Shown: positions 1 through 64,000 of the stretch, one piece after another
How the letters are laid out: each line of letters opens with the position of its first letter
Numbering within the stretch: the stretch's first letter is position 1
Source of the DNA: Enterococcus phage AllMyExes
Sequence record: PV544171.1
Length of the DNA: 64,000 nt
Strand: one strand, 5' to 3'
Position numbers and translations under genes: made by a program
The notes under the pieces: generated by a model
Database searches by the model: none
Seen by the model: the letters and a program-made list of their open reading frames with translations, nothing else
What the model was told of the DNA's origin: nothing

Positions 1-228
1 TCAGGTTCCGCCAAGCACGACCTCGGTTACATTAGTGTAATGGGCATACCCTTGTAAGTCACCACTCTCCACAATGTAGTAGTCAGTGAACTCTTTGCAC
101 ACACTATTATCGTAACCTATTACTCTCCCTATAGGGCTCCTACCTCTACCATTACACTCGAAGGTGAAGTTCTTAAGTCTAACTTGTGTGTTGATAGGGA
201 GCAAAGACTCTCCTCTTGAATTTAGCAT
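1..228 (-). CDS. Hypothetical protein, partial. The start codon is at 228 and the C-terminus runs off the window edge.
   Basis: ORF on the coding strand of the early block; continues past position 1. Confidence 0.45.
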   Translation of the reverse strand: MLNSRGESLLPINTQVRLKNFTFECNGRGRSPIGRVIGYDNSVCKEFTDYYIVESGDLQGYAHYTNVTEVVLGGT

Positions 229-257
229 GTTAATGTGGCTCCTTTTATTTAGTATTC

Positions 258-533
258 TTAGGTTAATAGCACAACCAAGCCACTAATGACGACTAAGACT
301 ACGTAAATTTCCACTAAAAATGAGTATATAGTAAAAACAATAGACAATACAGTAGTGAATATCGCAGAGGCTATCACCCATTTAGTATTTAAACTATTCG
401 ACAAAACAACAATACCAACGATAAATTCAACTAGAGCATAGCCCAAGACATAAATACCTACAATACTTAGAGTAATGAGTACAGGGTGACTTATAAATCC
501 ACCCCATACATTATAAAAAATATTTAGCATATG
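258..533 (-). CDS. Small hydrophobic membrane protein, about 91 aa. I take this as the shorter form of the 258..704 ORF.
   Basis: Internal ATG at 533 is preceded by GAGGGGAG RBS; the longer 704 start has no RBS and overlaps 535..855 in another frame. Very hydrophobic (IVGIVVLS..VVISGLVVLL). Confidence 0.5.
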   Translation of the reverse strand, partial: HMLNIFYNVWGGFISHPVLITLSIVGIYVLGYALVEFIVGIVVLSNSLNTKWVIASAIFTTVLSIVFTIYSFLVEIYVVLVVISGLVVLLT

Positions 534-534
534 G

Positions 535-855
535 TTACTCCCCTCTAAGACTAATTTGTTCCGCCATAGTCTTTGCGAAGTATGTCCAGTATTTATGGAA
601 GTCTGAGAAGTCCAAGAAATACTCCCCGACAATCTCTCCTTCTTGATTGCGGTAAAGAGGTACTTTCGTTTTCTCGTCTTTACGGACTTCATACTCTGTG
701 CCATTTAACGAAATCCATACAATATCCGGAGTCACACTAGTTACTGTTGCCTTATCGCAACCTAGTATTGGGTCACGAAGTTCTGGTTTTGTGAAGATTG
801 TATCCCCAACCTTCAATTTGTTTAACCGCTCTTTGTCTATTAATGCTGTTTCCAT
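535..855 (-). CDS. Hypothetical protein.
   Basis: AAGGAGA RBS upstream of the ATG at 855; soluble-looking 106 aa. Confidence 0.6.
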   Translation of the reverse strand: METALIDKERLNKLKVGDTIFTKPELRDPILGCDKATVTSVTPDIVWISLNGTEYEVRKDEKTKVPLYRNQEGEIVGEYFLDFSDFHKYWTYFAKTMAEQISLRGE

Positions 856-910
856 TTATTTTTTTCTCCTTATACGTTATAAAAAAATATTTAACATCTA
901 GTTACTGCCC

Positions 911-1222
911 TCAAATAAAGAACATTACTACCCATCCAATAAGCATAAATAACAATGTTGATACAGTAGCTTTTGCAAATACCATCAAAATAGAATCTTC
1001 TGTATTTGTAGTAGTCTTAGCTGTAATAAAACTAATAAATACATCTAGCCCAATTGCCTGCGCCCATGTAAGTGTTAACACCCCAAAGGTTGGAGCAATT
1101 AGCCCGTTCCACAAGAACATCGTAACATACCCTCCAATAACAAGGGTCAACACCACTAGAACTAAAGTCCCAAAAAATTTACCTAATGCGTTTGCCAATT
1201 CGTCTTTTGTATTCTTATCCAT
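911..1222 (-). CDS. Membrane protein with about 3 TM segments.
   Basis: Hydrophobic segments LVLVVLTLVIGG, GVLTLTWAQAIG, LLFMLIGWVVMFFI; RBS AGGAGGAAA upstream. Confidence 0.6.
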   Translation of the reverse strand: MDKNTKDELANALGKFFGTLVLVVLTLVIGGYVTMFLWNGLIAPTFGVLTLTWAQAIGLDVFISFITAKTTTNTEDSILMVFAKATVSTLLFMLIGWVVMFFI

Positions 1223-1256
1223 CGTTTTCCTCCTTAATAATAGCTATATTTACCTC

Positions 1257-1484
1257 TTATTTTTTTTTGTTAATTCTATTTAGGCTTGCAAAAGTAATTA
1301 TGTTCAAGATATAGGCACCAATTACTAATACTGCCTGCATTGTGCAAAACACGATTGTTATCCAGTAGCTTGTAGTAGCTTCCCCGCTAGTTAGCCCCCA
1401 ATAAATGCTATATGTCACCATGAGTGTGTTTAGCAGTATAGCTACACCCCCTACCAATAATAGTAGGTAATCAGATAGTTTCAC
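1257..1484 (-). CDS. Small membrane protein.
   Basis: Two predicted TM helices; abuts neighbouring genes. Confidence 0.5.
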   Translation of the reverse strand: MKLSDYLLLLVGGVAILLNTLMVTYSIYWGLTSGEATTSYWITIVFCTMQAVLVIGAYILNIITFASLNRINKKK

Positions 1485-1790
1485 TTAGTTCCCCTCCATT
1501 GAATGATTAAGTAAGCTCTTGTTCAGCTCTTTTAAGTAGTAATCACACCTAACGTGTACAAGACCCATACGTTCCCCTGTAATAGGGTTATAATGTAATC
1601 GTGTAGGTACTGTGTACTCATTAGGTATAGATAAGTCTAATTGGGTAGTTAAATTGACTACTCTATCCGGAGGGCACATCCATAGAGGCTTATTACAGTG
1701 CCAACATGACCCACTTTGTAGTACCTCGTATTTTCGTTTAAGTTTTTTCTCTTCTTCTCTTGTTAATTGGTCGTGATAGCACTGTGCCAT
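1485..1790 (-). CDS. Hypothetical Cys-rich protein (CWHC...C).
   Basis: 101-aa ORF coupled to the upstream gene. Confidence 0.5.
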   Translation of the reverse strand: MAQCYHDQLTREEEKKLKRKYEVLQSGSCWHCNKPLWMCPPDRVVNLTTQLDLSIPNEYTVPTRLHYNPITGERMGLVHVRCDYYLKELNKSLLNHSMEGN

Positions 1791-2008
1791 TACGTATGTC
1801 TCCCTCCGTTTTTATATTTGTTATAGTTTAGTGTTAAACCAGTCCTATACCCTCTCCTAGCGTTTACAATAGTTGTTTAGGGTGATAATAGGTAGAATAC
1901 CTATCACCGCCCTAAGAGGCATATAGAGTAATTATAGGACTGGTGCTTAGTTAACTGTTTTAAGTAGCATGGAAAATATGCGCTTAAGTCAACATTAGTT
2001 CTTTTACT

Positions 2009-2200
2009 TTAGATGATGTCAATTGCGATATAATGATTTGTTTTGGATACATTAGCAATTTCATAGTCTAAGTATGGTTCTAGTACTTCGTTGTTACTTC
2101 CTATCTTTGTTCTAACTGTTATGGTAGCCCCTGCCGTGGGGTAAGTAACGAGTACGTCCACTCCGGGCTTCATTAACTTAATTAAATCTTTTAACTTCAT
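2009..2200 (-). CDS. Hypothetical protein.
   Basis: ORF downstream of the promoter at 2219-2247; AGGAGACAAAG RBS. Confidence 0.5.
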   Translation of the reverse strand: MKLKDLIKLMKPGVDVLVTYPTAGATITVRTKIGSNNEVLEPYLDYEIANVSKTNHYIAIDII

Positions 2201-2218
2201 CTTTGTCTCCTCTTTAAT

Positions 2219-2247
2219 AGTATATGCTTAAATCTACTTTATGTCAA
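2219..2247 (-). promoter_or_regulatory. Sigma-A-like promoter: -35 TTGACA, 17-bp spacer, -10 TATACT.
   Basis: Minus strand reads TTGACAtaaagtagatttaagcaTATACT. This belongs to the recurrent GTGTTGAC(A/T) family. Confidence 0.55.
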
Positions 2248-2468
2248 CTACTCAATTTTTGTGCTCGTAGTTGCACGGATATTGTATCAACAATGACTGC
2301 CCACTGCTCCTCCGTAAAGTTGAAGTCAAACTGTGTATAGTCTTCCTCACCTGTTGTAGTAATTGCAATGTCCCCATAGTCATCAACTGAGAAATAAATA
2401 GTTGCAGTCGCAGTTGCCTCCGGATTTTGAGGAAGCGTAATAGCTAATTCTCCTTGCTCTACTTTCAT
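2244..2468 (-). CDS. Small acidic hypothetical protein.
   Basis: 74 aa, rich in D/E/T. Confidence 0.5.
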   Translation of the reverse strand: MKVEQGELAITLPQNPEATATATIYFSVDDYGDIAITTTGEEDYTQFDFNFTEEQWAVIVDTISVQLRAQKLSS

Positions 2469-2481
2469 CTATTGTACCTCC

Positions 2482-2733
2482 TTAGCTCTCTTCCTTCTCA
2501 ATCATCTTGATACCTGTAAAGGCATATACAGGGAGTTCTTCTGTGTAAGTATACTGGTTAGCTTTAAAGGTCACTTCGTAGTAACTCTCCATGCCACAGT
2601 GTAACATGTCTACATATCTAATTTCCTTACAAGGCATAGCGTTTCTCTCACTCCCGCAGAAGAGCCAGTCTTCTGTACAGTATTCTACTCTACCTGTGTG
2701 GATACTTCTAACTGCTACGTATGGTTTTTCCAT
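2482..2733 (-). CDS. Hypothetical protein.
   Basis: ORF with RBS. Confidence 0.5.
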   Translation of the reverse strand: MEKPYVAVRSIHTGRVEYCTEDWLFCGSERNAMPCKEIRYVDMLHCGMESYYEVTFKANQYTYTEELPVYAFTGIKMIEKEES

Positions 2734-3114
2734 TTACTCTTCCTCCTGTGTAATCTCTTCTAGGTCACAAGGGTGTACGTCTTGCTCAACTGGTCTTAGG
2801 CTATAGCGGGAGTCACCTACTACTGTGTAAACACCATCATCGTATATATCCACTAATTCCACTATCGTCCCAATGGCAAAACCATGGTCATAACGAGTGT
2901 TTCCGATGACTTTAAATTGTTTAGGTGTTGTATAACCGTCTATATAAGCTTGTGCTAATACATACTGATTATCTTCACCAATCCATACAGCTAGTTTGTC
3001 ATCTGGTGTTTCATCGTATGTGTTGAAGTACTCATTAGCTAACAAACTTAACATTGAATCGTATTTCTCAATTGCTCGTGCAACAAAATTTGGTATCTCT
3101 ACTTTTGTTCCCAT
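2734..3114 (-). CDS. Hypothetical protein.
   Basis: 126 aa, start/stop coupled to 2482..2733. Confidence 0.55.
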   Translation of the reverse strand: MGTKVEIPNFVARAIEKYDSMLSLLANEYFNTYDETPDDKLAVWIGEDNQYVLAQAYIDGYTTPKQFKVIGNTRYDHGFAIGTIVELVDIYDDGVYTVVGDSRYSLRPVEQDVHPCDLEEITQEEE

Positions 3115-3341
3115 CTAATCTTCCTCCTATTGAATCATAATACATATAAAAAGTAGTATCAGCAAAACAACACCGCCCCACCCCGCATTTACATATGCCG
3201 TATAGAAAATGTATATAAGATACGTTACTGCTATAATAGTTAATACTACGAGTATCGTGTTAAAGAGCTTCTCTAAATCAATCATTATACAACCTCCTAG
3301 ACCTCACAAGTATAGGTCTGGTTCTTCTTATACTCTTCCTA

Positions 3342-3539
3342 CTATTTATACCCAAAGAACTTTAAGTAATTTTCTGCTTCTTTTTCTAAGTGTTCGTTTA
3401 GTTCATCTAAGGTAACAACTTTCCCACAGTCCTCACAAGTATAGGTCTGGCTCTTCTTATCTTCTAGCAGTTCACCATCACATACAAGGTTGATACAGTG
3501 GGTTGTCCAACTCCCTACATCGTCCGGTAAGTGCCCCAT
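3342..3539 (-). CDS. Small zinc-ribbon-like protein (C..C....CEDCGK).
   Basis: Cys pairs; overlapping ATG/stop with the upstream gene. Confidence 0.5.
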   Translation of the reverse strand: MGHLPDDVGSWTTHCINLVCDGELLEDKKSQTYTCEDCGKVVTLDELNEHLEKEAENYLKFFGYK

Positions 3540-4054
3540 TATACGTCACCTACTTTTACAGCAAATGCCATGAATCGTTCATCCATTTTGCGGATTTCTT
3601 TCTCTGTAAAGGTAGGGATGTCTTCTAGGTAGTTTGTAAAGTCAGGAGACCCTAATCGGTCGATATAGCTGTATCCCCAACCATCTTTATCTTTTGCGAT
3701 AATGATGTAGTACTCGTCTTCTTCCTCTTCTACCGTATGACCCAGTACCCATGCTTTGGCAAGTTTCTCATGGTTTTCTGGGTTATTAGCTAACCAAAAG
3801 TACATCTTACTAGGGTAGCTTCCTTTGTCAATCATGTTAATAAACGTTAAGTTCTCTTCTTTGCACTTGTCAATATATTCCCCTACTTTATAAGGAATAA
3901 CAACTTTTTCAGGCTCATCTAAACCATATGCTAAGGAGACTGCTTTTGCTATCCCTGCATTGTAGCCTAGAGCATGAGGGTTCAATGTACCGTCACACTC
4001 TACTTGAGTAAAAACCTCGTCACTTAGTCTACTAATAAATTCATTCTTGTTCAT
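3539..4054 (-). CDS. Hypothetical protein, paralog family A (copy 1 of 3).
   Basis: Shares AIAKAVSLAYGLDEPEKVVIP...EIRKMDERFMAFAV with the proteins at 4328..4870 and 17448..17885. Confidence 0.6.
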   Translation of the reverse strand: MNKNEFISRLSDEVFTQVECDGTLNPHALGYNAGIAKAVSLAYGLDEPEKVVIPYKVGEYIDKCKEENLTFINMIDKGSYPSKMYFWLANNPENHEKLAKAWVLGHTVEEEEDEYYIIIAKDKDGWGYSYIDRLGSPDFTNYLEDIPTFTEKEIRKMDERFMAFAVKVGDV

Positions 4055-4066
4055 TTAGTTCCCTCC

Positions 4067-4315
4067 TTAAAACTCAAGGCTGTTTTCAATAAGTTCTGAT
4101 AGTCGGAGCATAACCTCGTGAGGTAATTCTAATTTTGTACTCTCCTGTGAGTCTGCAGAACTAACTTCCAAAGTATATTTTACTTCTGTTTTCTCATTTA
4201 CACGAGAAGCTTTCTTCTCAACACATACTTTATAAAGTGCTGAGTTATTGACTGCGATAATTTTTTCTTGTATATTTACACTAGTATTGCTATCATAAGT
4301 AATTTCATAGCCCAT
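4067..4315 (-). CDS. Hypothetical protein.
   Basis: 82-aa ORF. Confidence 0.45.
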   Translation of the reverse strand: MGYEITYDSNTSVNIQEKIIAVNNSALYKVCVEKKASRVNEKTEVKYTLEVSSADSQESTKLELPHEVMLRLSELIENSLEF

Positions 4316-4327
4316 TATAAAACCCTC

Positions 4328-4870
4328 CTATTTGTATACTGGTACAGCAAAAGCCCAGTATCTTTCATCAATTTCTTTTATTTCTTGTTCAGTAAATTTG
4401 TTCTTACCCATATTAGGCTTATTTGAGAAGTATACTTCATTATTGTGGGATGTGTCAACCCAAAGATAACAATCTTCTCCTTTATTACCAAGACCAGTAA
4501 ACACGACATGGTAAAGTGGTTCTTTCTCCACCTCGTACCCATCTTTCATTCGTATTAAAGTTTCAATAGGGTTATTCTTACTTTGGTCTAACCAACAATC
4601 GAACTCTGAATCATGTGGGTAGCTATTACCATCTAACATTCTAATTTGTGTAAAAATAGCTAGGTCTAACGCATGTTTATTTTCCTCGTACCATTCCGCA
4701 ACAAACTTTGGCACAATTACTTTTTTAGGTTCGTCTAGTTTCTTTGCTAGCAAAATAGCCGCCTTGATTGCCTCATTGTAGCACTGGCTCCGATTTGATA
4801 ACCCTTGAATGACTGGGACGTGGCTAAACTTTAACTCTTCTAATTTTTTAATCAATTCTTGTTTATTCAT
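4328..4870 (-). CDS. Hypothetical protein, paralog family A (copy 2).
   Basis: AIKAAILLAKKLDEPKKVIVP...EIKEIDERYWAFAV. Confidence 0.6.
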   Translation of the reverse strand: MNKQELIKKLEELKFSHVPVIQGLSNRSQCYNEAIKAAILLAKKLDEPKKVIVPKFVAEWYEENKHALDLAIFTQIRMLDGNSYPHDSEFDCWLDQSKNNPIETLIRMKDGYEVEKEPLYHVVFTGLGNKGEDCYLWVDTSHNNEVYFSNKPNMGKNKFTEQEIKEIDERYWAFAVPVYK

Positions 4871-5071
4871 TTAGTTTCCTTCCTTTCTTTCAATAGCCCA
4901 CTGGCTGAATGCTTGTAAGACTTGCAACTGCGCAATTTCTGTCATGTATCTATAATTTTTATAAACAGGGCTATTCCGATAATCTGGTTTTATAGAATTG
5001 GCTCTCAGTCTCCAAAATAGCTCTATAGGTTCAATATCTGTTAACGTATATTTTTCTTTTAACCAACCCAA
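4871..5071 (-). CDS. Hypothetical protein; start uncertain (TTG, no clear RBS).
   Basis: C-terminal motif AQLQVLQAFSQW is shared with the protein at 5256..5615. Confidence 0.4.
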   Translation of the reverse strand: MGWLKEKYTLTDIEPIELFWRLRANSIKPDYRNSPVYKNYRYMTEIAQLQVLQAFSQWAIERKEGN

Positions 5072-5087
5072 AACAATTTGTTGATTC

Positions 5088-5263
5088 TAACTTAGCTCTA
5101 CTTGGTCTACCTTATCATCAGTGTATTTGAACCAGATTTTCTCATATGTTGTTTGTCCGCCTGTGATTGTTACAAATTCGGCGCTTGGTTGCTCATTTTG
5201 AAATTTTTCTAGTTGTTCTTCGTAATGTATATCCCCAACATCAAATTCTTTAAATTTAATCAT
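5088..5263 (-). CDS. Small hypothetical protein, about 58 aa, not in the ORF track.
   Basis: ATG at 5263 preceded by AGGGAGAG; overlaps the stop of the upstream gene. Confidence 0.4.
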
Positions 5264-5615
5264 TGTACTCTCCCTGTTCTAAAAACCAATCAGTAAATGC
5301 TTGAATAACTTGCGCTTCCTCCGTTACTGATAAAGAGTAATATGCCTCTTCTGTTTTAGGGTCTTCATAGGTCTCCCCAATACGTTCGAGCGCCTCAAAT
5401 AAGGAATCTTTACTACAGTAACCTACTTTTAACCATTCAAATACCTGTTTCTGATTTTTATTCAGTTCTGGCTTTTTAACTGCCTCTACTGCAGTCTTAT
5501 ACGCTATTTTTAAAAGGTCTCCTTCAAAACTATTAGGGAAATTAATTTCACCATTTGCTTCCATATACATATAACAAACTCTATCAATTATTTCGTTATA
5601 TCTTTGTCTACTCAT
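5256..5615 (-). CDS. Hypothetical protein.
   Basis: 119 aa; motif AQVIQAFTDWF is paralogous to the protein at 4871..5071. Confidence 0.55.
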   Translation of the reverse strand: MSRQRYNEIIDRVCYMYMEANGEINFPNSFEGDLLKIAYKTAVEAVKKPELNKNQKQVFEWLKVGYCSKDSLFEALERIGETYEDPKTEEAYYSLSVTEEAQVIQAFTDWFLEQGEYND

Positions 5616-5776
5616 TCACTATCCCTCCTCGTCCTCTACGTCACCCCAACCAAAGCTACAGTAGGAAGAGAACACGTCTCTAGCTACTTCGTCTATCTCC
5701 TCATTCGTAGCATTATCGGGTACTTCTACTGTCTCTACTTCACCAATACCTGCCCAAGTTGTCTCAATATATACAT

Positions 5777-6319
5777 TTATTTTTCGCATAGTTTAATACC
5801 TAAGACTACATAGTCGTCTTTCTGTGCATAATCGGTGATATAAGTAACTTCTACTTTAATAAACTCTCCTGTATACGAACCACATGTGTACTCATTTAAT
5901 AAAAGAATATCTCCCACATGGTATTGTCTATCATTTTTACGTATTTCAAATAGTTTTCTACCTTCCTTAACTGCTTTAAAGTACGTAGGTGCAATCTTGA
6001 GGTTATGGGTAACTTCTAATTTACTAACTAAATCAAAAATGATAGTGTTTAATTCGTTACCCTCTACCTGATGATTCAATTTTTGTAAATTTATTGATAT
6101 TACAGTATGCCTACCTCCTCTACTCCCATAAAGGTTATTCTGTTGGTCTCTATATTCCTCTGAATCAATAACTAAGTTTCTTCTGTTATGCTTAGTAAGT
6201 CTTTCCTTCTCCGTCATTGCCTGTGCTAGTCCATTTATTGTTTTAGATACTTTTACTTCTCCATTTACAATAACTTGTACTAGGTATCTGTTGTCCTTTG
6301 TTGCAAACTTATTATCCAT
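5777..6319 (-). CDS. Two-domain protein with a C-terminal ASCH/PUA-like domain resembling DUF3850.
   Basis: C-terminus PTYFKAVKEGRKLFEIRKNDRQYHVGDILLLNEY...GEFIKVEVTYI matches the DUF3850/ASCH signature as I remember it (YFeav..G.KtFEIRkNDR.f.vGD.L.L.E). Confidence 0.45.
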   Translation of the reverse strand: MDNKFATKDNRYLVQVIVNGEVKVSKTINGLAQAMTEKERLTKHNRRNLVIDSEEYRDQQNNLYGSRGGRHTVISINLQKLNHQVEGNELNTIIFDLVSKLEVTHNLKIAPTYFKAVKEGRKLFEIRKNDRQYHVGDILLLNEYTCGSYTGEFIKVEVTYITDYAQKDDYVVLGIKLCEK

Positions 6320-6321
6320 AA

Positions 6322-6786
6322 TTAGTATCTCTCTTTCATAATTTTAATTGACCAGTTATCATTATTACTGAACACCCGCTCTAGGTCATTCAATGAGTTG
6401 GTATCTACAATTTCCTTTTTTAGTTTTCTATCTGAACTAATATTACCAAATCGTTTAAGGAATCTTTGTTTAAAGTGGGCATAACCCATATAGTCAAAGG
6501 TAATAACGTGTTCTTTACCAAATATACCCCGCTCTCTTAACTTAATCTCTACACTCTCATAAGAGCTATCTACTTTCATAAAATTATTTAGAAGAGTGTG
6601 CAAATCAATACAAATAGATGCCCCTGCACTACCGCCTATAAGTATATATTTAGGGCACTTTATATCGGGATAACAAGGGTCATCTAATTCATACCACATA
6701 TTATTTACGTCTACCCCATACCATACACTATTCACATCTACTGATACTCTTTCTGTCTTAAATGGTTTTATGCAAGTATACTTCAT
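6322..6786 (-). CDS. Hypothetical protein.
   Basis: 154-aa ORF. Confidence 0.5.
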   Translation of the reverse strand: MKYTCIKPFKTERVSVDVNSVWYGVDVNNMWYELDDPCYPDIKCPKYILIGGSAGASICIDLHTLLNNFMKVDSSYESVEIKLRERGIFGKEHVITFDYMGYAHFKQRFLKRFGNISSDRKLKKEIVDTNSLNDLERVFSNNDNWSIKIMKERY

Positions 6787-7253
6787 TGTCTCTCCTCCAA
6801 ATCGTCTAATACATCTTCTAATGTTGTGACAACCCCCTGCAAATAGCCCAGTTCATGCCACCCATACCCTCTCTTATCTTGCTCTAACAAATTATTAATT
6901 CTTTTTGTTTTACGTTTAATTTGACGGTTATATCTTCTTTTTAGTCCCTCTTCAAAGGTCACTACCTTTTTTGCTTCCTCTATATCTTTTAATAATTGGT
7001 CTAGCCCATCCCCATCAGTACCATAGCTATACACTAGCGCTTTCTCGTCCTTATAGGTAGTTACCCCTAATGATTGGTATACATACTTCTTACTGGGGAC
7101 AAATACAAGGGTAATGGGTCTGTACAATTGAGGTATAAGACAGTCTTCTGATAACCCACCAAAATCTGTTTTAGAAGCTACCTTCTCTACCACGTACCTC
7201 ATATCTTCCATACTTAACGACTTAATACATAAAATATATCTGTTAATGACCAT
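6783..7253 (-). CDS. Hypothetical protein.
   Basis: 156 aa, overlapping stop/start with the protein at 6322..6786. Confidence 0.5.
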   Translation of the reverse strand: MVINRYILCIKSLSMEDMRYVVEKVASKTDFGGLSEDCLIPQLYRPITLVFVPSKKYVYQSLGVTTYKDEKALVYSYGTDGDGLDQLLKDIEEAKKVVTFEEGLKRRYNRQIKRKTKRINNLLEQDKRGYGWHELGYLQGVVTTLEDVLDDLEERQ

Positions 7254-7268
7254 TTCCTTTAGCTCCTC

Positions 7269-7469
7269 CTACACCCAAAATAGTTTTCGACTCTCTGTTG
7301 GTTTAAAATATTCCAATTCTCGTGAAGTAATACTTTTTCCAATAATTGCATAGGGGGAGACTCCAACAATTTCATAAATCTTATACTGACCTTCTGCCCA
7401 CTCTTCTTTTAAAAAGTTCTTAGATTCTGCTATACTAAACACATCGTCCACAAGCCTAACTTTTTCCAT
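7269..7469 (-). CDS. Hypothetical protein.
   Basis: ORF downstream of the promoter at 7529-7557. Confidence 0.5.
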   Translation of the reverse strand: MEKVRLVDDVFSIAESKNFLKEEWAEGQYKIYEIVGVSPYAIIGKSITSRELEYFKPTESRKLFWV

Positions 7470-7528
7470 CTGTTAAACCTTCTTTCACTTTATATATTAA
7501 AAAAATAAATCTAGCTATCTACAAATAC

Positions 7529-7557
7529 ATTGTATCATCAGCTAGATTAAAAGTCAA
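7529..7557 (-). promoter_or_regulatory. Sigma-A-like promoter: TTGACT, 17-bp spacer, TACAAT.
   Basis: Minus strand reads gtgTTGACTtttaatctagctgatgaTACAAT; the spacer contains one arm of a 9-bp hairpin. Confidence 0.55.
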
Positions 7558-7581
7558 CACTTTATATTTAATTATTTTATA

Positions 7582-7947
7582 TTACAATAGTTCTTTATCT
7601 AAAGTTGTTTTAGGGATAGCCCATATTGTAGTGTAACGAACCCCTTTATGATTACCTGTAACTAATACGAACGTTACCGTGTCTAGCTTAGTACCGAGTA
7701 CAGATGCTAGTAGTTCGTGGTCTTCTTTGCTAATTGGTACTTCAAAATCAAGTTCTCCAAGCTCTACCACAAAGTTATTCGCTCTAATTCCCATAAAGTA
7801 TTCATCATTACGTTTTACATGGAATACATTCTTCGTATGAAAACTTTGCATAACAATATTTGCAAAATAGCTGTTATCTCTAGCTACAATAAATCTATCT
7901 ACATAGATAGCCTCTTTGCTGAGTAGTTCTTCAATGCAGTTACTCAT
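7582..7947 (-). CDS. Hypothetical protein.
   Basis: 121-aa ORF. Confidence 0.55.
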   Translation of the reverse strand: MSNCIEELLSKEAIYVDRFIVARDNSYFANIVMQSFHTKNVFHVKRNDEYFMGIRANNFVVELGELDFEVPISKEDHELLASVLGTKLDTVTFVLVTGNHKGVRYTTIWAIPKTTLDKELL

Positions 7948-8123
7948 AACATATTCTCCTCCTCTTCTAATAGTAGCTCTGATACGTAAATTTCCATCAT
8001 TAGACTTTGTTCAATCTCGTCTAGTAATAAATGCATAGCACACAAGCCACACAACATTTCATCTAAATAAAAATCACCACATGTCTCCTCTAATGGTACT
8101 TGACACATTAAACACTCTATCAT
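7944..8123 (-). CDS. Small Cys-rich (zinc-ribbon-like) protein, 59 aa, not in the ORF track.
   Basis: ATG at 8123 preceded by GGAGGG; MIECLMCQVPLEETCGDF...CGLCAMH; its TGA overlaps the next ATG. Confidence 0.4.
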   Translation of the reverse strand: MIECLMCQVPLEETCGDFYLDEMLCGLCAMHLLLDEIEQSLMMEIYVSELLLEEEENML

Positions 8124-8136
8124 TGTACAGCCCTCC

Positions 8137-8655
8137 TTAATTTAAGTTTTCTCTAACTTCTGTTAGCACCTCTCCTAATAGATTAAGTCCTTCCCATTTA
8201 CTCATATCACGAGAGCGTGGGTCTGATTCACGTAACCCTATTCCCCATACTTTATCAAAAGGTGATGCCTCTGCAAACTTGGTTCCTTTAGGGATGGATA
8301 GCATAAAGTTACGTAAACTATCATTTTGTGTGAATTTATAAGTATTTCCATCTAAAACGATTGATTTACGATGCTTTACCCACAAGTCTTCTTCAAAATT
8401 TTTAACTTGTCTACCTAAACGTTTAGCATCTTTTGGGCTCTCTGTTTTTAAAATTCTTTTTGCTGTATCGACATCATTAAAAAGCATTGCTTTACGTACC
8501 ATCATGTAGTGTTCTGCTGTCGGGAAAATAATATCTTCTCCTAAACCCTCAATAGGTGCAGTGAACTGTGACGGGTACCACTGTGACAAGCACTCTTTTC
8601 CTATTTTATTACGTTTGCTTGGAGTATGCCCCCAAAATAAAATATATTTACTCAT
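8137..8655 (-). CDS. NADAR-family (YbiA/DUF1768-like) protein.
   Basis: The translation matches the NADAR pattern: FW.....SQW....F..........AEHYMM..KA..F.D......IL.T..P...K.LGR.V..F....W......IV......KF.QN..L...L..T....L.EASP.D..WGIG. Confidence 0.6.
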   Translation of the reverse strand: MSKYILFWGHTPSKRNKIGKECLSQWYPSQFTAPIEGLGEDIIFPTAEHYMMVRKAMLFNDVDTAKRILKTESPKDAKRLGRQVKNFEEDLWVKHRKSIVLDGNTYKFTQNDSLRNFMLSIPKGTKFAEASPFDKVWGIGLRESDPRSRDMSKWEGLNLLGEVLTEVRENLN

Positions 8656-9129
8656 CTAATGTTCCTCCCAATATTCATAGTAGTTTCCTTTATGCTCAAA
8701 AGCAAAATGAGGACTAGGTAACCCACCATTAGCTTCTATATGCTCTGGGTGCTCATAAAAATAATAAGGCTCGTCACCAGTAGGGCTAATTGCTATTACT
8801 GGCTTATATTTAAAAAATAGTGGTATTTTATCTCCATCATTTAAGTTTAATTTATAAGTACTTAATGGCACTCTTCTATGACATTCTTCCAGTACTCTAT
8901 ACTTATCAAAGCTAATTATTTTAAGGAATCCCTTAGCTTTTAGGGGCGCTAAACTGTCTATCGAAACGTCTTCTTGTTTATAAGTGACAAGGGCACTATA
9001 AATGGTTGAGGGGTTTTTGTATGCTACTGAATAACTAATTGAATTGTGCTTATGATTTGCTAAAAATTTCTCTAATTCCTTAGATAAACCATAAGGTGTA
9101 TCGCTATCAATAACTTTTACTTTAATCAT
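8656..9129 (-). CDS. Hypothetical protein.
   Basis: 157 aa, coupled to the NADAR gene. Confidence 0.5.
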   Translation of the reverse strand: MIKVKVIDSDTPYGLSKELEKFLANHKHNSISYSVAYKNPSTIYSALVTYKQEDVSIDSLAPLKAKGFLKIISFDKYRVLEECHRRVPLSTYKLNLNDGDKIPLFFKYKPVIAISPTGDEPYYFYEHPEHIEANGGLPSPHFAFEHKGNYYEYWEEH

Positions 9130-9851
9130 GTGTTATCCTCCCTATATGCTTCTCTAACTGTTCCTATACTTTGGTCTGGGTCTGGTTTACTAAATGGTAA
9201 GCTTGCACGCTCTTCCTTACTCAATGTTTTTAAGCAAGCCACATGTACTGCAATGACCCCTGACTTAGCTTCCATGCTGTCCGGGAGTGTAAGTATATAG
9301 TCATTATACAGTTTACTTAACACTAGCCAATAACGATTGCTACTACTTTTCATATTAGCTAAAATCATCATTTTTTCATAGTAATCTTGCCCCATACAAG
9401 AAAGTCCTCCTATTGCAGATTGGAGGAGCTCATCTTCAAGAGCTAAGATAGTATTTGCGTACCCTTTCAGCTCCTTGTTAAGCCCCTCTATAACAATCTC
9501 AAAACATTCTCTTTCTGGGGAGCCTACAGTTAAATCAGTAAGTGGCTCGTATGCTCTTACTTCTCTTCCACTAGGGGCTTGTCTTCGTTTACCTATACGA
9601 TAAGAGTCTTTAAACTCATACTCGGAACGAAAAATTTCTTCTTGACTATTTCTCCCAGACCTTCCTCCAAAATAGTAATCTTCTACTACTCCACCAAGAC
9701 CATTATAATGTCCTCTAGTTGTCCCTATGACTTTAGAATGTCTAATATGGGTTAGCTGACAGAGCTCCCCTCCGTTATCAGGGTCACCTACAATAGCTGT
9801 CTCACATACAGGACAGATATATCCAAAACAAATCACTTTATCTACCTCCAA
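9126..9851 (-). CDS. Hypothetical protein with an N-terminal CPVC...C..H zinc-binding motif.
   Basis: 241-aa ORF overlapping the downstream gene by 4 nt. Confidence 0.55.
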   Translation of the reverse strand: MEVDKVICFGYICPVCETAIVGDPDNGGELCQLTHIRHSKVIGTTRGHYNGLGGVVEDYYFGGRSGRNSQEEIFRSEYEFKDSYRIGKRRQAPSGREVRAYEPLTDLTVGSPERECFEIVIEGLNKELKGYANTILALEDELLQSAIGGLSCMGQDYYEKMMILANMKSSSNRYWLVLSKLYNDYILTLPDSMEAKSGVIAVHVACLKTLSKEERASLPFSKPDPDQSIGTVREAYREDNT

Positions 9852-9861
9852 TTAATATACA

Positions 9862-10302
9862 TTAAGAAAAAGTTACAATTTTTTCACAAGGAATATCATA
9901 GTATGCCTTTAAACCATAATGTTCCAACATGTATTCTTTAGCATAATCTACAAGGTGCTCAGGGCATTTAAATGTGTAAGAGCCACTCATCATTACACCA
10001 CTATTACTTAACTCTTCTCTCGAAGCTTTAGCAAACCACTTAGCACACTCTACAGGATAACCAATAACACACCCTAAAACTTCCTCGTCATTAAACCCTA
10101 GCTTAATTGATTCATTGTATACTTCTATACTCATCTTATCTGATGCTACTAGGTATATACTACCATATAACCTCGTTTTATAATAAGAGCGTTCCAAACA
10201 ACTTAGTTCTTCTTCTTTTAATACGATTGCTACACGATGACCTAAATTAAAATCTAAAATAGGCTTTGGAAAAACGTACTCTGCTTTCTCAACAAACTCC
10301 AC
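9862..10302 (-). CDS. Hypothetical protein.
   Basis: 146-aa ORF. Confidence 0.5.
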   Translation of the reverse strand: MEFVEKAEYVFPKPILDFNLGHRVAIVLKEEELSCLERSYYKTRLYGSIYLVASDKMSIEVYNESIKLGFNDEEVLGCVIGYPVECAKWFAKASREELSNSGVMMSGSYTFKCPEHLVDYAKEYMLEHYGLKAYYDIPCEKIVTFS

Positions 10303-10351
10303 TTAGCTACCTCTTTTCTCATTCCCTAAATTATCTTAAATGTTATATTAG

Positions 10352-10540
10352 TTAGAATGGTAAGTCTCTATTGTATTCTTCCTCTTCTGGGATATATAGG
10401 ATATTTTCAATCTTTTCTTCAATATGTTCAATAATTTCTGTGTGCTCTTTAATTTTCTCTTTATGATTTTCTCTTTGCTTATTTAACTTTGCATATTGCT
10501 GTAATTCATCTGGTGTTAGCTCTTCTAGTCTTTTCTTCAT
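10352..10540 (-). CDS. Small charged coiled-coil protein.
   Basis: 62 aa, rich in K/E. Confidence 0.45.
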   Translation of the reverse strand: MKKRLEELTPDELQQYAKLNKQRENHKEKIKEHTEIIEHIEEKIENILYIPEEEEYNRDLPF

Positions 10541-10998
10541 TTGTTTTCTCCTTCTAATGTAATTTTCTCTACGTCATCAACACTACCAAAAGATGGGGGC
10601 TGTGTCAAGTTCTTATCTAACCAGTTAGCGATAATGTCATGTAACTCGTCTATAGCCTCATCGCTTACTTCATCCGTTGGGTAGTAGTTATCCGCTACTT
10701 CTCCATATTCACTATATAGCTGTTCCCCTACAGATTCTAACATACCTACTACATCTACACTAATAACTGCTTTATTGAACTGCCCTACTGCAAAGCTTGT
10801 TGTTCCCTTTTCAGGTAATGCCCCAAATATATCCTCTACGTGCATCCCTAAGCTATCTACATATGTTTTTCCTTCATTAATGGACAATAATGCAAGTTTT
10901 CCTGCAGACACTGCCTCTTCTCTCGTAGGGAACGTCTCACACGCTTTCCATACACCTGTGTCTTCCTCTAGTGCTAATGCATAGTCTTTATCTTCCAT
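10537..10998 (-). CDS. Highly acidic hypothetical protein.
   Basis: 153 aa with a large excess of D/E. Confidence 0.55.
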   Translation of the reverse strand: MEDKDYALALEEDTGVWKACETFPTREEAVSAGKLALLSINEGKTYVDSLGMHVEDIFGALPEKGTTSFAVGQFNKAVISVDVVGMLESVGEQLYSEYGEVADNYYPTDEVSDEAIDELHDIIANWLDKNLTQPPSFGSVDDVEKITLEGENK

Positions 10999-11011
10999 TG
11001 TCTTGCCCTCC

Positions 11012-11188
11012 CTATCCTTTTAGTATAATCATATTTGTGTTACTGTCTAAGTGCCATCCATCAAATTCTAAATAGTGGTCATAGGGGTTAATTGGTTCAC
11101 CTACAACTATATAGTCCTCTAGTGCGTGACCTTGGTCTTTTAGCTCTAGTAATTCGTCTAGTAAATCTTGTGCTGTCAAATTATTCAT
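11012..11188 (-). CDS. Small hypothetical protein, 58 aa, not in the ORF track.
   Basis: ATGA overlap with the stop of the protein at 11185..11382. Confidence 0.4.
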   Translation of the reverse strand: MNNLTAQDLLDELLELKDQGHALEDYIVVGEPINPYDHYLEFDGWHLDSNTNMIILKG

Positions 11189-11382
11189 GCCATGTAGTAT
11201 CCTTTCTTTTTAGCTTCTTCCCACTCATCTACAGAAAACAAACGCTCATTCCGAGACAGAGAGCCATAACAGTTTACTGTTAAGTCTACCATTAGGAAAT
11301 CTTTACCGTATTGTTTTGTCCAACTCTCTGTATATGGTGTTACTGAATGCACTTCTTTAATATATTGCTCTAACATATTCAT
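11185..11382 (-). CDS. Hypothetical protein.
   Basis: 65-aa ORF. Confidence 0.5.
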   Translation of the reverse strand: MNMLEQYIKEVHSVTPYTESWTKQYGKDFLMVDLTVNCYGSLSRNERLFSVDEWEEAKKKGYYMA

Positions 11383-11816
11383 TTTATATTACCCTTTCTT
11401 GGTTTAAATTTTCGTGTTTGTGTTCGGTTGTTTCTACTTACTTCTTTGTACCTACGGATTCCTAATGCCTTAGCTTCTGGACGAGAACGACCTAGCTGTC
11501 TTACAAATAAATCTATTGCTTCTTTTACTTTGTCATCATACATCTTCCCTAATTCTCGGAAATACTCAAACTCACCTAAATACACATGGGGCATACGCCA
11601 TTCATCTAGGGTAGCCTCTACTATTGTTCGTTTGTTTAAATCATAATTATAGATATATAGAAATACTATATAAGTACCTGTCATCAAAGAATAGCTTGTC
11701 TTAATTTCACTTAGTGCTACACTGTCTCTTAATGATACTAAATAGCTATTCCACTTTTTCTTACGTTCTTCTGCTAAAGTTTCTATGAAGTGGTTTACCT
11801 CTTTCTCATCCCTCAC
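11379..11816 (-). CDS. Hypothetical basic protein.
   Basis: ORF downstream of the promoter at 11848-11876. Confidence 0.55.
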   Translation of the reverse strand: MRDEKEVNHFIETLAEERKKKWNSYLVSLRDSVALSEIKTSYSLMTGTYIVFLYIYNYDLNKRTIVEATLDEWRMPHVYLGEFEYFRELGKMYDDKVKEAIDLFVRQLGRSRPEAKALGIRRYKEVSRNNRTQTRKFKPRKGNIK

Positions 11817-11847
11817 TACTTGCTACCTCCTTGTTGTTTATGTCTAT

Positions 11848-11876
11848 ATATTATCACCTACTTTGTTATATGTCAA
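11848..11876 (-). promoter_or_regulatory. Sigma-A-like promoter: TTGACA, 17-bp spacer, TAATAT.
   Basis: Minus strand reads ggtgTTGACAtataacaaagtaggtgaTAATAT. Confidence 0.55.
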
Positions 11877-11885
11877 CACCTTTGT

Positions 11886-11923
11886 AATAAAAAAGAGCCT
11901 AGTAATTTACTTACTTAGGCTCT
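11886..11923 (-). terminator. Rho-independent terminator for the minus strand.
   Basis: Hairpin agagccta...taggctct with an A-run on the plus-strand left flank, giving a U-run in the minus-strand RNA. Confidence 0.5.
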
Positions 11924-12647
11924 CTTGTTTATATGTGTTTAATAAGTTACCTTTACTATCGACAACAACAGCATTAAGTTGACCACCATATGCACAGGCA
12001 CCATCAATAAAAATACTTCTGTCACCTAAGAATACATCGTGGCTGTTCTCTTTTCTCAAATTAATTGTGGGTGTGTGACCCATTACAATTGTCTTATCTG
12101 TTTTATTCTTCTGTAACGCTAAGGGTCTCGTCCAAATCATTTCATCTTTAGTAGCTGTTTTCCAATCAGGCTGACGATAAACAGGTATTCCTGCGTGTAC
12201 ACATAAGGTGCCTCCATGCTCATAGTATGGTTCTAATAAACTAATTACTTCAACTACATTTGTTTTTTCTAGTAGCGCCTTCCTAGTGGCAAAAGCATCC
12301 TGTGGGTGCTCGTCTAAACCTAATAAGCTACTTATTGTTTTATCACCGCCATTGTACATCCATGTTGCGTACATCTCACTTAGGTCTTCGTAGTCTGCTT
12401 CTCTTATCAATGGAAATGTTAAAAAATCTAATAACATTTGGTCATGATTTCCTAACAAAGCAGTTCCTCCATTAAGGATATGTTTATAAACGAAACCCAG
12501 TACTTCTGCGGATTTACTACCTCTATCTACGTAGTCACCTAAAAGTATTAAGTCCTCTTCATCACTATTCCAATGTTTATTAAGAAGCATTATTAGCTCA
12601 TCGTAACAACCATGTATATCTGATACAATAAATACTTTATCTTTCAA
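11907..12647 (-). CDS. Ser/Thr-type metallophosphoesterase (calcineurin-like, PrpE/ApaH-like).
   Basis: Motifs DIHG, GDYVDRG, GNHD in canonical order. Confidence 0.75.
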   Translation of the reverse strand: MKDKVFIVSDIHGCYDELIMLLNKHWNSDEEDLILLGDYVDRGSKSAEVLGFVYKHILNGGTALLGNHDQMLLDFLTFPLIREADYEDLSEMYATWMYNGGDKTISSLLGLDEHPQDAFATRKALLEKTNVVEVISLLEPYYEHGGTLCVHAGIPVYRQPDWKTATKDEMIWTRPLALQKNKTDKTIVMGHTPTINLRKENSHDVFLGDRSIFIDGACAYGGQLNAVVVDSKGNLLNTYKQESLSK

Positions 12648-13123
12648 TGAATAACAGCTCCTTTAACTACTTCTGCTAGCCAGTAAGTAGCCAGTACTAG
12701 CACAGTATTGACAATAAATGTTATTACTATAACCAGTGCTAGCTTATAATTTTTACTCCTAGCATTATAGTTTATATAATTTTTTATGTTAACTCTAATA
12801 TTTTTAAAAAAAGTGCTTCCATATACGTTTAGTGCTATATATAGTAAAAGCAATACGATAAAGTAGCCTTGAGCTAGGAACACGTCAGATTCCCTGAACG
12901 ATTTATTAAACCATATGCTGAATATCGCAATCACTTGGTGAATTATAAGCATTGCGCCATTACCAAAAAGGAGTATACTAAACGCTATACCGACTACGTC
13001 TCTGTACTCTGAAAGTAGTCTATCATATACTATTATCCCTTTAGTAAAAATAAAAGCAACAACTGCCATCTGTATAAGTAAAAATATTGTTACGGCTAAT
13101 AAGTTTTCTGTATGCATGGTCAT
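12644..13123 (-). CDS. Polytopic membrane protein.
   Basis: 4-5 hydrophobic helices. Confidence 0.55.
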   Translation of the reverse strand: MTMHTENLLAVTIFLLIQMAVVAFIFTKGIIVYDRLLSEYRDVVGIAFSILLFGNGAMLIIHQVIAIFSIWFNKSFRESDVFLAQGYFIVLLLLYIALNVYGSTFFKNIRVNIKNYINYNARSKNYKLALVIVITFIVNTVLVLATYWLAEVVKGAVIH

Positions 13124-13126
13124 AGT

Positions 13127-13378
13127 TTAGCCACTCCTTTCAAAATGGGTAAAGAAAGAATAATAGGTATATCGTTCTTTTTCTACCCTACCCTCATGTA
13201 TAAAGGTGAACTCAACAAATTTAACTCTTAACGGTATATCTGGTGCTTTCTCCCAAGGAAGTACTCTTGGGAAATCATAGAATACTCTTGTGGGATAAAC
13301 TTCTTTCATAAGTATCCTAGGGTATCTTTTCTTTGGTATAAATCTTTTACCTATTATACTTGAGTAGTCAGGTTTCAT
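13127..13378 (-). CDS. Hypothetical protein.
   Basis: 83-aa ORF. Confidence 0.45.
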   Translation of the reverse strand: MKPDYSSIIGKRFIPKKRYPRILMKEVYPTRVFYDFPRVLPWEKAPDIPLRVKFVEFTFIHEGRVEKERYTYYSFFTHFERSG

Positions 13379-13986
13379 TGTAAGTCACCATGAATAGAGT
13401 ATGCTCTACTTGCTTTGTTAAAGTTTACTTGTTTTTTGTTTACTAATCTTATTGCATCTTCTAATAAAAGAGGTTTTCCTAATTTATGGTTATCTAATTC
13501 TGGTGAGTCTACCCCTACATTCAGTAAGTTTGGTTCGGGTCTGGCTAACTCATGAATGTGTCCATGTAGATTAATTAGGTTACCTCTATCTCCTAAAATT
13601 AGTGGGTAATGTGTCATATGCACAACCTTATGCATTCGTTTTAAAATAATACCAACGTCTTCCCAATGAACCCTATCATTCAGGGAAGTATTGCGTTTAA
13701 TCTCTTTTCGTAGAGGACTGTTATCGTGGTTACCCTTTATTAGCCATATAGTGCCATTTAAGCGCTCTAAGACGTTAGCTATACTATTTACCTTGGCACC
13801 CATTGCGAAGTCTCCTAGGTGATATACAATGTCCTCTGGACGTACTGTAGTGTTCCACTCATTGATTAGATACTCGTTCATCTCTTCCACATCTTTAAAT
13901 TGTTTCCGTGTGTCCATAAAAGAGGCTTCCCCACAAATGTTTCTATGGAAGAAGTGCATATCAGATATTACATATTCTCTCCCCAT
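13375..13986 (-). CDS. Second metallophosphoesterase.
   Basis: Motifs SDMHF, GDFAMG, GNHD, and GHIH late in the protein. Confidence 0.7.
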   Translation of the reverse strand: MGREYVISDMHFFHRNICGEASFMDTRKQFKDVEEMNEYLINEWNTTVRPEDIVYHLGDFAMGAKVNSIANVLERLNGTIWLIKGNHDNSPLRKEIKRNTSLNDRVHWEDVGIILKRMHKVVHMTHYPLILGDRGNLINLHGHIHELARPEPNLLNVGVDSPELDNHKLGKPLLLEDAIRLVNKKQVNFNKASRAYSIHGDLQ

Positions 13987-13998
13987 ACTTGCTCCTCC

Positions 13999-14349
13999 TT
14001 AGTGTGTTGCAAACCATACGAATACAGCTAGTTGTAGATAGTGTACTGTTTGGTCGATAATTAGTTGTGTCTTTTTATTAGGTACTGTTTTTAAGAACCA
14101 TGCACTTTGTGCTTTTAAATAGTCCATGATAAAATGTGGAACCCATAAGCATACTACAATTAGCCCAAGTTTTACTGGTGTTCCTAAGAACAATGTAGTT
14201 GCAACAATAATATACGTCCAGATGTTTACATGGATGATTAGTAGATATAAATCAGTCTGCTTTCCTTTTGCGATATAGTCACTTTGTAAGGCATAGTCCC
14301 CTACTGCGTGAGCCATTGTAAAGATAATTACATAGTATAAGTAATTCAA
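13999..14349 (-). CDS. Membrane protein, possibly DUF3307-like (AHAVGDYALQSDYI); TTG start.
   Basis: AGGAGGA RBS followed by a TTG start; 3-4 TM segments. Confidence 0.5.
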   Translation of the reverse strand: MNYLYYVIIFTMAHAVGDYALQSDYIAKGKQTDLYLLIIHVNIWTYIIVATTLFLGTPVKLGLIVVCLWVPHFIMDYLKAQSAWFLKTVPNKKTQLIIDQTVHYLQLAVFVWFATH

Positions 14350-14462
14350 ATTAAGTCCTCCTCTTTATATGGATAAGGACAAGTGTCACATTCAAATCCA
14401 TATTCGTTAGATGCTCCCTCTAATAAATCTCCGCCACATTCTGGACAAGTTGCTAGTTTCAT
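14346..14462 (-). CDS. Small zinc-ribbon protein, 38 aa, not in the ORF track.
   Basis: AAAGGAGG RBS; MKLATCPECGGDL...CDTCPYPY. Confidence 0.45.
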   Translation of the reverse strand: MKLATCPECGGDLLEGASNEYGFECDTCPYPYKEEDLI

Positions 14463-14475
14463 TGTTCTGCCTCCT

Positions 14476-14688
14476 TTACATGATTTCAAGATATAGTCCT
14501 GCACTTGGTGTTGTAGAAATCATCATGACTTCTAGCTCTAAGTGGTCTTCAATACCTTCGTATTGTTCAATAAGTGATTTTTCTTCTGATAAAGTGAATG
14601 TTACAATCTCTTCATCCGTCATATGCTCTACTAATGTAACTGTGCGACCAAATTCAATATGCTGTAATAGATGTCCTAGTTTAATCAT
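14476..14688 (-). CDS. Hypothetical acidic protein.
   Basis: GGAGGG RBS. Confidence 0.5.
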   Translation of the reverse strand: MIKLGHLLQHIEFGRTVTLVEHMTDEEIVTFTLSEEKSLIEQYEGIEDHLELEVMMISTTPSAGLYLEIM

Positions 14689-14768
14689 TATAGTTTCCCT
14701 CCATCAATTAGTAATAGTAGAATACCACCTAATACCAGTAACCAGAATACTGCTAAGATTAGTACCAT

Positions 14769-15182
14769 TTAGTTGTCCTCCTTGAACAGCTCATCGTATA
14801 ATTCTTGAACTGCTTCACGCTTTACTTTTAACATTGCAATCTGTGTTGATATGATATTACTTGGTTTTCCCACCAAACGCCCCTCTAAGTGTCCAATATC
14901 CATATTATATTGAATAAGGGTTTGTTGAAATTTTTTTCTAATCTCGGTGCATTCATTAATTGGTTGCTTCGGTTCAATCTCAATCAGTTCAAACTGTGAA
15001 TACCAGTATTCATTTAATTTATTCAGTAGCTCACCACGTGTTTTTCCAGATTCTGCGGTTGTCCCATCATCATCTTTAATAAAGTACCCTATAGTATTGT
15101 TGTGAGCAATCTGATACTCTCTGCCCCCTGTGAAAAAGGGTTCTTGTGGGTTTGTAATTACACATTTCATTCTGTATGTCAT
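14769..15182 (-). CDS. Hypothetical protein, paralog family B. I chose the start at the internal Met, which has an RBS.
   Basis: GGGAGG RBS before MTYRMKCV; shares K.IRCT.K...FTEGKEY...DD..GYF..DD.G..ESG.T..ELL..LN.YW.S.FEL with the protein at 15187..15594. Confidence 0.55.
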   Translation of the reverse strand: MTYRMKCVITNPQEPFFTGGREYQIAHNNTIGYFIKDDDGTTAESGKTRGELLNKLNEYWYSQFELIEIEPKQPINECTEIRKKFQQTLIQYNMDIGHLEGRLVGKPSNIISTQIAMLKVKREAVQELYDELFKEDN

Positions 15183-15186
15183 TTTA

Positions 15187-15594
15187 TTAAACCTCCCATT
15201 CCTCAATGAGGTATTGGCTTTTATAGTTTGCATAGAAATCTGAGTCACTTGAGAAGTATATATCTAGTTCTTTTACTTTTTCTAGTACTCCTTGAAGGGA
15301 TGTACCAACTGCCATGTTAGTACCTGTCCCCTTATCAATTCCGAGATAGAGTGTAATTTTCTTTGGTTCTGCACCGAGCAATTCAAACTTAGAATGCCAA
15401 TAGCTATTTAATTCAGCTAATAGTAACTCAGGAGTGGCTCCTGATTCTATAATGTCTCCCTCATCATCTCTAAGGAAGTAACCTCTAGCATCATCATCAT
15501 AGAATACATCGTACTCTTTACCTTCTGTGAAGATAAGCTCTGTTTTACGTGTACATCTAATTTTTAGTGTCATTTTTGCTTTCCTCCAATTCAA
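15187..15594 (-). CDS. Hypothetical protein, paralog family B.
   Basis: See the protein at 14769..15182. Confidence 0.55.
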   Translation of the reverse strand: MNWRKAKMTLKIRCTRKTELIFTEGKEYDVFYDDDARGYFLRDDEGDIIESGATPELLLAELNSYWHSKFELLGAEPKKITLYLGIDKGTGTNMAVGTSLQGVLEKVKELDIYFSSDSDFYANYKSQYLIEEWEV

Positions 15595-15850
15595 TTTCTT
15601 TTATTGATACAAAGCCAAGTATATTGCGGAAAGTACGGTCTTCATTCCAGTATATAAATTGTGTTAGAAGTGGTTTGTGGTCATCTGTGTATGTTGTTTT
15701 TGTCTCGTAGTAGCTTTCTTCAATTTGTTCATCAATATTCTGTACCATTTCATTATAATATGTGACTGCTTTATCATATGAGGTGAAAGCCCTCATTTTT
15801 ACCGCTCTATACTCAAATTTCACTAACCATGCTGAGCTTAATTTCGTCAT
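15557..15850 (-). CDS. Hypothetical protein.
   Basis: ORF; start may be internal. Confidence 0.45.
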   Translation of the reverse strand: MTKLSSAWLVKFEYRAVKMRAFTSYDKAVTYYNEMVQNIDEQIEESYYETKTTYTDDHKPLLTQFIYWNEDRTFRNILGFVSIKEIELEESKNDTKN

Positions 15851-16040
15851 TTATTTCTTCCTCCACTTCTTTGATTGACTTGATTATATATCTGTGATTC
15901 TCTCTAAATGCGTGGTAAGCATCATCAAGTGAATATGCGTATAACCTTGTTGTTTGCATTACAGTTCTATATCCGTTACGTCCAACCATTGGTTCGTCAA
16001 CTTCTACTTCTAACTCAAATAATAGTTGTTTTCTAATCAT
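15813..16040 (-). CDS. Hypothetical protein.
   Basis: ORF downstream of the promoter at 16069-16097. Confidence 0.5.
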   Translation of the reverse strand: MIRKQLLFELEVEVDEPMVGRNGYRTVMQTTRLYAYSLDDAYHAFRENHRYIIKSIKEVEEEINDEIKLSMVSEI

Positions 16041-16068
16041 TGTTTTTCCTCCCCTTTTCTATGATATA

Positions 16069-16097
16069 ATATTACCCTACTATTATGATTCTGTCAA
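16069..16097 (-). promoter_or_regulatory. Sigma-A-like promoter: TTGACA, 17-bp spacer, TAATAT.
   Basis: Minus strand reads ccTGTTGACAgaatcataatagtagggTAATAT. Confidence 0.5.
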
Positions 16098-16293
16098 CAG
16101 GCAAAAAAAAAGAAGTAGAAAAATCTACTCCTATTCATCGTTTGACAACTTTTCCATACCATATAGTAGCTGTAGTAGTACATATAGTACAATATCAAAT
16201 CCGCCAAGTGGCTTTCCAATTACTATAACTTTAACAATTGTCAATACCGCTAAAAAAATAAATAGCCACCCGATTATTTTATTTGCATGTTTT

Positions 16294-16641
16294 CTAATTC
16301 TCATAACTTTCTAGTACCTCTTCAATATTCTTTCTGGTTTCGTTAGCTAACTTACCAGTCCGTTCAAGCCAACCTCTAACCATTTCTTTTTCTACTTTGC
16401 TATGTTTGTTCGCATCCTCCTTGATGCCTTCTACATTTTCCATCAAATTATCTAAGTCCTCCATAACATCTAATAAAGTGTTTCTTAATTTTAACACATC
16501 AATAGACAACTCATAGTTCCGTTTAGACAATTTTTCGTTACGGATAAAGTTCTTTTTTAGTTCTTGTTGTGTTTCTAGTAGCTGAGTAGTTTTAATAATA
16601 TCAGCTTCTAATTTACTAATTCCGTCTAGTTCATTCATCAC
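16294..16641 (-). CDS. Coiled-coil protein.
   Basis: 115 aa, heptad-rich. Confidence 0.5.
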   Translation of the reverse strand: MMNELDGISKLEADIIKTTQLLETQQELKKNFIRNEKLSKRNYELSIDVLKLRNTLLDVMEDLDNLMENVEGIKEDANKHSKVEKEMVRGWLERTGKLANETRKNIEEVLESYEN

Positions 16642-16892
16642 ATGTCCTCCTCATATTCTACTACTTCCTCAATAATTTTCAGTACTTCTTCTGCTGTGCC
16701 TACTGTGCTATAGTCCGCAAAGTTTTCTGCAGGTTTCATAATAGCCACTGAATAGGGTTTGTTCTCTACATAGATATGTCCGAATCCTTTTAGAGAATGA
16801 ATTACCTCTACTGACCATCCATTAGCGTACTCTTCTCGGTATACTACTTGCTCACTGGTTGCTCTTACTGGTTTATTCATTGTTAAAACCAT
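16638..16892 (-). CDS. Hypothetical protein.
   Basis: Coupled ORF. Confidence 0.5.
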   Translation of the reverse strand: MVLTMNKPVRATSEQVVYREEYANGWSVEVIHSLKGFGHIYVENKPYSVAIMKPAENFADYSTVGTAEEVLKIIEEVVEYEEDM

Positions 16893-17127
16893 AGAAGTTT
16901 CTTACAATGTTTTCTACACGCTCCATGCCCTCTAAGTAGCTACGTTTCTCAGGGGAGATATAGTTCTTGTAATGAGGGACTTCCTTCTCTTCCTCTACCT
17001 CTTTTGTAGTACGTTCAATCAGTTTAATAAGTTTTACTTCGTTCTCTAGTTGAGACTGGATAATGTCTAACAGTTCATTTTTCGAGCAGTTGTTTAGTGG
17101 TTTACTTCCATAGTCAATAATTGTCAT
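16873..17127 (-). CDS. Hypothetical protein.
   Basis: ORF. Confidence 0.5.
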   Translation of the reverse strand: MTIIDYGSKPLNNCSKNELLDIIQSQLENEVKLIKLIERTTKEVEEEKEVPHYKNYISPEKRSYLEGMERVENIVRNFYGFNNE

Positions 17128-17137
17128 AGTATTCCTC

Positions 17138-17473
17138 CTATTTTAATGTGTACTCTTTATATCCTTTATGTGTATCGTGCCCGCACTTTGTACAAAAGCC
17201 TGCTTGTTCAATATCTGTTGAAGAGTAACCTGTTTGTACTGCATACGTCTCATAAGTATGGTCACACGTATCTTCTTCTGATTCATCTATTTTCTCTAAA
17301 CGAATAGCCTCTCCTTCTGCCACTTCGTGGTTAAAGAGCAATACTGCAGTTTTAATAGGTTCATATATATCTGGGTGGATGGCTTCATTCATCTTAAAGC
17401 TATTTCCGCTAAATTCATTGAAAGCATCTAGCCATTCCTGACTGTTCTCATAAGATACAATTCTGTAATTCAT
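17138..17473 (-). CDS. Hypothetical protein with a C-terminal C..C..H zinc ribbon. I chose the start at MNYRIV, which has a GAGAGGAG RBS.
   Basis: The longer form would overlap the protein at 17448..17885 by 74 nt. Confidence 0.5.
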   Translation of the reverse strand: MNYRIVSYENSQEWLDAFNEFSGNSFKMNEAIHPDIYEPIKTAVLLFNHEVAEGEAIRLEKIDESEEDTCDHTYETYAVQTGYSSTDIEQAGFCTKCGHDTHKGYKEYTLK

Positions 17474-17885
17474 ACGAAAGCTCCTCTCGTGTTTTCTTAA
17501 ATAACCAATACCGTTCATCAATTTCTTTTATCTCTGCCTCTGTTAAATAGTAGCCTTTTAATTTGGATAGGGTATCTTGACTCAATGGCTCGTTTCTAGG
17601 TAATATGCATACTGCTAACTGCCCATCATTGCGTAATAGTAACCCGTAGTCTCTCTCCTGTTTCTGAGGCATTACTACATAGTACTTAGGTAAACTAGCA
17701 GTGTTTGCTACTGCTTGAATAAAAGTATCTGTATTTGCGAAAAACCATTTACTAAACTCTGACTTGGGATACTCACATGCGTGTCTCTGCCCTTCCAAGA
17801 TAATTTGTAACTTATCCATAAGTTGTTCTCGTTGTTTATCAATAAACTCTTTTACCTGTTTTGGTACTTCTACCTCATTATTCAT
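17448..17885 (-). CDS. Hypothetical protein, paralog family A (copy 3).
   Basis: C-terminus YYLTEAEIKEIDERYWLF. Confidence 0.55.
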   Translation of the reverse strand: MNNEVEVPKQVKEFIDKQREQLMDKLQIILEGQRHACEYPKSEFSKWFFANTDTFIQAVANTASLPKYYVVMPQKQERDYGLLLRNDGQLAVCILPRNEPLSQDTLSKLKGYYLTEAEIKEIDERYWLFKKTREELSYELQNCIL

Positions 17886-17900
17886 AGTTTGTCTCCTTTG

Positions 17901-18362
17901 TTATACTTTGTCAATAGTGATATACACATACTTGCCCTCTAACTGCTTAACAATATCTAGTATGTCATGACCGCCTAGCTTAAATGTGTTTGTCTCAAAC
18001 CCTTCGATAGTAAAGGAAGACCAACCATACCAACCTTCTTCAAAGTCCAAGACCCCCATAGATTTAAGTACTATATTTTTAGTGATGTCTTCTAATGAAG
18101 TACGTTCTACAGCAGAGAAAATCTGAATCTCTGCGTTATCAAGATGGTACTTAGAAGAAATACCCCCATCGTACTCCTCTTCTGTTGTAGTGTCCTTAGC
18201 CCCTAACGCATGTAGTGCATTACAAATAAGCATGTTTAAGGCTCTGTGCTCATGGTGATACTCAATTTCTTTTACTTTTTCTTTTATTAAGTAAGGTTCG
18301 TTTGTTTCTGCACCGGGGCTGTTATCAATAGTTACCCAACCTTTTAATATCTGTTTACCCAT
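17901..18362 (-). CDS. Hypothetical protein.
   Basis: 153-aa ORF. Confidence 0.5.
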   Translation of the reverse strand: MGKQILKGWVTIDNSPGAETNEPYLIKEKVKEIEYHHEHRALNMLICNALHALGAKDTTTEEEYDGGISSKYHLDNAEIQIFSAVERTSLEDITKNIVLKSMGVLDFEEGWYGWSSFTIEGFETNTFKLGGHDILDIVKQLEGKYVYITIDKV

Positions 18363-18582
18363 GATTGCTCATCCTTTCTTTAGTATAGCCTATCGCTGTC
18401 ACCAGTAAATCTAAATTTTCCTTTGTCAGAGTTACTGTTTTCTCATGTACACAGTCCGGTCTAAATACCTCTACTGTACGATTTATTACAGCAATATCTA
18501 CAGTAGCTTCCGTTGTCTGGCTTACCTTGATAAACTGTTTGGAAAACTCCCCACGGCTAACACCTTCTATCATAAGCTCCAT
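18355..18582 (-). CDS. Hypothetical protein.
   Basis: ORF. Confidence 0.45.
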   Translation of the reverse strand: MELMIEGVSRGEFSKQFIKVSQTTEATVDIAVINRTVEVFRPDCVHEKTVTLTKENLDLLVTAIGYTKERMSNHG

Positions 18583-19004
18583 TTGTTTATAGCCTCCTCT
18601 CGGGAAAGTCCATGAAAGTTGTGGAAAGTACGCTCTTGTAGTTCATCTACCGTATCTGGTAGTGTACGAAATTCGTCTACCCCTAGTGAAATACTTGAAG
18701 CTACCTCTTCATAATAACATTTAACGTCTACTCCCATTTTACCATAAGGTAACACCATTACTTCTATATGAAACTCATATGGAGTATTCTGTGTTAATGG
18801 TTCATCTAATAACCATGTCTCATGGTAGTTTACTGGAATATCTAATAGTAAACTGTTTAAATCATCTAGCTGTTCAGATAAGTATGCAATTCTTGTCACT
18901 TTACGGTCTTCTGCTATAGGCATTGAACAACCTAACGTGTCTTTTATTTCTTTAATTTCTTTGGTAAGCTCAGCCATTAATTCAATTATTTTATAAAACA
19001 TCTC
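18570..19004 (-). CDS. Hypothetical protein; start placed at the internal MFYKII.
   Basis: Avoids overlap with the protein at 19004..19234. Confidence 0.45.
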   Translation of the reverse strand, partial: EMFYKIIELMAELTKEIKEIKDTLGCSMPIAEDRKVTRIAYLSEQLDDLNSLLLDIPVNYHETWLLDEPLTQNTPYEFHIEVMVLPYGKMGVDVKCYYEEVASSISLGVDEFRTLPDTVDELQERTFHNFHGLSREEAINKWSL

Positions 19005-19234
19005 TATTCCTCCTCTTCTATATATTCCCCTTCTTCTAAGAAAAAGCAAGCGGGTTCTCCCTCTCCATTTTCAGTGTCACCTAGGTACTCATCATCTAAG
19101 AATGCACAGTATCCAGTTGAGTAGAGGGTTACACAGTCCTTATGATACATCGAATCGTCCGTTAACCGCACAACCTCGTCCATCTCACTGAACACTTCAT
19201 TACACGCCCCGCATGATATTAACTCCTTACTCAT
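19004..19234 (-). CDS. Small Cys-rich acidic protein.
   Basis: CGAC...C..H...C motifs. Confidence 0.45.
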   Translation of the reverse strand: MSKELISCGACNEVFSEMDEVVRLTDDSMYHKDCVTLYSTGYCAFLDDEYLGDTENGEGEPACFFLEEGEYIEEEE

Positions 19235-19662
19235 AGGTTACCTCCTTTATCTATTACGTAGTCTACCAGTTCTCTAATAACCTCCGCCTCCTCTACACTA
19301 GAGAGGTCTGCCCAAACTTGAAGTGTCGCATCGTTAGCCTTACCAGATATTAAATTGTGTAAGCTATCTGCAATAGTTAGCTTTGTACGTTCAAGATAGT
19401 GAATTAGCCAGACTAATACAATTAGCTGTTTCTCAGTTAGCTCAGTAGTAGTCTCTGTGTAAACCTCATAGTTATCTAAGGTTAATGGGAAGGTGTCTTC
19501 ATTATTAATTACTTGAAACCCATTATTTGGTTCTCGTTCATACTCTCCATGGGTCAGTCTCTTACCTATTTTTAGTTTTACATAGATGTCTCTACCTTCT
19601 TTGTGTAGTTTGTCTAGGTCACTATTGTACCACTCTCTTGTTTCAATTTTAGTAAATCCCAT
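19231..19662 (-). CDS. Hypothetical protein.
   Basis: 143-aa ORF. Confidence 0.5.
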   Translation of the reverse strand: MGFTKIETREWYNSDLDKLHKEGRDIYVKLKIGKRLTHGEYEREPNNGFQVINNEDTFPLTLDNYEVYTETTTELTEKQLIVLVWLIHYLERTKLTIADSLHNLISGKANDATLQVWADLSSVEEAEVIRELVDYVIDKGGNL

Positions 19663-19664
19663 AA

Positions 19665-19818
19665 ACTAGCCCTCCTTGCTTAGCTCCTTAATTCGTTTCT
19701 TGATATTTGCTTCTGTCTTCTCAAGTTGTCTCATTTTGTTAGCATGACGAGACATCTCATGCTCTTTTGCAGTCACTGCCATCGCTAATAGGTTCTCTAA
19801 ACTTGCTTTATTTGCCAT
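19665..19818 (-). CDS. Small coiled-coil protein, about 50 aa, not in the ORF track.
   Basis: TAATG overlap with the stop of the ThyA-like gene; GAGGTGG RBS. Confidence 0.4.
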
Positions 19819-20765
19819 TAAATTGCCACCTCATAGTTAAATTTTCCATTGTGTTTATAATTTACTACAGAAATATCTGATAATGGGGAATCAAAGAAGT
19901 TCGTCCCCTTCTTCCATGGTAGGACAAGCTTTGGAACCTCTTCTGGAATTGGTGCGTTTACCTGTTTCTCTACTAGCTCTAAATGTCGTTCGTAAATGTG
20001 TGCGTTATCACTCGTCCAATATAAGTTACCTAACTCTAACCCTACAGTATTTGCCATAACCAATTGTAATGCATGATACTGAATAATATTAAATGGAAGT
20101 CCTAAGCAAACATCCGAAGACCGAGCCTTCACATGTAAGTTTAATTTGCCCTCTACAACTGTCCAGTGGGTTGTCCATACACATGGTTCTAATGACATAT
20201 CATATAAATCTTCCACGTTCCATAAAGTAGTCATAATTCTACGAGAGTTTGGTGTGCTCTTAAGTTGTTCAATAACTGCCTCTACCTGATTTAGCTTTAG
20301 GTATGGTTGATGTGTTCCTGCTATCCAACCGCCTTTTTTAGGTACTACTTTTGGGATGAGTGAGCCCGCTTTGCGATTTTTAGCTAACTCAACATCTCCG
20401 CTATAAACAGGAATAAAACGTTCTTTGTTAAATAATGCGTAACCATACGCTTTTCCAATAGTGCCATCTTCTTGCTCCCATTCGTCCCAAATAGTTACAC
20501 CTCGTTCTTTTAACCACGAAACCTCGTTAGACATTTCTTGCCAAATCCACTGCAATTCTGTTAGCGCCCATTTAATACCTACATGCTTACTACGTAATAA
20601 AGGAGCTTCCATATCTGGTGTAATTGTAAAGTTTACACCTTCAATAAACTTAGTTGTTGCAGGAGTCCCATCAGCATATACTGCACGAGTCCCTTCTGGT
20701 AATTCTGTTACTCCGTTCTTAATAATATCCATTACTAAATCTTTATAAATTTTATCAAAATCCAT
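19818..20765 (-). CDS. Thymidylate synthase family enzyme; either ThyA or a dUMP/dCMP hydroxymethylase (see findings).
   Basis: Near-complete ThyA motif set: VTIWDEW, NSRRI..TLWNV.DL, LEPC, GKL.L......SSDVCLGLPFNI..YHAL. It deviates at the conserved YGKQWR and PCHAFFQFYV positions. Confidence 0.8.
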   Translation of the reverse strand: MDFDKIYKDLVMDIIKNGVTELPEGTRAVYADGTPATTKFIEGVNFTITPDMEAPLLRSKHVGIKWALTELQWIWQEMSNEVSWLKERGVTIWDEWEQEDGTIGKAYGYALFNKERFIPVYSGDVELAKNRKAGSLIPKVVPKKGGWIAGTHQPYLKLNQVEAVIEQLKSTPNSRRIMTTLWNVEDLYDMSLEPCVWTTHWTVVEGKLNLHVKARSSDVCLGLPFNIIQYHALQLVMANTVGLELGNLYWTSDNAHIYERHLELVEKQVNAPIPEEVPKLVLPWKKGTNFFDSPLSDISVVNYKHNGKFNYEVAI

Positions 20766-20816
20766 GTTGTATCCTCCCGTATCTCTTTCCTATTTAGCTT
20801 GTTTTTTTTTGTGTAG

Positions 20817-21203
20817 CTATACCCACCAGTTAGGTTCTTTGATAACTTGCCATGCTCTTTTTAGCTGTTCTTCATTGAAATGTCCAAAATGACAATCTTC
20901 TTTAGGGATGCCAAGTTTATAAGCTAGTACACTGTATAGCTCCCCTCTGCTAATCTGCTTAGACTGCCATATGGGGTCAAATAAGTCATGACATAATTTT
21001 TTCCATCGTTTCATAGGTGGTGTAGCTAAAATACCTAATGGTTCTTTTGGTCTATTTTTGTGAGTCCCTACACTAGCACCACAACCTGTACAGTAATAGC
21101 ATTTACCATTACCATATGTCCTACCATATAACACTTCATTACTTGTCCAAATAACTTTTTCTCCACAGTAAGTGCAGTTATCGGGTACTAACAATTTATT
21201 CAT
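20817..21203 (-). CDS. Zinc-finger protein (CTYCGEK...C..CTGCG).
   Basis: 128-aa ORF downstream of the promoter at 21228-21256. Confidence 0.5.
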   Translation of the reverse strand: MNKLLVPDNCTYCGEKVIWTSNEVLYGRTYGNGKCYYCTGCGASVGTHKNRPKEPLGILATPPMKRWKKLCHDLFDPIWQSKQISRGELYSVLAYKLGIPKEDCHFGHFNEEQLKRAWQVIKEPNWWV

Positions 21204-21227
21204 TAGTTATTCACCTCTCATAAGTAT

Positions 21228-21256
21228 AGTATATTACAATAGTGTCACTAAGTCAA
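21228..21256 (-). promoter_or_regulatory. Sigma-A-like promoter: TTGACT, 17-bp spacer, TATACT.
   Basis: Minus strand reads gtgTTGACTtagtgacactattgtaaTATACT. Confidence 0.55.
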
Positions 21257-21263
21257 CACCTCT

Positions 21264-21297
21264 TTACAAAAAAAAAGGACAGCAAAGATGCTGTCCT
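21264..21297 (-). terminator. Rho-independent terminator for the minus strand.
   Basis: Hairpin aggacagcaaagatgctgtcct preceded on the plus strand by a 9-nt A-run. Confidence 0.6.
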
Positions 21298-21303
21298 AAA
21301 AAT

Positions 21304-21445
21304 CTAACCAATTATCTTTATCGTAAGAGTCACTTGGAGACTTTTCTTTGTTTTTCTTAACGAAGTAGTATCCGATAGAGAAAGCTACCCCTACAAGCAA
21401 TACTACAATAAGAGCAATAAAGAATTTAGCAATGAAAAAACCCAT
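21304..21445 (-). CDS. Small single-TM protein, about 47 aa, not in the ORF track.
   Basis: MGFFIAKFFIALIVVLLVGVAF...; TAATG overlap with the SPFH gene. Confidence 0.4.
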
Positions 21446-22302
21446 TACTTATCATTCCCCACAATTGCCTGTCCGTCACCTACGATTGTAGTTACCCAAC
21501 CATGCTCTTTACGACCTTGTGCTTCTTCGTAACGAACTAGTTCATCCGTAACTGATTCTGCAATTTTTTTATTAGCCTCTGCTTGTGCACTAGCTTTATC
21601 TTTAATAGCTTGCGCTTCTGCTTGAGCTTTCAAAGTAACTTTTGTAGCCTCAGTTTCTGCTTGTGTTTTTTGAGTTTTAGCATCTAACTCAGCTTTTTTA
21701 GCTTCTTGTCCTGAGCGGATGATTGCATCAATTGATTTTTGTGTTTCTGGGTCAACGTCAGGCACACCTACCGTTACATTCTCAACCAAGAAACCTTTAC
21801 TTTCAACTGAGTCAGAGAAACGAGCTAACACTTCCCCTTCGACCTCGGAAGACTTACCTGATAGAACATCTAATAAACTATACTTAGAATAAACCTCTCT
21901 GGCAGTCTTTTGTAAACGAGATTTCAACCAACCTTTTTCAATGTCCTCAGATGTTACATTACCAAACTCTTTATACATTTTAGTTGCTTGCTTAGGGTCT
22001 ACTTTGTAGTCGTACTTAATGTTAACTACAGTTTTCTTACCATCGGAAGTAGACACTGCAACATCTTTAGCTTGAATAGTCTGTAAACGGATTGGATACT
22101 GGGTTACTTTATCAATACCTACCCACTTAACACCGGGTTGTAATGCTTCGGATTTAACACCCCCGTTAGGTGAGAATCGTACACCGACATACCCATTGTC
22201 AATTCGTTCTAAGAAACGAAATGCACAGATTGTTCCCCCAATCAATAGGATAACTGCAATAACTCCTGCTACAACCAACCGTTTAAACGTATTTGTGCTC
22301 AT
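21445..22302 (-). CDS. SPFH/band-7 (flotillin/HflC-like) membrane protein.
   Basis: N-terminal TM helix, then an SPFH-like core (GYVGV.F...GGVK...L.PG..W) and a long A/E/K-rich coiled coil. Confidence 0.6.
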   Translation of the reverse strand: MSTNTFKRLVVAGVIAVILLIGGTICAFRFLERIDNGYVGVRFSPNGGVKSEALQPGVKWVGIDKVTQYPIRLQTIQAKDVAVSTSDGKKTVVNIKYDYKVDPKQATKMYKEFGNVTSEDIEKGWLKSRLQKTAREVYSKYSLLDVLSGKSSEVEGEVLARFSDSVESKGFLVENVTVGVPDVDPETQKSIDAIIRSGQEAKKAELDAKTQKTQAETEATKVTLKAQAEAQAIKDKASAQAEANKKIAESVTDELVRYEEAQGRKEHGWVTTIVGDGQAIVGNDK

Positions 22303-22359
22303 AAAAAAATAATTCCTCCAATATTTATTTTTTATTTGTAAGTTTCATCCTACAAAAAT

Positions 22360-22388
22360 AGTATATCAGTTTTTGTATGTGTAGTCAA
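22360..22388 (-). promoter_or_regulatory. Sigma-A-like promoter: TTGACT, 17-bp spacer, TATACT.
   Basis: Minus strand reads TTGACTacacatacaaaaactgaTATACT. Confidence 0.55.
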
Positions 22389-22463
22389 CAATATATTTAA
22401 ATTTTTTTTATTAAAAATATGAGGCACAAAAGAATGTAAAATATGCCTCATATCTATTAAATT

Positions 22464-23447
22464 CTATACTAAACTAGCTAGCTTGTCTAAAGCGTTATAG
22501 TCCGCATCGGTTACTGGTTCTACTTTACCTAATAAGTACCCATTACCTACCTGAGAGAAGAAGTCATGGTTACTAGTTGTTGTAGAGATACCATTCATTA
22601 CAATAGGGTTTACGTCTGCGCTTGTTGTTGGGAATAAAGGGTTCATCCCTAAGTTAGCTAGAGCTTTATTTAAATTGTACTCCAAAAATGTATTAACATC
22701 TTTTGTCCAACCAATCTCACTATATAGTTCAGCAGTATACTGTGTTTCGTTCTCCCATAATTTAAATGCTAAATCAATTACCCATTGTTCCATTTCTTTT
22801 TGTTCAGTTTCTGGTAACTGGTTAAACCCTAACTGGTATTTATAGCCGATATAGGTTCCATGTACAGACTCGTCACGAATAATTAATTTAATAATTTCGG
22901 CTGTATTAACCATTTTTGCCTCACCTAAATAGCGTAGTGGTGTGTAAAAACCTGAGTAAAATAGGAAGCTCTCCAACAGTACGGATGCACTCTTTTTCTG
23001 TAGTGGTGTACCGTTTCGATAAATATCGTTAATAATATTAGCTTTATATTGTAAACGTTTATTTGTAGCTACCCACTCAAAGATATTGTCAATCTCTGTA
23101 GGTGTATTAAATGTGCTAAAAATTGTTGAATAACTTTTAGCGTGTACTGCTTCCATAAAGGCTATGTTATTTAAAACAGCTTCTTCATGTTGTGTTCTTA
23201 CATCATCAAGTAGTGAGTGTACTCCCGATTCTGATTGAACTGTGTCTAATAATGTTAACCCACCAAACACTTTATTTATTAAATCTTGCTCCATATCAGA
23301 TAGCTTTGCCCAATCATTAACATCGTTACCCACAGGGACACGTGTGTCCAACCAAAATTGCTCAGTAAGCTTTTTCCATGTGGCTTGGTCAATTACATCA
23401 TCAATCTTATTCCAGTTAATTCCTTCATACTTTTCTTGCAAATTCAT
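22464..23447 (-). CDS. nrdF: Ribonucleotide reductase class Ib small subunit.
   Basis: Di-iron/tyrosyl-radical motifs (EAVHAKSYS, E..H); about 327 aa, immediately downstream of nrdE. Confidence 0.85.
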   Translation of the reverse strand: MNLQEKYEGINWNKIDDVIDQATWKKLTEQFWLDTRVPVGNDVNDWAKLSDMEQDLINKVFGGLTLLDTVQSESGVHSLLDDVRTQHEEAVLNNIAFMEAVHAKSYSTIFSTFNTPTEIDNIFEWVATNKRLQYKANIINDIYRNGTPLQKKSASVLLESFLFYSGFYTPLRYLGEAKMVNTAEIIKLIIRDESVHGTYIGYKYQLGFNQLPETEQKEMEQWVIDLAFKLWENETQYTAELYSEIGWTKDVNTFLEYNLNKALANLGMNPLFPTTSADVNPIVMNGISTTTSNHDFFSQVGNGYLLGKVEPVTDADYNALDKLASLV

Positions 23448-23459
23448 GTGTTCATCTCC

Positions 23460-25610
23460 TTAAATTGTACAACTTTCACACTCTGAAACCCCTACTTCGC
23501 TTCCGTCTTCTTCGGTGAATGTTCTAACATAATAAATTGTTTTTATACCTTTTTTCCATGCATAATGTCTTAATAAAGTTAAGTCCCGAGTGGATGTAGC
23601 GCCACCCTCCACCTTCCAAGGATAAAGATTTTCTGGTAACTCTGAGCGCATAAACAATGTTAAACTCATACCTTGGTCAATATGTTTTTGTGCCGTTGCG
23701 TACACGTTGATTACGTCAATCATACTTGTGTTGTACGCTGACTTGTAATATGGAATTGTCTTCTCAGATAACCGGGGTGCAGGGTAATAAGTTTTACCTG
23801 TTTTCCCATCTTGACGTTCTTCAATCATAGAGATAATTGGGTGCAATGAAGAAGTAGTCTCATTAACATAAGCAATACTACCATTTGGAGCCACAGCTAA
23901 ACGGTTTTGATGATATAGACCACCTTCAATAATACTGTTTCTTAATGTTTCCCAATCTTTTACATTAGGTAGCACCACTCCATCGAATATTTCCGCCACC
24001 TTACTAGAGATTTCCTGATTTAGTGTTGGTACATATTCATCAAAGTAAGAACCGTCTGCATATTTAGAGTTCTCAAAGTTATAGAATGTTGTGCCACGCT
24101 CTTTAGCAATCTTATTACTTGCCACCAAAGTAGCATAGTTAATTAATTCAAACAGGGCATCCGTCATTTCAATAGATTCAGGTGAGCCGTATTCTACTTG
24201 GTTACTTGCGAACCATGCATGTAGCCCCATTGCCCCTAAACCAATTGTATGGGCTTTATCATTACCATTCTTGATAGTAGGTACTGCTTTTATATTTGAC
24301 ACATCTGTAATATATGTTAGAGCTCTTACCATCGTCTCAATTGATGCCACTACATCATTAGATGTTTCTAACAAGTTAAGGATGTTAATTGAACCTAAAT
24401 TACAGCTAATGTCTGTACCTAACTCTTCATATACTTGTTCATCATTTAGCTTAGATGGTGTCTGTACCTGTAATATTTCACTGCATAAATTACTCATAAT
24501 GATTTTGCCATCAATAGGATTGGCTTTATTTACAGTACTAACATTCATAATATATGGGTAACCTGACTCTTGTTGTAAACGGCTAATTTCTTCTTCTAAA
24601 TCTCGTGCATTCATTACCTTACTTCTGATATTCGGGTTCTGAATCATGTTATTGTATTCTGAATCAATGTCTACAAATGAGAATGGTACACCGTATTCTT
24701 TAGCAACATCATATGGAGAAAATAAGTGAATTACATCCCCAGACTCAGCTAGCTCATAAAATTTATCGGGAACAACTACTCCCAAAGAAAGTGTTTTGAT
24801 TTGCTTTGCGGATTCTGCATTTTCTTTCCTAGTTGATAAAAAGTCCATAATATCCGCATGGAAAACATTTAGATAGACTGCGCCTGCACCTTGTCTTTGC
24901 CCTAACTGATTTGCGTACCGGAAACCGTCTTCTAGCATTTTCATAACAGGAACAACACCGCTACCTGCTCCCTCAATCCCCTTAATAGGGTCTCCAAGAG
25001 CTCTTAAATTACTTAGGTTAATACCAACTCCCCCGCCAAGTTTAGATAGTTGAAGTGCACTGTTCAATGTTCTACCAATTGAAGACATTGAATCTTCTAC
25101 TTGAATTAGGAAACAGCTGACATACTCTCCTCTTCTAAGTCTACCTGCATTTAAAAAAGTAGGGGTTGCAGGTTGGTATCTACGGTTAATTAGCTCATCT
25201 GCAATCTTCATAGCAAGCTCTTCGTCACCATCACCCATTGTGAGTGCATTAAACGCTACTCTATCTTCATAACGCTCTAGGTATCGCTCCCCATCATCTG
25301 TTTTCATTGCGTATTGTTTGTAGAAACGGTAAGCCCCCATAAATGTGTCGAATCTGAACTTTTTACTATAGATGAACTTAAATAATTTTTTTATAAATTC
25401 CATTGAGTACTTGTCAGTAATCACTGTTTTATCGATGTACCCTTCTCTAATAAGGTAACTAATTTTCTCCTCTAAAGAGTAGAAAAATACTGTGTTCTTG
25501 TTTACATGTTCTAAAAAGAATGCTCTAACAGCTTCTTTATCTTTGTCTAACTGAATTTTTCCATTATTAGGGATATTCAATTGGTTATTAAGCTCAATAT
25601 ATGTGTTCAT
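23460..25610 (-). CDS. nrdE: Ribonucleotide reductase class Ib large subunit.
   Basis: 716 aa with no ATP-cone; NLCSEI active-site motif; C-terminal Cys pair. Confidence 0.9.
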   Translation of the reverse strand: MNTYIELNNQLNIPNNGKIQLDKDKEAVRAFFLEHVNKNTVFFYSLEEKISYLIREGYIDKTVITDKYSMEFIKKLFKFIYSKKFRFDTFMGAYRFYKQYAMKTDDGERYLERYEDRVAFNALTMGDGDEELAMKIADELINRRYQPATPTFLNAGRLRRGEYVSCFLIQVEDSMSSIGRTLNSALQLSKLGGGVGINLSNLRALGDPIKGIEGAGSGVVPVMKMLEDGFRYANQLGQRQGAGAVYLNVFHADIMDFLSTRKENAESAKQIKTLSLGVVVPDKFYELAESGDVIHLFSPYDVAKEYGVPFSFVDIDSEYNNMIQNPNIRSKVMNARDLEEEISRLQQESGYPYIMNVSTVNKANPIDGKIIMSNLCSEILQVQTPSKLNDEQVYEELGTDISCNLGSINILNLLETSNDVVASIETMVRALTYITDVSNIKAVPTIKNGNDKAHTIGLGAMGLHAWFASNQVEYGSPESIEMTDALFELINYATLVASNKIAKERGTTFYNFENSKYADGSYFDEYVPTLNQEISSKVAEIFDGVVLPNVKDWETLRNSIIEGGLYHQNRLAVAPNGSIAYVNETTSSLHPIISMIEERQDGKTGKTYYPAPRLSEKTIPYYKSAYNTSMIDVINVYATAQKHIDQGMSLTLFMRSELPENLYPWKVEGGATSTRDLTLLRHYAWKKGIKTIYYVRTFTEEDGSEVGVSECESCTI

Positions 25611-25612
25611 AT

Positions 25613-25855
25613 CTACACCCCAAGTTCTTTTTCTAGTTTTTTAACCAAATCAGGTCTAACACCATTAAATGAGAAACCATCATCAGCTTCTACATATGGT
25701 AATGAAGACACTCCTTTTTCTTTTAGATAAGCTAAAGCTTGCTCATCATGAGAGATATTTTTCTCATCAAATGGGATATTCTTTCCATTTAACATATTTT
25801 TTAAAAATAAACATTGACCACACATATCTTTTGAATATACTGTTACTTTTGTCAT
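25613..25855 (-). CDS. nrdH: NrdH-like glutaredoxin.
   Basis: 80 aa, CGQC redox motif, directly upstream of nrdE. Confidence 0.7.
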   Translation of the reverse strand: MTKVTVYSKDMCGQCLFLKNMLNGKNIPFDEKNISHDEQALAYLKEKGVSSLPYVEADDGFSFNGVRPDLVKKLEKELGV

Positions 25856-25892
25856 TTACTACATTCTCCTAACTTTTTTATCGTATTTATTA

Positions 25893-25921
25893 ATTATACA
25901 CTATTTTGCATTAATTGTCAA
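25893..25921 (-). promoter_or_regulatory. Sigma-A-like promoter for the nrdHEF operon: TTGACA, 17-bp spacer, TATAAT.
   Basis: Minus strand reads TTGACAattaatgcaaaatagtgTATAAT. Confidence 0.55.
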
Positions 25922-25984
25922 AAATAAAGAACCAAAAAAAAACTAGAGACTACAAAAAATTAATTGTAGCCCCTTTTTAATAAG

Positions 25985-26251
25985 TTACACCTTGTCACCT
26001 AAGAAATCTTCTGATTCCTGCGATTTATTCGTAACTTTATCAAGTAGTAAAACAGAATAGTTTTTACCAGTTTCAACCTGCAACCTATTAAACACTTTCT
26101 GATATTCTTCTGGTGTGTCTGTAACTTCTAATAAGTATTTTGCATTTAAAAATGATAGTAATTCAAGTAGCTCTGCCTTACTACCTGCCATTTGAACTAC
26201 AACGTTACCTTCATCGTTCGTGTATGTTCCAATTTTATTTCTAGTAGCCAA
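25985..26251 (-). CDS. Hypothetical protein.
   Basis: 88-aa ORF. Confidence 0.5.
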   Translation of the reverse strand: MATRNKIGTYTNDEGNVVVQMAGSKAELLELLSFLNAKYLLEVTDTPEEYQKVFNRLQVETGKNYSVLLLDKVTNKSQESEDFLGDKV

Positions 26252-26256
26252 ACAAA

Positions 26257-26562
26257 TCAGTCCTTCGTAAATTTAATGTATTTGTTAACTGTATACACAT
26301 TTTTAACTTTTTCCCAAACGTTAGGGTATACGTTCATCAATAACTTAGTATCTGCGCTAGCACGTTTGTACTCTGGCATTAATTTAAATGTGCCCCCATC
26401 AATACTAATTTTAGATTCCCCTAACTCTTCCATATCAGAAATGATACTACTTTTTAGCTCATCAATCTCTTCTTTAATACTTTTTTGCAATTCATATAAT
26501 TTCTTGTAAGAGCGTAAGTCCTTCTCTAGTAGCTCCTTTTTTTGTAAATCTGTCGTTTTCAT
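26257..26562 (-). CDS. Coiled-coil hypothetical protein.
   Basis: 101 aa. Confidence 0.5.
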   Translation of the reverse strand: MKTTDLQKKELLEKDLRSYKKLYELQKSIKEEIDELKSSIISDMEELGESKISIDGGTFKLMPEYKRASADTKLLMNVYPNVWEKVKNVYTVNKYIKFTKD

Positions 26563-26595
26563 ACATATCTCTCCCTCTCTTATTTCTATAATAAG

Positions 26596-26624
26596 ATTAT
26601 AGCATGCCAGATATGTAAAGTCAA
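26596..26624 (-). promoter_or_regulatory. Sigma-A-like promoter: TTGACT, 17-bp spacer, TATAAT.
   Basis: Minus strand reads gtgTTGACTttacatatctggcatgcTATAAT. Confidence 0.55.
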
Positions 26625-26633
26625 CACTTTTTT

Positions 26634-26669
26634 ATACAAAAAGAATTGCCCATTATAAAGGCAATTCTT
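26634..26669 (-). terminator. Rho-independent terminator for the minus strand.
   Basis: Hairpin aagaattgcc...ggcaattctt with an A-run on the plus-strand left flank. Confidence 0.5.
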
Positions 26670-26883
26670 GTCCGTTGTCTTCTTCAAAAAGAATCTCTAC
26701 AGGTATATTATATAATTTAGCAAGTTTTACTCTGTTTTTAACACGAGGTTCTTTTATACCGTTTTCCCAATAAGAGATTGATGACCAGTGAACTCCTATC
26801 ATATTGGCTAACTCTCGTAGAGATTCACCCCTAGCCTCTCTCACTCTTTTAAGGACTTTAGGTTTTGGTTCCTTTTCTCCCAT
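26653..26883 (-). CDS. XRE/Cro-type helix-turn-helix transcriptional regulator.
   Basis: LRELANMIGVHWSSISYWENG...LAKLYNIPVEILF is a classic HTH_3 pattern. Confidence 0.65.
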   Translation of the reverse strand: MGEKEPKPKVLKRVREARGESLRELANMIGVHWSSISYWENGIKEPRVKNRVKLAKLYNIPVEILFEEDNGQELPL

Positions 26884-26946
26884 GACTGTCCCTCCTTATT
26901 CTTAAAAAATAAGAGCCTATCAGGTAGACAGGCTCAGCATCAGGAA

Positions 26947-27171
26947 CTATGCAAAAGCCCCGATATAAGTTACTTTACCATTACATTTACGTGCAAAAGC
27001 TTCTAACTCTTTACGAGCACCTAAACGGTCAGGTTGCGAAGATTGAACAGTAATTTCTTTAGGTACCGTTACTTCACGTGTACGAATTTCAGTTTTACCA
27101 TTTTTTAATTTCTTCTCATACTCCTCTGTACGAGTTGTTGTCGTAGAAATGATTCCATAAAATTTTTTCAT
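26947..27171 (-). CDS. Hypothetical protein.
   Basis: 74-aa ORF. Confidence 0.45.
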   Translation of the reverse strand: MKKFYGIISTTTTRTEEYEKKLKNGKTEIRTREVTVPKEITVQSSQPDRLGARKELEAFARKCNGKVTYIGAFA

Positions 27172-27281
27172 ATTAATAGCTCCTTACTGTTTTTTTTAAT
27201 AAATTATAATAGTGGTAATAGGTTTTTATGAGACTCCTACTCATTGTAATCCTTCCTTAATAGATACTTACAACTATACGT

Positions 27282-27566
27282 TTATAGACCTCTCTCAAAA
27301 AGTCTCCGTAACGTCTTACCTTCATCATTTAAAACGTACACAGAATTTACAAAAGTTTTATACCCTTCTTTTTCAGTTCTGTACTCGTAAGGTGAATTTG
27401 GCACACGAGTGATTTCTTCATGTTTAGAGTTAAGTAATGAAAAAGCATTCTCTTGCTCTAAAAGAAACTGTACCCCATCAATTAATTCAATAAAAGGCTT
27501 AACAATAGGTTCCTCTGTACTGTCTTTACAATCGTATTTTCGTTCTCCTAAAATTTGTAGTATCAT
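27282..27566 (-). CDS. Hypothetical protein.
   Basis: 94-aa ORF. Confidence 0.5.
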   Translation of the reverse strand: MILQILGERKYDCKDSTEEPIVKPFIELIDGVQFLLEQENAFSLLNSKHEEITRVPNSPYEYRTEKEGYKTFVNSVYVLNDEGKTLRRLFERGL

Positions 27567-27617
27567 GTCTATCTATCTCCTCTGTTTAAGTATTAATTTG
27601 TGAGTTTCCACCCACAA

Positions 27618-27689
27618 TGCTGATTGAGAGAGTCGAACTCCCATTCCCGGGTTACAAAACCGGAGTAATAGCCATTATACTAAATCAGC
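27618..27689 (-). tRNA. tRNA, probably Thr (anticodon TGT).
   Basis: Reverse complement folds as a cloverleaf: acceptor GCTGATT/AATCAGC, T-arm GGGAG-TTCGACT-CTCTC, anticodon loop TTTGTAA. Confidence 0.6.
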
Positions 27690-27714
27690 GTAACCCCTCA
27701 ATAGAGGGAGTTTC

Positions 27715-28806
27715 TTATACTAAATTACCATATCCGTAGGTATTTGTTTTAGCTTGTTTAAACATGATACTCTTGATAGCTAAGTCATTGTACTTTTCAT
27801 CGTCTTCGTCATCAAGGTACACATCAACATTAACGTTCTTACCTAAAATATCGATTGTTTCATCTTTACCTACTTGTAAGTCTTTACTGTTAAATGATAC
27901 ATCAAAATAGATGTCGTCTTCTTTTGTACGACTACCGAATGATACTCTATCTTCAAATAAATTTAAACTTCGAGAGTTAATTACAACAGGTTGTAGCCCA
28001 CCTTCAAATTGAATAGTAACTGTATAATACTGATTTTCAATATTAAGAATGTTCAAATCAGCAATAGCTTCACCAAATGAGATGCCAAAGCTTAATTCCA
28101 ACGCAATTGCTCGTAAGCAATCATAGTTTAACTTAATTCTACGGCTAAACTTAACAACACTGTCAATTTCCCCATAGTAAGCTTTGTCTAACTTATCTTG
28201 CAAGTAAGTACGAATTTCGTCTGCATCAGGGTAGTCGAAACGTAAATGGTAATGGAAACGTCCCGGACGATTAAGCATAAAGTCGTTTACACGATTTAAG
28301 TTATTAACAGTAAGTGCATAAATACGCTTGCGTTGTGATAACCCATCGAATAAGCTCAATAGTTTTTCTTGTGATTCACGACCGTCACGGTCATTGAATA
28401 CTTTTTCAAATTCATCGAACAAGATAAGAGACTCTTGGTCAATACTGTCAATAAATTCTGCGATACCCGGATAAGCTTCTGTAATTAAGATAACAGGCAT
28501 ACCCTCTTCAATAGCTCGTTGAGATAAGATTTGAGTAAATAGTGATTTACCAATCCCTTTATCCCCACTTAAAATAACCCCTAAACTACGATTGATTGTT
28601 TTAAATGTGTGTAGTACTTTCTCAATTTTAACTAAACGGTCACCATAAACTTTAGATTCTTTCAATTTAAAATCGTCTGTAACCGCCAATGAGAACCCAG
28701 ACATTGGGTTGAATCTAACTTTATAAGTTTGCGCAGGCAACTTATCATAAGTTTTCAGGTCGTTTGCATAAATCTCATAATTACTACCATAATTGATTAC
28801 TTTCAT
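27715..28806 (-). CDS. Classical AAA ATPase.
   Basis: Walker A GDKGIGKS, Walker B LILFDEFE, sensor-1 ALTVNN, second region of homology LNRPGRFHYHLRFDYPD. Confidence 0.65.
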   Translation of the reverse strand: MKVINYGSNYEIYANDLKTYDKLPAQTYKVRFNPMSGFSLAVTDDFKLKESKVYGDRLVKIEKVLHTFKTINRSLGVILSGDKGIGKSLFTQILSQRAIEEGMPVILITEAYPGIAEFIDSIDQESLILFDEFEKVFNDRDGRESQEKLLSLFDGLSQRKRIYALTVNNLNRVNDFMLNRPGRFHYHLRFDYPDADEIRTYLQDKLDKAYYGEIDSVVKFSRRIKLNYDCLRAIALELSFGISFGEAIADLNILNIENQYYTVTIQFEGGLQPVVINSRSLNLFEDRVSFGSRTKEDDIYFDVSFNSKDLQVGKDETIDILGKNVNVDVYLDDEDDEKYNDLAIKSIMFKQAKTNTYGYGNLV

Positions 28807-28842
28807 ATATTCTCTCCTTAATACTTTTTAATAAATTATAAA

Positions 28843-28924
28843 TGGAGAGTGATGGAGTCGCACCACCCGAGCCTAAGCAACAGATTTACAGTCTGCTCCG
28901 CTACTACTTACGGAATAACTCTCC
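28843..28924 (-). tRNA. tRNA-Tyr (GTA), type II with a long variable arm.
   Basis: Acceptor GGAGAGT/ACTCTCC, anticodon loop CTGTAAA, variable arm of about 13 nt. Confidence 0.6.
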
Positions 28925-29176
28925 TTGAATAACCAACCAGATAGGTACCTGACACACGGACAGCACCTGTGTCTCTCTGTTACTGGCTGATTAATTGTGT
29001 ATTTCGCATCACCTAATATAGTTATCAAGGTAGGACTTGACTATACTAGATTTAGCTAGGTTCTAACTATAATTTCCTATGATAGCTCCTACTACTAATC
29101 ATATTTATATACAGTTAAACTACACATAACTAAACCGATTACCTTGGTTCGCATGTTAAGAGGCGCAGGCAACCAA

Positions 29177-29250
29177 TGGACATTGCAGGTCTCGAACCTG
29201 CGACCGTTCGGTTATGAGCCGAATGCTCTGACCAACTGAGCTAAACGTCC
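29177..29250 (-). tRNA. tRNA-Met (CAT).
   Basis: GGACGTTTAGCTCAGTTGGTCAGAGC...TTCGG-CTCATAA-CCGAA...GGTTCGAGACC; perfect cloverleaf. Confidence 0.75.
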
Positions 29251-29308
29251 GTAGGGTAGTAGCAACAATTACAAATGCTACTCTCCTGATGATTATAAAC
29301 TTATCAAA

Positions 29309-29382
29309 TCGGAAAGACAGGACTTGAACCTGCGACATCAGACTCCCAAAGCCTGCACTCTACCAAGCTGAGCTACTTTCCG
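29309..29382 (-). tRNA. tRNA-Pro (TGG).
   Basis: CGGAAAGTAGCTCAGCTTGGTAGAGTG-CAGGC-TTTGGGA-GTCTG...GGTTCAAGTCC...CTTTCCG. Confidence 0.7.
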
Positions 29383-29524
29383 GGTTACCTGTTTAATTTG
29401 GTCTTTTAAACTACTACACACAGGTAAAGATAAACCCTCTGCCAAGGGGAGACTATCATCGAACCGTATGTAAGTTACGATGGGTAGTAGCCATATTATA
29501 TTAGGTTATTAGGAAGTTTACCTA

Positions 29525-29609
29525 TGCAGAAGGCGGGAGTCGAACCCACACGTCCATTACAGACCGATGTTTCTAAGACACCGTTGTCTACCAGTTCCAT
29601 CACTTCTGC
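29525..29609 (-). tRNA. tRNA-Leu (TAG), type II.
   Basis: 85 nt; anticodon arm GGTGT-CTTAGAA-ACATC; long variable arm; T-arm GTGGGTTCGACTCCCGC. Confidence 0.7.
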
Positions 29610-29767
29610 GGTTGTACTACCAAGGTTACCTCTAAAAGGCTAAACTCGTGTCTGGTAGGGAGCCATACCTTACATGGATTGCAAGGAACCTAACCTCAGT
29701 AGCACCTTTTACTATTAAGGGTTTCTGATTTAACGTTTTCCCTAGACCGTACCTTAACAGTAATACT

Positions 29768-29862
29768 GGTGAGAGGATTTGAACCCCTCTTACCTACAAG
29801 CCTCCGACAAGCGCTATGGGAAACAAGCGGTGCATTAACCATAACTATGCTAACCAGTACAC
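29768..29862 (-). tRNA. Anomalous tRNA-like element, about 95 nt, anticodon arm unresolved; possibly a pseudo-tRNA or type-II tRNA.
   Basis: Good T-arm (AGGGG-TTCAAAT-CCTCT), acceptor-like ACTGGTT/CACCAGT and D-arm (GCAT...GG...ATGC), but I could not fold the central 40 nt into a standard anticodon arm. It contains three GCTTGT repeats. Confidence 0.35.
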
Positions 29863-30331
29863 TACTGTTTTACGCAGTCCTCATACTAATAATTCATGGG
29901 GACTCAACCCCATTCAGGGAAGTGTTAGTCTATTTTTTGGTGAGAACTGGTTAACTCCATGTACGTCAAACATTCCCTAGACTACTCACTTACATTGTTA
30001 TTTAATGTCACATGACTTATGACAGCCGTACTCAAAAGTTTCAAGGACTTTTACCTCACTATCCACCGACAGTATGCTCGGCAACGTCTTTCTAATAATA
30101 AATTACCCATCACTGTTACAGTAACAGAACCATTGAATTAACGAGCAATATCAGTATTACTAAAAGTAGTCTGTCTGTGTGGTACAAGCACTAGCAGTAT
30201 TACAACCTATAGTATGTCTGTTTGTCAATCGTTAAATTCTTTTACAGGAGTACTTGTTAAACTTAGGGAGGTATAACAAGTATGTGCACATAACCCGAGT
30301 GCTACTCCCTAAAGTAGCCTATACGGGTTAA

Positions 30332-30405
30332 CGTAGATGGAGGGAATCGAACCCCCAACCGTCCGCTTAGAAGGCGGATGCTCTATCCGATTGAGCTACA
30401 CCTAC
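30332..30405 (-). tRNA. tRNA-Arg (TCT).
   Basis: GTAGGTGTAGCTCAATCGGATAGAGCA-TCCGC-CTTCTAA-GCGGA...GGGGGTTCGATTCCCTC. Confidence 0.75.
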
Positions 30406-30488
30406 AAATTATGGGGGTAATGAGCCCCCATAATAACTCATAGTAGTTTCATCTATCGAGGATTAAAATGAATATCTAACTTGAATAA

Positions 30489-30518
30489 AGTATAACACTA
30501 TTTACATAGCATGTCAAC
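30489..30518 (-). promoter_or_regulatory. Sigma-A-like promoter inside the tRNA island: TTGACA, 18-bp spacer, TATACT.
   Basis: Minus strand reads gtgTTGACAtgctatgtaaatagtgtTATACT, about 85 bp upstream of tRNA-Arg. Confidence 0.5.
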
Positions 30519-30538
30519 ACTTTTATTAAAATAAATTT

Positions 30539-30627
30539 CTATACCTCACTAATGCCAATGACTATACGTAAGGAGAGAACGTTGATGGCACTGGCTACTT
30601 AGTTGGCGCTAAGTTAGTGAGGTATAG
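30539..30627. repeat. Perfect 14-bp inverted repeat (ctatacctcactaa / ttagtgaggtatag) enclosing a 61-nt loop.
   Basis: Read directly; lies just upstream, in the minus direction, of the promoter at 30489-30518. Confidence 0.7.
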
Positions 30628-30890
30628 AAAGAGAACTACATTGACCGAATCGTATTATACAGCCTTAGTAGTTGTTAACAATGTTTGGAACTTAGTAGAT
30701 TACTGCAATAAGCTACCCCGAAGCATCGGGGTGGGACTGTGGTAAGCCCCAAACCCTTGGGTATGCTCCATCCTGCCTCCGGAGAAGTCAGGCTCAATTC
30801 TCATTAGTTAAAGGTTTACTAGTTAACGGTTAGCTGATTAGTCATACTACGTAAACTACTAGTAAAATATAGTTTTCCAATTAAGGCTAA

Positions 30891-30962
30891 CAATCGGTAG
30901 AGGATTTGAACCCCTATTATTGGTTTTGGAGACCAACGTGTTACCAGTTACACTAACCGACT
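30891..30962 (-). tRNA. tRNA-Trp (CCA).
   Basis: AGTCGGTTAGTGTAACTGGTAACAC-TTGGT-CTCCAAA-ACCAA...AGGGGTTCAAATCCTCT-ACCGATT. Confidence 0.7.
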
Positions 30963-31216
30963 ATGTAAAGAAGGAAAGCGAAGACCTTCTTTACAGTAAT
31001 TAAAAAAAAACAAACAAAAAAAATACAATCATGGAATCAAGGTGGGATGTAAGGAGATGCCATGTGTCCACTTACAGTGGAATAGGTAACTACAGATTTG
31101 CACTGTTTTACATCTTGTTTAATGGTTACCTGTTAATAGCTAACTTCCAGTGATAAGTCCTCTTATATGGTAGTTCATGTAGTATTTGTTTGACAATATG
31201 GTAGCTAGCTAAAATG

Positions 31217-31289
31217 ACGACAGTAACGGGACTCGAACCCGTGTGTTCCACGCTGACAACGTGTTGGGACAGCCTCTGCCCTATACTGC
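31217..31289 (-). tRNA. tRNA-Asp (GTC).
   Basis: GGCAGTATAGGGCAG...CACG-TTGTCAG-CGTG...ACGGGTTCGAGTCCCGT-TACTGTC. Confidence 0.65.
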
Positions 31290-31302
31290 CATTATTTATG
31301 CC

Positions 31303-31377
31303 GTAGTTTTTTTAGAAAGGAAAGTTTTTTTATAATATACAACAACAGTTGAAGCGCTGATGTTACTACGGCATAAA
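31303..31377. repeat. 14-bp inverted repeat (atttatgccgtagt / actacggcataaat) enclosing a 47-nt AT-rich loop.
   Basis: Read directly; immediately flanks the 5' end of tRNA-Asp. Confidence 0.7.
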
Positions 31378-32109
31378 TATATTTTTTATGAGCTTTTAAT
31401 AACTCAAAACTTAATATAATAGGGCTTTTACTCCTGCTTCATGCACACTCACTGCATTCGGTCACACACCCAGAGAGGCTGAACTATCGGGAGCTACCCA
31501 ATAGCTTCTCTCTGCTTTTAATGTATGGTCTAGCACGGTGGCTAACAACGTTCACCTAAACATTCAGCATTAAATAGTATTGTTATAAGTTCTTCTTATA
31601 TCATATATTTTGTAAGCTGACTTAGGCTACTTGTACCAAGGTCTCTTGTTAAACCCATATTTCTATGGTTCTCGTCAAAGGGAGTCTTTTGAGGTTTCTA
31701 AGGTCTGCCAAGTTTCTCACGCTTCCACCTAACTTAGATTCTTTTCCACAGGAACGTCTATTATATCCCCCAAGAGTCTTGTACCTTACAATCCATGTAC
31801 ACTCCACATAACGCTTAACTGATACTAGCTTTTACTAGTAGTTACTCTTATGTCACCATAAGACATACCTGCTACCTAAAACACTATCGCACTCTAGGCT
31901 ACATTCAGAATCACGCCACGTTATCCTAGCAAGCTGTTCAAACTTTCTGCACTAGGTTCTATTATATTAAGTTTTCAATTATCAAAAGCAGTTTTTCTTT
32001 ACTATTTAATAATAGCACAACCTCTATTATTTTGTCAACTACTTTTTTTAGAGAGGGTGCCCCTAATTTTATATAGGGGCAAGAGATATTAAACATAGCT
32101 GAGCTATGT

Positions 32110-32165
32110 AAAAGCTAATGTAGGAATTGAACCTACTTAATGTAAGCAACACCAGTTTAGCTTAT
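32110..32165 (-). ncRNA. Truncated tRNA-like element with acceptor and T-arm only.
   Basis: Reverse complement AGCTAAA...GTAGG-TTCAATT-CCTAC-ATTAGCT; no D or anticodon arm. Confidence 0.3.
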
Positions 32166-32194
32166 AAGCATTGTTTGCAAAGTCCATGCTATGC

Positions 32195-32258
32195 ACTCAG
32201 TAGGAATCGAACCTATTGCCGAAGGTACCAAACTACCCTGAGTGCTCCTATAGATATA
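32195..32258 (-). ncRNA. Truncated tRNA-like element with acceptor, one internal hairpin and T-arm.
   Basis: Reverse complement GCACTCA-G-GGTAGTTTGGTACC...TAGG-TTCGATT-CCTA-C-TGAGTGC, about 62 nt. Confidence 0.3.
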
Positions 32259-32430
32259 TTATACCACATAACGAGATATTAATTTTTTTTGGTGATATAG
32301 TATATCTATATTTTTTAAAATTTTAGAAATACCTTTGATACATTCCGGTTATCCAACGTATGAATATATAATATCATGTTATTCTGATTGTGTCAATAAC
32401 TTTTTTACATTTTTTTTTATAATTGTGTAA

Positions 32431-32727
32431 TGTCCTATTTCTTTTTTTCTGATTCCTTATATTTATAATATATACTATATAGTACTATATATATTAATTA
32501 CTATTAGATATTATATATAGATAATAAGAATCTAGGAAATTTAAAATAGGACATTCTAATGCTGACTCAGTTACAATAAACTTATGGTGGCTACCTTTTT
32601 ACAAAAATGTCCTATTTCATTTTTTCTATCTCCTTATATTATTATTTATAATATATAGTATTAAGTATTATATATTATTATATATATAGTATATAATATA
32701 AGAAAGACAAAAATTTAAAATAGGACA
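32431..32727. repeat. Two tandem AT-rich direct repeats of about 120 bp with a period of about 177 bp. Each is bounded by the inverted repeat TGTCCTATTT...AAATAGGACA and filled with TATATA/ATTATA runs.
   Basis: Unit 1 spans 32431-32553 and unit 2 spans 32608-32727. Both also share tttaaaataggacatt and ttttttct.atc.tccttatat. Confidence 0.75.
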
Positions 32728-32737
32728 TTTTACTTAA

Positions 32738-32768
32738 ACAAAAAAAAAGAGAGCAGTTAAGCCCTCTT
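32738..32768 (-). terminator. Possible rho-independent terminator for the minus-strand gene at 32767..33105.
   Basis: Hairpin agagagc-agttaa-gccctct with one mismatch; 9-nt A-run on the plus-strand left flank. Confidence 0.4.
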
Positions 32769-33105
32769 ATCTTAATGAGAAATAGTTATTAATTGTTCCC
32801 AATCTGACTTCCTCATCTTCTGGTGTTTCATCCTCTGGTTTCGTATACAAGCTAGTGATTCTTTCTGGAACATCTACTACGTTCTCAGTAGCTGTCTGTA
32901 TCTGGAATGCATTTACATAAGTTAACTCAGAATCTCTATCAGCTAGTTTATGAACTGGAATCATTGGCAACTCTGCACCTTTCATTGCACCATTTACAAT
33001 TGACATTGCATCATTAGTTGTTACACCGAGTCTTCTAGGGAACACAGAATATGTCCCAGATGTTAATGAAACCTCTACAACTTTCTCTCTTTTAGGGTAA
33101 TTCAT
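32767..33105 (-). CDS. Hypothetical protein.
   Basis: 112-aa ORF. Confidence 0.5.
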   Translation of the reverse strand: MNYPKREKVVEVSLTSGTYSVFPRRLGVTTNDAMSIVNGAMKGAELPMIPVHKLADRDSELTYVNAFQIQTATENVVDVPERITSLYTKPEDETPEDEEVRLGTINNYFSLR

Positions 33106-33168
33106 GATACTTCTCCTTTCAAAATATGTTATAATAATACTATATACTATAATAACACATTTTACAAA

Positions 33169-33513
33169 TTACTTAAACATGCTGAACACGTAAGTGACAA
33201 CTGCTCCTAAGACAATCATAAAAACGTTCTCTACAATATCCCTCTTGTGGTCGAACTCTTTATCGTTTACTCCTTCCAGTGCATCTATAGTTTCTTCCAA
33301 CTTAGTAATCTGGTAGGTTAGGTGTGCATATTTTTCTTCGTGAACAGCAAGTCGCTTATCAAGACTATTGACAATATCTCTCAACTCACTAACCGCACTA
33401 TTCAGTTCTACATTGTCCTGTTTAATGCCCTTCTCGGTTAGCTCTCCATGTTGGAGTTTATCTTCCAGTCGTTGTAGTCTTAAAACAAGGTCATTTACTT
33501 GGTAATCGTTCAT
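33169..33513 (-). CDS. Coiled-coil protein with a C-terminal TM anchor.
   Basis: LRLQRLEDKLQHGELTEKG... heptads; C-terminal VLGAVVTYVFSMF. Confidence 0.5.
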   Translation of the reverse strand: MNDYQVNDLVLRLQRLEDKLQHGELTEKGIKQDNVELNSAVSELRDIVNSLDKRLAVHEEKYAHLTYQITKLEETIDALEGVNDKEFDHKRDIVENVFMIVLGAVVTYVFSMFK

Positions 33514-33547
33514 ATATGCTCCTCCCTGTAAGTTATGTTGCTCTATA

Positions 33548-33808
33548 TTAGTCAGATGTAAACCACAGACAGACTAATATACCTATAATAGCGCCTACAG
33601 TGTAGACTATAGGTATATAGTACCCATTAAAAAACAAGTATAGACTACCTATACTAATTCCATAGAGCACGAAAGTGAACTTGTATGATGCCAAAGGGCT
33701 CAGTTCTGCTTGTAGTTTCTTATACTGTAGTGCACGAGTGACATAGTAGGACATCAAGTAAACAAACATTTGTAGTAACAGTACACAGACCAGTGCTGTT
33801 TCATACAT
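33548..33808 (-). CDS. Small membrane protein.
   Basis: Three hydrophobic helices. Confidence 0.5.
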   Translation of the reverse strand: MYETALVCVLLLQMFVYLMSYYVTRALQYKKLQAELSPLASYKFTFVLYGISIGSLYLFFNGYYIPIVYTVGAIIGILVCLWFTSD

Positions 33809-33915
33809 TATGTTGTTCCCTCCTCTCCCTTAGAGCTACTATTAATATAGTACACTGAGCTGTTAGCAAACAGGTGTGCTAAATTAATATAGAGACTAAA
33901 AATGTAGACGGGAGA

Positions 33916-34194
33916 GTGGTAAAAATGGATAATAGCAAACGAATTATTAAAAAAATTATTTTTATTACCATCTCTGCATTAGTCATGGTTACTTTAAGTA
34001 AGCTGTTCTCTAAATATGTTATTGTAGAACAAAATGCCCCATTTCAGGCATTAGTTGGCGGTGCCTCATGTGCACTGTTATCTAGTATTCTGTTTGACTG
34101 GTATACTAATAAAAAGAAAAAAGAGAACGTAGAGAATCAACTTAAAGAAGCAATCAGTGACTTGCAGAAGATTAAAGCTATCATAAAAAGATAG
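33916..34194 (+). CDS. Small membrane protein; first gene of the plus-strand late block.
   Basis: ORF with TM segments. Confidence 0.5.
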   Translation: MVKMDNSKRIIKKIIFITISALVMVTLSKLFSKYVIVEQNAPFQALVGGASCALLSSILFDWYTNKKKKENVENQLKEAISDLQKIKAIIKR

Positions 34195-34205
34195 CCTATT
34201 AGGAG

Positions 34206-34493
34206 GTGGGATGGGTGTCTATTACCAATAAAGACATTAAGGATAAACGTAGATATATTTTTAGTCAATCTAGTAAAACAACAACTATAAAAAGAGGGGA
34301 CAAACGCATAAGTAGTGCAACAAGAATATGTGCAGTTTGTGGAAGACCGCTATCTAAGCTCGTATTAAGAACAGGCGTACCAACAGTAGTAGTAGACCAT
34401 ATTAGCTGTAAGATTTCAGACATTGTTAGACTAAATGTCTGTGAGGATATAAGGTCTTGTTATGCGTATTCTAGTAAGAAAGGGGAAAGCTAG
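34206..34493 (+). CDS. Hypothetical protein (C..C......H.SC).
   Basis: GGAGGTGGG RBS. Confidence 0.5.
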   Translation: MGWVSITNKDIKDKRRYIFSQSSKTTTIKRGDKRISSATRICAVCGRPLSKLVLRTGVPTVVVDHISCKISDIVRLNVCEDIRSCYAYSSKKGES

Positions 34494-34496
34494 CTA

Positions 34497-34925
34497 ATGG
34501 GTATGGCAGATAGACTTAAAGATAATGCAAAACAAAAAAAGTTAGAAAGAACACCAGAGCAACAACTAAGAGACACATTTAATCAAGCTTCAATAAAGCT
34601 TATCAATCAATTTATGGCTAACGTTACATCAGGTGCTATAGAAGTTGATGATATTGCAGATTTAACAAGGCTATTTCAGATTTATTTACAGGTTAATAAT
34701 ATAAATGATGGAATGCAAGAAGGTACAGGAACTCTACCTGCACTTACATCTGAGCATAAAGACATCATATCTGAAAAGGTTAGCACAGAAAAGATTATTA
34801 AGGACGGTGAAGAAGAGGAGCTAATTTCTCTTGATGAGTTAGCCAGTCTTCCAGATGACCAACTTGAGGAAGTCTTAGTTAACAGAGAGCTACAGATGAA
34901 CAGAGAGAACGAGGTGACCTTCTAA
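34497..34925 (+). CDS. Hypothetical acidic protein; a candidate small terminase subunit by position only.
   Basis: 142 aa directly upstream of terL exon 1. Confidence 0.3.
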   Translation: MGMADRLKDNAKQKKLERTPEQQLRDTFNQASIKLINQFMANVTSGAIEVDDIADLTRLFQIYLQVNNINDGMQEGTGTLPALTSEHKDIISEKVSTEKIIKDGEEEELISLDELASLPDDQLEEVLVNRELQMNRENEVTF

Positions 34926-35290
34926 TGACGACAAAAGCACAACATATAGCTAAAATGGCTAAAGAGATGTATGGTACAGATAAAATTACAACGGAGCAGT
35001 TAGCTTATATAACAGATATGCTGACCCCATCAACGTACCTATTGAGAAATCACTCTGTGCGTAATCACCCAATAACTTTTATTATATCAGGAAGGGATGC
35101 AACAAAAGCACAGGCACATCGACCTTGGCAACCAAAGATAATAAATGACCAACATAGGGATAAAGCAATAATAAAGAGTCGTCAGCTCGGGCTAAGTGAA
35201 ATGGGGGTTGGCTCTATGCTACAATTCGCAGATACACATAGTTATGATGCTGTTAAATGCTTGTATACATTCCCTAAACTAATTGGGGCT
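34925..35290 (+). CDS. terL: Large terminase subunit, exon 1 (N-terminal ATPase part with a deviant Walker A).
   Basis: KSRQLGLSEMG resembles the lambda-gpA-type deviant Walker A (KSARVGYS) and the T4 gp17 SRQLGKT region. The ORF ends exactly where the conserved intron sequence starts. Confidence 0.6.
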
Positions 35291-36567
35291 TAGGTCAGTA
35301 ATGACCTTTGAAAAATTCTGTTAAACGGGCAAAGCTGAAAGTACACAAAAATAACCAACCTTACTCATTTGTAAGGAGGAATAAGCTGATAAGAGAGCCT
35401 AAGTCCTTAAAGGATAGAGGTAATCCCGTGCTAAATCAAGCGTAAGCTTGTAAATGCCTAACGACTAAAATTTATAGTTTACTTGACCAAGATAGTAAGC
35501 TATAATAAGAGAACTTGCAATATAAACTCTGATATTAAAAATAAGGAGGTGAGTCATTGACTAAGAGGAAAACTAATGAAGAATACTTAAAAGAAGTAAA
35601 TGAATTAACTAAAGGAGAATACGTACCAATAACACCTTATATAAACTCCGCTACAAAATTGAAAATGGAGCATAAAGCATGTGGTACCATTTGGGAAGTT
35701 AAACCAAATAATTTTAAAACAGGGACACGATGTCCGAAGTGTGCTGAGCTAGCTAAAACAAAGACTACTGAAAAGTTTAGGGAAGAAGTAAAGAAATTAA
35801 CTAAAGGAACCTTAGAACTAAAGGGTGAATATTTTGGCTGTGATACACATACGGAAGTTCTTTGTACGAAGCATAAACTAACAATTTCAGTGAGACCTAC
35901 AAGCATAATTAGAGGTAAAAAAGTATGTCCTAAATGTAATGCAGAGTACCTTAGTACGTGTCAGAGAAAAGACCAAAAGTTATTTGAGAAACAATTAGCA
36001 CACAAACATAATGGTCGAATAATCTCGTTAGAACCATATGTAAATACACATACGAAAATAAAATTTAAATGCACAGCTTGCTGTAGTGAGTTCAAGTCTG
36101 AGCCAAACTCAGTATTGAGAATAAGTGGTTGCCCTTGGTGCAAACAGTCTAAAGGAGAGCTACTTATAGCAGACGTACTAACTAAATTAGGAATTGACTT
36201 TGAAACACAGAAAACTTTCCCAGATTGTACTTTCAAAAGAGAGTTACCATATGACTTTTATATTGAGGAGTATGGAGTGCTGATAGAGTTTGATGGTGAA
36301 CAGCACTACAGACCTATTGAGTTTTTTGGAGGAAAAACCGCATTTGAATACCAAAAAATAAGAGATAACATAAAAAACGATTTTGCTAAGAAAAATGGTT
36401 TTACCTTATTAAGAATACGAGGCAATTTGTCAGAGGATTGCGTTCGTAAAAAGATAGAAAACATATTGCAAGAAGTAAAGCAGAAACCCTATCAGATAGG
36501 GTATGATATAGTCTAGTCCGACTGCTAAGAGCAGTGTTAAAGTATAGTGAAAACTACGGTAGATTCG
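35291..36567 (+). mobile_element. Group I intron 1 in terL, about 1.28 kb, carrying a homing endonuclease ORF. Boundaries are approximate.
   Basis: It shares three near-identical blocks with the second insertion: ctgttaaacgggca; a 48-nt identical core aatcccgtgctaaatcaagcgtaagcttgtaaatgcctaacgactaaa (35422-35469); and a 3' block gatatagtctagtccgactgc.aagagcagt...cggtag.tcg ending in G. The flanking exons keep reading frame. Confidence 0.6.
35557..36516 (+). CDS. Intron-encoded putative homing endonuclease: three N-terminal CxxC zinc-ribbon repeats plus a C-terminal Vsr/DUF559-like PD-(D/E)xK nuclease domain.
   Basis: Repeats of the form T.EEF..EV..LT.GEY...GEY.....K...H..CG..W.V.P..F..G..CP.C, three copies. 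C-terminus GELLIADVLTKLGIDFETQKTFP...YDFYIEEYGVLIEFDGEQHY...GFTLLRI. Paralogous to the ORF at 37524..38462. Confidence 0.6.
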   Translation: MTKRKTNEEYLKEVNELTKGEYVPITPYINSATKLKMEHKACGTIWEVKPNNFKTGTRCPKCAELAKTKTTEKFREEVKKLTKGTLELKGEYFGCDTHTEVLCTKHKLTISVRPTSIIRGKKVCPKCNAEYLSTCQRKDQKLFEKQLAHKHNGRIISLEPYVNTHTKIKFKCTACCSEFKSEPNSVLRISGCPWCKQSKGELLIADVLTKLGIDFETQKTFPDCTFKRELPYDFYIEEYGVLIEFDGEQHYRPIEFFGGKTAFEYQKIRDNIKNDFAKKNGFTLLRIRGNLSEDCVRKKIENILQEVKQKPYQIGYDIV

Positions 36568-37272
36568 ACAAATGAGCAAATGACTAAATTTGTACAGACA
36601 AGGTTAGACCCTGTTTTACAGAATGGGTACTACAGCACAATTGTAGACCAAGAAGTTAACTCATTAAAAGCTAAAAAAATAAGAAATAGCTTTTTGTATT
36701 TTCGTTCAAGCTCAAAACCGGGCGCTGTAGAGGGTGTCGATATTGACTATCTATCTATGGACGAGTATGACCGTGTACCTGCATTAGCAGAGGCTTCTGC
36801 GTTGGAGTCCATGTCTTCCTCACCTTATAAGATAGTTAACAGATGGAGCACCCCAAGTGCCCCAGATATGGGGATACATGGGCTCTTTAAAGGGTCAGAC
36901 CAACATTGGTATTTACATAAATGTGAGAAATGTAATTATTATAACGAAATGAGTTATGATGCATATACACCAGAGGCTCCTGTAGAGAGTAGAGGTAACA
37001 TTCTTTGTGTTAACCCAAAAGGGGTCGATGTTGTTGCTAAAACAGTAGTTGACGGCTCATTCCAGTTTGTTTGTCAAAAGTGTGGAGAACCGTTAGACAG
37101 ATGGTACAACGGTGTATGGGTACCTAAATACCCTGATAGAACAAAAAATGGTCTAGGTACTAGAGGATATATGATTTCCCAAATGAACGCAGTATGGGTA
37201 ACTGCCGACCAGTTAAAGACTAAAGAACTTCAATCATTATCTAAACAAGCCTTTTATAACTATACTCTGGGT
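36568..37272 (+). CDS. terL: Large terminase subunit, exon 2 (Walker B region and linker).
   Basis: IRNSFLYF...VDIDYLSMDEYDRVP matches the T4 gp17 RGNSFAMIYIDECAFIP Walker B region. The in-frame ORF opens just after the conserved intron 3' end. Confidence 0.55.
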
Positions 37273-38557
37273 GAATAACGCCCCTTCAACTGGAAACAGT
37301 TGTCGAAAACTCTGTTAAACGGGCATAGGAAAATAACCAATATCCTGATAAGAGACCCTGCCTCCTGAAAAGGAAAGAGGGAATCCCGTGCTAAATCAAG
37401 CGTAAGCTTGTAAATGCCTAACGACTAAATTTCTAGGTAGCTAACCAAATGGGGTTAGTGAGAACTAGATAAGAACTACAAAACATTCTAAGTATGCTAT
37501 TATAATTACTGAGAGGTGATTAGATGGCAAAGAAACAAACCACTGAAACATTTACAGCTCGGGTAGCTGAACTTACTAACAATGAATATACAGTTGTTGG
37601 TGAATATGTAAATAACAAAACAAAGATAGCTATAACTCACACAACGTGTAACACCACTTACCTAGTTAAACCAAAAGGTTTTTTGGATGGTAACCGATGC
37701 CCTCATTGTAGAAATAAGCTACGAGGAGCTAAGCAAAAGACACAAGAGCAGTTCGCAGAAGAGGTTACAAACTTAACGGATAATGAATACATCGTTGTAG
37801 GAGAGTATACAGGAGCTACTAACAAAGTAGCAATCCAACATAGAATATGTGGTAACTCATGGAGAGTTTCTCCGAATAGTTTTTTATCCCGAGGAACACG
37901 ATGCCCTACGTGCGTAAGGAATACGACAGCACAGGAGCAGAGGTACTCTACAGAGCAGTTTATCAAAAAATTAGAGGAACGCTTTCCGAAAGAATACACA
38001 TTATTATCTGAGTACATGGGTAGCAAGAAAAAAGTTTTGGTACGTCACAACCGCTGTGGTAATGAGTGGGAAATCAAAGCAAGTCATTTGCTACACCATA
38101 ATATGTGTCCTAGGTGTAAGTCATCGAGAGGTGAAGCATTGATTCGGAAGTATCTAACAAATATAGGTTTGGAATTTACAGAACAGCAAACCTTTCCTAA
38201 TTTAGAACTTAAAAAACCATTATCCTATGACTTTTATATACCTAGTCAGCAGTTGCTGATTGAATATCAAGGTATACAACACTATGAACCAATAGCTCAC
38301 TTCGGTGGAGCTGAACGGTTTAAACTTCAACAGGAAAGCGATAAAAGAAAACGAAAATACGCAAGTGAGCATGGGTTGCTATTAGTGGAAGTACCTTACT
38401 CACTCGATACAATAGAAAAGGTATCGGCATACTTAGAAAAGGAAATCAAATTTGTAGTGTAAAGCAGAGCAACCTAAACCAAAAAGTAGGTTGATGATAT
38501 AGTCTAGTCCGACTGCCAAGAGCAGTAACAAAATACTACGAAAGTAGCGGTAGCTCG
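37273..38557 (+). mobile_element. Group I intron 2 in terL, about 1.29 kb, carrying a homing endonuclease ORF. Boundaries are approximate.
   Basis: Same conserved 5', core (37382-37429) and 3' (38496-38557) blocks as intron 1. Confidence 0.6.
37524..38462 (+). CDS. Intron-encoded putative homing endonuclease, paralog of the ORF at 35557..36516.
   Basis: Same tri-repeat zinc-ribbon plus DUF559/Vsr-like architecture (GEALIRKYLTNIGLEFTEQQTFP...YDFYIPSQQLLIEYQGIQHY...GLLLVEV). Confidence 0.6.
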   Translation: MAKKQTTETFTARVAELTNNEYTVVGEYVNNKTKIAITHTTCNTTYLVKPKGFLDGNRCPHCRNKLRGAKQKTQEQFAEEVTNLTDNEYIVVGEYTGATNKVAIQHRICGNSWRVSPNSFLSRGTRCPTCVRNTTAQEQRYSTEQFIKKLEERFPKEYTLLSEYMGSKKKVLVRHNRCGNEWEIKASHLLHHNMCPRCKSSRGEALIRKYLTNIGLEFTEQQTFPNLELKKPLSYDFYIPSQQLLIEYQGIQHYEPIAHFGGAERFKLQQESDKRKRKYASEHGLLLVEVPYSLDTIEKVSAYLEKEIKFVV

Positions 38558-39337
38558 TATCCTTACGCAGACTTGAAATTAACTGTTAACGACTCTGACG
38601 TTGATAGCCATAAGAGAAACTATTTAGTAGAACCTGCTAAAGACAGAGGTGACTATAAATTTATATCTGTTGGTATTGACTGGGGTAACAGACATTGGGT
38701 ATCTATACATGGTGTTAAAACAAATGGTACGGTAGATTTGATAAAACTTTTTTCTGTGGGTAAGTCCAACCCGCTAGACCCTAATGCAATAGATGTAGAC
38801 ATACAGTCTATAAAATTACAGCTAGCTCCTTACAATCCAGATATAATCGTAGCTGACGTAGGGGACTCAGGGGATAAAGTTGCTAAACTTATGCAAATTT
38901 ATGGAAAAGAACGAGTTTTTGGGTGTGTCTACCCATCAACCCCTAAATCTACTGGTAACCTAGTACCTACTTGGAGCCCACAAGCAAATAAAGTATCCGC
39001 TGACAAGTTAATGCAGAATAAACGTTACATTAACAAGATGAAAGAAGGAGAAATAGGTTACTACTCAAAACCAGATACAGAGCTTAATTTATATAAAGAG
39101 CACTGGAAGAATGTTGTTATACGTGATATTGAGGACGAAAAGACATCGACAGGTTTTAGACAAATTATCGGCAGAAAAGGTGATGACCACTACTCACAAG
39201 CAAGCGTTTATTCCATGTTAGGGTATGAGTACCTAATGAATGTATTTACAGGAGTAAAAGAGTATGGATTTGACTCTGATTGGGTGTCAACTCAATTAGC
39301 ACCTACGAAACCTGATATATTTACAGAATTTGTATAG
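38558..39337 (+). CDS. terL: Large terminase subunit, exon 3 (RNase-H-like nuclease domain).
   Basis: YKFISVGIDWGNRHWVSIHGV resembles the T4 gp17 [21 protein letters not shown] nuclease motif I, with downstream acidic motifs. Confidence 0.55.
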   Translation, partial: YPYADLKLTVNDSDVDSHKRNYLVEPAKDRGDYKFISVGIDWGNRHWVSIHGVKTNGTVDLIKLFSVGKSNPLDPNAIDVDIQSIKLQLAPYNPDIIVADVGDSGDKVAKLMQIYGKERVFGCVYPSTPKSTGNLVPTWSPQANKVSADKLMQNKRYINKMKEGEIGYYSKPDTELNLYKEHWKNVVIRDIEDEKTSTGFRQIIGRKGDDHYSQASVYSMLGYEYLMNVFTGVKEYGFDSDWVSTQLAPTKPDIFTEFV

Positions 39338-39403
39338 GTAGATTGCCTTATTTAGTTTTAGTCAAGCTGAATAAGGCATTTTGTATTGTTTGATATATAT
39401 TTT

Positions 39404-39414
39404 TGTGGTATAAT
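39404..39414 (+). promoter_or_regulatory. Extended -10 promoter element TGTGGTATAAT.
   Basis: Lies 22 bp upstream of the start at 39437; the motif recurs at 43257 and 55145. Confidence 0.45.
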
Positions 39415-39436
39415 AAATATAGTTAGGGGGATAGTT

Positions 39437-40225
39437 ATGGTAGACAACAATGTAAAAATAAGTAAAAGTACAATTGAAGGACTAATAAATAAGTCTTTAA
39501 GTTATGAGTACGTTATAAAAAATAACGAATTGCTGACAAACGAATATCAACATATTGTAAAAGCGTATGGGTTTGATAATTTTTATGACATGTATCTATA
39601 TGCAGATAGCTGTGATTCTAAAGATATGTATTTAGTAAAAGGTGGTCAAAAAGACTTGTCTAAGCTGAAACCCGTTAAAAGAAAAGTTGTTAGAAATGGT
39701 AAAACTATGACTACAACTATTTATGAAGATACAGGCAGTTCAGACAGTAATAACAGTAACCCTTTAGACAAAGAGAGTAAAAAGAAAAAAGAGTTAGAAC
39801 CAGTTAATGCTAAGGAACTACGTAAGGTCAGCTTAGGTAGTGATGAAGAAGAGAAGTTAGACCCTAAAAAGATAGCAAAATTGCTAGCAGACACTAAAAA
39901 ATTTGGAAATAATTTTGATACGCAGTGTACTGATTATCTTATTCTTGAACAAGACTCTGTTACACGAGGAGTGGTAGGGTTTACTAGAGAAGGTTCTTAT
40001 TTAAAAATGTCTTTCTCAATGTCAGATGAGGCTGTTGAAGGTATGAAGATGTTAGCTTTTTCACAGCTCACATTAAAGGCTTGGAAATTGGGTCTAGGGG
40101 CTAAGATAAGCACAGATAATGCACCTGATGTAGAGGAACTAATTAGCTTATATGGATACAAAAGAAATAATACAGAGTATATTGTGTCAATGAGCTCACT
40201 GCGTAGTCTTCTAGGGGAGCCTTAG
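39437..40225 (+). CDS. Hypothetical protein; start placed at MVDNNVKI, which has a GGGGGATAG RBS.
   Basis: 262-aa ORF. Confidence 0.5.
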   Translation: MVDNNVKISKSTIEGLINKSLSYEYVIKNNELLTNEYQHIVKAYGFDNFYDMYLYADSCDSKDMYLVKGGQKDLSKLKPVKRKVVRNGKTMTTTIYEDTGSSDSNNSNPLDKESKKKKELEPVNAKELRKVSLGSDEEEKLDPKKIAKLLADTKKFGNNFDTQCTDYLILEQDSVTRGVVGFTREGSYLKMSFSMSDEAVEGMKMLAFSQLTLKAWKLGLGAKISTDNAPDVEELISLYGYKRNNTEYIVSMSSLRSLLGEP

Positions 40226-40413
40226 TCATAAGTGCTACGTTAGTCATTATACTAGTATTTTCAACTATTATTTTTTTAATTTTTAATTTACTAGTAAGTA
40301 AGGTAGTTAAAGAATTTTATAACTTAAAGATGCTAGCAAAAGAGGGACTAACAGATAAAGTAACAGATATAACAAATGATATAATGCATATATTGAAAGG
40401 AGAAATAAATAAT

Positions 40414-41046
40414 ATGGAATTAATTATGAATAATAAGAAACTAGATGAATTAACTAATAAGGTAGCTACTGATGAGGACTACGATATTTTTGTAGAGAAG
40501 ATGGGTAAGCTAGTTAAAGATTTGTATGAGAACTACCAGTTTTTACAACAAAACCCACCAGAAGGAGACTACACATCAGGTTATTTTTTAGGGTTCCAAG
40601 TAATCAGAGCAGAATACCCAGTTGAGTATGAGAATTTATTTAGATTAGCTGTAGATAAAAATTTAAATGAACTAGAGATAAACAAGAGATTTGTCGAAGC
40701 TGTTAAGGATGGTAAAGTTTTACCACTAGGTGAGGCTATCATTGATGAATTACAAACAGGGTGTAGCTCTATACTACAGGCACAAGAAGTACGTGTAAAT
40801 ATTGTATTTGGTACAAAAGAATATATGGCTAAGCAAGAAGAAGAGCGTAAAGAACGTCAAGCTAAGTTAGAAGAAGAACGAGAAAGAGCTATGGAAGTAC
40901 TAAAAACAAAAGATGACGTGCTTAACACATTAAGAGTAACTGAGGCTTTGGCTAATGAATTAACAGATGAAGTCGCAGAAAAATATGATTTAATGGAGCT
41001 AGTTAACAGTATGAGAGAGGGGCTGAAAGCTCATAATGGAAATTAA
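40414..41046 (+). CDS. Hypothetical protein; start placed at MELIMNNKK with a GAAAGGAGAAA RBS. An alternative upstream ATG lies at 40330.
   Basis: ORF with K/E-rich coiled coil. Confidence 0.5.
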   Translation: MELIMNNKKLDELTNKVATDEDYDIFVEKMGKLVKDLYENYQFLQQNPPEGDYTSGYFLGFQVIRAEYPVEYENLFRLAVDKNLNELEINKRFVEAVKDGKVLPLGEAIIDELQTGCSSILQAQEVRVNIVFGTKEYMAKQEEERKERQAKLEEERERAMEVLKTKDDVLNTLRVTEALANELTDEVAEKYDLMELVNSMREGLKAHNGN

Positions 41047-41380
41047 AAATTCTTTGGGGAAAGCTCTTATAAAAAATTTAAGATTGCTTAAAGAAAAAAG
41101 AGATGCAATGCCCGATAACTTAGAATATACAAGTCAAGTTATGATTCCTGTGCCCTACTATCTAATAAAAAAAGGGGATAATGCAGTAGAATCATTCCTT
41201 ATGTGTGCGGGGATGATAAATAGGGATAAAGATTTAGGTCTGCCTATTTCTTTAGAGAAAGGTAAGCAACAAGTTAAGCTTAACAATGGAGAACTGACAA
41301 CTATTGTAGAATGTGTTGCTACTTACTCAGATAAAACTGATATTGACGGTGTAGAGAGATTCTTAGTTGAACATCTATAA
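41036..41380 (+). CDS. Hypothetical protein.
   Basis: 114-aa ORF overlapping the upstream gene. Confidence 0.5.
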   Translation: MEIKNSLGKALIKNLRLLKEKRDAMPDNLEYTSQVMIPVPYYLIKKGDNAVESFLMCAGMINRDKDLGLPISLEKGKQQVKLNNGELTTIVECVATYSDKTDIDGVERFLVEHL

Positions 41381-41390
41381 AAATTAAATT

Positions 41391-41449
41391 AACGAGTTCT
41401 ATTTTGTGCTATATTAGATATGCATGAAATAGAACTCGTTTCTTTTTTA
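41391..41449 (+). terminator. Terminator-like hairpin whose loop carries a late-promoter motif.
   Basis: 14-bp stem aacgagttctattt / aaatagaactcgtt; the loop contains tgtgctatattagatatgc; followed by tcttttttat. Confidence 0.5.
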
Positions 41450-41473
41450 TGACTAACTAAGGAGGTTTAATAG

Positions 41474-42343
41474 ATGGCAGGAGAAGTATTTAGTAGCTTG
41501 ATTACAAGTGTAAATCCTAACCCAATGAACGCAGGTAGCCGTAATGGTATCTCTATTGACCGTATTATTCTACATCATAATGCAACAACAAATAAAGATG
41601 TTGCTATGAACACGTGGCTATTAGGTGGTGGTGCAGGTACGTCTGCGCACTATGAAGTCACACCAACAGAAATTATAGGGTGTGTTGGTGAGCAGTATTC
41701 AGCATTCCATGCCGGAGGCACAGGTGGTATAGATGTCCCTAAGATTGCTAACCCTAACCAACGCTCAATCGGTATCGAAAATGTAAACTCGTCAGGAGCA
41801 CCTAACTGGGATGTAGACCCTAGAACAATTACAAATTGTGCCCGTTTAGTGGCAGATATTTGTAAACGTTATGGTATTCCATGTGACCGACAACACGTGT
41901 TAGGACATAACGAAGTAACTGCAACAGCATGTCCCGGAGGTATGGATGTAGACGAAGTTGTACGTCAAGCTCAACAATTTATGGTAGGGGGCTCTAACAA
42001 CGCAGTTAAACCAGAGCCAAGTAAACCTACACCAAGCAAACCAAGTAACAATAAAAATAAAGAAGGAGTGGCAACTATGTATTGTTTATACGAAAGACCT
42101 ATTAACTCAAAAACAGGAGTGTTAGAGTGGAATGGTGATGCATGGACAGTTATGTTTTGTAATGGAGTAAATTGTCGTAGAGTATCCCACCCAGATGAAA
42201 TGAAAGTAATTGAGGATATTTACAGAAAAAACAACGGAAAAGACATCCCGTTCTACAGCCAAAAAGAGTGGAATAAAAATGCACCATGGTATAACAGATT
42301 AGAGACAGTATGTCCAGTAATAGGTATTACTAAAAAATCTTAA
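41474..42343 (+). CDS. N-acetylmuramoyl-L-alanine amidase (Amidase_2/PGRP fold) with a C-terminal domain; probable endolysin.
   Basis: IILHHNATT, SAHYEV and GHNEVTATACPG zinc-binding and catalytic motifs; Cys/Trp-rich C-terminal domain. Confidence 0.75.
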   Translation: MAGEVFSSLITSVNPNPMNAGSRNGISIDRIILHHNATTNKDVAMNTWLLGGGAGTSAHYEVTPTEIIGCVGEQYSAFHAGGTGGIDVPKIANPNQRSIGIENVNSSGAPNWDVDPRTITNCARLVADICKRYGIPCDRQHVLGHNEVTATACPGGMDVDEVVRQAQQFMVGGSNNAVKPEPSKPTPSKPSNNKNKEGVATMYCLYERPINSKTGVLEWNGDAWTVMFCNGVNCRRVSHPDEMKVIEDIYRKNNGKDIPFYSQKEWNKNAPWYNRLETVCPVIGITKKS

Positions 42344-42353
42344 TACTAGATTT

Positions 42354-42380
42354 AAGACCATCTTAGGGTGGTCTTTTTTC
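42354..42380 (+). terminator. Rho-independent terminator.
   Basis: agaccatc-ttag-ggtggtct followed by tttttc. Confidence 0.55.
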
Positions 42381-42451
42381 TTTCTTTGTAATATTCGTAA
42401 TAATATGTAATGGCTATGTAACCGCTTGTTATTTTGGCTGTAACAATTACA

Positions 42452-42461
42452 TGTTATATTA
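42452..42461 (+). promoter_or_regulatory. Late-promoter motif variant TGTTATATTA.
   Basis: About 50 bp upstream of the gene at 42510. Confidence 0.4.
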
Positions 42462-42509
42462 GTTCTTGTAAGCAACACAAATAAAGAAAACATTGAGGAG
42501 AATTTTATT

Positions 42510-43148
42510 TTGAAGAAAACTAGTATTTTAGGTTTAAGTTTATTAAGTTTAGGTTTAGTAGTAGGTTTAGGAACCGAAGCTAAGGCAGAAGAAGTAACAG
42601 AGAATGGTAAGACATATTGGAAGGTAGAGTCAGGAGACACACTATCAGAAATTGGAGCTAAGTACAACTTAGATTTCACTAATATCCACAAAGTTAATAA
42701 AGGTGTTGTAGCTGACCCTAATGTTATTTTCGTAGGTGACAAATTGTTATTACCTTTAGATGAAAATGGCAAGCTAGTGGAACAAGTGAATACCACTGAA
42801 CCAGATATTGAAGTACAATATAACGAACCAGTAACACCTGAACAACCTGTAGTTGTAGAACAAGAAGTTGTAGAGCAACCTGTAGTTGTAGCAGAAGCCC
42901 CTGCCCCTGTAGTAGAGGTACCTGCTGACAGTAGCTCAGCAAAAGAGTGGATTGCACAACGTGAATCTAGTGGTTCTTATGATGCAACAAATGGTCAGTA
43001 TATTGGTCGTTACCAACTATCTGCCTCTTATTTAAATGGTGACTATTCACCTGCCAACCAAGAACGAGTAGCTGATGAGTATGTAGCAGGTCGCTATGGC
43101 TCATGGGAGAACGCAAAATCTTTCTGGTTAGCAAATGGTTGGTACTAA
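42510..43148 (+). CDS. Secreted LysM-domain protein with a C-terminal lysozyme-like (Rpf/transglycosylase-like) domain.
   Basis: Signal peptide MKKTSILGLSLLSLGLVVGLGTEAKA; LysM (YWKVESGDTLSEIGAKYN...GDKLLLP); Pro/Val/Glu linker; C-terminus WIAQRESSGSYDATNGQYIGRYQL...ANGW. Confidence 0.55.
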   Translation: MKKTSILGLSLLSLGLVVGLGTEAKAEEVTENGKTYWKVESGDTLSEIGAKYNLDFTNIHKVNKGVVADPNVIFVGDKLLLPLDENGKLVEQVNTTEPDIEVQYNEPVTPEQPVVVEQEVVEQPVVVAEAPAPVVEVPADSSSAKEWIAQRESSGSYDATNGQYIGRYQLSASYLNGDYSPANQERVADEYVAGRYGSWENAKSFWLANGWY

Positions 43149-43163
43149 AATTAAATAGCAATA

Positions 43164-43196
43164 AAGACCTCTTTATTAAGGGGTCTTTTTTTTTAT
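43164..43196 (+). terminator. Rho-independent terminator.
   Basis: aagacctc...ggggtctt followed by tttttttt. Confidence 0.6.
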
Positions 43197-43205
43197 GCTA
43201 TATTA
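43196..43205 (+). promoter_or_regulatory. Late-promoter motif TGCTATATTA.
   Basis: Consensus copy; a second element TGTGGTATAAT lies at 43257-43267. Confidence 0.45.
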
Positions 43206-43291
43206 ATATATAGTAAATAGTAATATAAAATGGTTATGATTAGTTATGTGGTATAATAGACTTATGTTAAAACCATTTAAGGAGGGGAAAC

Positions 43292-43636
43292 ATGGGTTAT
43301 ATTCAAGATGAGACATGGCAGATGGTTAAAAAAGTTGCTAAAAAGAATGGGTTTGTTGGTGACTGGATTTTAATTATCCACTCATACTATGAGTATGGTG
43401 GAAATCACGTCCAGATACATACAACAATAAACGGAGAAAGCTATAGAATTTTAAGATTGTTAGATAGCAGAGAGATACTTTTATTAGATAGAAAAGGTAA
43501 CCCTGTAATTTATGACTATGAAACAGTTAACGATGGTCAAAAAAGCTTCTTTTATAATGATATGGAAGAGAAAGAAATCGAAATACCTAATGGAAGATGC
43601 TTAAACGATAAGACAAGGATAAAAATTTATGTATAA
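43292..43636 (+). CDS. Hypothetical protein.
   Basis: GGAGGGG RBS. Confidence 0.5.
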   Translation: MGYIQDETWQMVKKVAKKNGFVGDWILIIHSYYEYGGNHVQIHTTINGESYRILRLLDSREILLLDRKGNPVIYDYETVNDGQKSFFYNDMEEKEIEIPNGRCLNDKTRIKIYV

Positions 43637-43650
43637 GGTAGGTGTAACAG

Positions 43651-45372
43651 TTGCCAAAATGGTTAGATAAAGCACTGGGTATAGAAAAATCGTCCATAGA
43701 AGAAACTAGGAATATGGAAAATTATAAGATGCATTTAAGGGAAATAGACACCAATGTGGTCAATAACGAGCCGTACAGTATGGAAAGTATTGAAAAAGGT
43801 ATGAATGGTAAGACCACTGCATATATGCAACCAATTATTGGAGAGATGTCAGTAAACCCCGGGTATAAAACTAAACCGTCTATACGTAACTCTCAGGACT
43901 TACATAAGACACTTAAAAAGTTTGGTAATAACATAATATTAAATGCTATTATTAATACACGGTCAAACCAAGTATCGATGTATTGTAAGCCCGCAAGAAA
44001 TTCTGAGACAGGTGTTGGTTACGAGATACGTTTAAAAGATATTGAAGCAGAACCTACTTCACATGACATTGCTAATATTAAGCGTATTGAAAGTTTTTTA
44101 GAAAACACAGCACAATTTAGAGACCCTAACAGAGATAATTTTACAACTTTTTGTAAAAAACTTGTTCGGGCAACATACATGTATGACCAAGTAAACTTTG
44201 AAAAGGTATTTGATAAAGATGGTAACTTTATCAAATTTGATACTGTAGACCCAACTACAATTTTCTTAGCAACAAATGGTGAAGGGAAACTAATTAAAAA
44301 CGGTGAAAGATTTGTTCAGGTTGTTGATAACAGAATTGTTGCTAAATTTAATGAGAGAGAACTAGCATTCGCAGTACGTAACCCAAGAGCAGACATCGAA
44401 GTAGGTCAGTATGGTTACCCAGAGTTAGAAATTGCGTTGAAGCAGTTTATTGCCCATGAAAATACAGAGGTATTTAACGATAGATTCTTCTCACATGGAG
44501 GAACTACCAGAGGTATCTTACATGTAAAAACAGGGCAACAGCAGTCTCAACAAGCACTAGACATTTTCCGTAGAGAGTGGAGAAGCTCACTAGCAGGGAT
44601 AAATGGCTCATGGCAAATACCTGTAGTTTCAGCAGAAGATGTCAAATTCGTCAATATGACACCCTCTGCCAATGATATGCAATTTGAAAAATGGCTTAAC
44701 TACTTAATTAATGTTATATCTGCTTTATATGGAATTGACCCTGCAGAGATAAACTTCCCTAATAATGGTGGTGCAACAGGTTCTAAAGGAGGCTCCCTAA
44801 ATGAAGGAAACTCAAAAGAGAAAATGCAAGCTTCTCAGAATAAAGGGCTACAACCCCTTTTAAGATTTATAGAGGACACCGTTAACACATATATTGTTGC
44901 GGAATTTGGAGAAAAATACCAATTCCAATTTAGGGGAGGAGACCTAAGTGCTCAACTAGATAAGCTTAAAATAATTGAGCAAGAAGGTAAAGTATTCAGA
45001 ACAGTTAACGAGATAAGACATGATAAAGGTTTAGAACCAATTAAAGGCGGAGACGTTATACTAAATGGTGTTCACATACAAGCTATTGGGCAAGCGTTAC
45101 AAGAAGAACAGCTAGAATACCAAAGAAGCCAAGACCGCTTAAATAGACTATTAGAGCTATCTGGTGGAGATGTAGAACAACCAGAACCAGAAGAACCTAA
45201 AGACAGTCAAAATGATACAGATGTTTCATTTCAGGATGAACAACAAGGTTTAAATGGTAAGTCTAAGAAAGTTAATGGCAAGGTAGATGACAATGTTGGC
45301 AAGGACGGTCAGTTAAAATCGGAAGAAAACACCAACTCAACTAAGCATGGTACTGATGGTATAAAAAAATAA
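43651..45372 (+). CDS. Portal protein (by size and position); TTG start.
   Basis: 573 aa, located between the terminase region and the prohead protease/capsid genes; acidic C-terminal tail. Confidence 0.55.
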   Translation: MPKWLDKALGIEKSSIEETRNMENYKMHLREIDTNVVNNEPYSMESIEKGMNGKTTAYMQPIIGEMSVNPGYKTKPSIRNSQDLHKTLKKFGNNIILNAIINTRSNQVSMYCKPARNSETGVGYEIRLKDIEAEPTSHDIANIKRIESFLENTAQFRDPNRDNFTTFCKKLVRATYMYDQVNFEKVFDKDGNFIKFDTVDPTTIFLATNGEGKLIKNGERFVQVVDNRIVAKFNERELAFAVRNPRADIEVGQYGYPELEIALKQFIAHENTEVFNDRFFSHGGTTRGILHVKTGQQQSQQALDIFRREWRSSLAGINGSWQIPVVSAEDVKFVNMTPSANDMQFEKWLNYLINVISALYGIDPAEINFPNNGGATGSKGGSLNEGNSKEKMQASQNKGLQPLLRFIEDTVNTYIVAEFGEKYQFQFRGGDLSAQLDKLKIIEQEGKVFRTVNEIRHDKGLEPIKGGDVILNGVHIQAIGQALQEEQLEYQRSQDRLNRLLELSGGDVEQPEPEEPKDSQNDTDVSFQDEQQGLNGKSKKVNGKVDDNVGKDGQLKSEENTNSTKHGTDGIKK

Positions 45373-45437
45373 TAAAAGATAATGGAGGGGGTTAGCTCCC
45401 CCTCAACTTTGTTTGTGTTACTAGATAGTACATGTTC

Positions 45438-45447
45438 TGCTATATTA
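45438..45447 (+). promoter_or_regulatory. Late-promoter motif TGCTATATTA.
   Basis: About 20 bp upstream of the start at 45467. Confidence 0.45.
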
Positions 45448-45466
45448 AATACAGTAAAACGTTTAG

Positions 45467-46273
45467 GTGGTGAAAAGCAAATTGTCAGAAGTTAGAGAAA
45501 AATATAGTATTTTCGTACCACTGGATATTGAAAATTCTATACAGAAGTCTGAATCTGTGAATGATGGTGAATGGTATGTGCAAGGATATGCAACTACCCC
45601 AGATTTAGATTTACAAGGAGATATTATTTTACCACAGGGCATTGATATTTCTTATTTTATTGAAAATGGTTGGATAAACTATGAGCATAAAAATGATGCT
45701 GAGTTTATTATAGGTGCCCCAACTAGCAATTGTTATGTTGATGTGGACAAAGGGTTATTCGTAGAGGCTAAGCTATTAAAGGATAACAAGTACGCACAGT
45801 CTATGTGGAAGCTAGCTAATACAATCCAGAAATCAGGAATATCTCGTCAGTTAGGTTTTTCTATTGAGGGTGCAGTAGTTAGTAGAAATGCACAAGATAA
45901 CAGAATCATAGAAGGTGTTAAAATACATAATGTTGCATTAACGACACATCCGGCTAACCCAAGAGCTACATGGGAGACACTAGTTAAATCTTGGACTACA
46001 GGATATGGTACAGCACCAGATGCACAAGTAGATGCAGGCGCACTTAGAAGAGAGATGTTTAAAGAGGACATTTCTAATTTGACGTATGCAGTAAGAACTA
46101 TTGCAGGGCTATATAGTAAAAAACCTGCAGAGAAAGAATTTATTTTACGTGAAGTAGCTAAGGATATAGAAGTAGACACTTCCGAAAATGAATTATCTAA
46201 ATTTATGTTACAATTAAGTAGAGGGATTTCCTTGAAAGAAGCAACAAACTTTATTGAAAGAAGAAAGGGGTAA
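45467..46273 (+). CDS. Prohead protease (by position); GTG start.
   Basis: 268 aa, between the portal and the scaffold-like and capsid genes. Confidence 0.45.
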   Translation: MVKSKLSEVREKYSIFVPLDIENSIQKSESVNDGEWYVQGYATTPDLDLQGDIILPQGIDISYFIENGWINYEHKNDAEFIIGAPTSNCYVDVDKGLFVEAKLLKDNKYAQSMWKLANTIQKSGISRQLGFSIEGAVVSRNAQDNRIIEGVKIHNVALTTHPANPRATWETLVKSWTTGYGTAPDAQVDAGALRREMFKEDISNLTYAVRTIAGLYSKKPAEKEFILREVAKDIEVDTSENELSKFMLQLSRGISLKEATNFIERRKG

Positions 46274-46279
46274 GAAATA

Positions 46280-47236
46280 GTGGCTAAAACATTGAACGAT
46301 ATTATAGAAGATTTTGATGCACAGTTAAATGAAAAAGTAAAACCTACTACAGATGAGGAAATTACAAAGTCTGTAGAAGAACCTACTGAACCAGAAAAAG
46401 TTGAAGAAGGTGCTGAGGTTGAGCCGGAAGAAAAGCCTAATGAATCTGAGGAAACTGCAGGCAATGACGGAGAAGAATCCGGAGTTACTGAAACAGTTGA
46501 AGCAGAACAGGAAGAGCCAGAAACTGTTGAAGAAGTAGCGGTTGAAGAGCCTGTCGAAGAATCAGCAGAAACTGTTGAAAAATCTGATAAAACTAAAGAA
46601 AATAAAGATGAAGAAGAAGAGGAGGAAGACGAAGAAGACGAAGACAAAAAGAAAGAAAAAGACAAGAAAGACAAAGATAAAAAAGACAAAGAAGATAAAG
46701 AAGACATCGAGAAGTCTACCGAAGTCGAACAAGTTATTAAATCTTCTGAAATCTTAGGGGCTATGGAAGCTATCTTTAAAAATATGTTAGGTCTAAGTGA
46801 AAAGTTAGACGAAATTCATAGAGAGTTTAAAGAAGCTAAAGAAGCTAAAGAAGCTAAAGAAAAAGACGAAGCTGAATCTGTTGAGAAATCTCTACTTGAC
46901 AACCCTGAAATTAAAACAGGAAAAGAGGACTCAGAAGGCAAGGCTGTTGGATTTGTTAATAAGTCTGTAGCAGTTGAGGAAGAGGTAGCTACCGAAGAAC
47001 CAACTGTAGATGTAGTTGTTGATGGTGAACAAGACACAGCAGAACCTGAAAAAGAAGTACCGTTCCGTGATAGAGTACAGGCTATTAGACCAGACTTTAT
47101 GGAAACATATAAACGTGTGTCTGTTAGCGGAGTAGCTCAACGTGGTGAATTAGAATCAGTTAGACACACTTGGGGAACTGCTAGAACAAATGAAGACCTA
47201 GCTAAAATTGAAGGGTTTATCAATAAATATAAATAA
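46280..47236 (+). CDS. Highly acidic E/K-rich protein with KDKKDK/EEEE repeats; probable scaffold.
   Basis: Low-complexity, charged 318-aa protein directly upstream of the capsid gene. Confidence 0.5.
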   Translation: MAKTLNDIIEDFDAQLNEKVKPTTDEEITKSVEEPTEPEKVEEGAEVEPEEKPNESEETAGNDGEESGVTETVEAEQEEPETVEEVAVEEPVEESAETVEKSDKTKENKDEEEEEEDEEDEDKKKEKDKKDKDKKDKEDKEDIEKSTEVEQVIKSSEILGAMEAIFKNMLGLSEKLDEIHREFKEAKEAKEAKEKDEAESVEKSLLDNPEIKTGKEDSEGKAVGFVNKSVAVEEEVATEEPTVDVVVDGEQDTAEPEKEVPFRDRVQAIRPDFMETYKRVSVSGVAQRGELESVRHTWGTARTNEDLAKIEGFINKYK

Positions 47237-47269
47237 TTTTACTATATAGTGAACGATTTTTAATTGTAC

Positions 47270-47279
47270 TGCTATATTA
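47270..47279 (+). promoter_or_regulatory. Late-promoter motif TGCTATATTA, partly palindromic (ctgctat/atagcag).
   Basis: About 100 bp upstream of the capsid start; a 9-bp-stem hairpin (agacctgac...gtcaggtct) lies between it and the start. Confidence 0.45.
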
Positions 47280-47376
47280 ATAGCAGAAACAATAAAAGAC
47301 CTGACATTCCCTCCTGAACCTCCACAGGGTCAGGTCTTATATTGAGAGGAATATAAAGAAAGGTGATTTATACATA

Positions 47377-48777
47377 ATGACAGAGAAAAAGAATACAGAA
47401 CGACAATTAACTTCCGTACAGGAAGAAGTAATTAAAGGCTTCACTACAGGATATGGTATTACACCAGAATCTCAAACTGATGCCGCCGCTTTAAGACGAG
47501 AGTTCTTAGACGACCAAATCACAATGCTAACTTGGGCAGACGGAGACTTATCATTTTATCGTGACATCACTAAACGTCCGGCAACTTCAACTGTAGCTAA
47601 ATATGACGTATATCTAGCGCATGGACGTGTAGGTCATACTCGTTTTACTCGTGAAATCGGTGTAGCACCAATTTCAGACCCTAACTTACGTCAAAAAACA
47701 GTTAACATGAAATATGTTTCTGATACTAAAAATATGAGTATCGCAACAGGTTTAGTTAACAACATTGAAGACCCAATGCGTATCTTGACAGACGATGCTA
47801 TCTCAGTTGTTGCTAAAACAATTGAATGGGCTTCTTTCTACGGTGACTCTGACTTATCAGAAAACCCAGATGCAGGTTCAGGTTTAGAGTTCGATGGTTT
47901 AGCTAAACTAATTGACAAACATAATGTACTAGATGCTAAAGGTGCTAGCTTAACAGAAGCTTTACTTAACCAAGCATCGGTATTAGTTGGTAAAGGTTAT
48001 GGTACACCAACAGATGCTTATATGCCTATCGGTGTTCAAGCAGACTTCGTTAACCAACAATTAGACCGCCAAGTTCAAGTAATTAGCGACAACGGTCAAA
48101 ACGCTACAATGGGATTCAACGTTAAAGGTTTTAACTCTGCACGTGGTTTCATTCGTTTACATGGTTCAACTGTAATGGAATTAGAACAAATTTTAGATGA
48201 AAATAGTATGCAACTACCTAATGCTCCTCAAAAAGCAACTGTTAAAGCTACTTTAGAAGCAGGAACAAAAGGTAAATTCCGTGATGAAGATTTAACAATC
48301 GACACAGAATACAAAGTTGTAGTAGTATCTGACGATGCAGAATCTGCACCATCTGATGTTGCATCTGTAGTAATTGACGACAAGAAAAAACAAGTTAAAT
48401 TAGAAATCACTATTAATAACATGTATCAAGCTCGTCCACAATATGTTGCAATTTACCGTAAAGGTTTGGAAACAGGATTGTTCTACCAAATCGCTAGAGT
48501 ACCTGCAAGTAAAGCAGTTGACGGAGTTATCACATTTATCGATGTGAACGATGAAATTCCTGAAACAGCGGACGTATTCGTTGGGGAATTAACTCCATCA
48601 GTAGTTCACTTGTTCGAGTTACTACCAATGATGCGCTTACCATTAGCACAAGTTAATGCTTCTGTAACATTCGCAGTATTATGGTATGGAGCTTTAGCAT
48701 TACGTGCACCTAAGAAATGGGCTCGCATTAAGAACGTTAAATATATTGCAACAGGTAACGTATTTAACGAACGCTAA
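47377..48777 (+). CDS. Major capsid protein (by size, position and expression signals).
   Basis: 466 aa; preceded by a late promoter and followed by the strongest terminator in the window. Confidence 0.6.
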   Translation: MTEKKNTERQLTSVQEEVIKGFTTGYGITPESQTDAAALRREFLDDQITMLTWADGDLSFYRDITKRPATSTVAKYDVYLAHGRVGHTRFTREIGVAPISDPNLRQKTVNMKYVSDTKNMSIATGLVNNIEDPMRILTDDAISVVAKTIEWASFYGDSDLSENPDAGSGLEFDGLAKLIDKHNVLDAKGASLTEALLNQASVLVGKGYGTPTDAYMPIGVQADFVNQQLDRQVQVISDNGQNATMGFNVKGFNSARGFIRLHGSTVMELEQILDENSMQLPNAPQKATVKATLEAGTKGKFRDEDLTIDTEYKVVVVSDDAESAPSDVASVVIDDKKKQVKLEITINNMYQARPQYVAIYRKGLETGLFYQIARVPASKAVDGVITFIDVNDEIPETADVFVGELTPSVVHLFELLPMMRLPLAQVNASVTFAVLWYGALALRAPKKWARIKNVKYIATGNVFNER

Positions 48778-48812
48778 TCTTTAGAAGACTAAGCAAAATT
48801 GAATAAAAATGG

Positions 48813-48850
48813 AATAGGGGACGGTTAATACTGTTCCCTATTTTTATTAT
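48813..48850 (+). terminator. Strong rho-independent terminator.
   Basis: aataggggacgg-ttaata-ctgttccctatt followed by tttttatt. Confidence 0.7.
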
Positions 48851-48857
48851 AAAATAC

Positions 48858-49139
48858 ATGTATGGAGGAAATAATATGTTAAAATCAGAAATCTTAATAA
48901 ATAAAACAGTAACAACAGCTTTTGGTGAGGTAACATTTGACCATAATGGGGAAACCACAGACCTAACAGTAGAACAGCAAGAACATTTAGGGACTAAAGT
49001 TCCATATATACAATATATACCAGATGCACCTAAAGCTAAAGAAAAAGAAGCTACTGCAGAAAAAGCAGACGAGGCACCTAAAAAGGCTAAGAAAGCGCCT
49101 GCTAAGAAAACTACAAAATCTAAAAAAGAGGAAGACTAA
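48858..49139 (+). CDS. Small protein with a Lys/Ala-rich histone-H1-like C-terminal tail.
   Basis: Tail AKEKEATAEKADEAPKKAKKAPAKKTTKSKKEED. Confidence 0.5.
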   Translation: MYGGNNMLKSEILINKTVTTAFGEVTFDHNGETTDLTVEQQEHLGTKVPYIQYIPDAPKAKEKEATAEKADEAPKKAKKAPAKKTTKSKKEED

Positions 49140-49151
49140 GGAGGTATTTAT

Positions 49152-50051
49152 ATGTACCCAGACTACGGATACGAGGAACAAGGGGACAATACATACCAAT
49201 ACCAACCATATGCACATGGGAACCCTAAGCATATAGATTTAGACAAAATTGATGATATACAGCCTGCTGATTATGGTTGGACACCTGCTACGCTGAAACA
49301 ATACATGTTTGGTGTAGAAGTTGTTAACCCTGAAACAGGGGAGCCTTTAGGAGATACTTTCTATGAACATATCATAGATTCAGCAATAGCTAAAGCAGAG
49401 AAACGACTAGATATTGCTATTATGCCTAGACTTATAAGAGGAGAACACCATGATTACCACCAATCAGATTTCAACTCTTACATGTATACTCATGTGTTTA
49501 AAAGACCTATTATTCAAGCAGAAAAGCTTCAATTAGAAGTTAATGGTAGAGGGTTATACAGATACCCGTCTAATTGGTGGAAAGTGTATGCACTAGCAGG
49601 TCATATACAAATGTACCCAACATCCCTCATGCAGACTGGAACACAGTTTGGTTATGAAATGACGTTCTCAGGGTACCCACAATTAGCAGGAATGCCTCCA
49701 TCAGGAGGACAAGTTGATGCTCCTCAAATGATTCATATTGACTATGTGGCAGGAATGCTACCTAGGAAAAATAGAGGATACAATGAAGACTGGGAGTGCC
49801 CTGCGGACTTAGAACAGCTTGTAATAAAATATGCGTTAAAAGAGATATTCCAACAATGGGGTAGACTTATAATTGGTGCAGGTATTGCTAGTAAGTCACT
49901 AACAGTAGATGGTATTAGTGAAAGTATACAAACAACACAGTCTGCTATGTATGGTGGAGCTTCTGCAGATATTCGACAAATTGACGAAGACATACAAGAA
50001 TTAGAAAAATCATTGGTATCTTACTTTGGAATGAACTTAGGTATTATTTAA
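49152..50051 (+). CDS. Structural (head/neck) hypothetical protein.
   Basis: Coupled ORF in the structural block. Confidence 0.5.
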   Translation: MYPDYGYEEQGDNTYQYQPYAHGNPKHIDLDKIDDIQPADYGWTPATLKQYMFGVEVVNPETGEPLGDTFYEHIIDSAIAKAEKRLDIAIMPRLIRGEHHDYHQSDFNSYMYTHVFKRPIIQAEKLQLEVNGRGLYRYPSNWWKVYALAGHIQMYPTSLMQTGTQFGYEMTFSGYPQLAGMPPSGGQVDAPQMIHIDYVAGMLPRKNRGYNEDWECPADLEQLVIKYALKEIFQQWGRLIIGAGIASKSLTVDGISESIQTTQSAMYGGASADIRQIDEDIQELEKSLVSYFGMNLGII

Positions 50052-50067
50052 AAAAGGGGGTTAACAA

Positions 50068-50937
50068 ATGGGTGAAAAACCAATTAGATTTGGTGGAGCA
50101 GGTGAAACAGGTAACCCTAACAAGCAATTAAATACTAGTAGGGTTGAATTTGAAACAAAAGGTATGGCTAGCTTCATTGAAAATAGAGGTATTGACGTTT
50201 TGTGGGAAAGAGCATGGCTATGTACATGCCGTAACCCAATGACCCTCTCACCTAAGTCGGATTGCCCCATCTGTAGGGGAAGAGGGATTGCTTACCAACC
50301 TGCAGTAAAATTAAGAATGGCTATACAGAGTCAAGAGAAAGGTATCTCTAATCAAGATTTAGGACTACTAGACACAGGAACCGCTATTGGAACGACTGAG
50401 CTAGATTCTAAGATAACCTTTAGGGACAGAATAACAGTCCCCGAAGTTAAAATATATCAAAGCTTTATTTTTAATGTAAATAAAAGAAGAGTAGCTAATG
50501 GACTATTTTTAAGCTATGATGTGAACAGTATAGAAGATATTTATGGTAAAGACGGACGTATCTTAGTTGATGGAGTCGATTTTAGAATGGACTATGACAC
50601 AAATACTATTTACCCAAATGAATCTTTGATAGATACTAATATATCCATAAATATGTCTGTTACACTTAGATATATTGTTATAGACCTGTTAAAAGAAAGC
50701 AGATACCAGTATACCACATTCGGTGTTAAACAAACACAATTTGAGTCACTACCTAAAAAGCTCTTATTGAAGCGTGAGGACGTGTTTATTGATAGTGAAC
50801 CATTTTCATTAGACATAGATACAGCAAGCCGTATGGAAGAGCTAGAGGGCAAAAAAGATACAAGTGAAGCTATGGTAGACCCTAAGCGTAAAGCTACAAA
50901 ATCAGGAGGCTTCTTTGGAGGTAAATTAAATGGCTAG
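50068..50937 (+). CDS. Structural hypothetical protein.
   Basis: GGGGG RBS. Confidence 0.5.
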   Translation: MGEKPIRFGGAGETGNPNKQLNTSRVEFETKGMASFIENRGIDVLWERAWLCTCRNPMTLSPKSDCPICRGRGIAYQPAVKLRMAIQSQEKGISNQDLGLLDTGTAIGTTELDSKITFRDRITVPEVKIYQSFIFNVNKRRVANGLFLSYDVNSIEDIYGKDGRILVDGVDFRMDYDTNTIYPNESLIDTNISINMSVTLRYIVIDLLKESRYQYTTFGVKQTQFESLPKKLLLKREDVFIDSEPFSLDIDTASRMEELEGKKDTSEAMVDPKRKATKSGGFFGGKLNG

Positions 50938-51553
50938 AAAAGGACAGAGACCCGTATTGTTTACTGATTCAAAAGCAATACTTGGCAATCTAACTCGTGC
51001 AGTGGTTGACGAAGTACTAAGTGATGCGCAAGATGTTGCTCTACGTAATGGGTCTTCTGTACAGAGAATGCCTAGCTATTTGATAGTAACAGAGTCTAGG
51101 ATGGCAAAAAATGGGGTTATAGATTTGAAACCTTTCTTTGCACGTTCTAATAAAAAGAAATATAATAAAAAAGGGGAATGGTACCTATACATCCCTATTA
51201 GTATGAAAACACGAAACATGTCAAGACGATTATACGATGAGTTGAGAGCAGTTCCAGTAGGCACAAAACCTGTAACTGTTAAAATGGACTATCTGTATGA
51301 TAGACGAAAGCAGAGCCCATCAGTGTCTAGTATTAACTACAAACCTAAATCTACTAATGTAACTGTTATACCACAGAGTTGGGGTAAAGGTACACGTAAC
51401 ACCTATGTAGCTTTCCGTACAGTTAACGCTAATTCTCCTGCGAATAGTTGGATAATAAATCGTAGAAACGTTAATGATGATGATATGAGTAAGACAATGC
51501 TAAGAAACATAGACAGGCTCATGAAATGGAAACTAAAGAATTTAGGAGGATAG
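50930..51553 (+). CDS. Structural hypothetical protein.
   Basis: Overlapping start/stop. Confidence 0.5.
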   Translation: MARKGQRPVLFTDSKAILGNLTRAVVDEVLSDAQDVALRNGSSVQRMPSYLIVTESRMAKNGVIDLKPFFARSNKKKYNKKGEWYLYIPISMKTRNMSRRLYDELRAVPVGTKPVTVKMDYLYDRRKQSPSVSSINYKPKSTNVTVIPQSWGKGTRNTYVAFRTVNANSPANSWIINRRNVNDDDMSKTMLRNIDRLMKWKLKNLGG

Positions 51554-51556
51554 TGT

Positions 51557-52402
51557 ATGATACCAAGTTTAGACACTTACTTGTATAAAGAATTTGAAGA
51601 AAGGCTAAGGATAATTCTATCAGAGTGCTATATTATAGACGAAGCTTTAAAGGGGATGGACAAAGAAGCTTTAGAATCTTTTAAAAACACTTATTGCTCT
51701 ATAGATGGTAAGCCACCTAAGAGAGAAGTAGAGATGTCCTATTCATTCCCACAAGAACATCTGGATTCATTTGCTCGATTTGTAGTAACTCTCGGTAGTA
51801 GCGAAGAAGATAGCAAGTCTATTGGAGGAATCCAAGGAGGCTACGAGTATCGAGAAGGTAATGTAATTAGTGAGGAAGCCACTATTATTAGAGAAGGTGA
51901 CAAGCTAATTATAAATACATCAAAACCAGTAGCGGACTATCTAAACAGCTCAGATATAAGTTTTGCAGAAAGCGACCATTTTAGGATTGAAGATAACAAA
52001 CCTGTATTTGATTTTTCATATAATGAGGAGTTAGAAGGTATATCCATTAATGTGTCGTATATAAGCAAAGTATCAGATGATGATGTTGCAGGTGTATACA
52101 AAGGATACCAATCTAACGATAATGTTAGTATAATTGGAATAAGTTCTAATATAGATACTGCTAGGTGTTTAGATGCAATTGCTAGAATTATACTAATCAC
52201 CATGAGAGACAGTTTAGATGAAAAAACAGGGTATATGTTGCAAACACTACATTTTGGTGATATGCAAGTTGTCATAGAATCAGGTGAAACACTTGTGTTT
52301 GGTAGACCTTGTACTGTAAACTACAGAGTTACTAATTCTATTGGATTTGATTTACAACAAAGAATCACAGAGATTATTACAAAAAGGAGGATGAAATCCT
52401 AG
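51557..52402 (+). CDS. Structural hypothetical protein.
   Basis: ORF. Confidence 0.5.
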   Translation: MIPSLDTYLYKEFEERLRIILSECYIIDEALKGMDKEALESFKNTYCSIDGKPPKREVEMSYSFPQEHLDSFARFVVTLGSSEEDSKSIGGIQGGYEYREGNVISEEATIIREGDKLIINTSKPVADYLNSSDISFAESDHFRIEDNKPVFDFSYNEELEGISINVSYISKVSDDDVAGVYKGYQSNDNVSIIGISSNIDTARCLDAIARIILITMRDSLDEKTGYMLQTLHFGDMQVVIESGETLVFGRPCTVNYRVTNSIGFDLQQRITEIITKRRMKS

Positions 52403-52635
52403 TGGCTAAAGAAACAGAGAAAGTAGTAAAAAAAGAAGTTAAAAAGGAGCAACCTAAAAAACCTAAAGGTTATGTCCATGTCGATACATTTTTAGATTAT
52501 GCAAAAGTATTATATGGACTAAATAAATATCAGGTAGCGGGTTTCAGAGCACTAATGGCAGGTAGAGAATACCAACACGAGGATGCTGATTTTGTTCCAT
52601 TTTTAGAAAAGTATATAGGAAAGGAAGTTAAATAA
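52402..52635 (+). CDS. Small structural protein.
   Basis: 77-aa ORF. Confidence 0.45.
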   Translation: MAKETEKVVKKEVKKEQPKKPKGYVHVDTFLDYAKVLYGLNKYQVAGFRALMAGREYQHEDADFVPFLEKYIGKEVK

Positions 52636-52638
52636 TAA

Positions 52639-54348
52639 ATGGCTGTAGAACAATTCCCAAGAAAAAAAGTATCACGTCCACATACTGAGATTACCGTAGA
52701 CACAAGCGGTATTGGTGGGGCATCAAGTAGCTCTGACAAAACATTAATGTTAGTCGGCTCTGCTAAAGGCGGTAAACCAGATACTGTTTATCGTTTCCGT
52801 AATTATCAACAAGCTAAACAAGTACTACGTAGTGGAGATTTGCTAGATGCTATTGAGTTAGCATGGAATGCATCTGACGTTAATACCGCATCAGCAGGAG
52901 ACATTTTAGCAGTTCGTGTTGAAGATGCTAAAAACGCAACTCTTACAAAAGGTGGTTTAACATTTGCTTCAACAATTTATGGGGTAGATGCAAATGAAAT
53001 TCAAGTAGCATTAGAAGACAACAATTTAACACACACAAAAAGATTGACTGTTGCATTTTCTAAAGATGGTTATAAGAAAGTTTTCGATAACTTAGGTAAA
53101 ATTTTCTCTATCCAATATAAAGGTAGTGAAGCTCAAGCCAACTTTACAATTGCACAAGATAAAATCAGTAAGAAAGCAACAACATTAACTTTAAATGTAG
53201 GTGCTGAACCAGAAAGTACAACAGAAGTAATGAAGTATGAGTTAGGTCAAGGTGTTTACTCTGAGACAAATGTCTTAGTTAGTGCAATCAATAGTTTACC
53301 AGATTGGGAGGCTAAATTCTTCCCTATAGGTGACAAAAACTTACCTACTGATGCTTTAGAGGCAGTAGACAAAGTAGATGTTAAGACAGAGGCTGTATTC
53401 GTAGGAGCTTTAGCAGGAGACATTGCTAAACAGCTAGAATACAATGACTATGTAACTGTAGCTGTAGATGCTACAAAACCTGTAGAAGACTTTGAATTAA
53501 CAAACTTAACAGGTGGTTCTGACGGAACTGCTCCTGAGTCTTGGGCTAATAAATTCCCATTACTAGCTAATGAAGGTGGTTACTACTTAGTGCCATTAAC
53601 AGATAAACAGGCAGTTCATTCTGAGGCTTTAGCTTTTGTTAAAGACCGTACAGACAATGGTGACCCAATGCGTATTATCGTTGGTGGAGGCACTAATGAA
53701 ACAGTAGAGGAAAGCATTACTCGTGCAACAAACCTACGTGACCCTAGAGCTTCTTTAGTAGGCTTCTCTGGAACTCGTAAAATGGATGACGGACGGTTGC
53801 TTAAATTACCGGGTTACATGATGGCTTCACAAATTGCAGGTATTGCAAGTGGTTTAGAAGTTGGTGAAGCAATCACTTTCAAACACTTCAACGTAACATC
53901 TGTAGACCGTGTATTTGAAAGTAGCCAGTTAGACATGTTAAACGAAAGTGGAGTAATCTCTATCGAGTTTGTACGTAACCGTACTTTAACTGCATTCCGT
54001 GTAGTGCAAGACGTAACTACCTACAATGACAAATCTGACCCAGTTAAAAATGAAATGTCTGTTGGTGAAGCAAACGACTTCTTAGTTTCAGAATTGAAAA
54101 TTGAACTAGATAACAACTTCATCGGAACTAAAGTGATTGACACAAGCGCAAGCTTAATCAAAAACTTTATCCAATCATTCTTAGATAACAAAAAACGTGC
54201 TCGTGAAATCCAAGATTACACACCGGAAGAAGTACAAGTTGTCTTAGAAGGTGACGTGGCATCAATCAGTATGACCGTAATGCCTATCCGTAGCTTGAAT
54301 AAGATTACTGTTCAGTTAGTATACAAACAACAAATCTTAACAGCATAG
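52639..54348 (+). CDS. Tail sheath protein (by size and position).
   Basis: 569 aa immediately upstream of the tube-sized gene. Confidence 0.55.
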   Translation: MAVEQFPRKKVSRPHTEITVDTSGIGGASSSSDKTLMLVGSAKGGKPDTVYRFRNYQQAKQVLRSGDLLDAIELAWNASDVNTASAGDILAVRVEDAKNATLTKGGLTFASTIYGVDANEIQVALEDNNLTHTKRLTVAFSKDGYKKVFDNLGKIFSIQYKGSEAQANFTIAQDKISKKATTLTLNVGAEPESTTEVMKYELGQGVYSETNVLVSAINSLPDWEAKFFPIGDKNLPTDALEAVDKVDVKTEAVFVGALAGDIAKQLEYNDYVTVAVDATKPVEDFELTNLTGGSDGTAPESWANKFPLLANEGGYYLVPLTDKQAVHSEALAFVKDRTDNGDPMRIIVGGGTNETVEESITRATNLRDPRASLVGFSGTRKMDDGRLLKLPGYMMASQIAGIASGLEVGEAITFKHFNVTSVDRVFESSQLDMLNESGVISIEFVRNRTLTAFRVVQDVTTYNDKSDPVKNEMSVGEANDFLVSELKIELDNNFIGTKVIDTSASLIKNFIQSFLDNKKRAREIQDYTPEEVQVVLEGDVASISMTVMPIRSLNKITVQLVYKQQILTA

Positions 54349-54408
54349 AGTGTAGGGGCAGTTGCCCCTCCTCTTACATAATGAATAAAATATAGGAGTG
54401 ATATATAC

Positions 54409-54831
54409 ATGGCTAGTGTTGGAAATCAAACAGTCCACACAGGTAACACAGTTTACCTAATGATTGGTAATAAAATTATCGGTCGTGCGCAATCTGCATC
54501 AGGTGAGCGCCAATATGGTACACAAGGTATCTATGAAATCGGTAGTATTATGCCACAAGAACACGTATACTTGAAATATGAAGGTACAATTACTTTAGAA
54601 CGTATGCGTATGAAAAAAGAAGACTTAGCAAGTTTAGGAATTACAGCGTTAGGTGAAGACATCTTGCAACGTGATATTATTGACATCGTAATGATGGACA
54701 ATTTAACTAAAGAAATCGTAGTAGCTTATCGTGGTTGCTCTGCAATTTCTTACTCAGAGTCATTCACAGCTAACGAAGTTACATCAGAATCAACCCAATT
54801 CACATACCTAACCTCAGCTAAAGTAAAATAA
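54409..54831 (+). CDS. Tail tube protein (by size and position).
   Basis: 140 aa after the sheath gene, with a terminator after it. Confidence 0.5.
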   Translation: MASVGNQTVHTGNTVYLMIGNKIIGRAQSASGERQYGTQGIYEIGSIMPQEHVYLKYEGTITLERMRMKKEDLASLGITALGEDILQRDIIDIVMMDNLTKEIVVAYRGCSAISYSESFTANEVTSESTQFTYLTSAKVK

Positions 54832-54839
54832 CAATAATG

Positions 54840-54876
54840 TTAACCACCCACATTGTATGGGTGGTTATTTTATGTT
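54840..54876 (+). terminator. Rho-independent terminator.
   Basis: aaccacccacattgtatgggtggtt followed by attttatgtt. Confidence 0.7.
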
Positions 54877-54920
54877 ATAATATATTCATTGAATAAAAAA
54901 GCTTAAGGAGGACGTTATTA

Positions 54921-55070
54921 GTGAAATATCCATATTTAGTAGAATTGTATGCAAAACATGTAATTAGAGATGCAGGGTACATAGAAAATGTACCACCAGT
55001 TATTTATGAAGATGTTGTGAAACGTGTTGAAGAAATAAAAAGAGAAGAAAACTTAACAATAGATTAATTA
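54921..55070 (+). CDS. Small protein, 49 aa, GTG start, not in the ORF track.
   Basis: AAGGAGG RBS at optimal spacing. Confidence 0.45.
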
Positions 55071-55082
55071 GTATAAGTTTAA

Positions 55083-55117
55083 ATAGACCTAATTCAGATA
55101 TGGGTCTATTTTTTTTG
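55083..55117 (+). terminator. Rho-independent terminator.
   Basis: atagacc-taattcagatat-gggtctat followed by tttttttt. Confidence 0.7.
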
Positions 55118-55144
55118 CCACTATAAATACAAATAACTAGATAG

Positions 55145-55173
55145 TGTGGTATAATAAAGATAGTGCTATATTA
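55145..55173 (+). promoter_or_regulatory. Tandem promoter elements TGTGGTATAAT and TGCTATATTA.
   Basis: Both motif types lie side by side 30-55 bp upstream of the start at 55203. Confidence 0.5.
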
Positions 55174-55202
55174 ATTTATGAGTAAACTAGGAGGAAATAA
55201 TA

Positions 55203-55676
55203 ATGACAGAAAATAATGAAAAGGTATTTACACCTACCCCAAATTTATCACGTGAGCAATTAATAGAAAAGTTGCAACGTGGAGAAAACTTGACGGATGA
55301 AGAAGTAAATATTTTGAAATATTACAATGATGCAGAAGAACGTAAACAGTTAGATAGAATTATCCCGGGTGTTAATGATGTATTTTCTAAGCATTACAAC
55401 TTAAAAGAATATGGTTTAGAATTTGATATTAAAATAAAAGCACCTAATATTATCGAAAACGGTAAAATTCAGGCAAGAAGAGAAGCCTATTTAGAAGGCA
55501 TGGGAATGGCAGTTAGCAACTTTATTTTCCAAAGTTACCAAATGTTAGCAACTATTCGAGTATGTGGGGTAGAGGTACCAGAAGTATTAGCTGATGATGA
55601 AAAAATTTATAATTTATATGTATTAGGAGTAATCGCAAAGGACTATGGTGAATGGCTAAACTCCTTTCGATACTAG
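55203..55676 (+). CDS. Putative tail assembly chaperone (by position).
   Basis: First of two ORFs preceding the tape-measure gene. Confidence 0.4.
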   Translation: MTENNEKVFTPTPNLSREQLIEKLQRGENLTDEEVNILKYYNDAEERKQLDRIIPGVNDVFSKHYNLKEYGLEFDIKIKAPNIIENGKIQARREAYLEGMGMAVSNFIFQSYQMLATIRVCGVEVPEVLADDEKIYNLYVLGVIAKDYGEWLNSFRY

Positions 55677-55743
55677 AGTTAAAGAACTAGGTGGAATAAA
55701 AGCCCTCGTTAGAAATAACTATAGTAGAAATCTATGGGCAATA

Positions 55744-56319
55744 ATGAAAAAATTCAAGGTACTACCGAGTGACCCTGCGTGGCAAAATCTCACAAGTGAC
55801 CAAGTAGAGTGGATTTTATATAACATGGAAAGAGACATAGAAGAGCAAGAACGACTAGCTAAAGGAATGCAGTTAGAAAGTGAGTTCCAAGACTATGACG
55901 ATTCATGGTATGATAAACCACATGATGAGTTCTCTCCAATTCGTGAAGGTGACGATGAGGAAGAAATTGCTCGTAAACTTAGTGAAATCACAAGTGAGGA
56001 AGACATGGCTAAACTTAAAGCTCGTTGGGAGGCAAGCCAAGAAGTTGATGCTATCCGTGCAGAAGGTGGAACAACAATTGAAGAAGATACGATTAACGAA
56101 CTTATTGCTAACAATGTTAAAAAAGCAATGGAAGAGGCTAGACGTATTGAGAAACATGGTGGAAACAAATGGCAAGAGAAATCATCAATTGAGTTAGAAG
56201 AGGAACGTAAGAACCTAGAGTTTAACTCACAGTTGAAACAAGGAGATATTCAGGAGGCTATCGATTTGTTTAACAAAGATGTCGAGCCAACATCATTAGA
56301 TGACGAATTTCAAATTTAA
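55744..56319 (+). CDS. Acidic putative tail assembly chaperone (by position).
   Basis: Acidic 191-aa protein directly upstream of the tape-measure gene. Confidence 0.4.
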   Translation: MKKFKVLPSDPAWQNLTSDQVEWILYNMERDIEEQERLAKGMQLESEFQDYDDSWYDKPHDEFSPIREGDDEEEIARKLSEITSEEDMAKLKARWEASQEVDAIRAEGGTTIEEDTINELIANNVKKAMEEARRIEKHGGNKWQEKSSIELEEERKNLEFNSQLKQGDIQEAIDLFNKDVEPTSLDDEFQI

Positions 56320-56357
56320 GGGTAGGGTATTCCCTGCCCTTTACTTGTAAAGGAAGT

Positions 56358-59300
56358 GTGGAAATGAGCAACAATTATCGTTTTTATGTTGAGGCAATGA
56401 CTGGGGATGCTGTTGCAAAACTTAATGAAATAGACAAGTTAATGGATAAAATTGATTCAAAGAGTGCAAAGGGCACCCAGAATTTTTTCCATACAAGTCA
56501 GAAAGACATTGATAAAGCTGTTGAGGAAATGCAAAAGCTTATCAAGGCAAAAAAAGAACTAGATAGAGCTTTTGACAATCAGAAGATAAATGCAGAAAGC
56601 ATGGGAGATATGACAGCATATAAACGTGCTGTATCGGATGCAGAAGAACTAACTAGAAGATTTAACAAGACACAAAAAGAATTTCAAAATCATGCTAGAA
56701 TGCAAGCTAACCCTAACTACATAAATGCTAGTACATTAAGGCAACAAAAAGCATTTCGTGATGAACTAACAGAGCAAGAGAGAGCAATAAGAAATATCTC
56801 TAGGGCACAACAGGAGCTAAACAGGGTGAACTCTAGGGTTAACCACCGTGCAAACCAAGCAAGTGCAACAGGAAGAATGACTTACAATCAGTCAGAGAGT
56901 ATGAAGCGTGACCTTAGACGTACTGGTGTATTTGAAAGCCTAGGCGCAGAAAATAAAAGCAGACAGCAAGAGCTACGAGAACGATATAAACAGAGACAAG
57001 AAGAACTAGCAGAGACTAGAAGTAATACAAATTTAGATAGACAAGTTCGTAAGAATAGGGAAACTAGTATTCAGGCTGAGATAAAAGAAATTGAGAAAGA
57101 AATTGAAGCTAGAAAACGCCTAGCAGACTCTATTAAAGAGACTGTAGAGAACTTAAAATCTAAGGAAGCTTCACTAAATGCATCTGATATAAAAGTAGAT
57201 GCTGATAGAAAGAGTATTCGTGGTGTTCTAGCTGAGCGTGCGCCTTCTATATCAATGGCTATGCTAGGAGGTACCGCCGCCGCCATAGGTGGTTTATACG
57301 CAAAAGGAGCAACTGCTAACGCAGGTATGCGTGATGCATCTATTTCTTTAGGACAACGTACAGGTACTAGTGATTTCCGTGCACTAAGAAAAAGTATGCA
57401 AGAGATGGGTATTGAGAAACAGTTAGGCTATAAAGGCGCTGACATGTTACAATTCCAAGAAGATGCATTAAGTAATATTGGGTTTACAAGTAAAGAGGAC
57501 TTAGCAGGAAGTACAAGAGCCTTAGCAGAGGGTTCAAGAGCAGTTCCAGTAGATAATGAGACTTTAAGTGACTTTATGAATAGTCAAATGAAGAGTGGAG
57601 CTATTAGTGGTAGAGACCAAATTAAGAATATTCAAGAAGGTTTCTTGGGTGCTATTCAGCGCTCAGGGATGGCAGGTCGTGAGAAAGAACAACTAGAAGC
57701 TCTTAAAACATTAAGTGAGCAAAGCTTTACTGGTCGTAACGGAAGTAATCAAGAGCTTAAAGAACAAATGGCAATGTTAACAATGCTAAACCAAACAGGT
57801 AAGCGTGCTGTCCAAGGTGAACAAGGAGCACAACTAATGTCAAGTTTATCTGCAGGTATTCAAGGTAGCGTATGGAATAATAAGGCATCTTTACTTTTAG
57901 GTAAAGGGACACAATTCCAAGGACTAGCAGGAATGTACGACTTAAAAGCTATGCAAGAACAAGGAGCAACGCCAGAGAACTTACAGAAAATTATTGGCAG
58001 TGTCCAACAATCAGTTCCCGGTGACGAAAAGTCTCAGAAGTATGCTTTCGGTAGTGCTTTACACGAACTATTCGGTACAGATGCTAAGAATGACCAAATA
58101 GATGCAATTTGGGAGGCTTATGCCAACGGTGGTTTAAGTCAGGATAACGTAGACAGAATAATGAATGAAAGCCAATCTACAGGAAAAGGCAAATACGACA
58201 AGAACATAGAAGACTATGCAAACTCTAAAGAAGGAACCGCTAACCGTTCAGAAGCTGTTACAGAGAAACAAGCTTCACAGATTAACGATATGGGGGACAT
58301 CTTAAGAGAAACTAACTCTAAATTAGGAGCACTTCCTCCTGCGTTATATGCGTTAGGAGCAGGCTTAGGAGCTATGGCTGTTTCACTAGCCACATCAGGC
58401 TCTATTGGTGGTTTATCTAGTTTAATCAAAAAAGGAACTCGTTCTACTTTTAGTACAGGTGGAGGAGTAACTGCAGGGGGCGGATTTTTAAAATCAGCTA
58501 AAGAAGCATTCTCTGCAGGTAAAGGCTCTGGCGGATGGTTCCAAGGTATTAAAAATGTAGGTAGTGTAGCTAAGGACTCCGCAATGGGTGTCGGAGCTAA
58601 GGCTGTTGAAGGAGCAAAAGGACTAAAAGGTGCCGGAATGGGCAGTAAGGTTCTTGGTGGCTTAGGAAAAGCAGGTAAATTCCTAGGCAAAGTTGCAACC
58701 CCTCTAGCGATAGGTTCCTCTCTACTAGATATTGCAACCGCAGATGATAAAACAAAGGCGGTAGGGGAGAGTGTTGGAGCTATTGGTGGAGGTATCGGAG
58801 GAGCTAAGTTAGGGGCAATGATTGGTACATTTATTGCACCCGGTCTTGGTACAGGTATCGGAGGAGCTATTGGTGGAGGTATCGGCGCCATAGGAGGTAC
58901 TCTAGCAGGTTCTAAACTAGGCGGTAAATTTGTTGATGGTGTTCGTAAATTCTTCGGAGGAGAAGAAGCTTATGCGGAAGAAGCAGACTTAACTGCAGGG
59001 CAAGATGTTGCTTCTGGTCAAGAGAGTAAATCAGGAGTACAAGAAGCCAGAGACACGGCTAACAAACGAGTCCTATCTGAGAAAACACGTGCAGAGAATA
59101 ACGCAGAAGAGTCCGCCAATCTCTCTATCTATTCTAAGTTATTAGATAGAGCCCAACGTATACTAAACCAAGCAAAAAATCAAAACGGTATATTCGGTAA
59201 CTCAGGGAGCTCTAAAGATTCTTCTGATGGAATGGGTTCAGATGCTTCTAGTAAAGACTTTGGAGGAGACTGGGAGAAAGCCATTAGGCAAGCATCTAAG

Positions 59301-60020
59301 AAAATGGGAGTAGATGTTTCTGACGATGAAATAGATACAATACTTAGATTGATTCAGGCGGAGTCTAGTGGTGACGAGAGTGCTGTTCAACAGATAATTG
59401 ATGAGAACAACTTCAATGGCAATGGCGGAGCTAAAGGTTTGTTACAGTATGTCCAAAGTACTTTTGATGCATACAAAGTAGACGGTCATGACAACATAAT
59501 GAGCGGGTATGACCAATTGCTAGCTTTCTTTAATAATAGTAATTGGAAAAATGACCTAAATTCTTGGGATAGCCGTTATCAAAACGGTGGTACAGGATGG
59601 GGTCCTACTGGTAATAAAACTAGAGCGATGGGCGGACACATAACTAGCCCAGAGTATGCGCTACTGGGAGAGGTAGCAGGTCAAGATGAGTATGTTATAA
59701 ATCCTAGTCAGCCAACAGCTCCACGTTTATTAGCAGAAGCTACTAGAAAAACAGCTCAAAACTTCCGATTAACAGGTAACGGTTCTGGTCATGATTGGGG
59801 AGCTTCAATTTCTAAAATAAATGCAACAGGAGGAGCTCAATCAGGTTCAGCTCCTACGATGACAAATACAAATGAGGTATCAGTTAATGTCACCATACAA
59901 GGTGGGGGAACAAGTGATAGTATAGCTAGAGAAATTGGTGATAAGTCAGCAGGAATTATCAGCAAAACACTCGATGCCACCTTCACAGATTTCTTCGCAA
60001 AAGAATACAGGAGAGTGTAG
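56358..60020 (+). CDS. Tail tape-measure protein with a C-terminal lytic transglycosylase (SLT) domain.
   Basis: 1220 aa; N-terminal coiled coil; central Gly-rich transmembrane-like GxxxG repeats; C-terminal ESSGDESAVQQ...GAKGLLQYVQSTF, which is the SLT catalytic-Glu motif. Confidence 0.8.
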   Translation: MEMSNNYRFYVEAMTGDAVAKLNEIDKLMDKIDSKSAKGTQNFFHTSQKDIDKAVEEMQKLIKAKKELDRAFDNQKINAESMGDMTAYKRAVSDAEELTRRFNKTQKEFQNHARMQANPNYINASTLRQQKAFRDELTEQERAIRNISRAQQELNRVNSRVNHRANQASATGRMTYNQSESMKRDLRRTGVFESLGAENKSRQQELRERYKQRQEELAETRSNTNLDRQVRKNRETSIQAEIKEIEKEIEARKRLADSIKETVENLKSKEASLNASDIKVDADRKSIRGVLAERAPSISMAMLGGTAAAIGGLYAKGATANAGMRDASISLGQRTGTSDFRALRKSMQEMGIEKQLGYKGADMLQFQEDALSNIGFTSKEDLAGSTRALAEGSRAVPVDNETLSDFMNSQMKSGAISGRDQIKNIQEGFLGAIQRSGMAGREKEQLEALKTLSEQSFTGRNGSNQELKEQMAMLTMLNQTGKRAVQGEQGAQLMSSLSAGIQGSVWNNKASLLLGKGTQFQGLAGMYDLKAMQEQGATPENLQKIIGSVQQSVPGDEKSQKYAFGSALHELFGTDAKNDQIDAIWEAYANGGLSQDNVDRIMNESQSTGKGKYDKNIEDYANSKEGTANRSEAVTEKQASQINDMGDILRETNSKLGALPPALYALGAGLGAMAVSLATSGSIGGLSSLIKKGTRSTFSTGGGVTAGGGFLKSAKEAFSAGKGSGGWFQGIKNVGSVAKDSAMGVGAKAVEGAKGLKGAGMGSKVLGGLGKAGKFLGKVATPLAIGSSLLDIATADDKTKAVGESVGAIGGGIGGAKLGAMIGTFIAPGLGTGIGGAIGGGIGAIGGTLAGSKLGGKFVDGVRKFFGGEEAYAEEADLTAGQDVASGQESKSGVQEARDTANKRVLSEKTRAENNAEESANLSIYSKLLDRAQRILNQAKNQNGIFGNSGSSKDSSDGMGSDASSKDFGGDWEKAIRQASKKMGVDVSDDEIDTILRLIQAESSGDESAVQQIIDENNFNGNGGAKGLLQYVQSTFDAYKVDGHDNIMSGYDQLLAFFNNSNWKNDLNSWDSRYQNGGTGWGPTGNKTRAMGGHITSPEYALLGEVAGQDEYVINPSQPTAPRLLAEATRKTAQNFRLTGNGSGHDWGASISKINATGGAQSGSAPTMTNTNEVSVNVTIQGGGTSDSIAREIGDKSAGIISKTLDATFTDFFAKEYRRV

Positions 60021-60058
60021 GGGCTTAATGTCTCTACTTTTCTCTAAGGAGGTTTATA

Positions 60059-63000
60059 ATGTCAGTAGAGTTAAGATACCCGAGATTTGATTTAACTTTT
60101 TTTACAGAGACAGACAACTACCATATAGTTTATGATGCAAAAGATGGGCTTACTGGACGTAATAACAATAACGGTGAAACAGAGAAGGTAAGCAATAATT
60201 TTATGGCAGAGTCTGTAATTAGTTTAACTACAAAAAATGCTTTAGAAGATGATAGTGCAGTCTTCTCCTTCGTATTAGCAGGGGATGTGTATTGGGATAG
60301 AGTGCTAAATGCTAATGATGCAGTTATTCTTAAAATAGACCCAGATACTTCCTCCACTAAAAAATCAGATAACCCTGTACTACTAGTTGGCTTAATATCT
60401 GAGGTCAGACTAGAGGGTGACTATGGAGAGAACTCTAAGATGTACAGGATAACAGGACAGTCTTTTGCAAAGGCATTAATGCAGTTCGACTTAGGTGTTA
60501 TTCAGGAAGTAAGTGTAGTTTTGACAGACTTAGGTTGGTTACCTGACGATGCACAAGAAGGTATAAAAATGTCTGGTAGTAGTGCAAGTCAAATAGCAGA
60601 AAGCCTAATGAAAAGATTTTTACAATATATGAAATTTAATTTTAATGGTCAAGGTATAGATAAGTTCTTAGAATGGGAACTAGATAGTTGGACAGAGGCG
60701 GAGAGACTAATAGATAGTACCCCTTACATAAACTATGAAGGTTCTTTAAAACAACTTATAGACGATGTAACCGCTAAACCGTTTAATGAATTGTATTTCG
60801 ATGCAACACCAGAGGGGAAATGCAGAATGATTATGCGTAGAACCCCATTTGATAAATCTGATTGGGAAAAATTACAAACCTACACAGTAACATCTGCAGA
60901 AGTAATATCCGAATCTGTAGCAGTTAACGATACAGAAGCTTACTCTATATTTAACATATCTATTAACAATTTGTATGGGACTGACTCTATGATGTTAGGT
61001 TCTAAACCACAAGTATTCCCTGATTTAGTTTCTAAATATGGTTATAAGAAACTAGAAGTACCTAATAGGTATTTAGAAGGGGCAATTATCGATAAGAGTA
61101 ACAGTGGAGATAAAGCTAACACAAAACCCGAAAGTGATAATGATAGTAAAGAGAGCGATGGCTCAACAGCTAAACAGATGTTTGACAGAGAGTACGCTCT
61201 TGTCTTAAACTATCTAAAAGGGTATCCTGTTGATGTGCTAAGAGTTAAAAAAAGTAATGTAAGAACATCAATAACACAAGTAGATAGACGTATAACAGAT
61301 AACGAAGCAGATAAAATTATAGACCACTATATTACAAATCAAGCATTAAGTAAGGAAGATTTTTCTAAATTTACAGGAATAACTGAGGAGAATATAGAAG
61401 AGGGTAACGGTAAGGTAGAGCCTACATATACCGCAGTTAGGGATTTCCTTAATGGGTTAGATAAAAACCTAGGAGTATCTAGCATAAAAGAGAAATTAAT
61501 GAACTACTTCAATTTGATACCTAACCAAGCCACGTCTATTGCTAGTGAATACAAAGCGCAAGGTAACTTAGGTAAACTAAAATATGAAGAAATAATGGAG
61601 AATAACCCAAGTGATAGCTCAACCGTCACTGGTTCAGACAAACGATTTGTTTCTGAGTTTACTAAAAGACTAGCAAATTGGTACTGTGAAAACGCTAATT
61701 TCTACAGTGGAGACATTGTAGTTAAAGGTGACCCTAAATATAGATTAGGTAACCGTTTGTTTGTTCAAGATGAGCAAAATGGTGAGTTGTGGGAATACTA
61801 CATAGAATCAGTAGAACACTCGTTTTCCTATACACAAGGGTATATCACTACTCTTGGGGTCACTAGAGGTTTACAAAATGGAGGAAACGATAGATTCACT
61901 CATTTATGGGGTAAATCTGAGGACTTCTCCGGAGGTATGCTAGGTGAGAAAACCTTACAAGCACTACTAGATGAACAAGCAGAGGCAAACAGCAAAAATG
62001 ATGGGGGCTCTGATAGTGGAGGTAGCTCAGGTAAAGAGTACACAGCAGGTGCAGGAACTCAGCTAGCGGTATTCCCATTAGACGTAATTAATGTAACTCA
62101 GGGAGAAAATGGCGGATACAGCCACATGGGAGCACTTGCAATAGACTTTTCAGATGGTACTCCTCATAAACCTTACTATGCACCATTTGACTGTGAATGT
62201 GTGTACACTGACTCTTACTCAGGGGTTGCATGGCAATCTCAAAAGCCTGTTAAATGTGTAGATGGTAGCGTTACTTACGTAACACTATTATGCGTACACG
62301 ACAACAACTGGGCAAGCAACAAAGTAGGGGATAAGAAAGCTAAAGGGGAAGTAATAGGGCACTCAGGGACTGCAGGACAAGCATCAGGAGACCATGCCCA
62401 CTTCGAGGTGTCTAAAGGTAAATGGCAAGGTTGGAGCACAAGCAGTGCGGGAGTTTACTTTATAAAAAATCCTTCTCATTTATACGATGTATTTTCTATA
62501 AAAAATAATGTAACTGGAAAAACAACTAAAATTATGAATGGTGGAGGGTACAATTGGCGTAGTATAGACTGGGACGATAAATCTGGTTCAGGTTCTGGAA
62601 AGAAAAAGACAGTTGGTGCTAGAGCCATGGCTACTCCATTCGGATTCCGTATGATGCGTAGCGCTCCGGTAGAACCAGAAGAGCCGAAAGTTGTTAAACA
62701 AGTAGAAACTAAAACAGTTGTTGAAAAGAAACCAAAAGTAGAAGTTAAAAAGCTCCCAATACTTTATGGGAATAACATTGCCACAGAAGCAACTAAATGG
62801 GGAAGAGCTCACTCGAAAACAGAGTCCACATTCCAATCTGCATTCAATTTTGGAGCTAATACAGATAAAGACCCATTTGAGGAAGACATTATAGCAACAG
62901 ACAGTGCAGGATTTGTTTGGTGGTGTTTCTACCATGCGGGCATATCACTATCTGGTGGAGCTAGAATGGTCACCACTCGTTCACTACTTTATGATAACCA

Positions 63001-63244
63001 ATTACAAACTATCTCTACTAGAGGTCAGAAGTCTTTAGAGTTATTTGATAAGATGAAGGTAGGAGATTTAGTTTGGTTTAACAGAGCTAGTCATGTAGGG
63101 ATATATTGTGGTGAGGGCAAGATGGTCTCTTGTAATGGAAAAGGTAACATGGATGAGTCCCCAAAAACAGGTATTGTTATTGTCGACATGTCTAAAGGTT
63201 ATTGGTGGAACGCTTTTGACGGAAATGTACGTAGATATAAATAA
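60059..63244 (+). CDS. Tail-associated lysin/hub protein with M23 peptidase and NlpC/P60 (CHAP-like) domains.
   Basis: M23 motifs HMGALAIDFSD and GDHAHFEV; Cys-His hydrolase motifs GFVWWCFYHAG and HVGIYCGEGKMVSCNG. Confidence 0.7.
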   Translation: MSVELRYPRFDLTFFTETDNYHIVYDAKDGLTGRNNNNGETEKVSNNFMAESVISLTTKNALEDDSAVFSFVLAGDVYWDRVLNANDAVILKIDPDTSSTKKSDNPVLLVGLISEVRLEGDYGENSKMYRITGQSFAKALMQFDLGVIQEVSVVLTDLGWLPDDAQEGIKMSGSSASQIAESLMKRFLQYMKFNFNGQGIDKFLEWELDSWTEAERLIDSTPYINYEGSLKQLIDDVTAKPFNELYFDATPEGKCRMIMRRTPFDKSDWEKLQTYTVTSAEVISESVAVNDTEAYSIFNISINNLYGTDSMMLGSKPQVFPDLVSKYGYKKLEVPNRYLEGAIIDKSNSGDKANTKPESDNDSKESDGSTAKQMFDREYALVLNYLKGYPVDVLRVKKSNVRTSITQVDRRITDNEADKIIDHYITNQALSKEDFSKFTGITEENIEEGNGKVEPTYTAVRDFLNGLDKNLGVSSIKEKLMNYFNLIPNQATSIASEYKAQGNLGKLKYEEIMENNPSDSSTVTGSDKRFVSEFTKRLANWYCENANFYSGDIVVKGDPKYRLGNRLFVQDEQNGELWEYYIESVEHSFSYTQGYITTLGVTRGLQNGGNDRFTHLWGKSEDFSGGMLGEKTLQALLDEQAEANSKNDGGSDSGGSSGKEYTAGAGTQLAVFPLDVINVTQGENGGYSHMGALAIDFSDGTPHKPYYAPFDCECVYTDSYSGVAWQSQKPVKCVDGSVTYVTLLCVHDNNWASNKVGDKKAKGEVIGHSGTAGQASGDHAHFEVSKGKWQGWSTSSAGVYFIKNPSHLYDVFSIKNNVTGKTTKIMNGGGYNWRSIDWDDKSGSGSGKKKTVGARAMATPFGFRMMRSAPVEPEEPKVVKQVETKTVVEKKPKVEVKKLPILYGNNIATEATKWGRAHSKTESTFQSAFNFGANTDKDPFEEDIIATDSAGFVWWCFYHAGISLSGGARMVTTRSLLYDNQLQTISTRGQKSLELFDKMKVGDLVWFNRASHVGIYCGEGKMVSCNGKGNMDESPKTGIVIVDMSKGYWWNAFDGNVRRYK

Positions 63245-63271
63245 CCCTATTTTTTAGGGTTATTTTTTTTG
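63243..63271 (+). terminator. Rho-independent terminator.
   Basis: aaccctatttttt/agggtt followed by attttttttg. Confidence 0.6.
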
Positions 63272-63291
63272 TATAGGTAGTTTTTAGTTAT

Positions 63292-63303
63292 TGTGCTATA
63301 ATA
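63292..63303 (+). promoter_or_regulatory. Late-promoter motif TGTGCTATAATA.
   Basis: Consensus family copy upstream of the next tail gene. Confidence 0.45.
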
Positions 63304-63328
63304 GATAATGAGGACACATGATGAGAGG

Positions 63329-64000
63329 ATGAATAAATTGGTAAAACGTAGATTTCAAGCAGGTCTAGGCTCAGAAATTAAAAGAGTATATAAAGAAGGA
63401 CAACAAATTAACACGCTACTATTAGCACAAGTAATTCAAGTAAACTATAAATATAATACAGTAGACCTACTAGCTTTACAGCATAAAGAAGTATTTCAAA
63501 ATTCCTATGCAAATGAGGGACGTTTTTCTGCAAGACTTCCTATGGAATTTGGCGGTAGAAACATCGTTGGACAGCCTTATGGACAGGTTAACCCGATAGC
63601 AGTAGGAACAGTAGTACTAGTTGGTTTTATTAATTCCGATAAAGACATGCCTATTGTAATTAGTGTTTATAATAATAACGATGTAAGCAAGCAACTTTCA
63701 AGAACACAATTTTCAAATTCAGACCCTAAAGATTTAGAGTTAATTGGGGATATGCACCAAAAATTTAGTTTATACCCTTCATTGACATATGATAGCGTTG
63801 ATGGAGAAGGAGGACGTGTCGTTACTTTTTCTGGTAAATCATTTATTGCTTTTGATACAAAAGAAGTAGCTAACTCCTCTACAACTGATGCAGGTTATGG
63901 TACTAAGTATGAGGACTTAGAGACATCATACTATAATAATGGTGACCTAATAGAGCCTATGAAAGGTAGAGCACCAAATGTACTGTTTAAGCATCAAGGG
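63329..64000 (+). CDS. Tail/baseplate hypothetical protein, partial. Start is ambiguous (ATG 63308 or 63329, or TTG 63338). Continues past the window end.
   Basis: Open frame to the end of the window, downstream of the tail lysin. Confidence 0.45.
   Translation, partial: MNKLVKRRFQAGLGSEIKRVYKEGQQINTLLLAQVIQVNYKYNTVDLLALQHKEVFQNSYANEGRFSARLPMEFGGRNIVGQPYGQVNPIAVGTVVLVGFINSDKDMPIVISVYNNNDVSKQLSRTQFSNSDPKDLELIGDMHQKFSLYPSLTYDSVDGEGGRVVTFSGKSFIAFDTKEVANSSTTDAGYGTKYEDLETSYYNNGDLIEPMKGRAPNVLFKHQG

Follow-up and report, generated by a model that had tools for sequence, protein, structure and literature searches.

The analysed DNA, a 64-kb stretch (64,000 nucleotides, hereafter the window) of Enterococcus phage AllMyExes, derives from an EF24C-like Enterococcus phage (Kochikohdavirus, Herelleviridae). 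Two AT-rich repeat units lie there between a ROOL/tRNA array and three small minus-strand ORFs, ~1.8 kb from the terminase genes and ~1.1 kb from the strand switch (around 33.8-33.9 kb), just where the initial annotation had placed them, and the interval is ORF-free as it had stated, with no ORF of at least 40 aa in 32283-32766. The minus-strand ORF at 32767-33105 is followed by an intrinsic terminator (32747-32768, minus strand) with an 8-bp stem, 4 GC pairs and a T-run, which is predicted to stop transcription ahead of the units; EFDG1 has the same terminator ahead of its element. Beyond unit 1 by 32 bp, a near-consensus sigma-A promoter (TTGACA-17-TATTAT with TG; 32368-32396, minus strand) points away from the units, towards tRNA-like elements, ROOL and tRNAs. 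This order of terminator, element and outward near-consensus promoter was found at 9 of the 12 loci examined. GC skew tracked gene orientation, with no separate inflection at the elements, and was dropped as an origin indicator because it only mirrors that orientation.

Sequence reading and a repeat search revealed two ~125-bp units, neither assigned a strand, at 32429-32555 (unit 1, 127 nt) and 32606-32729 (unit 2, 124 nt), which are direct copies, 177 nt apart from start to start and 78% identical over their full length. Of the tandem repeat described earlier, the two direct copies with inverted repeats are thus real, but a unique 50-bp spacer (32556-32605) separates them and there is no head-to-tail array. 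The ends of each unit form an inverted repeat, AATGTCCTATTT/AAATAGGACATT, which is perfect over 12 bp rather than the 11 bp first reported, within imperfect arms that reach ~34 bp; an nhmmer arm profile matched both arms of each unit. This 12-mer, which we term Box A, has exactly four copies in the 64-kb window, as two inverted pairs, against an expected count of 0.00 in 100 dinucleotide-preserving shuffles, and no further site stood out in the window when up to 2 mismatches were allowed. The exact copies lie at 32429-32440 (plus strand) and 32544-32555 (inverted, minus strand), the outer ends of the left and right arms of unit 1, and at 32606-32617 (plus) and 32718-32729 (inverted, minus) in unit 2. 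From the outside inwards, each arm comprises Box A (TGTCCTATTT), then a T-tract followed by a variable patch, and finally Box B (CCTTATAT), which starts ~22 bp, or two helical turns, inward of the first base of TGTCC, the Box A core. Sequence reading and the arm alignment placed Box B (TCCTTATAT) at 32454-32462 and 32631-32639 in the left arms (plus strand); its minus-strand counterparts, located by sequence reading, are a degenerate copy at 32521-32529 in unit 1 (ATAATAAGA on the plus strand) and 32696-32703 in unit 2 (ATATAAGA on the plus strand).

The arms enclose unstranded spacers of 55-65 bp with at least 90% A+T, that is, 32463-32520 in unit 1 (~90% A+T), a candidate DNA-unwinding segment, and 32640-32695 in unit 2 (~95%). 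Overall, unit 1 contains 83.5% and unit 2 86.3% A+T, and their cores of 90-95% A+T represent the easily melted segment expected of an unwinding element. Indeed, the lowest-GC 300 bp of the window (17.3% GC) map to 32402-32701; over the wider interval 32281-32760, for which more than 85% AT had been claimed, we measured 80.8% A+T. TRF detected only low-complexity TA-rich micro-repeats within the cores. The term iterons proved loose, as the boxes are repeated but occur in the window genome only as inverted pairs, and a CRISPR array, which would need three or more short direct repeats (23-47 nt) separated by unique spacers of like size, was rightly dismissed from the outset, there being only two ~125-nt units, internally inverted. 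Putative internal sigma-A promoters in the arms and a mini-ORF in a unit 2 arm (AAGGAG...ATG) were rejected because they differ between copies. A comparison with known host operator motifs (DnaA box, IHF, CtsR and others) gave either no convincing match or a match in the variable patch.

To characterize the arms we aligned 25 unique arms from 20 elements. All copies aligned from Enterococcus and Listeria phages were chosen for carrying Box A, which is accordingly conserved in every one of them. Among the 25 arms, conservation was at least 92% in Box A, at positions 15-17 (T-tract) and at positions 26-30 (Box B), whereas positions 19-24 were variable. Box B was not a selection criterion, yet arm columns 25-32 reached 76-96% conservation. 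The spacers of the compared elements ranged from 86 to 98% A+T. Neither arm comparison nor column shuffles revealed covariation between the two arms: pairing amounted to 82.6% against 80.5% in column shuffles, the variable patch was mostly unpaired, and at variable positions the arms of one element resembled each other no more closely than those of unrelated elements (4.1 against 4.9 of 11). Spacers folded no better than dinucleotide shuffles (unit 1, z = +1.07; unit 2, z = -0.14; mean +0.1), and RNA folding energy favoured the sense strand in 3 cases and the antisense strand in 3, with no consistent bias. The units had no Rfam family match at E ≤1. The boxes are therefore conserved as sequence rather than as structure, and the spacer is constrained in composition only. 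Since the arms do not covary, the spacers resemble shuffles and there is no strand bias, the element is a DNA-level inverted box pair, not an RNA hairpin. Box A and Box B thus recur beside the unwinding segment in all arms, a conservation that pairing does not explain.

The module occupies a conserved position in SPO1-like phages of Enterococcus, Listeria and Bacillus, with a related element in Staphylococcus phages. This position, site 1, is anchored by a dmcA-like gene, which at least 650 genomes carry. A blastp search confirmed its Bacillus and Staphylococcus orthologues; ORF 33169-33513 matched K gp189 (4e-17) and Bcp1_064 (3e-20), and matches were likewise obtained for the orthologues of terS and gp185. 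At least three subfamilies, with only 33-53% identity between their proteins, have site 1 occupied and Box A unchanged, and a related element is found in a fourth. In a Listeria phage, two units lie in tandem ~31 kb into the linear record; they share Box A with the window, and Box B again follows at 22 bp. Bacillus phages have Box A arrays, both direct and inverted, around AT-rich DNA, and a gene for an XRE-type regulator abuts the array. The boxes of the Listeria and Bacillus phages are clearly homologous to those of the window.

Staphylococcus phage K (Kayvirus) provides one of the closest comparisons, in the gap between gp190 and gp191 at ~39.2 kb. Its gene order matches that of the window: terS and terL on the plus strand, small minus-strand genes including the dmcA-like one, a terminator, AT-rich repeats, a promoter and a non-coding RNA/tRNA array. 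Each phage has a pair of AT-rich units, ~120 bp long and spaced by 177-190 bp (190 bp in K), and both loci rank among the lowest-GC stretches of their genomes (PMC9241854 for K). A related box lies in each K unit, GTACGTATTT...CTCCTATTAT as opposed to GTCCTATTT...CTCCTTATAT in the window, a resemblance (GTaCgTATTT / CTCCTatTAT, with an indel) that is too short to score. On the other hand, the units in K repeat directly, each having a single strong box without a clear inverted partner, and the box bears an indel and substitutions, with a box-to-box spacing ~4 bp longer. Within the ~62 kb scanned of the 148-kb K genome, the box was found at the syntenic site only, and the DNA upstream of the helicase has no element. 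When viral contigs were scanned for the K box as a 14-mer, chance matches swamped the result, and the K lncRNA2 region was not recognised as ROOL at the Rfam gathering threshold. The gp190/gp191 gap is reported to be the only untranscribed locus of K and its lowest-GC region (PMC9241854), and has been proposed as an origin in two RNA-seq studies (PMC9241854, PMC11598898), an assignment itself inferred from AT-richness, repeats and lack of transcripts. A study of a Listeria P100-like phage nominated another AT-rich locus as origin and did not flag the syntenic one as untranscribed (PMC12282133).

All close relatives, represented by 34 records, carry the repeat; the initial annotation had named its absence from them as evidence to the contrary. 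Brockvirinae genomes have three loci, the extra ones after the large terminase gene (terL) and upstream of the helicase operon, and the nhmmer arm profile recovered exactly three elements and no isolated arms from both a Riverwalk-like genome and EFDG1, and in EFDG1 they rank as the three sites of lowest GC genome-wide. The third copy immediately precedes an operon encoding a UvsW-like helicase, a winged-helix protein and a DnaB-like helicase, a site at which both Enterococcus-phage genera carry an element; some 50 kb separates these replication genes from the copy in the window. The terL copy is found in Schiekvirus and in the L007 lineage and is absent from the window, where a short hairpin with Box-A-like ends and TTTT takes its place. 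The L026 lineage has a different site occupied, and one lineage has a copy upstream of a baseplate operon. Copies within a genome are more alike than orthologous copies; in L007, the copies at site 2 and site 1b face opposite ways and share 91% identity. Across copies, arm-to-arm spacing varies from 112 to 133 bp without helical periodicity, and the element-to-promoter distance ranges from -2 to +63 nt, with the two units reaching ~-360. A single Box-A-like site in the tail module (Riverwalk record 78515, EFDG1 98920) was excluded as an ordinary small terminator with swapped half-sites. Three metagenome contigs (L155, L172 and L201) contain iterated GTCCTATTT half-sites, and their gene content was uninformative. 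Our comparisons show that the locus heading the tRNA/non-coding-RNA array is the ancestral copy, common to Herelleviridae subfamilies, and that Brockvirinae added copies at other transcription-unit boundaries, which may be secondary origins.

The two units are best read as a cis-acting DNA element of replication-origin type, made of initiator boxes and an unwinding spacer, a reading to which we give a little less than an even chance. Of the earlier proposal of an origin or regulatory element, the cis-acting DNA element and its origin-like architecture (boxes, spacer and synteny with the phage K gap) hold, and the word origin stays an inference. In such an origin, a phage-encoded sequence-specific protein would bind the arms, upon which the spacer would melt and the phage helicase and primase would be loaded on the opened DNA. 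The upstream terminator would exclude incoming RNA polymerase from the element, and the adjacent strong sigma-A promoter, firing outward, might supply negative supercoiling that aids melting. The best candidate for the binder is a conserved 542-aa winged-helix protein (Riverwalk_126 / EFDG1 gp084 / K gp142 family) whose gene, outside the window, lies between those of the UvsW-like and DnaB-like helicases; searches returned no solved homologue and weak winged-helix matches only. The literature on the motif and on mapped origins in EF24C, SPO1, A511 and the SPO1-like family yielded predictions only. Several observations speak against an origin: the window copy is remote from the replication genes, to which origins are commonly though not always close, and extra copies sit at varied transcription-unit boundaries; the Listeria P100-like phage study points to another locus; GC skew has no inflection of its own at the elements; the greater likeness within genomes is also expected of a copying repeat; and phage K has only direct repeats, none of them upstream of the helicase.

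The proposed architecture has counterparts in other systems. In herpes simplex virus oriS and oriL, inverted initiator boxes flank a spacer that is nearly all A+T. In archaea, oriC with its ORB repeats likewise has inverted initiator boxes on either side of a DNA-unwinding element (PMC4010727). Both share with our element the bracketing of a short A+T spacer by inverted boxes and the possibility of several origins per genome, but neither sequence nor protein homology links them to it, and we found no homologue of Orc1/Cdc6 or UL9 here; the likeness is one of design, not of membership. Origins of the Bacillus phage SPP1 each combine initiator boxes with an AT-rich segment. Two dispersed origin regions, oriL and oriR, are contained in the single SPP1 genome (PMC13575424). 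SPP1 also infects a Firmicute, and one of its two regions adjoins replication genes, but it is an unrelated siphovirus with its own initiator (G38P), other boxes, and direct repeats instead of inverted pairs.

We weighed these origin-like features against four other explanations. Elements at transcription-unit boundaries, bound by a phage or host protein, serving as insulators (roadblock or supercoil barrier) or as upstream activating or shut-off sites for the adjacent very strong sigma-A promoter and unrelated to replication, would account for every copy lying between a transcription-unit end and a near-consensus promoter that fires away, starting between 2 nt inside the last box and 63 nt beyond it. 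The ancestral copy lies upstream of a ROOL/tRNA array, the type of array that is the most heavily transcribed region in related phages (PMC11598898, PMC12282133), other copies mark boundaries unrelated to replication genes, the XRE-type regulator gene abuts the Box A array in Bacillus phages, and conservation of sequence rather than structure suits any DNA-binding protein. However, in a compact phage genome any intergenic element falls between a gene end and a promoter, which makes this evidence weak, and the varying promoter distance and non-periodic arm spacing of 112-133 bp argue against phased activation or looping. Moreover, an operator needs no 55-65 bp spacer of at least 90% A+T and lowest GC, and there are 1-3 sites per 140-kb genome as opposed to dozens of similar promoters; we deem such a boundary role unlikely. 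A selfish or neutral palindromic repeat of the MITE or REP type, copied between intergenic sites by transposition or recombination and without phage function, is still less probable. Like MITEs and REP/BIME palindromes, the element has terminal inverted repeats (~34 bp), an unconstrained core, a size of ~110-135 bp, an intergenic position at transcription-unit ends and greater likeness within genomes, the L007 pair being the clearest case of paralogues closer than orthologues; copies are dispersed, their presence depends on lineage (the terL copy, the L026 site), and the site-1 copy is duplicated in tandem. Unlike them, it shows no target-site duplication in the flanks of 14 distinct copies and no cognate transposase, the EFDG1 gene annotated 'transposase' matching nothing in Pfam and lacking homologues in the lineage of the window. 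Only about three copies exist per genome, and none of the 16 two-box matches among 185,579 bacterial species genomes combined an AT-rich core with arm similarity. In the absence of target-site duplication, transposase and host copies, a MITE was set aside. Sites are also fixed across subfamilies: retention of site 1 in at least three of them and of the helicase site in both Enterococcus-phage genera implies long-term purifying selection at fixed positions. Because the module is dispersed, with three loci per Brockvirinae genome, both the regulatory and the selfish-repeat readings nevertheless stay alive.

Conserved hairpins act as RNase III processing sites in the early mRNAs of T7 and SP82, and a long AU-rich hairpin could make the units an unusual terminator or such a processing site. 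Indeed, whole units folded as RNA better than shuffles (z = -3.7 to -6.7). Some copies lie 1-9 nt past a stop codon without a separate terminator, and may therefore be transcribed, some copies are followed by 4-5 Ts, and the post-terL site of the window has its short hairpin and TTTT where Schiekvirus has the full element. This fold signal, however, is due solely to the conserved inverted boxes: the arms do not covary, the variable patch is unpaired in most copies and the cores behave like shuffles. Conservation does not extend to the T-run behind the 3' arm, and the direct Box A arrays of Bacillus phages cannot fold into one hairpin. The units should be poorly transcribed because a canonical terminator lies upstream in the window, and the syntenic K locus is reported untranscribed (PMC9241854). 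An intrinsic terminator was therefore rejected, the stem being long, AT-rich and interrupted by an internal loop, without a conserved T-run and with the canonical terminator separate at 32768-32747, and an RNase III site was set aside for lack of compensatory pairing and strand bias, leaving a role as RNA highly improbable. Least credible, and indeed barely tenable, is a packaging (pac) or terminal-repeat boundary signal for the terminase encoded ~1.8 kb away, a possibility raised by the initial annotation. The units do lie near the terminase genes, and in Schiekvirus a second copy directly follows terL, but the terminal repeat of phage K is annotated at 1-8486 (by similarity to K-like phages), far from its element at ~39.2 kb, the Listeria copy is ~31 kb into a linear record, the window element is ~32 kb from the left end of the Riverwalk record, and another copy lies upstream of the helicase, ~50 kb away. 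A packaging site was thus set aside, as the genome ends lie elsewhere.

Returning to the origin-type reading, a broader version of it is possible but doubtful: Herelleviridae would share one ancestral replicator module, composed of inverted Box A/Box B pairs 22 bp apart and an unwinding spacer, read by the conserved phage winged-helix protein and copied in Enterococcus phages to new transcription-unit boundaries, giving rise to multi-origin genomes. SPO1-like myoviruses supply many of the therapeutic phages used against Enterococcus, Staphylococcus and Listeria. Where there was a vague AT-rich gap, a module can now be defined by its short conserved boxes: at one syntenic locus, Enterococcus, Listeria and Bacillus phages have the same Box A and phage K has a related box. 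This provides exact experimental targets and one candidate binding protein. If the module turns out to be regulatory or selfish instead, it would still be one of very few non-coding sequences whose conservation spans these subfamilies. If an ancestral replicator has indeed been copied around, these would be the first defined origins for the family and a case of origins spreading by copying within a virus genome; once confirmed, they would be useful in phage engineering, for example in replicons amplified only in infected cells.

Inspection of the interval 32281-32760, which encloses the lowest-GC 300 bp of the window (17.3%), delimited two inverted-box modules, unit 1 (32429-32555) and unit 2 (32606-32729), that are 78% identical and built around cores of 90-95% A+T. 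The motif AATGTCCTATTT occurs exactly four times as two inverted pairs, against an expectation of 0.00. The repeat element proposed in the initial annotation is thus real in its two units and inverted box pairs, and the interval indeed lacks any ORF of at least 40 aa, as had been claimed; details such as the A+T content, given as >85% and measured at 80.8%, need small corrections. The region shares 99-99.8% identity with EF24C-like Enterococcus phages (Kochikohdavirus, Brockvirinae, Herelleviridae), Riverwalk being the best match, and the repeat is shared by close relatives, both units being kept at 93-99% identity in 34/34 Kochikohdavirus-type records.

Local transcription follows the minus strand, on which, reading from right to left, three small ORFs revealed by an ORF scan (33548-33808, 33169-33513, and 32767-33105) lead to an intrinsic terminator (32768-32747), unit 2, unit 1, and a near-consensus sigma-A promoter past unit 1 (TTGACA-17-TATTAT with TG; 32396-32368). 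This promoter is separated from the ROOL gene by two tRNA-like mini elements (~32110-32170 and 32190-32246). ROOL has its own near-consensus promoter (32038-32009), and the full-length RNA (Rfam RF03087, 265 bits; 31404-31980) is encoded directly downstream of the element, with seven or eight tRNA genes beyond it on the same strand. The terminase genes, on the plus strand, start ~1.8 kb to the right of the units. The Schiekvirus EFDG1 likewise carries ROOL (L018 2892-3478, 261 bits); in phage K, the corresponding position holds the abundant 'lncRNA2' region, which was not recognized as ROOL at the gathering threshold. Each mini element combines a 7-bp acceptor-like stem with a canonical T-arm (GGTTCGATTCC / GGTTCAATTCC), and in the one at 32190-32246 an anticodon arm is clearly missing. 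Neither was called by Rfam or by ARAGORN at default settings, and a relaxed ARAGORN run gave a weak tRNA-Leu(cag) call at 32193-32273; tRNA remnants and Y-RNA-like mimics of tRNAs are both conceivable readings. Farther along the minus strand, ARAGORN placed at 29763-29859 a 'tRNA-???' of 97 nt whose anticodon has four bases (ttcc); the Rfam tRNA model gave no match there with E of 1 or below, so that the call may be spurious or mark an unusual or interrupted tRNA. A weak tRNA-Sec-like match at 28844-28924 (-) scored 29.9 bits (E = 0.011), short of the gathering score of 47 bits.

To describe the arms, the ~34-bp inverted ends of a unit, we compared 20 different full-length copies drawn from the window, complete relatives, and viral and metagenome contigs; these were picked by Box A, and conservation at positions 1-10 is therefore partly by construction. 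From the outside inwards, each arm consists of Box A TGTCCTATTT, a T-tract with invariant positions 15-17, a variable patch (positions 19-24), and Box B CCTTATAT, conserved at 92-96% in positions 26-30. The distance from the start of Box A to the CTCC of Box B is 22 bp in Enterococcus and Listeria phages alike. Between the arms lie 48-69 bp of 86-98% A+T, and unit length is 112-133 bp, with no periodicity. As RNA, whole units fold far better than shuffles (z = -3.7 to -6.7), a signal for which the conserved inverted boxes fully account. Mean identities over the 11 variable positions were 4.1 between the two arms of one element versus 4.9 between arms of unrelated elements; the 34-pair arm helix of an 11-sequence alignment was 82.6% paired versus 80.5% after column shuffling, and pairs in the variable patch were open in most of these sequences. 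Cores alone showed no extra folding over dinucleotide shuffles (mean z = +0.1), and there was no strand bias, the sense RNA folding better in three copies and the antisense in three. Selection therefore acts on the two inverted boxes and on spacer composition, and not on a hairpin, which points to recognition of the boxes as double-stranded DNA by a protein.

An nhmmer profile of the arms identified exactly three elements in a Riverwalk-like genome, namely the two units of the window's locus and a degenerate third copy (20981-21101 in L031, part of the Riverwalk record) directly upstream of a UvsW-like helicase gene. EFDG1 also has three, at the syntenic site (54257-54389), after terL (58441-58567, 9 nt past its stop codon), and immediately upstream of the helicase operon (104334-104461, 1 nt past a stop codon); no other sites in that genome are as low in GC. 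The same profile detected no lone arms in either genome. The UvsW-like helicase downstream of the degenerate copy (L031 21226-24270, i.e. Riverwalk record 84226-87270, outside the window) contains an intein with a LAGLIDADG endonuclease domain. In the window, unlike in Schiekvirus phages, no full element follows terL; a short hairpin, TTGCCTTATTTAG...CTGAATAAGGCA, then TTTTG, is found there instead (39339-39379, plus strand), with ends resembling Box A, and could represent either an ordinary terminator or what is left of a collapsed element. The large terminase gene itself (34925-39324, plus strand) is in several pieces with homing-endonuclease-type ORFs between them (e.g. 35557-36516 and 37524-38462), and is a single ORF of ~611 aa in EFDG1 and the L007 lineage. 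The L007/L216 lineage has two units at the syntenic site plus one copy after terL, 91% identical to one tandem unit in opposite orientation, and lineage L026 has a copy with a terminator on one side and the baseplate operon on the other. Copies of one genome are slightly more similar than orthologous copies, so copying or homogenization of the module within a genome can occur.

Two-box pattern matches exist in bacterial genomes, none with the AT-rich core and arm similarity of the element. Three metagenome contigs (L155 4773-4883, L172 271-395, and L201 2608-2735) bear inverted iteron-like arrays in which a middle spacer is flanked on both sides by two or three GTCCTATTT-type half-sites in tandem, and nearby ORFs gave no informative Pfam matches. 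A contig belonging to a Clostridia metagenome-assembled genome holds two identical copies, 2.5 kb apart (L222 1740-1852 and L224 4285-4397), of another palindromic element that contains the 10-mer TGTCCTATTT and has nearly perfect inverted arms extending ~40 nt past the shared box on each side; it is probably unrelated to the phage module.

The neighboring ORF 33169-33513 is a dmcA-like gene, present in >650 Herelleviridae genomes, that matches K gp189 and Bcp1_064. In the same neighborhood, Listeria phage LP-Mix_6.1 (Jasinkavirinae) shows a terminator, two tandem units (TTGTCCTATTTAATTTTA ... TAAAATTAAATAGGACA, Box B CTCCTATAT, AT-rich cores), and then a tRNA array; its 17-mer maps to a single locus of a P100-like genome, the same one. 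Bacillus phages Bcp1, BCP01, and Goe3 (Bastillevirinae) have several direct and inverted Box A copies around AT-rich DNA at the tRNA-array head. In Staphylococcus phage K (Twortvirinae), the gp190/gp191 gap contains a terminator, two AT-rich units 190 bp apart, each opening with AAAAAGTACGTATTTAGAAAATAAGGAG..CTCCTATTATA, and then a promoter; the box was not found elsewhere within the 62 kb examined of the 148-kb genome, and nothing upstream of the helicase resembles it. The recurrence of related elements at one site across subfamilies argues that the window's locus is the ancestral one, usually with two units, and that extra copies are a Brockvirinae development. In two RNA-seq studies, this gap of phage K was reported as the sole untranscribed locus and the lowest-GC region, its two direct repeats being interpreted as putative origin initiator sites (PMC9241854; PMC11598898), and in a third study low coverage and 20% GC were noted there (PMC8952766). 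That a different AT-rich locus was proposed for a Listeria P100-like phage (PMC12282133) illustrates the conjectural nature of such origin assignments. Neither Box A, on either strand, nor the phage K repeat box is mentioned in a phage context in the literature searched.

We tentatively favor, as the most likely mechanism, an origin-type element in which inverted boxes flank a melting spacer. This reading builds on the deeply conserved bipartite inverted box pair and on a spacer that is constrained in composition only and is the easiest DNA of the genome to melt. A terminator guards the incoming side of the units and a strong promoter fires away on the other; one copy adjoins the replication operon, and the locus is syntenic with the untranscribed one of phage K. 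A phage protein would bind both arms, the best candidate being the family-conserved phrog_1098 protein (542 aa, winged helix at the N terminus), whose gene lies between those of the UvsW-like and DnaB-like helicases. The spacer would then open, aided by negative supercoiling behind RNA polymerase departing the adjacent promoter, much as transcription activates oriC and lambda ori, and phage helicase and primase would be loaded; additional Brockvirinae copies may serve as secondary origins. As a variant, the origin-like element may be a recombination hotspot acting through cruciform cleavage and recombination-dependent replication.

A boundary or regulatory protein site serving the adjacent promoter would fit the position of every copy, yet is rather unlikely, as it leaves unexplained the extreme A+T of the spacer, the variable distance from element to promoter, and the small number of sites. 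A selfish palindromic repeat would match the dispersal and the likeness of same-genome copies, yet we consider it doubtful: no target-site duplication or transposase was found, the copy number is low, and the strongest counterargument is the conservation at fixed sites across subfamilies. The arm-covariation, core-folding, and strand-bias results contradict a functional RNA hairpin, making it quite improbable, and a packaging signal, the pac alternative initially raised, is hardly credible because the genome ends are elsewhere.

By analogy, the element would work like origins with an unwinding element between inverted initiator boxes, namely archaeal ORB/DUE origins and HSV oriS, and its dispersed copies recall SPP1 oriL/oriR, although it has no homologous part in common with any of these. 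Its most fitting classification is as the Enterococcus-phage version of the locus proposed as origin in Kayvirus, from which it differs by its inverted arms and multiple loci. Collectively, these data identify real, conserved, non-coding DNA that is not a new kind of thing, and for which the origin initially suggested is the best available, putative explanation. In a phage family with medical uses, the element thereby offers precise coordinates at which a function not yet mapped can be tested.

What the first reader, a model, noticed from the sequence alone, without database searches (positions are those of the whole stretch)
34925..39337. Large terminase gene split into three exons by two related group I introns
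Three adjacent ORFs together make one terminase: 34925-35293 (ATPase Walker A region), 36547-37278 (Walker B region) and 38573-39337 (RNase-H-like nuclease). Each exon ORF ends or begins exactly at blocks that are near-identical between the two intervening segments. These blocks are a 48-nt identical core at 35422-35469 and 37382-37429, the 5' 'ctgttaaacgggca' block, and the 3' 'gatatagtctagtccgactgc.aagagcagt...cggtag.tcg' block ending in G. Each intervening segment carries a free-standing endonuclease ORF. Frame is preserved across the proposed junctions 35290|36568 and 37272|38558. Introns in a packaging ATPase gene are uncommon. Twin introns imply an intron-homing history in this lineage.
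Basis: partly seen in the sequence, partly recalled or inferred. Interest (0 to 1): 0.7.

Follow-up and report, generated by a model that had tools for sequence, protein, structure and literature searches.

The report
Two group I introns splitting terminase
The DNA-packaging enzyme gene of this Enterococcus phage is interrupted by two related self-splicing (group I) introns, each carrying its own homing-endonuclease gene; this is real but is a known habit of this phage family.

Summary
The finding is essentially right, with three corrections. The window comes from a phiEF24C-like Enterococcus phage (Herelleviridae, Kochikohdavirus). Its large terminase gene (TerL) is cut into three exons: 34925-35275, 36568-37272 and 38558-39337. 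Joining them gives a 611-aa protein identical, 611/611, to the uninterrupted TerL of Enterococcus phage Sw5. Both intervening sequences have group I anatomy: a P1 helix with a U.G pair at the 5' splice site, a terminal G, and the P3-P8 core with the P3/P7 pseudoknot. Across 16 related introns, 97% of cells pair and 26 of 43 pairs show compensatory changes. ORF-less relatives at both sites match Rfam Intron_gpI full-length (E 1e-4 to 3e-6, below the gathering score).

Corrections:
- Intron 1 starts at 35276, not 35291.
- The endonuclease ORFs are intron-embedded, not free-standing. They are Vsr-like (EDxHD-type) nucleases, not HNH.
- TerL introns are not rare in Herelleviridae. One relative carries five intron-core-bearing insertions in this gene.

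Splicing itself was not observed. Novelty is low: a new combination of known elements.

The parts
34925..35275 (+). TerL exon 1 (117 codons; deviant Walker A KSRQLGLS at residues 84-91). Ends in U35275.
   Evidence: Matches phrog_675 positions 8-94. Intron-less alleles end this block at ...TTYCCN|. The spliced product is identical to Sw5 TerL.
35276..36567 (+). Intron 1, group I (IA-like), 1292 nt. Helices: P1 35272-35277/35283-35288 (U35275.G35285); P2 35293-35306 (GUAA loop); P3 35316-35321/36480-36485; P4 35325-35329/35425-35429; P7 35463-35467/36509-36513; P8 36486-36502. The terminal G is G36567.
   Evidence: Folds; covariation. The same-site ORF-less intron of EF24C matches Rfam RF00028 at 36.6 bits, E 2.9e-6. 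The intron is 100% identical to ON113168.
35557..36516 (+). Intron-1 homing endonuclease gene (319 aa; TTG start after AAGGAGGTGA). Three zinc-ribbon repeats followed by a C-terminal Vsr-like nuclease. The last 12 codons overlap P3'/P8/J8-7/P7'.
36568..37272 (+). TerL exon 2 (235 codons; Walker B LSMDEY; WSTPS). Ends in U37272.
   Evidence: Matches phrog_675 positions 94-325. Junctions defined by intron-less alleles.
37273..38557 (+). Intron 2, group I (IA-like), 1285 nt. Helices: P1 37269-37273/37279-37283 (U37272.G37280); P2 37287-37302 (GAAA loop); P3 37310-37315/38464-38469; P7 5' strand within 37418-37428; P8 38470-38493; J8/7-P7' 38496-38504. The terminal G is G38557.
   Evidence: The same-site ORF-less intron in L007 matches RF00028 at 32.3 bits, E 1.3e-4.
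37524..38462 (+). Intron-2 homing endonuclease gene (312 aa; ATG after GAGAGGTGA). A paralogue of the intron-1 enzyme. Its stop codon lies immediately 5' of P3'.
   Evidence: 34% identity to HEG1. Pfam CapR x2 plus DUF4379. phrog_559 at 2.9e-91.
38558..39337 (+). TerL exon 3 (259 codons plus stop; nuclease half).
   Evidence: Matches phrog_675 positions 326-573. Junction.
35422..35469 (+). 48-nt catalytic-core block (P4', P6, P6a, J6/7, P7 5' strand), identical to 37382-37429.
39344..39378 (+). Terminator-like hairpin plus T-run directly after the TerL stop codon.
   Evidence: a consensus scan only.

Best explanation
The window carries the large terminase gene of a phiEF24C-like Enterococcus myophage. 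Two paralogous mobile group I introns of the phage IA type interrupt it, at 35276-36567 and 37273-38557.

Proposed mechanism:
- After transcription, each intron folds into the group I core. P1 presents the last exon bases, with a U.G wobble at the cleavage site. P3-P8 together with the P3/P7 pseudoknot form the guanosine-binding active site.
- The intron excises itself by two transesterifications that end at its terminal G.
- This joins 35275 to 36568 and 37272 to 38558, so one 611-aa TerL is translated.

Each intron carries an endonuclease gene with its own ribosome-binding site, placed in the peripheral region between P7.1 and P3'. The protein has three zinc-ribbon DNA-binding repeats followed by a Vsr-like (EDxHD-type) nuclease domain. 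By analogy with I-Bth0305I, it would cut intron-less TerL alleles during mixed infection. Repair copied from the intron-bearing genome would then spread the intron together with short flanking exon tracts (homing).

What is shown: exon colinearity, exact junctions, ribozyme secondary structure with covariation, the nuclease fold, and presence/absence polymorphism between phages.
What is inferred: actual splicing, autocatalysis, endonuclease activity and its target.
For: 1. One gene.
- The three pieces match phrog_675 at positions 8-94, 94-325 and 326-573.
- Pfam GpA_ATPase aligns as a single stretch (residues 75-252) across junction 1.
- The spliced protein equals Sw5 TerL CAI9187509 at 611 of 611 residues.

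2. Exact junctions from natural intron-less alleles.
- Sw5 lacks both introns, EFLK1 lacks intron 1, and EF24C lacks intron 2.
- Seven loci have an uninterrupted site 1 and three have an uninterrupted site 2.

3. Ribozyme.
- P1 has U.G at both 5' splice sites and both introns end in G.
- The R element (CUAACGACUAAA) and S element (GAUAUAGUC) are present.
- On 16 mini-introns, the P3-P8 core with P7 written as a pseudoknot pairs in 97.1% of cells, against 43% or less when the partner is slid.
- 26 of 43 pairs show changes on both sides, and 0 of 500 shuffles reach the observed values.
- Between the two window introns, P3 (UUCUGU/GCAGAA versus CUCUGU/GCAGAG), P5 and P8 differ by compensatory changes. 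So do P2 and P9b.

4. Independent model.
- ORF-less relatives match Rfam RF00028 over the full model 1-253.
- Scores are 36.6 bits, E 2.9e-6 (EF24C, site 1) and 32.3 bits, E 1.3e-4 (L007, site 2).
- Other TerL introns in related loci reach 47.6 bits.

5. No independent expression of exons 2 and 3.
- There is no Shine-Dalgarno sequence before GTG36547 or TTG38573.
- In-frame stops follow each 5' splice site after 5 codons and 1 codon.

6. Homing.
- Intron-plus and intron-minus alleles differ only at synonymous positions flanking each site. The -1 base is U only in intron-plus alleles.
- D233, E244, G247 and H250 are invariant in 59 homologues.

7. Precedent.
- In Bastillevirinae, phrog_559 (VSR superfamily) ORFs sit in group I introns of phrog_675 TerL genes.
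- TerL splicing was shown there in vitro and in vivo (PMC11878797).
Against: - No RNA data are available, so splicing is inferred.
- Rfam gives no group I hit in the window itself at either threshold. The roughly 1-kb ORF separates the two halves of the core, and the tool cannot scan ORF-deleted constructs.
- Even the ORF-less relatives stay below the RF00028 gathering score of 50 bits.
- No convincing P10 pairing was found for intron 1 by inspection.
- The endonucleases have no sequence-level match to Vsr or I-Bth0305I in the PDB. The Pfam DUF559 match is sub-threshold (18.2 against 20.6 bits).
- Some TerL introns of related phages did not self-splice in vitro (PMC11878797). Autocatalysis is therefore not guaranteed.
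Confidence: 0.9

Rival explanations
1. One reading: same introns, but exon 1 runs to 35290, so the product carries five extra residues (KLIGA) before TNEQ.
For: The frame is preserved and base 35290 is also a U.
Against: - Seven intron-less alleles lack these 15 nt.
- Phrog_675 has no positions for the extra residues.
- The P1 helix with its U.G pair sits at 35272-35288. The Rfam alignment of the EF24C intron places P1 there too.
- Only the 35275 junction gives 611/611 identity to Sw5 TerL.
Confidence: 0.03
2. No splicing. Endonuclease gene insertions broke the gene, and TerL works either as separately translated fragments or only through its largest fragment. This is how the iF6 genome paper read its own split TerL.
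For: - PMC10054541 interprets the iF6 split this way.
- Precedents exist in other phages for genes split by free-standing endonucleases whose fragments reassemble (general knowledge).
Against: - A complete, covarying group I core brackets each ORF.
- The splice-site hallmarks sit exactly at the allele-defined junctions.
- Exons 2 and 3 have no ribosome-binding site at a usable start.
- The Walker A and Walker B motifs would end up on different polypeptides.
- Related TerL introns are experimentally spliced (PMC11878797).
Confidence: 0.04
3. They are genuine group I introns that are removed in vivo but are not autocatalytic on their own. They would need a phage or host factor, or their own endonuclease acting as a maturase.
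For: - Several Bastillevirinae introns spliced in vivo but not in vitro (PMC11878797).
- The large ORF insert and the overlap of the intron-1 ORF with P3'/P8/P7' could slow folding.
- P10 is weak.
Against: - The core is complete and canonical.
- GNRA loops are present on P2, P5b, P6a and P9b.
- The SIOphi TerL introns did self-splice in vitro.
Confidence: 0.2
4. The intervening sequences are inteins or group II introns.
For: None beyond the fact that they interrupt a conserved gene.
Against: - In-frame stops occur 5 codons and 1 codon after the exon ends.
- The ORFs are in no continuous frame with the exons.
- There is no group II Rfam hit and no reverse-transcriptase domain.
Confidence: 0.005

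Closest known systems
Group I introns with phrog_559 (VSR-superfamily) ORFs in TerL (phrog_675) genes of Bastillevirinae phages such as SIOphi (PMC11878797)
   Same: - The host gene family, the intron class (IA-like) and the endonuclease PHROG are the same.
- Two or three introns per TerL gene are seen there as well.
- The ORF loops out of the ribozyme, and Rfam gives only partial or sub-threshold matches.
- The phage family is the same (Herelleviridae).
   Different: - The subfamily differs (Brockvirinae/Kochikohdavirus, Enterococcus host).
- Splicing was not tested here.
- Whether the insertion sites are homologous was not compared.
TerL alleles of other Kochikohdavirus phages (EF24C, EFLK1, A155, vB_OCPT_Car, iF6, KEN11, Sw5)
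   Same: - Intron 1 is 100% identical in vB_OCPT_Car and 99.9% in A155.
- EFLK1 carries intron 2; its TerL block including that intron is 98.5% identical to the window.
- The exons are 96.5-99% identical.
   Different: - No record in the phage collection covers 80% or more of 34400-39900.
- A155 has only intron 1 and EFLK1 only intron 2.
- EF24C has an ORF-less chimeric intron at site 1, and KEN11 has a different intron near 35125.
- Car has five intron-core-bearing insertions; Sw5 has none.
- The sampled records annotate the pieces as separate terminase CDSs or hypothetical proteins.
I-Bth0305I, prototype of the EDxHD (Vsr-like) homing endonuclease family, from the recA group I intron of Bacillus phage 0305phi8-36 (PMC3239194; PDB 3r3p)
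   Same: - It is encoded in a phage group I intron.
- It has the same order of domains: an N-terminal DNA-binding region followed by a C-terminal Vsr-fold nuclease.
   Different: - The N-terminal region here is three treble-clef zinc-ribbon repeats (CapR/DUF4379), not NUMOD/HTH motifs.
- There is no detectable sequence similarity.
- The ORF sits between P7.1 and P3' rather than in P5.
- The target gene differs.
Classical phage IA2 group I introns (T4 td/nrdB/sunY, SPO1 DNA polymerase, Twort orf142/nrdE/TerL)
   Same: - The core is the same, including the extra P7.1/P7.2 region between P7 and P3'.
- The endonuclease ORF is looped out of the ribozyme, and a stop codon follows the 5' splice site closely.
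- The introns lie in conserved DNA-metabolism or packaging genes.
   Different: - The endonuclease family differs (those carry GIY-YIG or HNH enzymes).
- Subgroup assignment here rests on anatomy only. GISSD subgroup models were not available.

Membership tests
Group I intron (Rfam RF00028) | P1 helix pairing the 5' exon end with an internal guide sequence, with a U.G wobble at the cleavage site. | tested here: met
   Intron 1: CCCU35275|AA pairs with UUGGGG (35283-35288). Intron 2: GGGU37272|G pairs with CGCCC (37279-37283). Both come from MFE folds and direct reading, and both sit exactly at the allele-defined junctions.
Group I intron (Rfam RF00028) | Terminal guanosine (omega-G) at the 3' end of the intron. 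| tested here: met
   G36567 and G38557 immediately precede the exon sequence defined by intron-less alleles.
Group I intron (Rfam RF00028) | Conserved core P3-P4-P5-P6-P7-P8 with the P3/P7 pseudoknot topology, supported by covariation. | tested here: met
   97.1% of 666 cells are paired, 26 of 43 pairs change on both sides, 0 of 500 shuffles reach the observed values, and slid controls give 43% or less. P4 and P7 are invariant and so carry no covariation information.
Group I intron (Rfam RF00028) | Conserved R and S elements (J6/7-P7 ...ACGACUAAA and J8/7-P7' GAUAUAGUC). | tested here: met
   Both are present in both introns. They align to the RF00028 consensus AGACUA / AAGAUAUAGUC in the ORF-less relatives.
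Group I intron (Rfam RF00028) | Score at or above the Rfam gathering threshold (50 bits). | tested here: not met
   The window gives no hit at the gathering or the E<=10 threshold, because the ORF of about 1 kb splits the core. ORF-less relatives give 24.7-47.6 bits over the full model, with E down to 3.4e-9. This is the known weakness of this model for ORF-bearing phage IA introns (PMC11878797).
Group I intron (Rfam RF00028) | GTP-dependent self-splicing. | not testable with these tools
   This needs in vitro transcription and splicing, or RNA-seq.
Subgroup IA | Extra helices P7.1/P7.2 between P7 and P3'. | tested here: met
   A stable hairpin directly follows P7 in both introns (35472-35505 and 37432-37469), with different sequences. 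In EF24C a second short hairpin (CCUCUUAAGAGG) replaces the ORF region. Assignment to IA1, IA2 or IA3 was not tested.
EDxHD / Vsr-like homing endonucleases (I-Bth0305I) | Vsr-type nuclease fold in the C-terminal domain. | tested here: met
   [not shown]
EDxHD / Vsr-like homing endonucleases (I-Bth0305I) | Conserved catalytic E, D, H and D residues. | tested here: inconclusive
   D233, E244, G247 and H250 are invariant, and D270 and K273 nearly so, in 59 homologues. Their residue-by-residue equivalence to the Vsr/I-Bth0305I motif was not established.
EDxHD / Vsr-like homing endonucleases (I-Bth0305I) | Sequence-level family membership (profile match). | tested here: not met
   No PDB sequence hit with a single sequence or a profile. 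Pfam DUF559 scores 18.2 bits against a 20.6 cutoff. No NCBIfam match.
EDxHD / Vsr-like homing endonucleases (I-Bth0305I) | N-terminal NUMOD/HTH DNA-binding region. | tested here: not met
   The N-terminal region is three helix-plus-zinc-ribbon repeats with CxxC pairs. Pfam finds CapR and DUF4379, and the model shows the three repeats.
HNH endonuclease (the label of phrog_559 and of RefSeq for this ORF) | beta-beta-alpha-metal HNH catalytic motif. | tested here: not met
   There is no Pfam HNH match. The best fold matches of the model's nuclease domain are Vsr-type nucleases, and no HNH structure is among the listed fold hits. The HNH label appears to be a misnomer.
Large terminase (TerL, phrog_675 / GpA_ATPase) | A single colinear ATPase-plus-nuclease polypeptide. 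| tested here: met
   The PDB sequence search found nothing, so the nuclease fold of exon 3 was not independently verified.

The most novel reading that the evidence does not exclude
The two introns share an identical 48-nt P4'-P6-P7 block and a 97%-identical J8/7-P7'-P9a block. Exon 2 is exactly 705 nt (235 codons). The 5' half of intron 1 could therefore pair with the 3' half of intron 2, so that the 35275 splice site is joined directly to 38558. That would skip exon 2 and give an in-frame 376-aa product: the N-terminal 117 residues fused to the nuclease half, without Walker B. Exon skipping of this kind was the dominant in vitro product for the SIOphi TerL (PMC11878797). If it occurs in vivo here, it would be alternative splicing in a phage packaging gene, with possible regulatory or dominant-negative consequences.
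Probability: 0.08. Interest if true: 0.55.

Novelty: new member of a known kind. Interest (0 to 1): 0.25.

Why it matters
The value is mostly practical. TerL of phiEF24C-like Enterococcus phages, which are widely used as therapy candidates, is deposited as two or three 'terminase' fragments plus 'HNH endonuclease' or 'hypothetical protein' entries. At least one genome paper concluded that only the largest fragment is functional (PMC10054541).

This analysis supplies three things:
- exact splice junctions;
- a covariation-supported secondary structure;
- the correct nuclease family (Vsr-like, not HNH).

With these, TerL can be annotated as one joined CDS and used properly in phylogeny and in typing of packaging mechanisms. 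The genus also shows that TerL is a hotspot with at least six intron insertion sites. The introns appear to exchange parts with one another, which makes it a convenient natural system for studying homing and intron recombination. It does not change current understanding of group I introns.

Tried and rejected
- Rfam on the window, at the gathering threshold and at E<=10 over 34800-39500, found no group I hit. The ORF insert explains this. The tool does not accept ORF-deleted constructs, so ORF-less natural relatives were used instead.
- Rfam on the vB_OCPT_Car locus found nothing at E<=0.1. Its first intron turned out to lack the 3' half of the core.
- The first count of structure pairs used a single bracket type, so P3 and P7 were mis-nested. 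It was repeated with P7 as a pseudoknot bracket.
- Extra GATATAGTC copies at 14272 and 14490 were checked as possible further introns. They lie on the + strand inside minus-strand ORFs and have no R element nearby. They were rejected as chance.
- A sigma-70-like promoter in front of the intron-1 ORF (TTTACT-17-TATAAT, 35478-35506) was considered. The scan finds no more sites than the shuffles do, so nothing is claimed.
- P10 pairing for intron 1 was looked for by eye, and nothing convincing was found.

Full report
**What is there**

The window is 36% G+C. Its region 34400-39900 is 97-98% identical, piecewise, to phiEF24C-like Enterococcus myophages (Herelleviridae, Brockvirinae, Kochikohdavirus). 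They match a single large-terminase profile, phrog_675, colinearly and without overlap at positions 8-94, 94-325 and 326-573. Pfam GpA_ATPase aligns as one stretch (residues 75-252) across the first junction of the joined protein. The shared sequence blocks are real. The 48-nt core at 35422-35469 and 37382-37429 is 100% identical, and the J8/7-P7'-P9a block matches at 32 of 33 positions.

**Where the junctions are**

Related phages provide natural intron-less alleles.
- Sw5 has an uninterrupted 611-aa TerL.
- EFLK1 lacks the first insert.
- EF24C lacks the second insert and has an ORF-less version of the first.

Alignment places the breaks at 35275|36568 and 37272|38558. Joining the exons there gives a protein identical to Sw5 TerL at all 611 residues. 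That is intron read-through up to the stop at 35291-35293, and it is absent from seven intron-less alleles and from the terminase profile. The second junction was correct.

**Are they group I introns?**

Rfam finds nothing in the window itself. In each case about 1 kb of ORF separates the 5' half of the core from the 3' half. I therefore used three other lines of evidence.

1. ORF-less natural relatives.
- The site-1 intron of EF24C matches RF00028 at 36.6 bits, E 2.9e-6.
- The site-2 intron of IMG/VR locus L007 matches at 32.3 bits, E 1.3e-4.
- Other TerL introns in related loci reach 47.6 bits.
- All matches span model positions 1-253, and all are below the 50-bit gathering score.

2. Direct anatomy.
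- P1 is CCCU|AA...UUGGGG in intron 1 and GGGU|G...CGCCC in intron 2. In both, the splice-site U forms a U.G pair.
- P2 hairpins carry GNRA loops and have different sequences in the two introns.
- P3, P4, P5/P5a/P5b, P6/P6a, P7, a P7.1 hairpin, P8 and a branched P9 are all present. Both introns end in G.
- The extra P7.1 hairpin between P7 and P3' marks subgroup IA, the usual phage type.

3. Covariation.
- I built 16 distinct mini-introns with the variable P7.1-ORF region removed, taken from the window and from related loci.
- The P3-P8 structure, with P7 written as a pseudoknot, pairs in 97.1% of cells. Sliding the 3' partner gives 43% or less.
- 26 of 43 pairs have changes on both sides, and none of 500 shuffles reaches any observed measure.
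- P4 and P7 never vary, so they say nothing either way.
- The two window introns differ from each other by compensatory changes in P3, P5 and P8 and in P2 and P9b.

Further points argue against separate translation of the fragments. Exons 2 and 3 have no Shine-Dalgarno sequence before any usable start codon. In-frame stops follow the 5' splice sites after 5 codons and 1 codon.

**The intron ORFs**

Both ORFs have good ribosome-binding sites (AAGGAGGTGA-N6-TTG and GAGAGGTGA-N5-ATG). The two proteins are 34% identical. They match phrog_559, which PHROGs labels 'HNH endonuclease', and Pfam CapR and DUF4379 (treble-clef zinc finger). The intron-1 protein also has a sub-threshold DUF559 match. Sequence searches of the PDB found nothing.

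A structure predicted from 59 homologues (pLDDT 93) shows three helix-plus-zinc-ribbon repeats followed by an alpha/beta domain. That domain matches:

D233, E244, G247 and H250 are invariant. These are therefore Vsr-fold (EDxHD-type) homing endonucleases with a different, zinc-ribbon DNA-binding region. They are not HNH enzymes, and they are intron-embedded rather than free-standing. The intron-1 ORF runs through P3', P8 and J8/7 and stops at the TAG inside GAUAUAGUCUAG. The intron-2 ORF stops just before P3'.

**Homing history**

Intron content at these sites varies among nearly identical phages. Intron-plus and intron-minus alleles differ only at synonymous positions clustered around each site:
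- Site 1: TGC TTG ... TTC CCT|ACA (intron-plus) against TGT CTT ... TTT CCA|ACG (intron-minus).
- Site 2: CTG GGT|TAT ... TAC (intron-plus) against CTT GGA|TAC ... TAT (intron-minus).

The -1 U needed for P1 is present only in intron-plus alleles. This pattern fits co-conversion during homing, P1 compatibility, or target-site divergence. The data do not separate these possibilities.

The two introns are a mosaic. Identity is 100% in the P4'-P6-P7 block and 97% in J8/7-P9a, but only 52-69% elsewhere. The EF24C site-1 intron combines intron-1-like P1, P2 and P9b with intron-2-like P5 and P8. This suggests recombination between intron copies.

**Comparison with what is known**

- Group I introns in TerL of Herelleviridae are documented for Twort (cited in PMC6409932).
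- They are documented in detail for Bastillevirinae, where phrog_559 ORFs with a VSR signature sit in introns of phrog_675 TerL genes. There, 5 of 52 genomes have split TerL, some with two or three introns, and splicing was shown in vitro and in vivo (PMC11878797).
- Intron 1 is already in GenBank at 100% identity (vB_OCPT_Car). Intron 2 is present in EFLK1 and KEN11, whose TerL blocks including it are about 98% identical to the window.
- Some records call the ORF 'VSR endonuclease' or 'group I intron-associated VSR homing endonuclease'.
- No record in the phage collection has this window's exact combination of both ORF-bearing introns.
- The one Kochikohdavirus genome paper I found that discusses its split TerL treats the split as gene disruption (PMC10054541).

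This is therefore a new member, and a new combination, of a known kind.

**Limits**

- Splicing, autocatalysis, endonuclease activity and endonuclease target are all inferred.
- Rfam membership at the curated threshold is not met.
- Subgroup assignment within IA was not tested.
- The RNase-H-like nature of exon 3 rests only on the terminase profile.

Noticed in passing
window 31404-31980 (-), with tRNAs at 27618-31290 (-): A full-length ROOL RNA (RF03087, 265 bits, E 1.6e-59) lies next to a cluster of six tRNA genes, upstream of the packaging module.
   Followed up: no
L039 (ON113168.1, vB_OCPT_Car) 1066-6268: Relative to the window, its TerL carries five intervening segments bearing this family's intron core, at window-equivalent positions about 35196, 35275, 36758, 37272 and 38692. 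The first (L039 about 1067-1283) has P1 through P7.1 but lacks P3', P8, P7' and P9. It runs straight into ...AACG|TAAGTGAG. It is either a crippled intron or an assembly collapse between repeated intron cores. Rfam finds nothing in this locus.
   Followed up: partly
L003 (NC_009904, EF24C) 1176-1477: The ORF-less intron at site 1 is chimeric. P1, P2 and P9b resemble window intron 1, while P5 and P8 resemble window intron 2 (94-95% identity to 37306-37475 and 38459-38535). This suggests recombination between the two introns.
   Followed up: partly
L002 (PP582184, KEN11) 1026-2334; window-equivalent site about 35125: A third kind of intron from the same core family sits at another exon-1 site. 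It has a different P9 domain (CCCCTAATAAATATCGGGAAACCGAGGG) and a 321-aa paralogous endonuclease. Together with the Car sites, this makes at least six TerL insertion sites in the genus.
   Followed up: partly
window 36480-36516: The last 12 codons of the intron-1 endonuclease (KQKPYQIGYDIV*) are encoded by the ribozyme elements P3', P8, J8/7 and P7'. The conserved GAUAUAGUCUAG is read as D-I-V-stop. Two other family members (L023, L026) end the same way.
   Followed up: partly
window 37497-37527: The MFE fold of the pre-ORF region of intron 2 buries the Shine-Dalgarno sequence and the ATG of the endonuclease gene in a 13-bp hairpin. This could limit endonuclease translation. It is a single-sequence prediction only.
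   Followed up: no
[not shown]
   Followed up: yes
L031 (IMGVR_UViG_3300044557_000281) 4166-6768: Three ORF-less group I matches lie within 2.6 kb of a related TerL (41.9, 37.4 and 32.7 bits). One of them (6503-6768) has a clearly different core from the family studied here.
   Followed up: no
window 39344-39378 (+): A 15-bp hairpin followed by a T-run lies seven bases after the TerL stop codon. It is a likely transcription terminator or RNA-stabilising element.
   Followed up: no
window 35334-35421: Intron 1 has a 34-nt expansion in P5 relative to intron 2, including the hairpin CCTTAC-TCATTT-GTAAGG. The same expansion is present in L007, L032 and L026.
   Followed up: no
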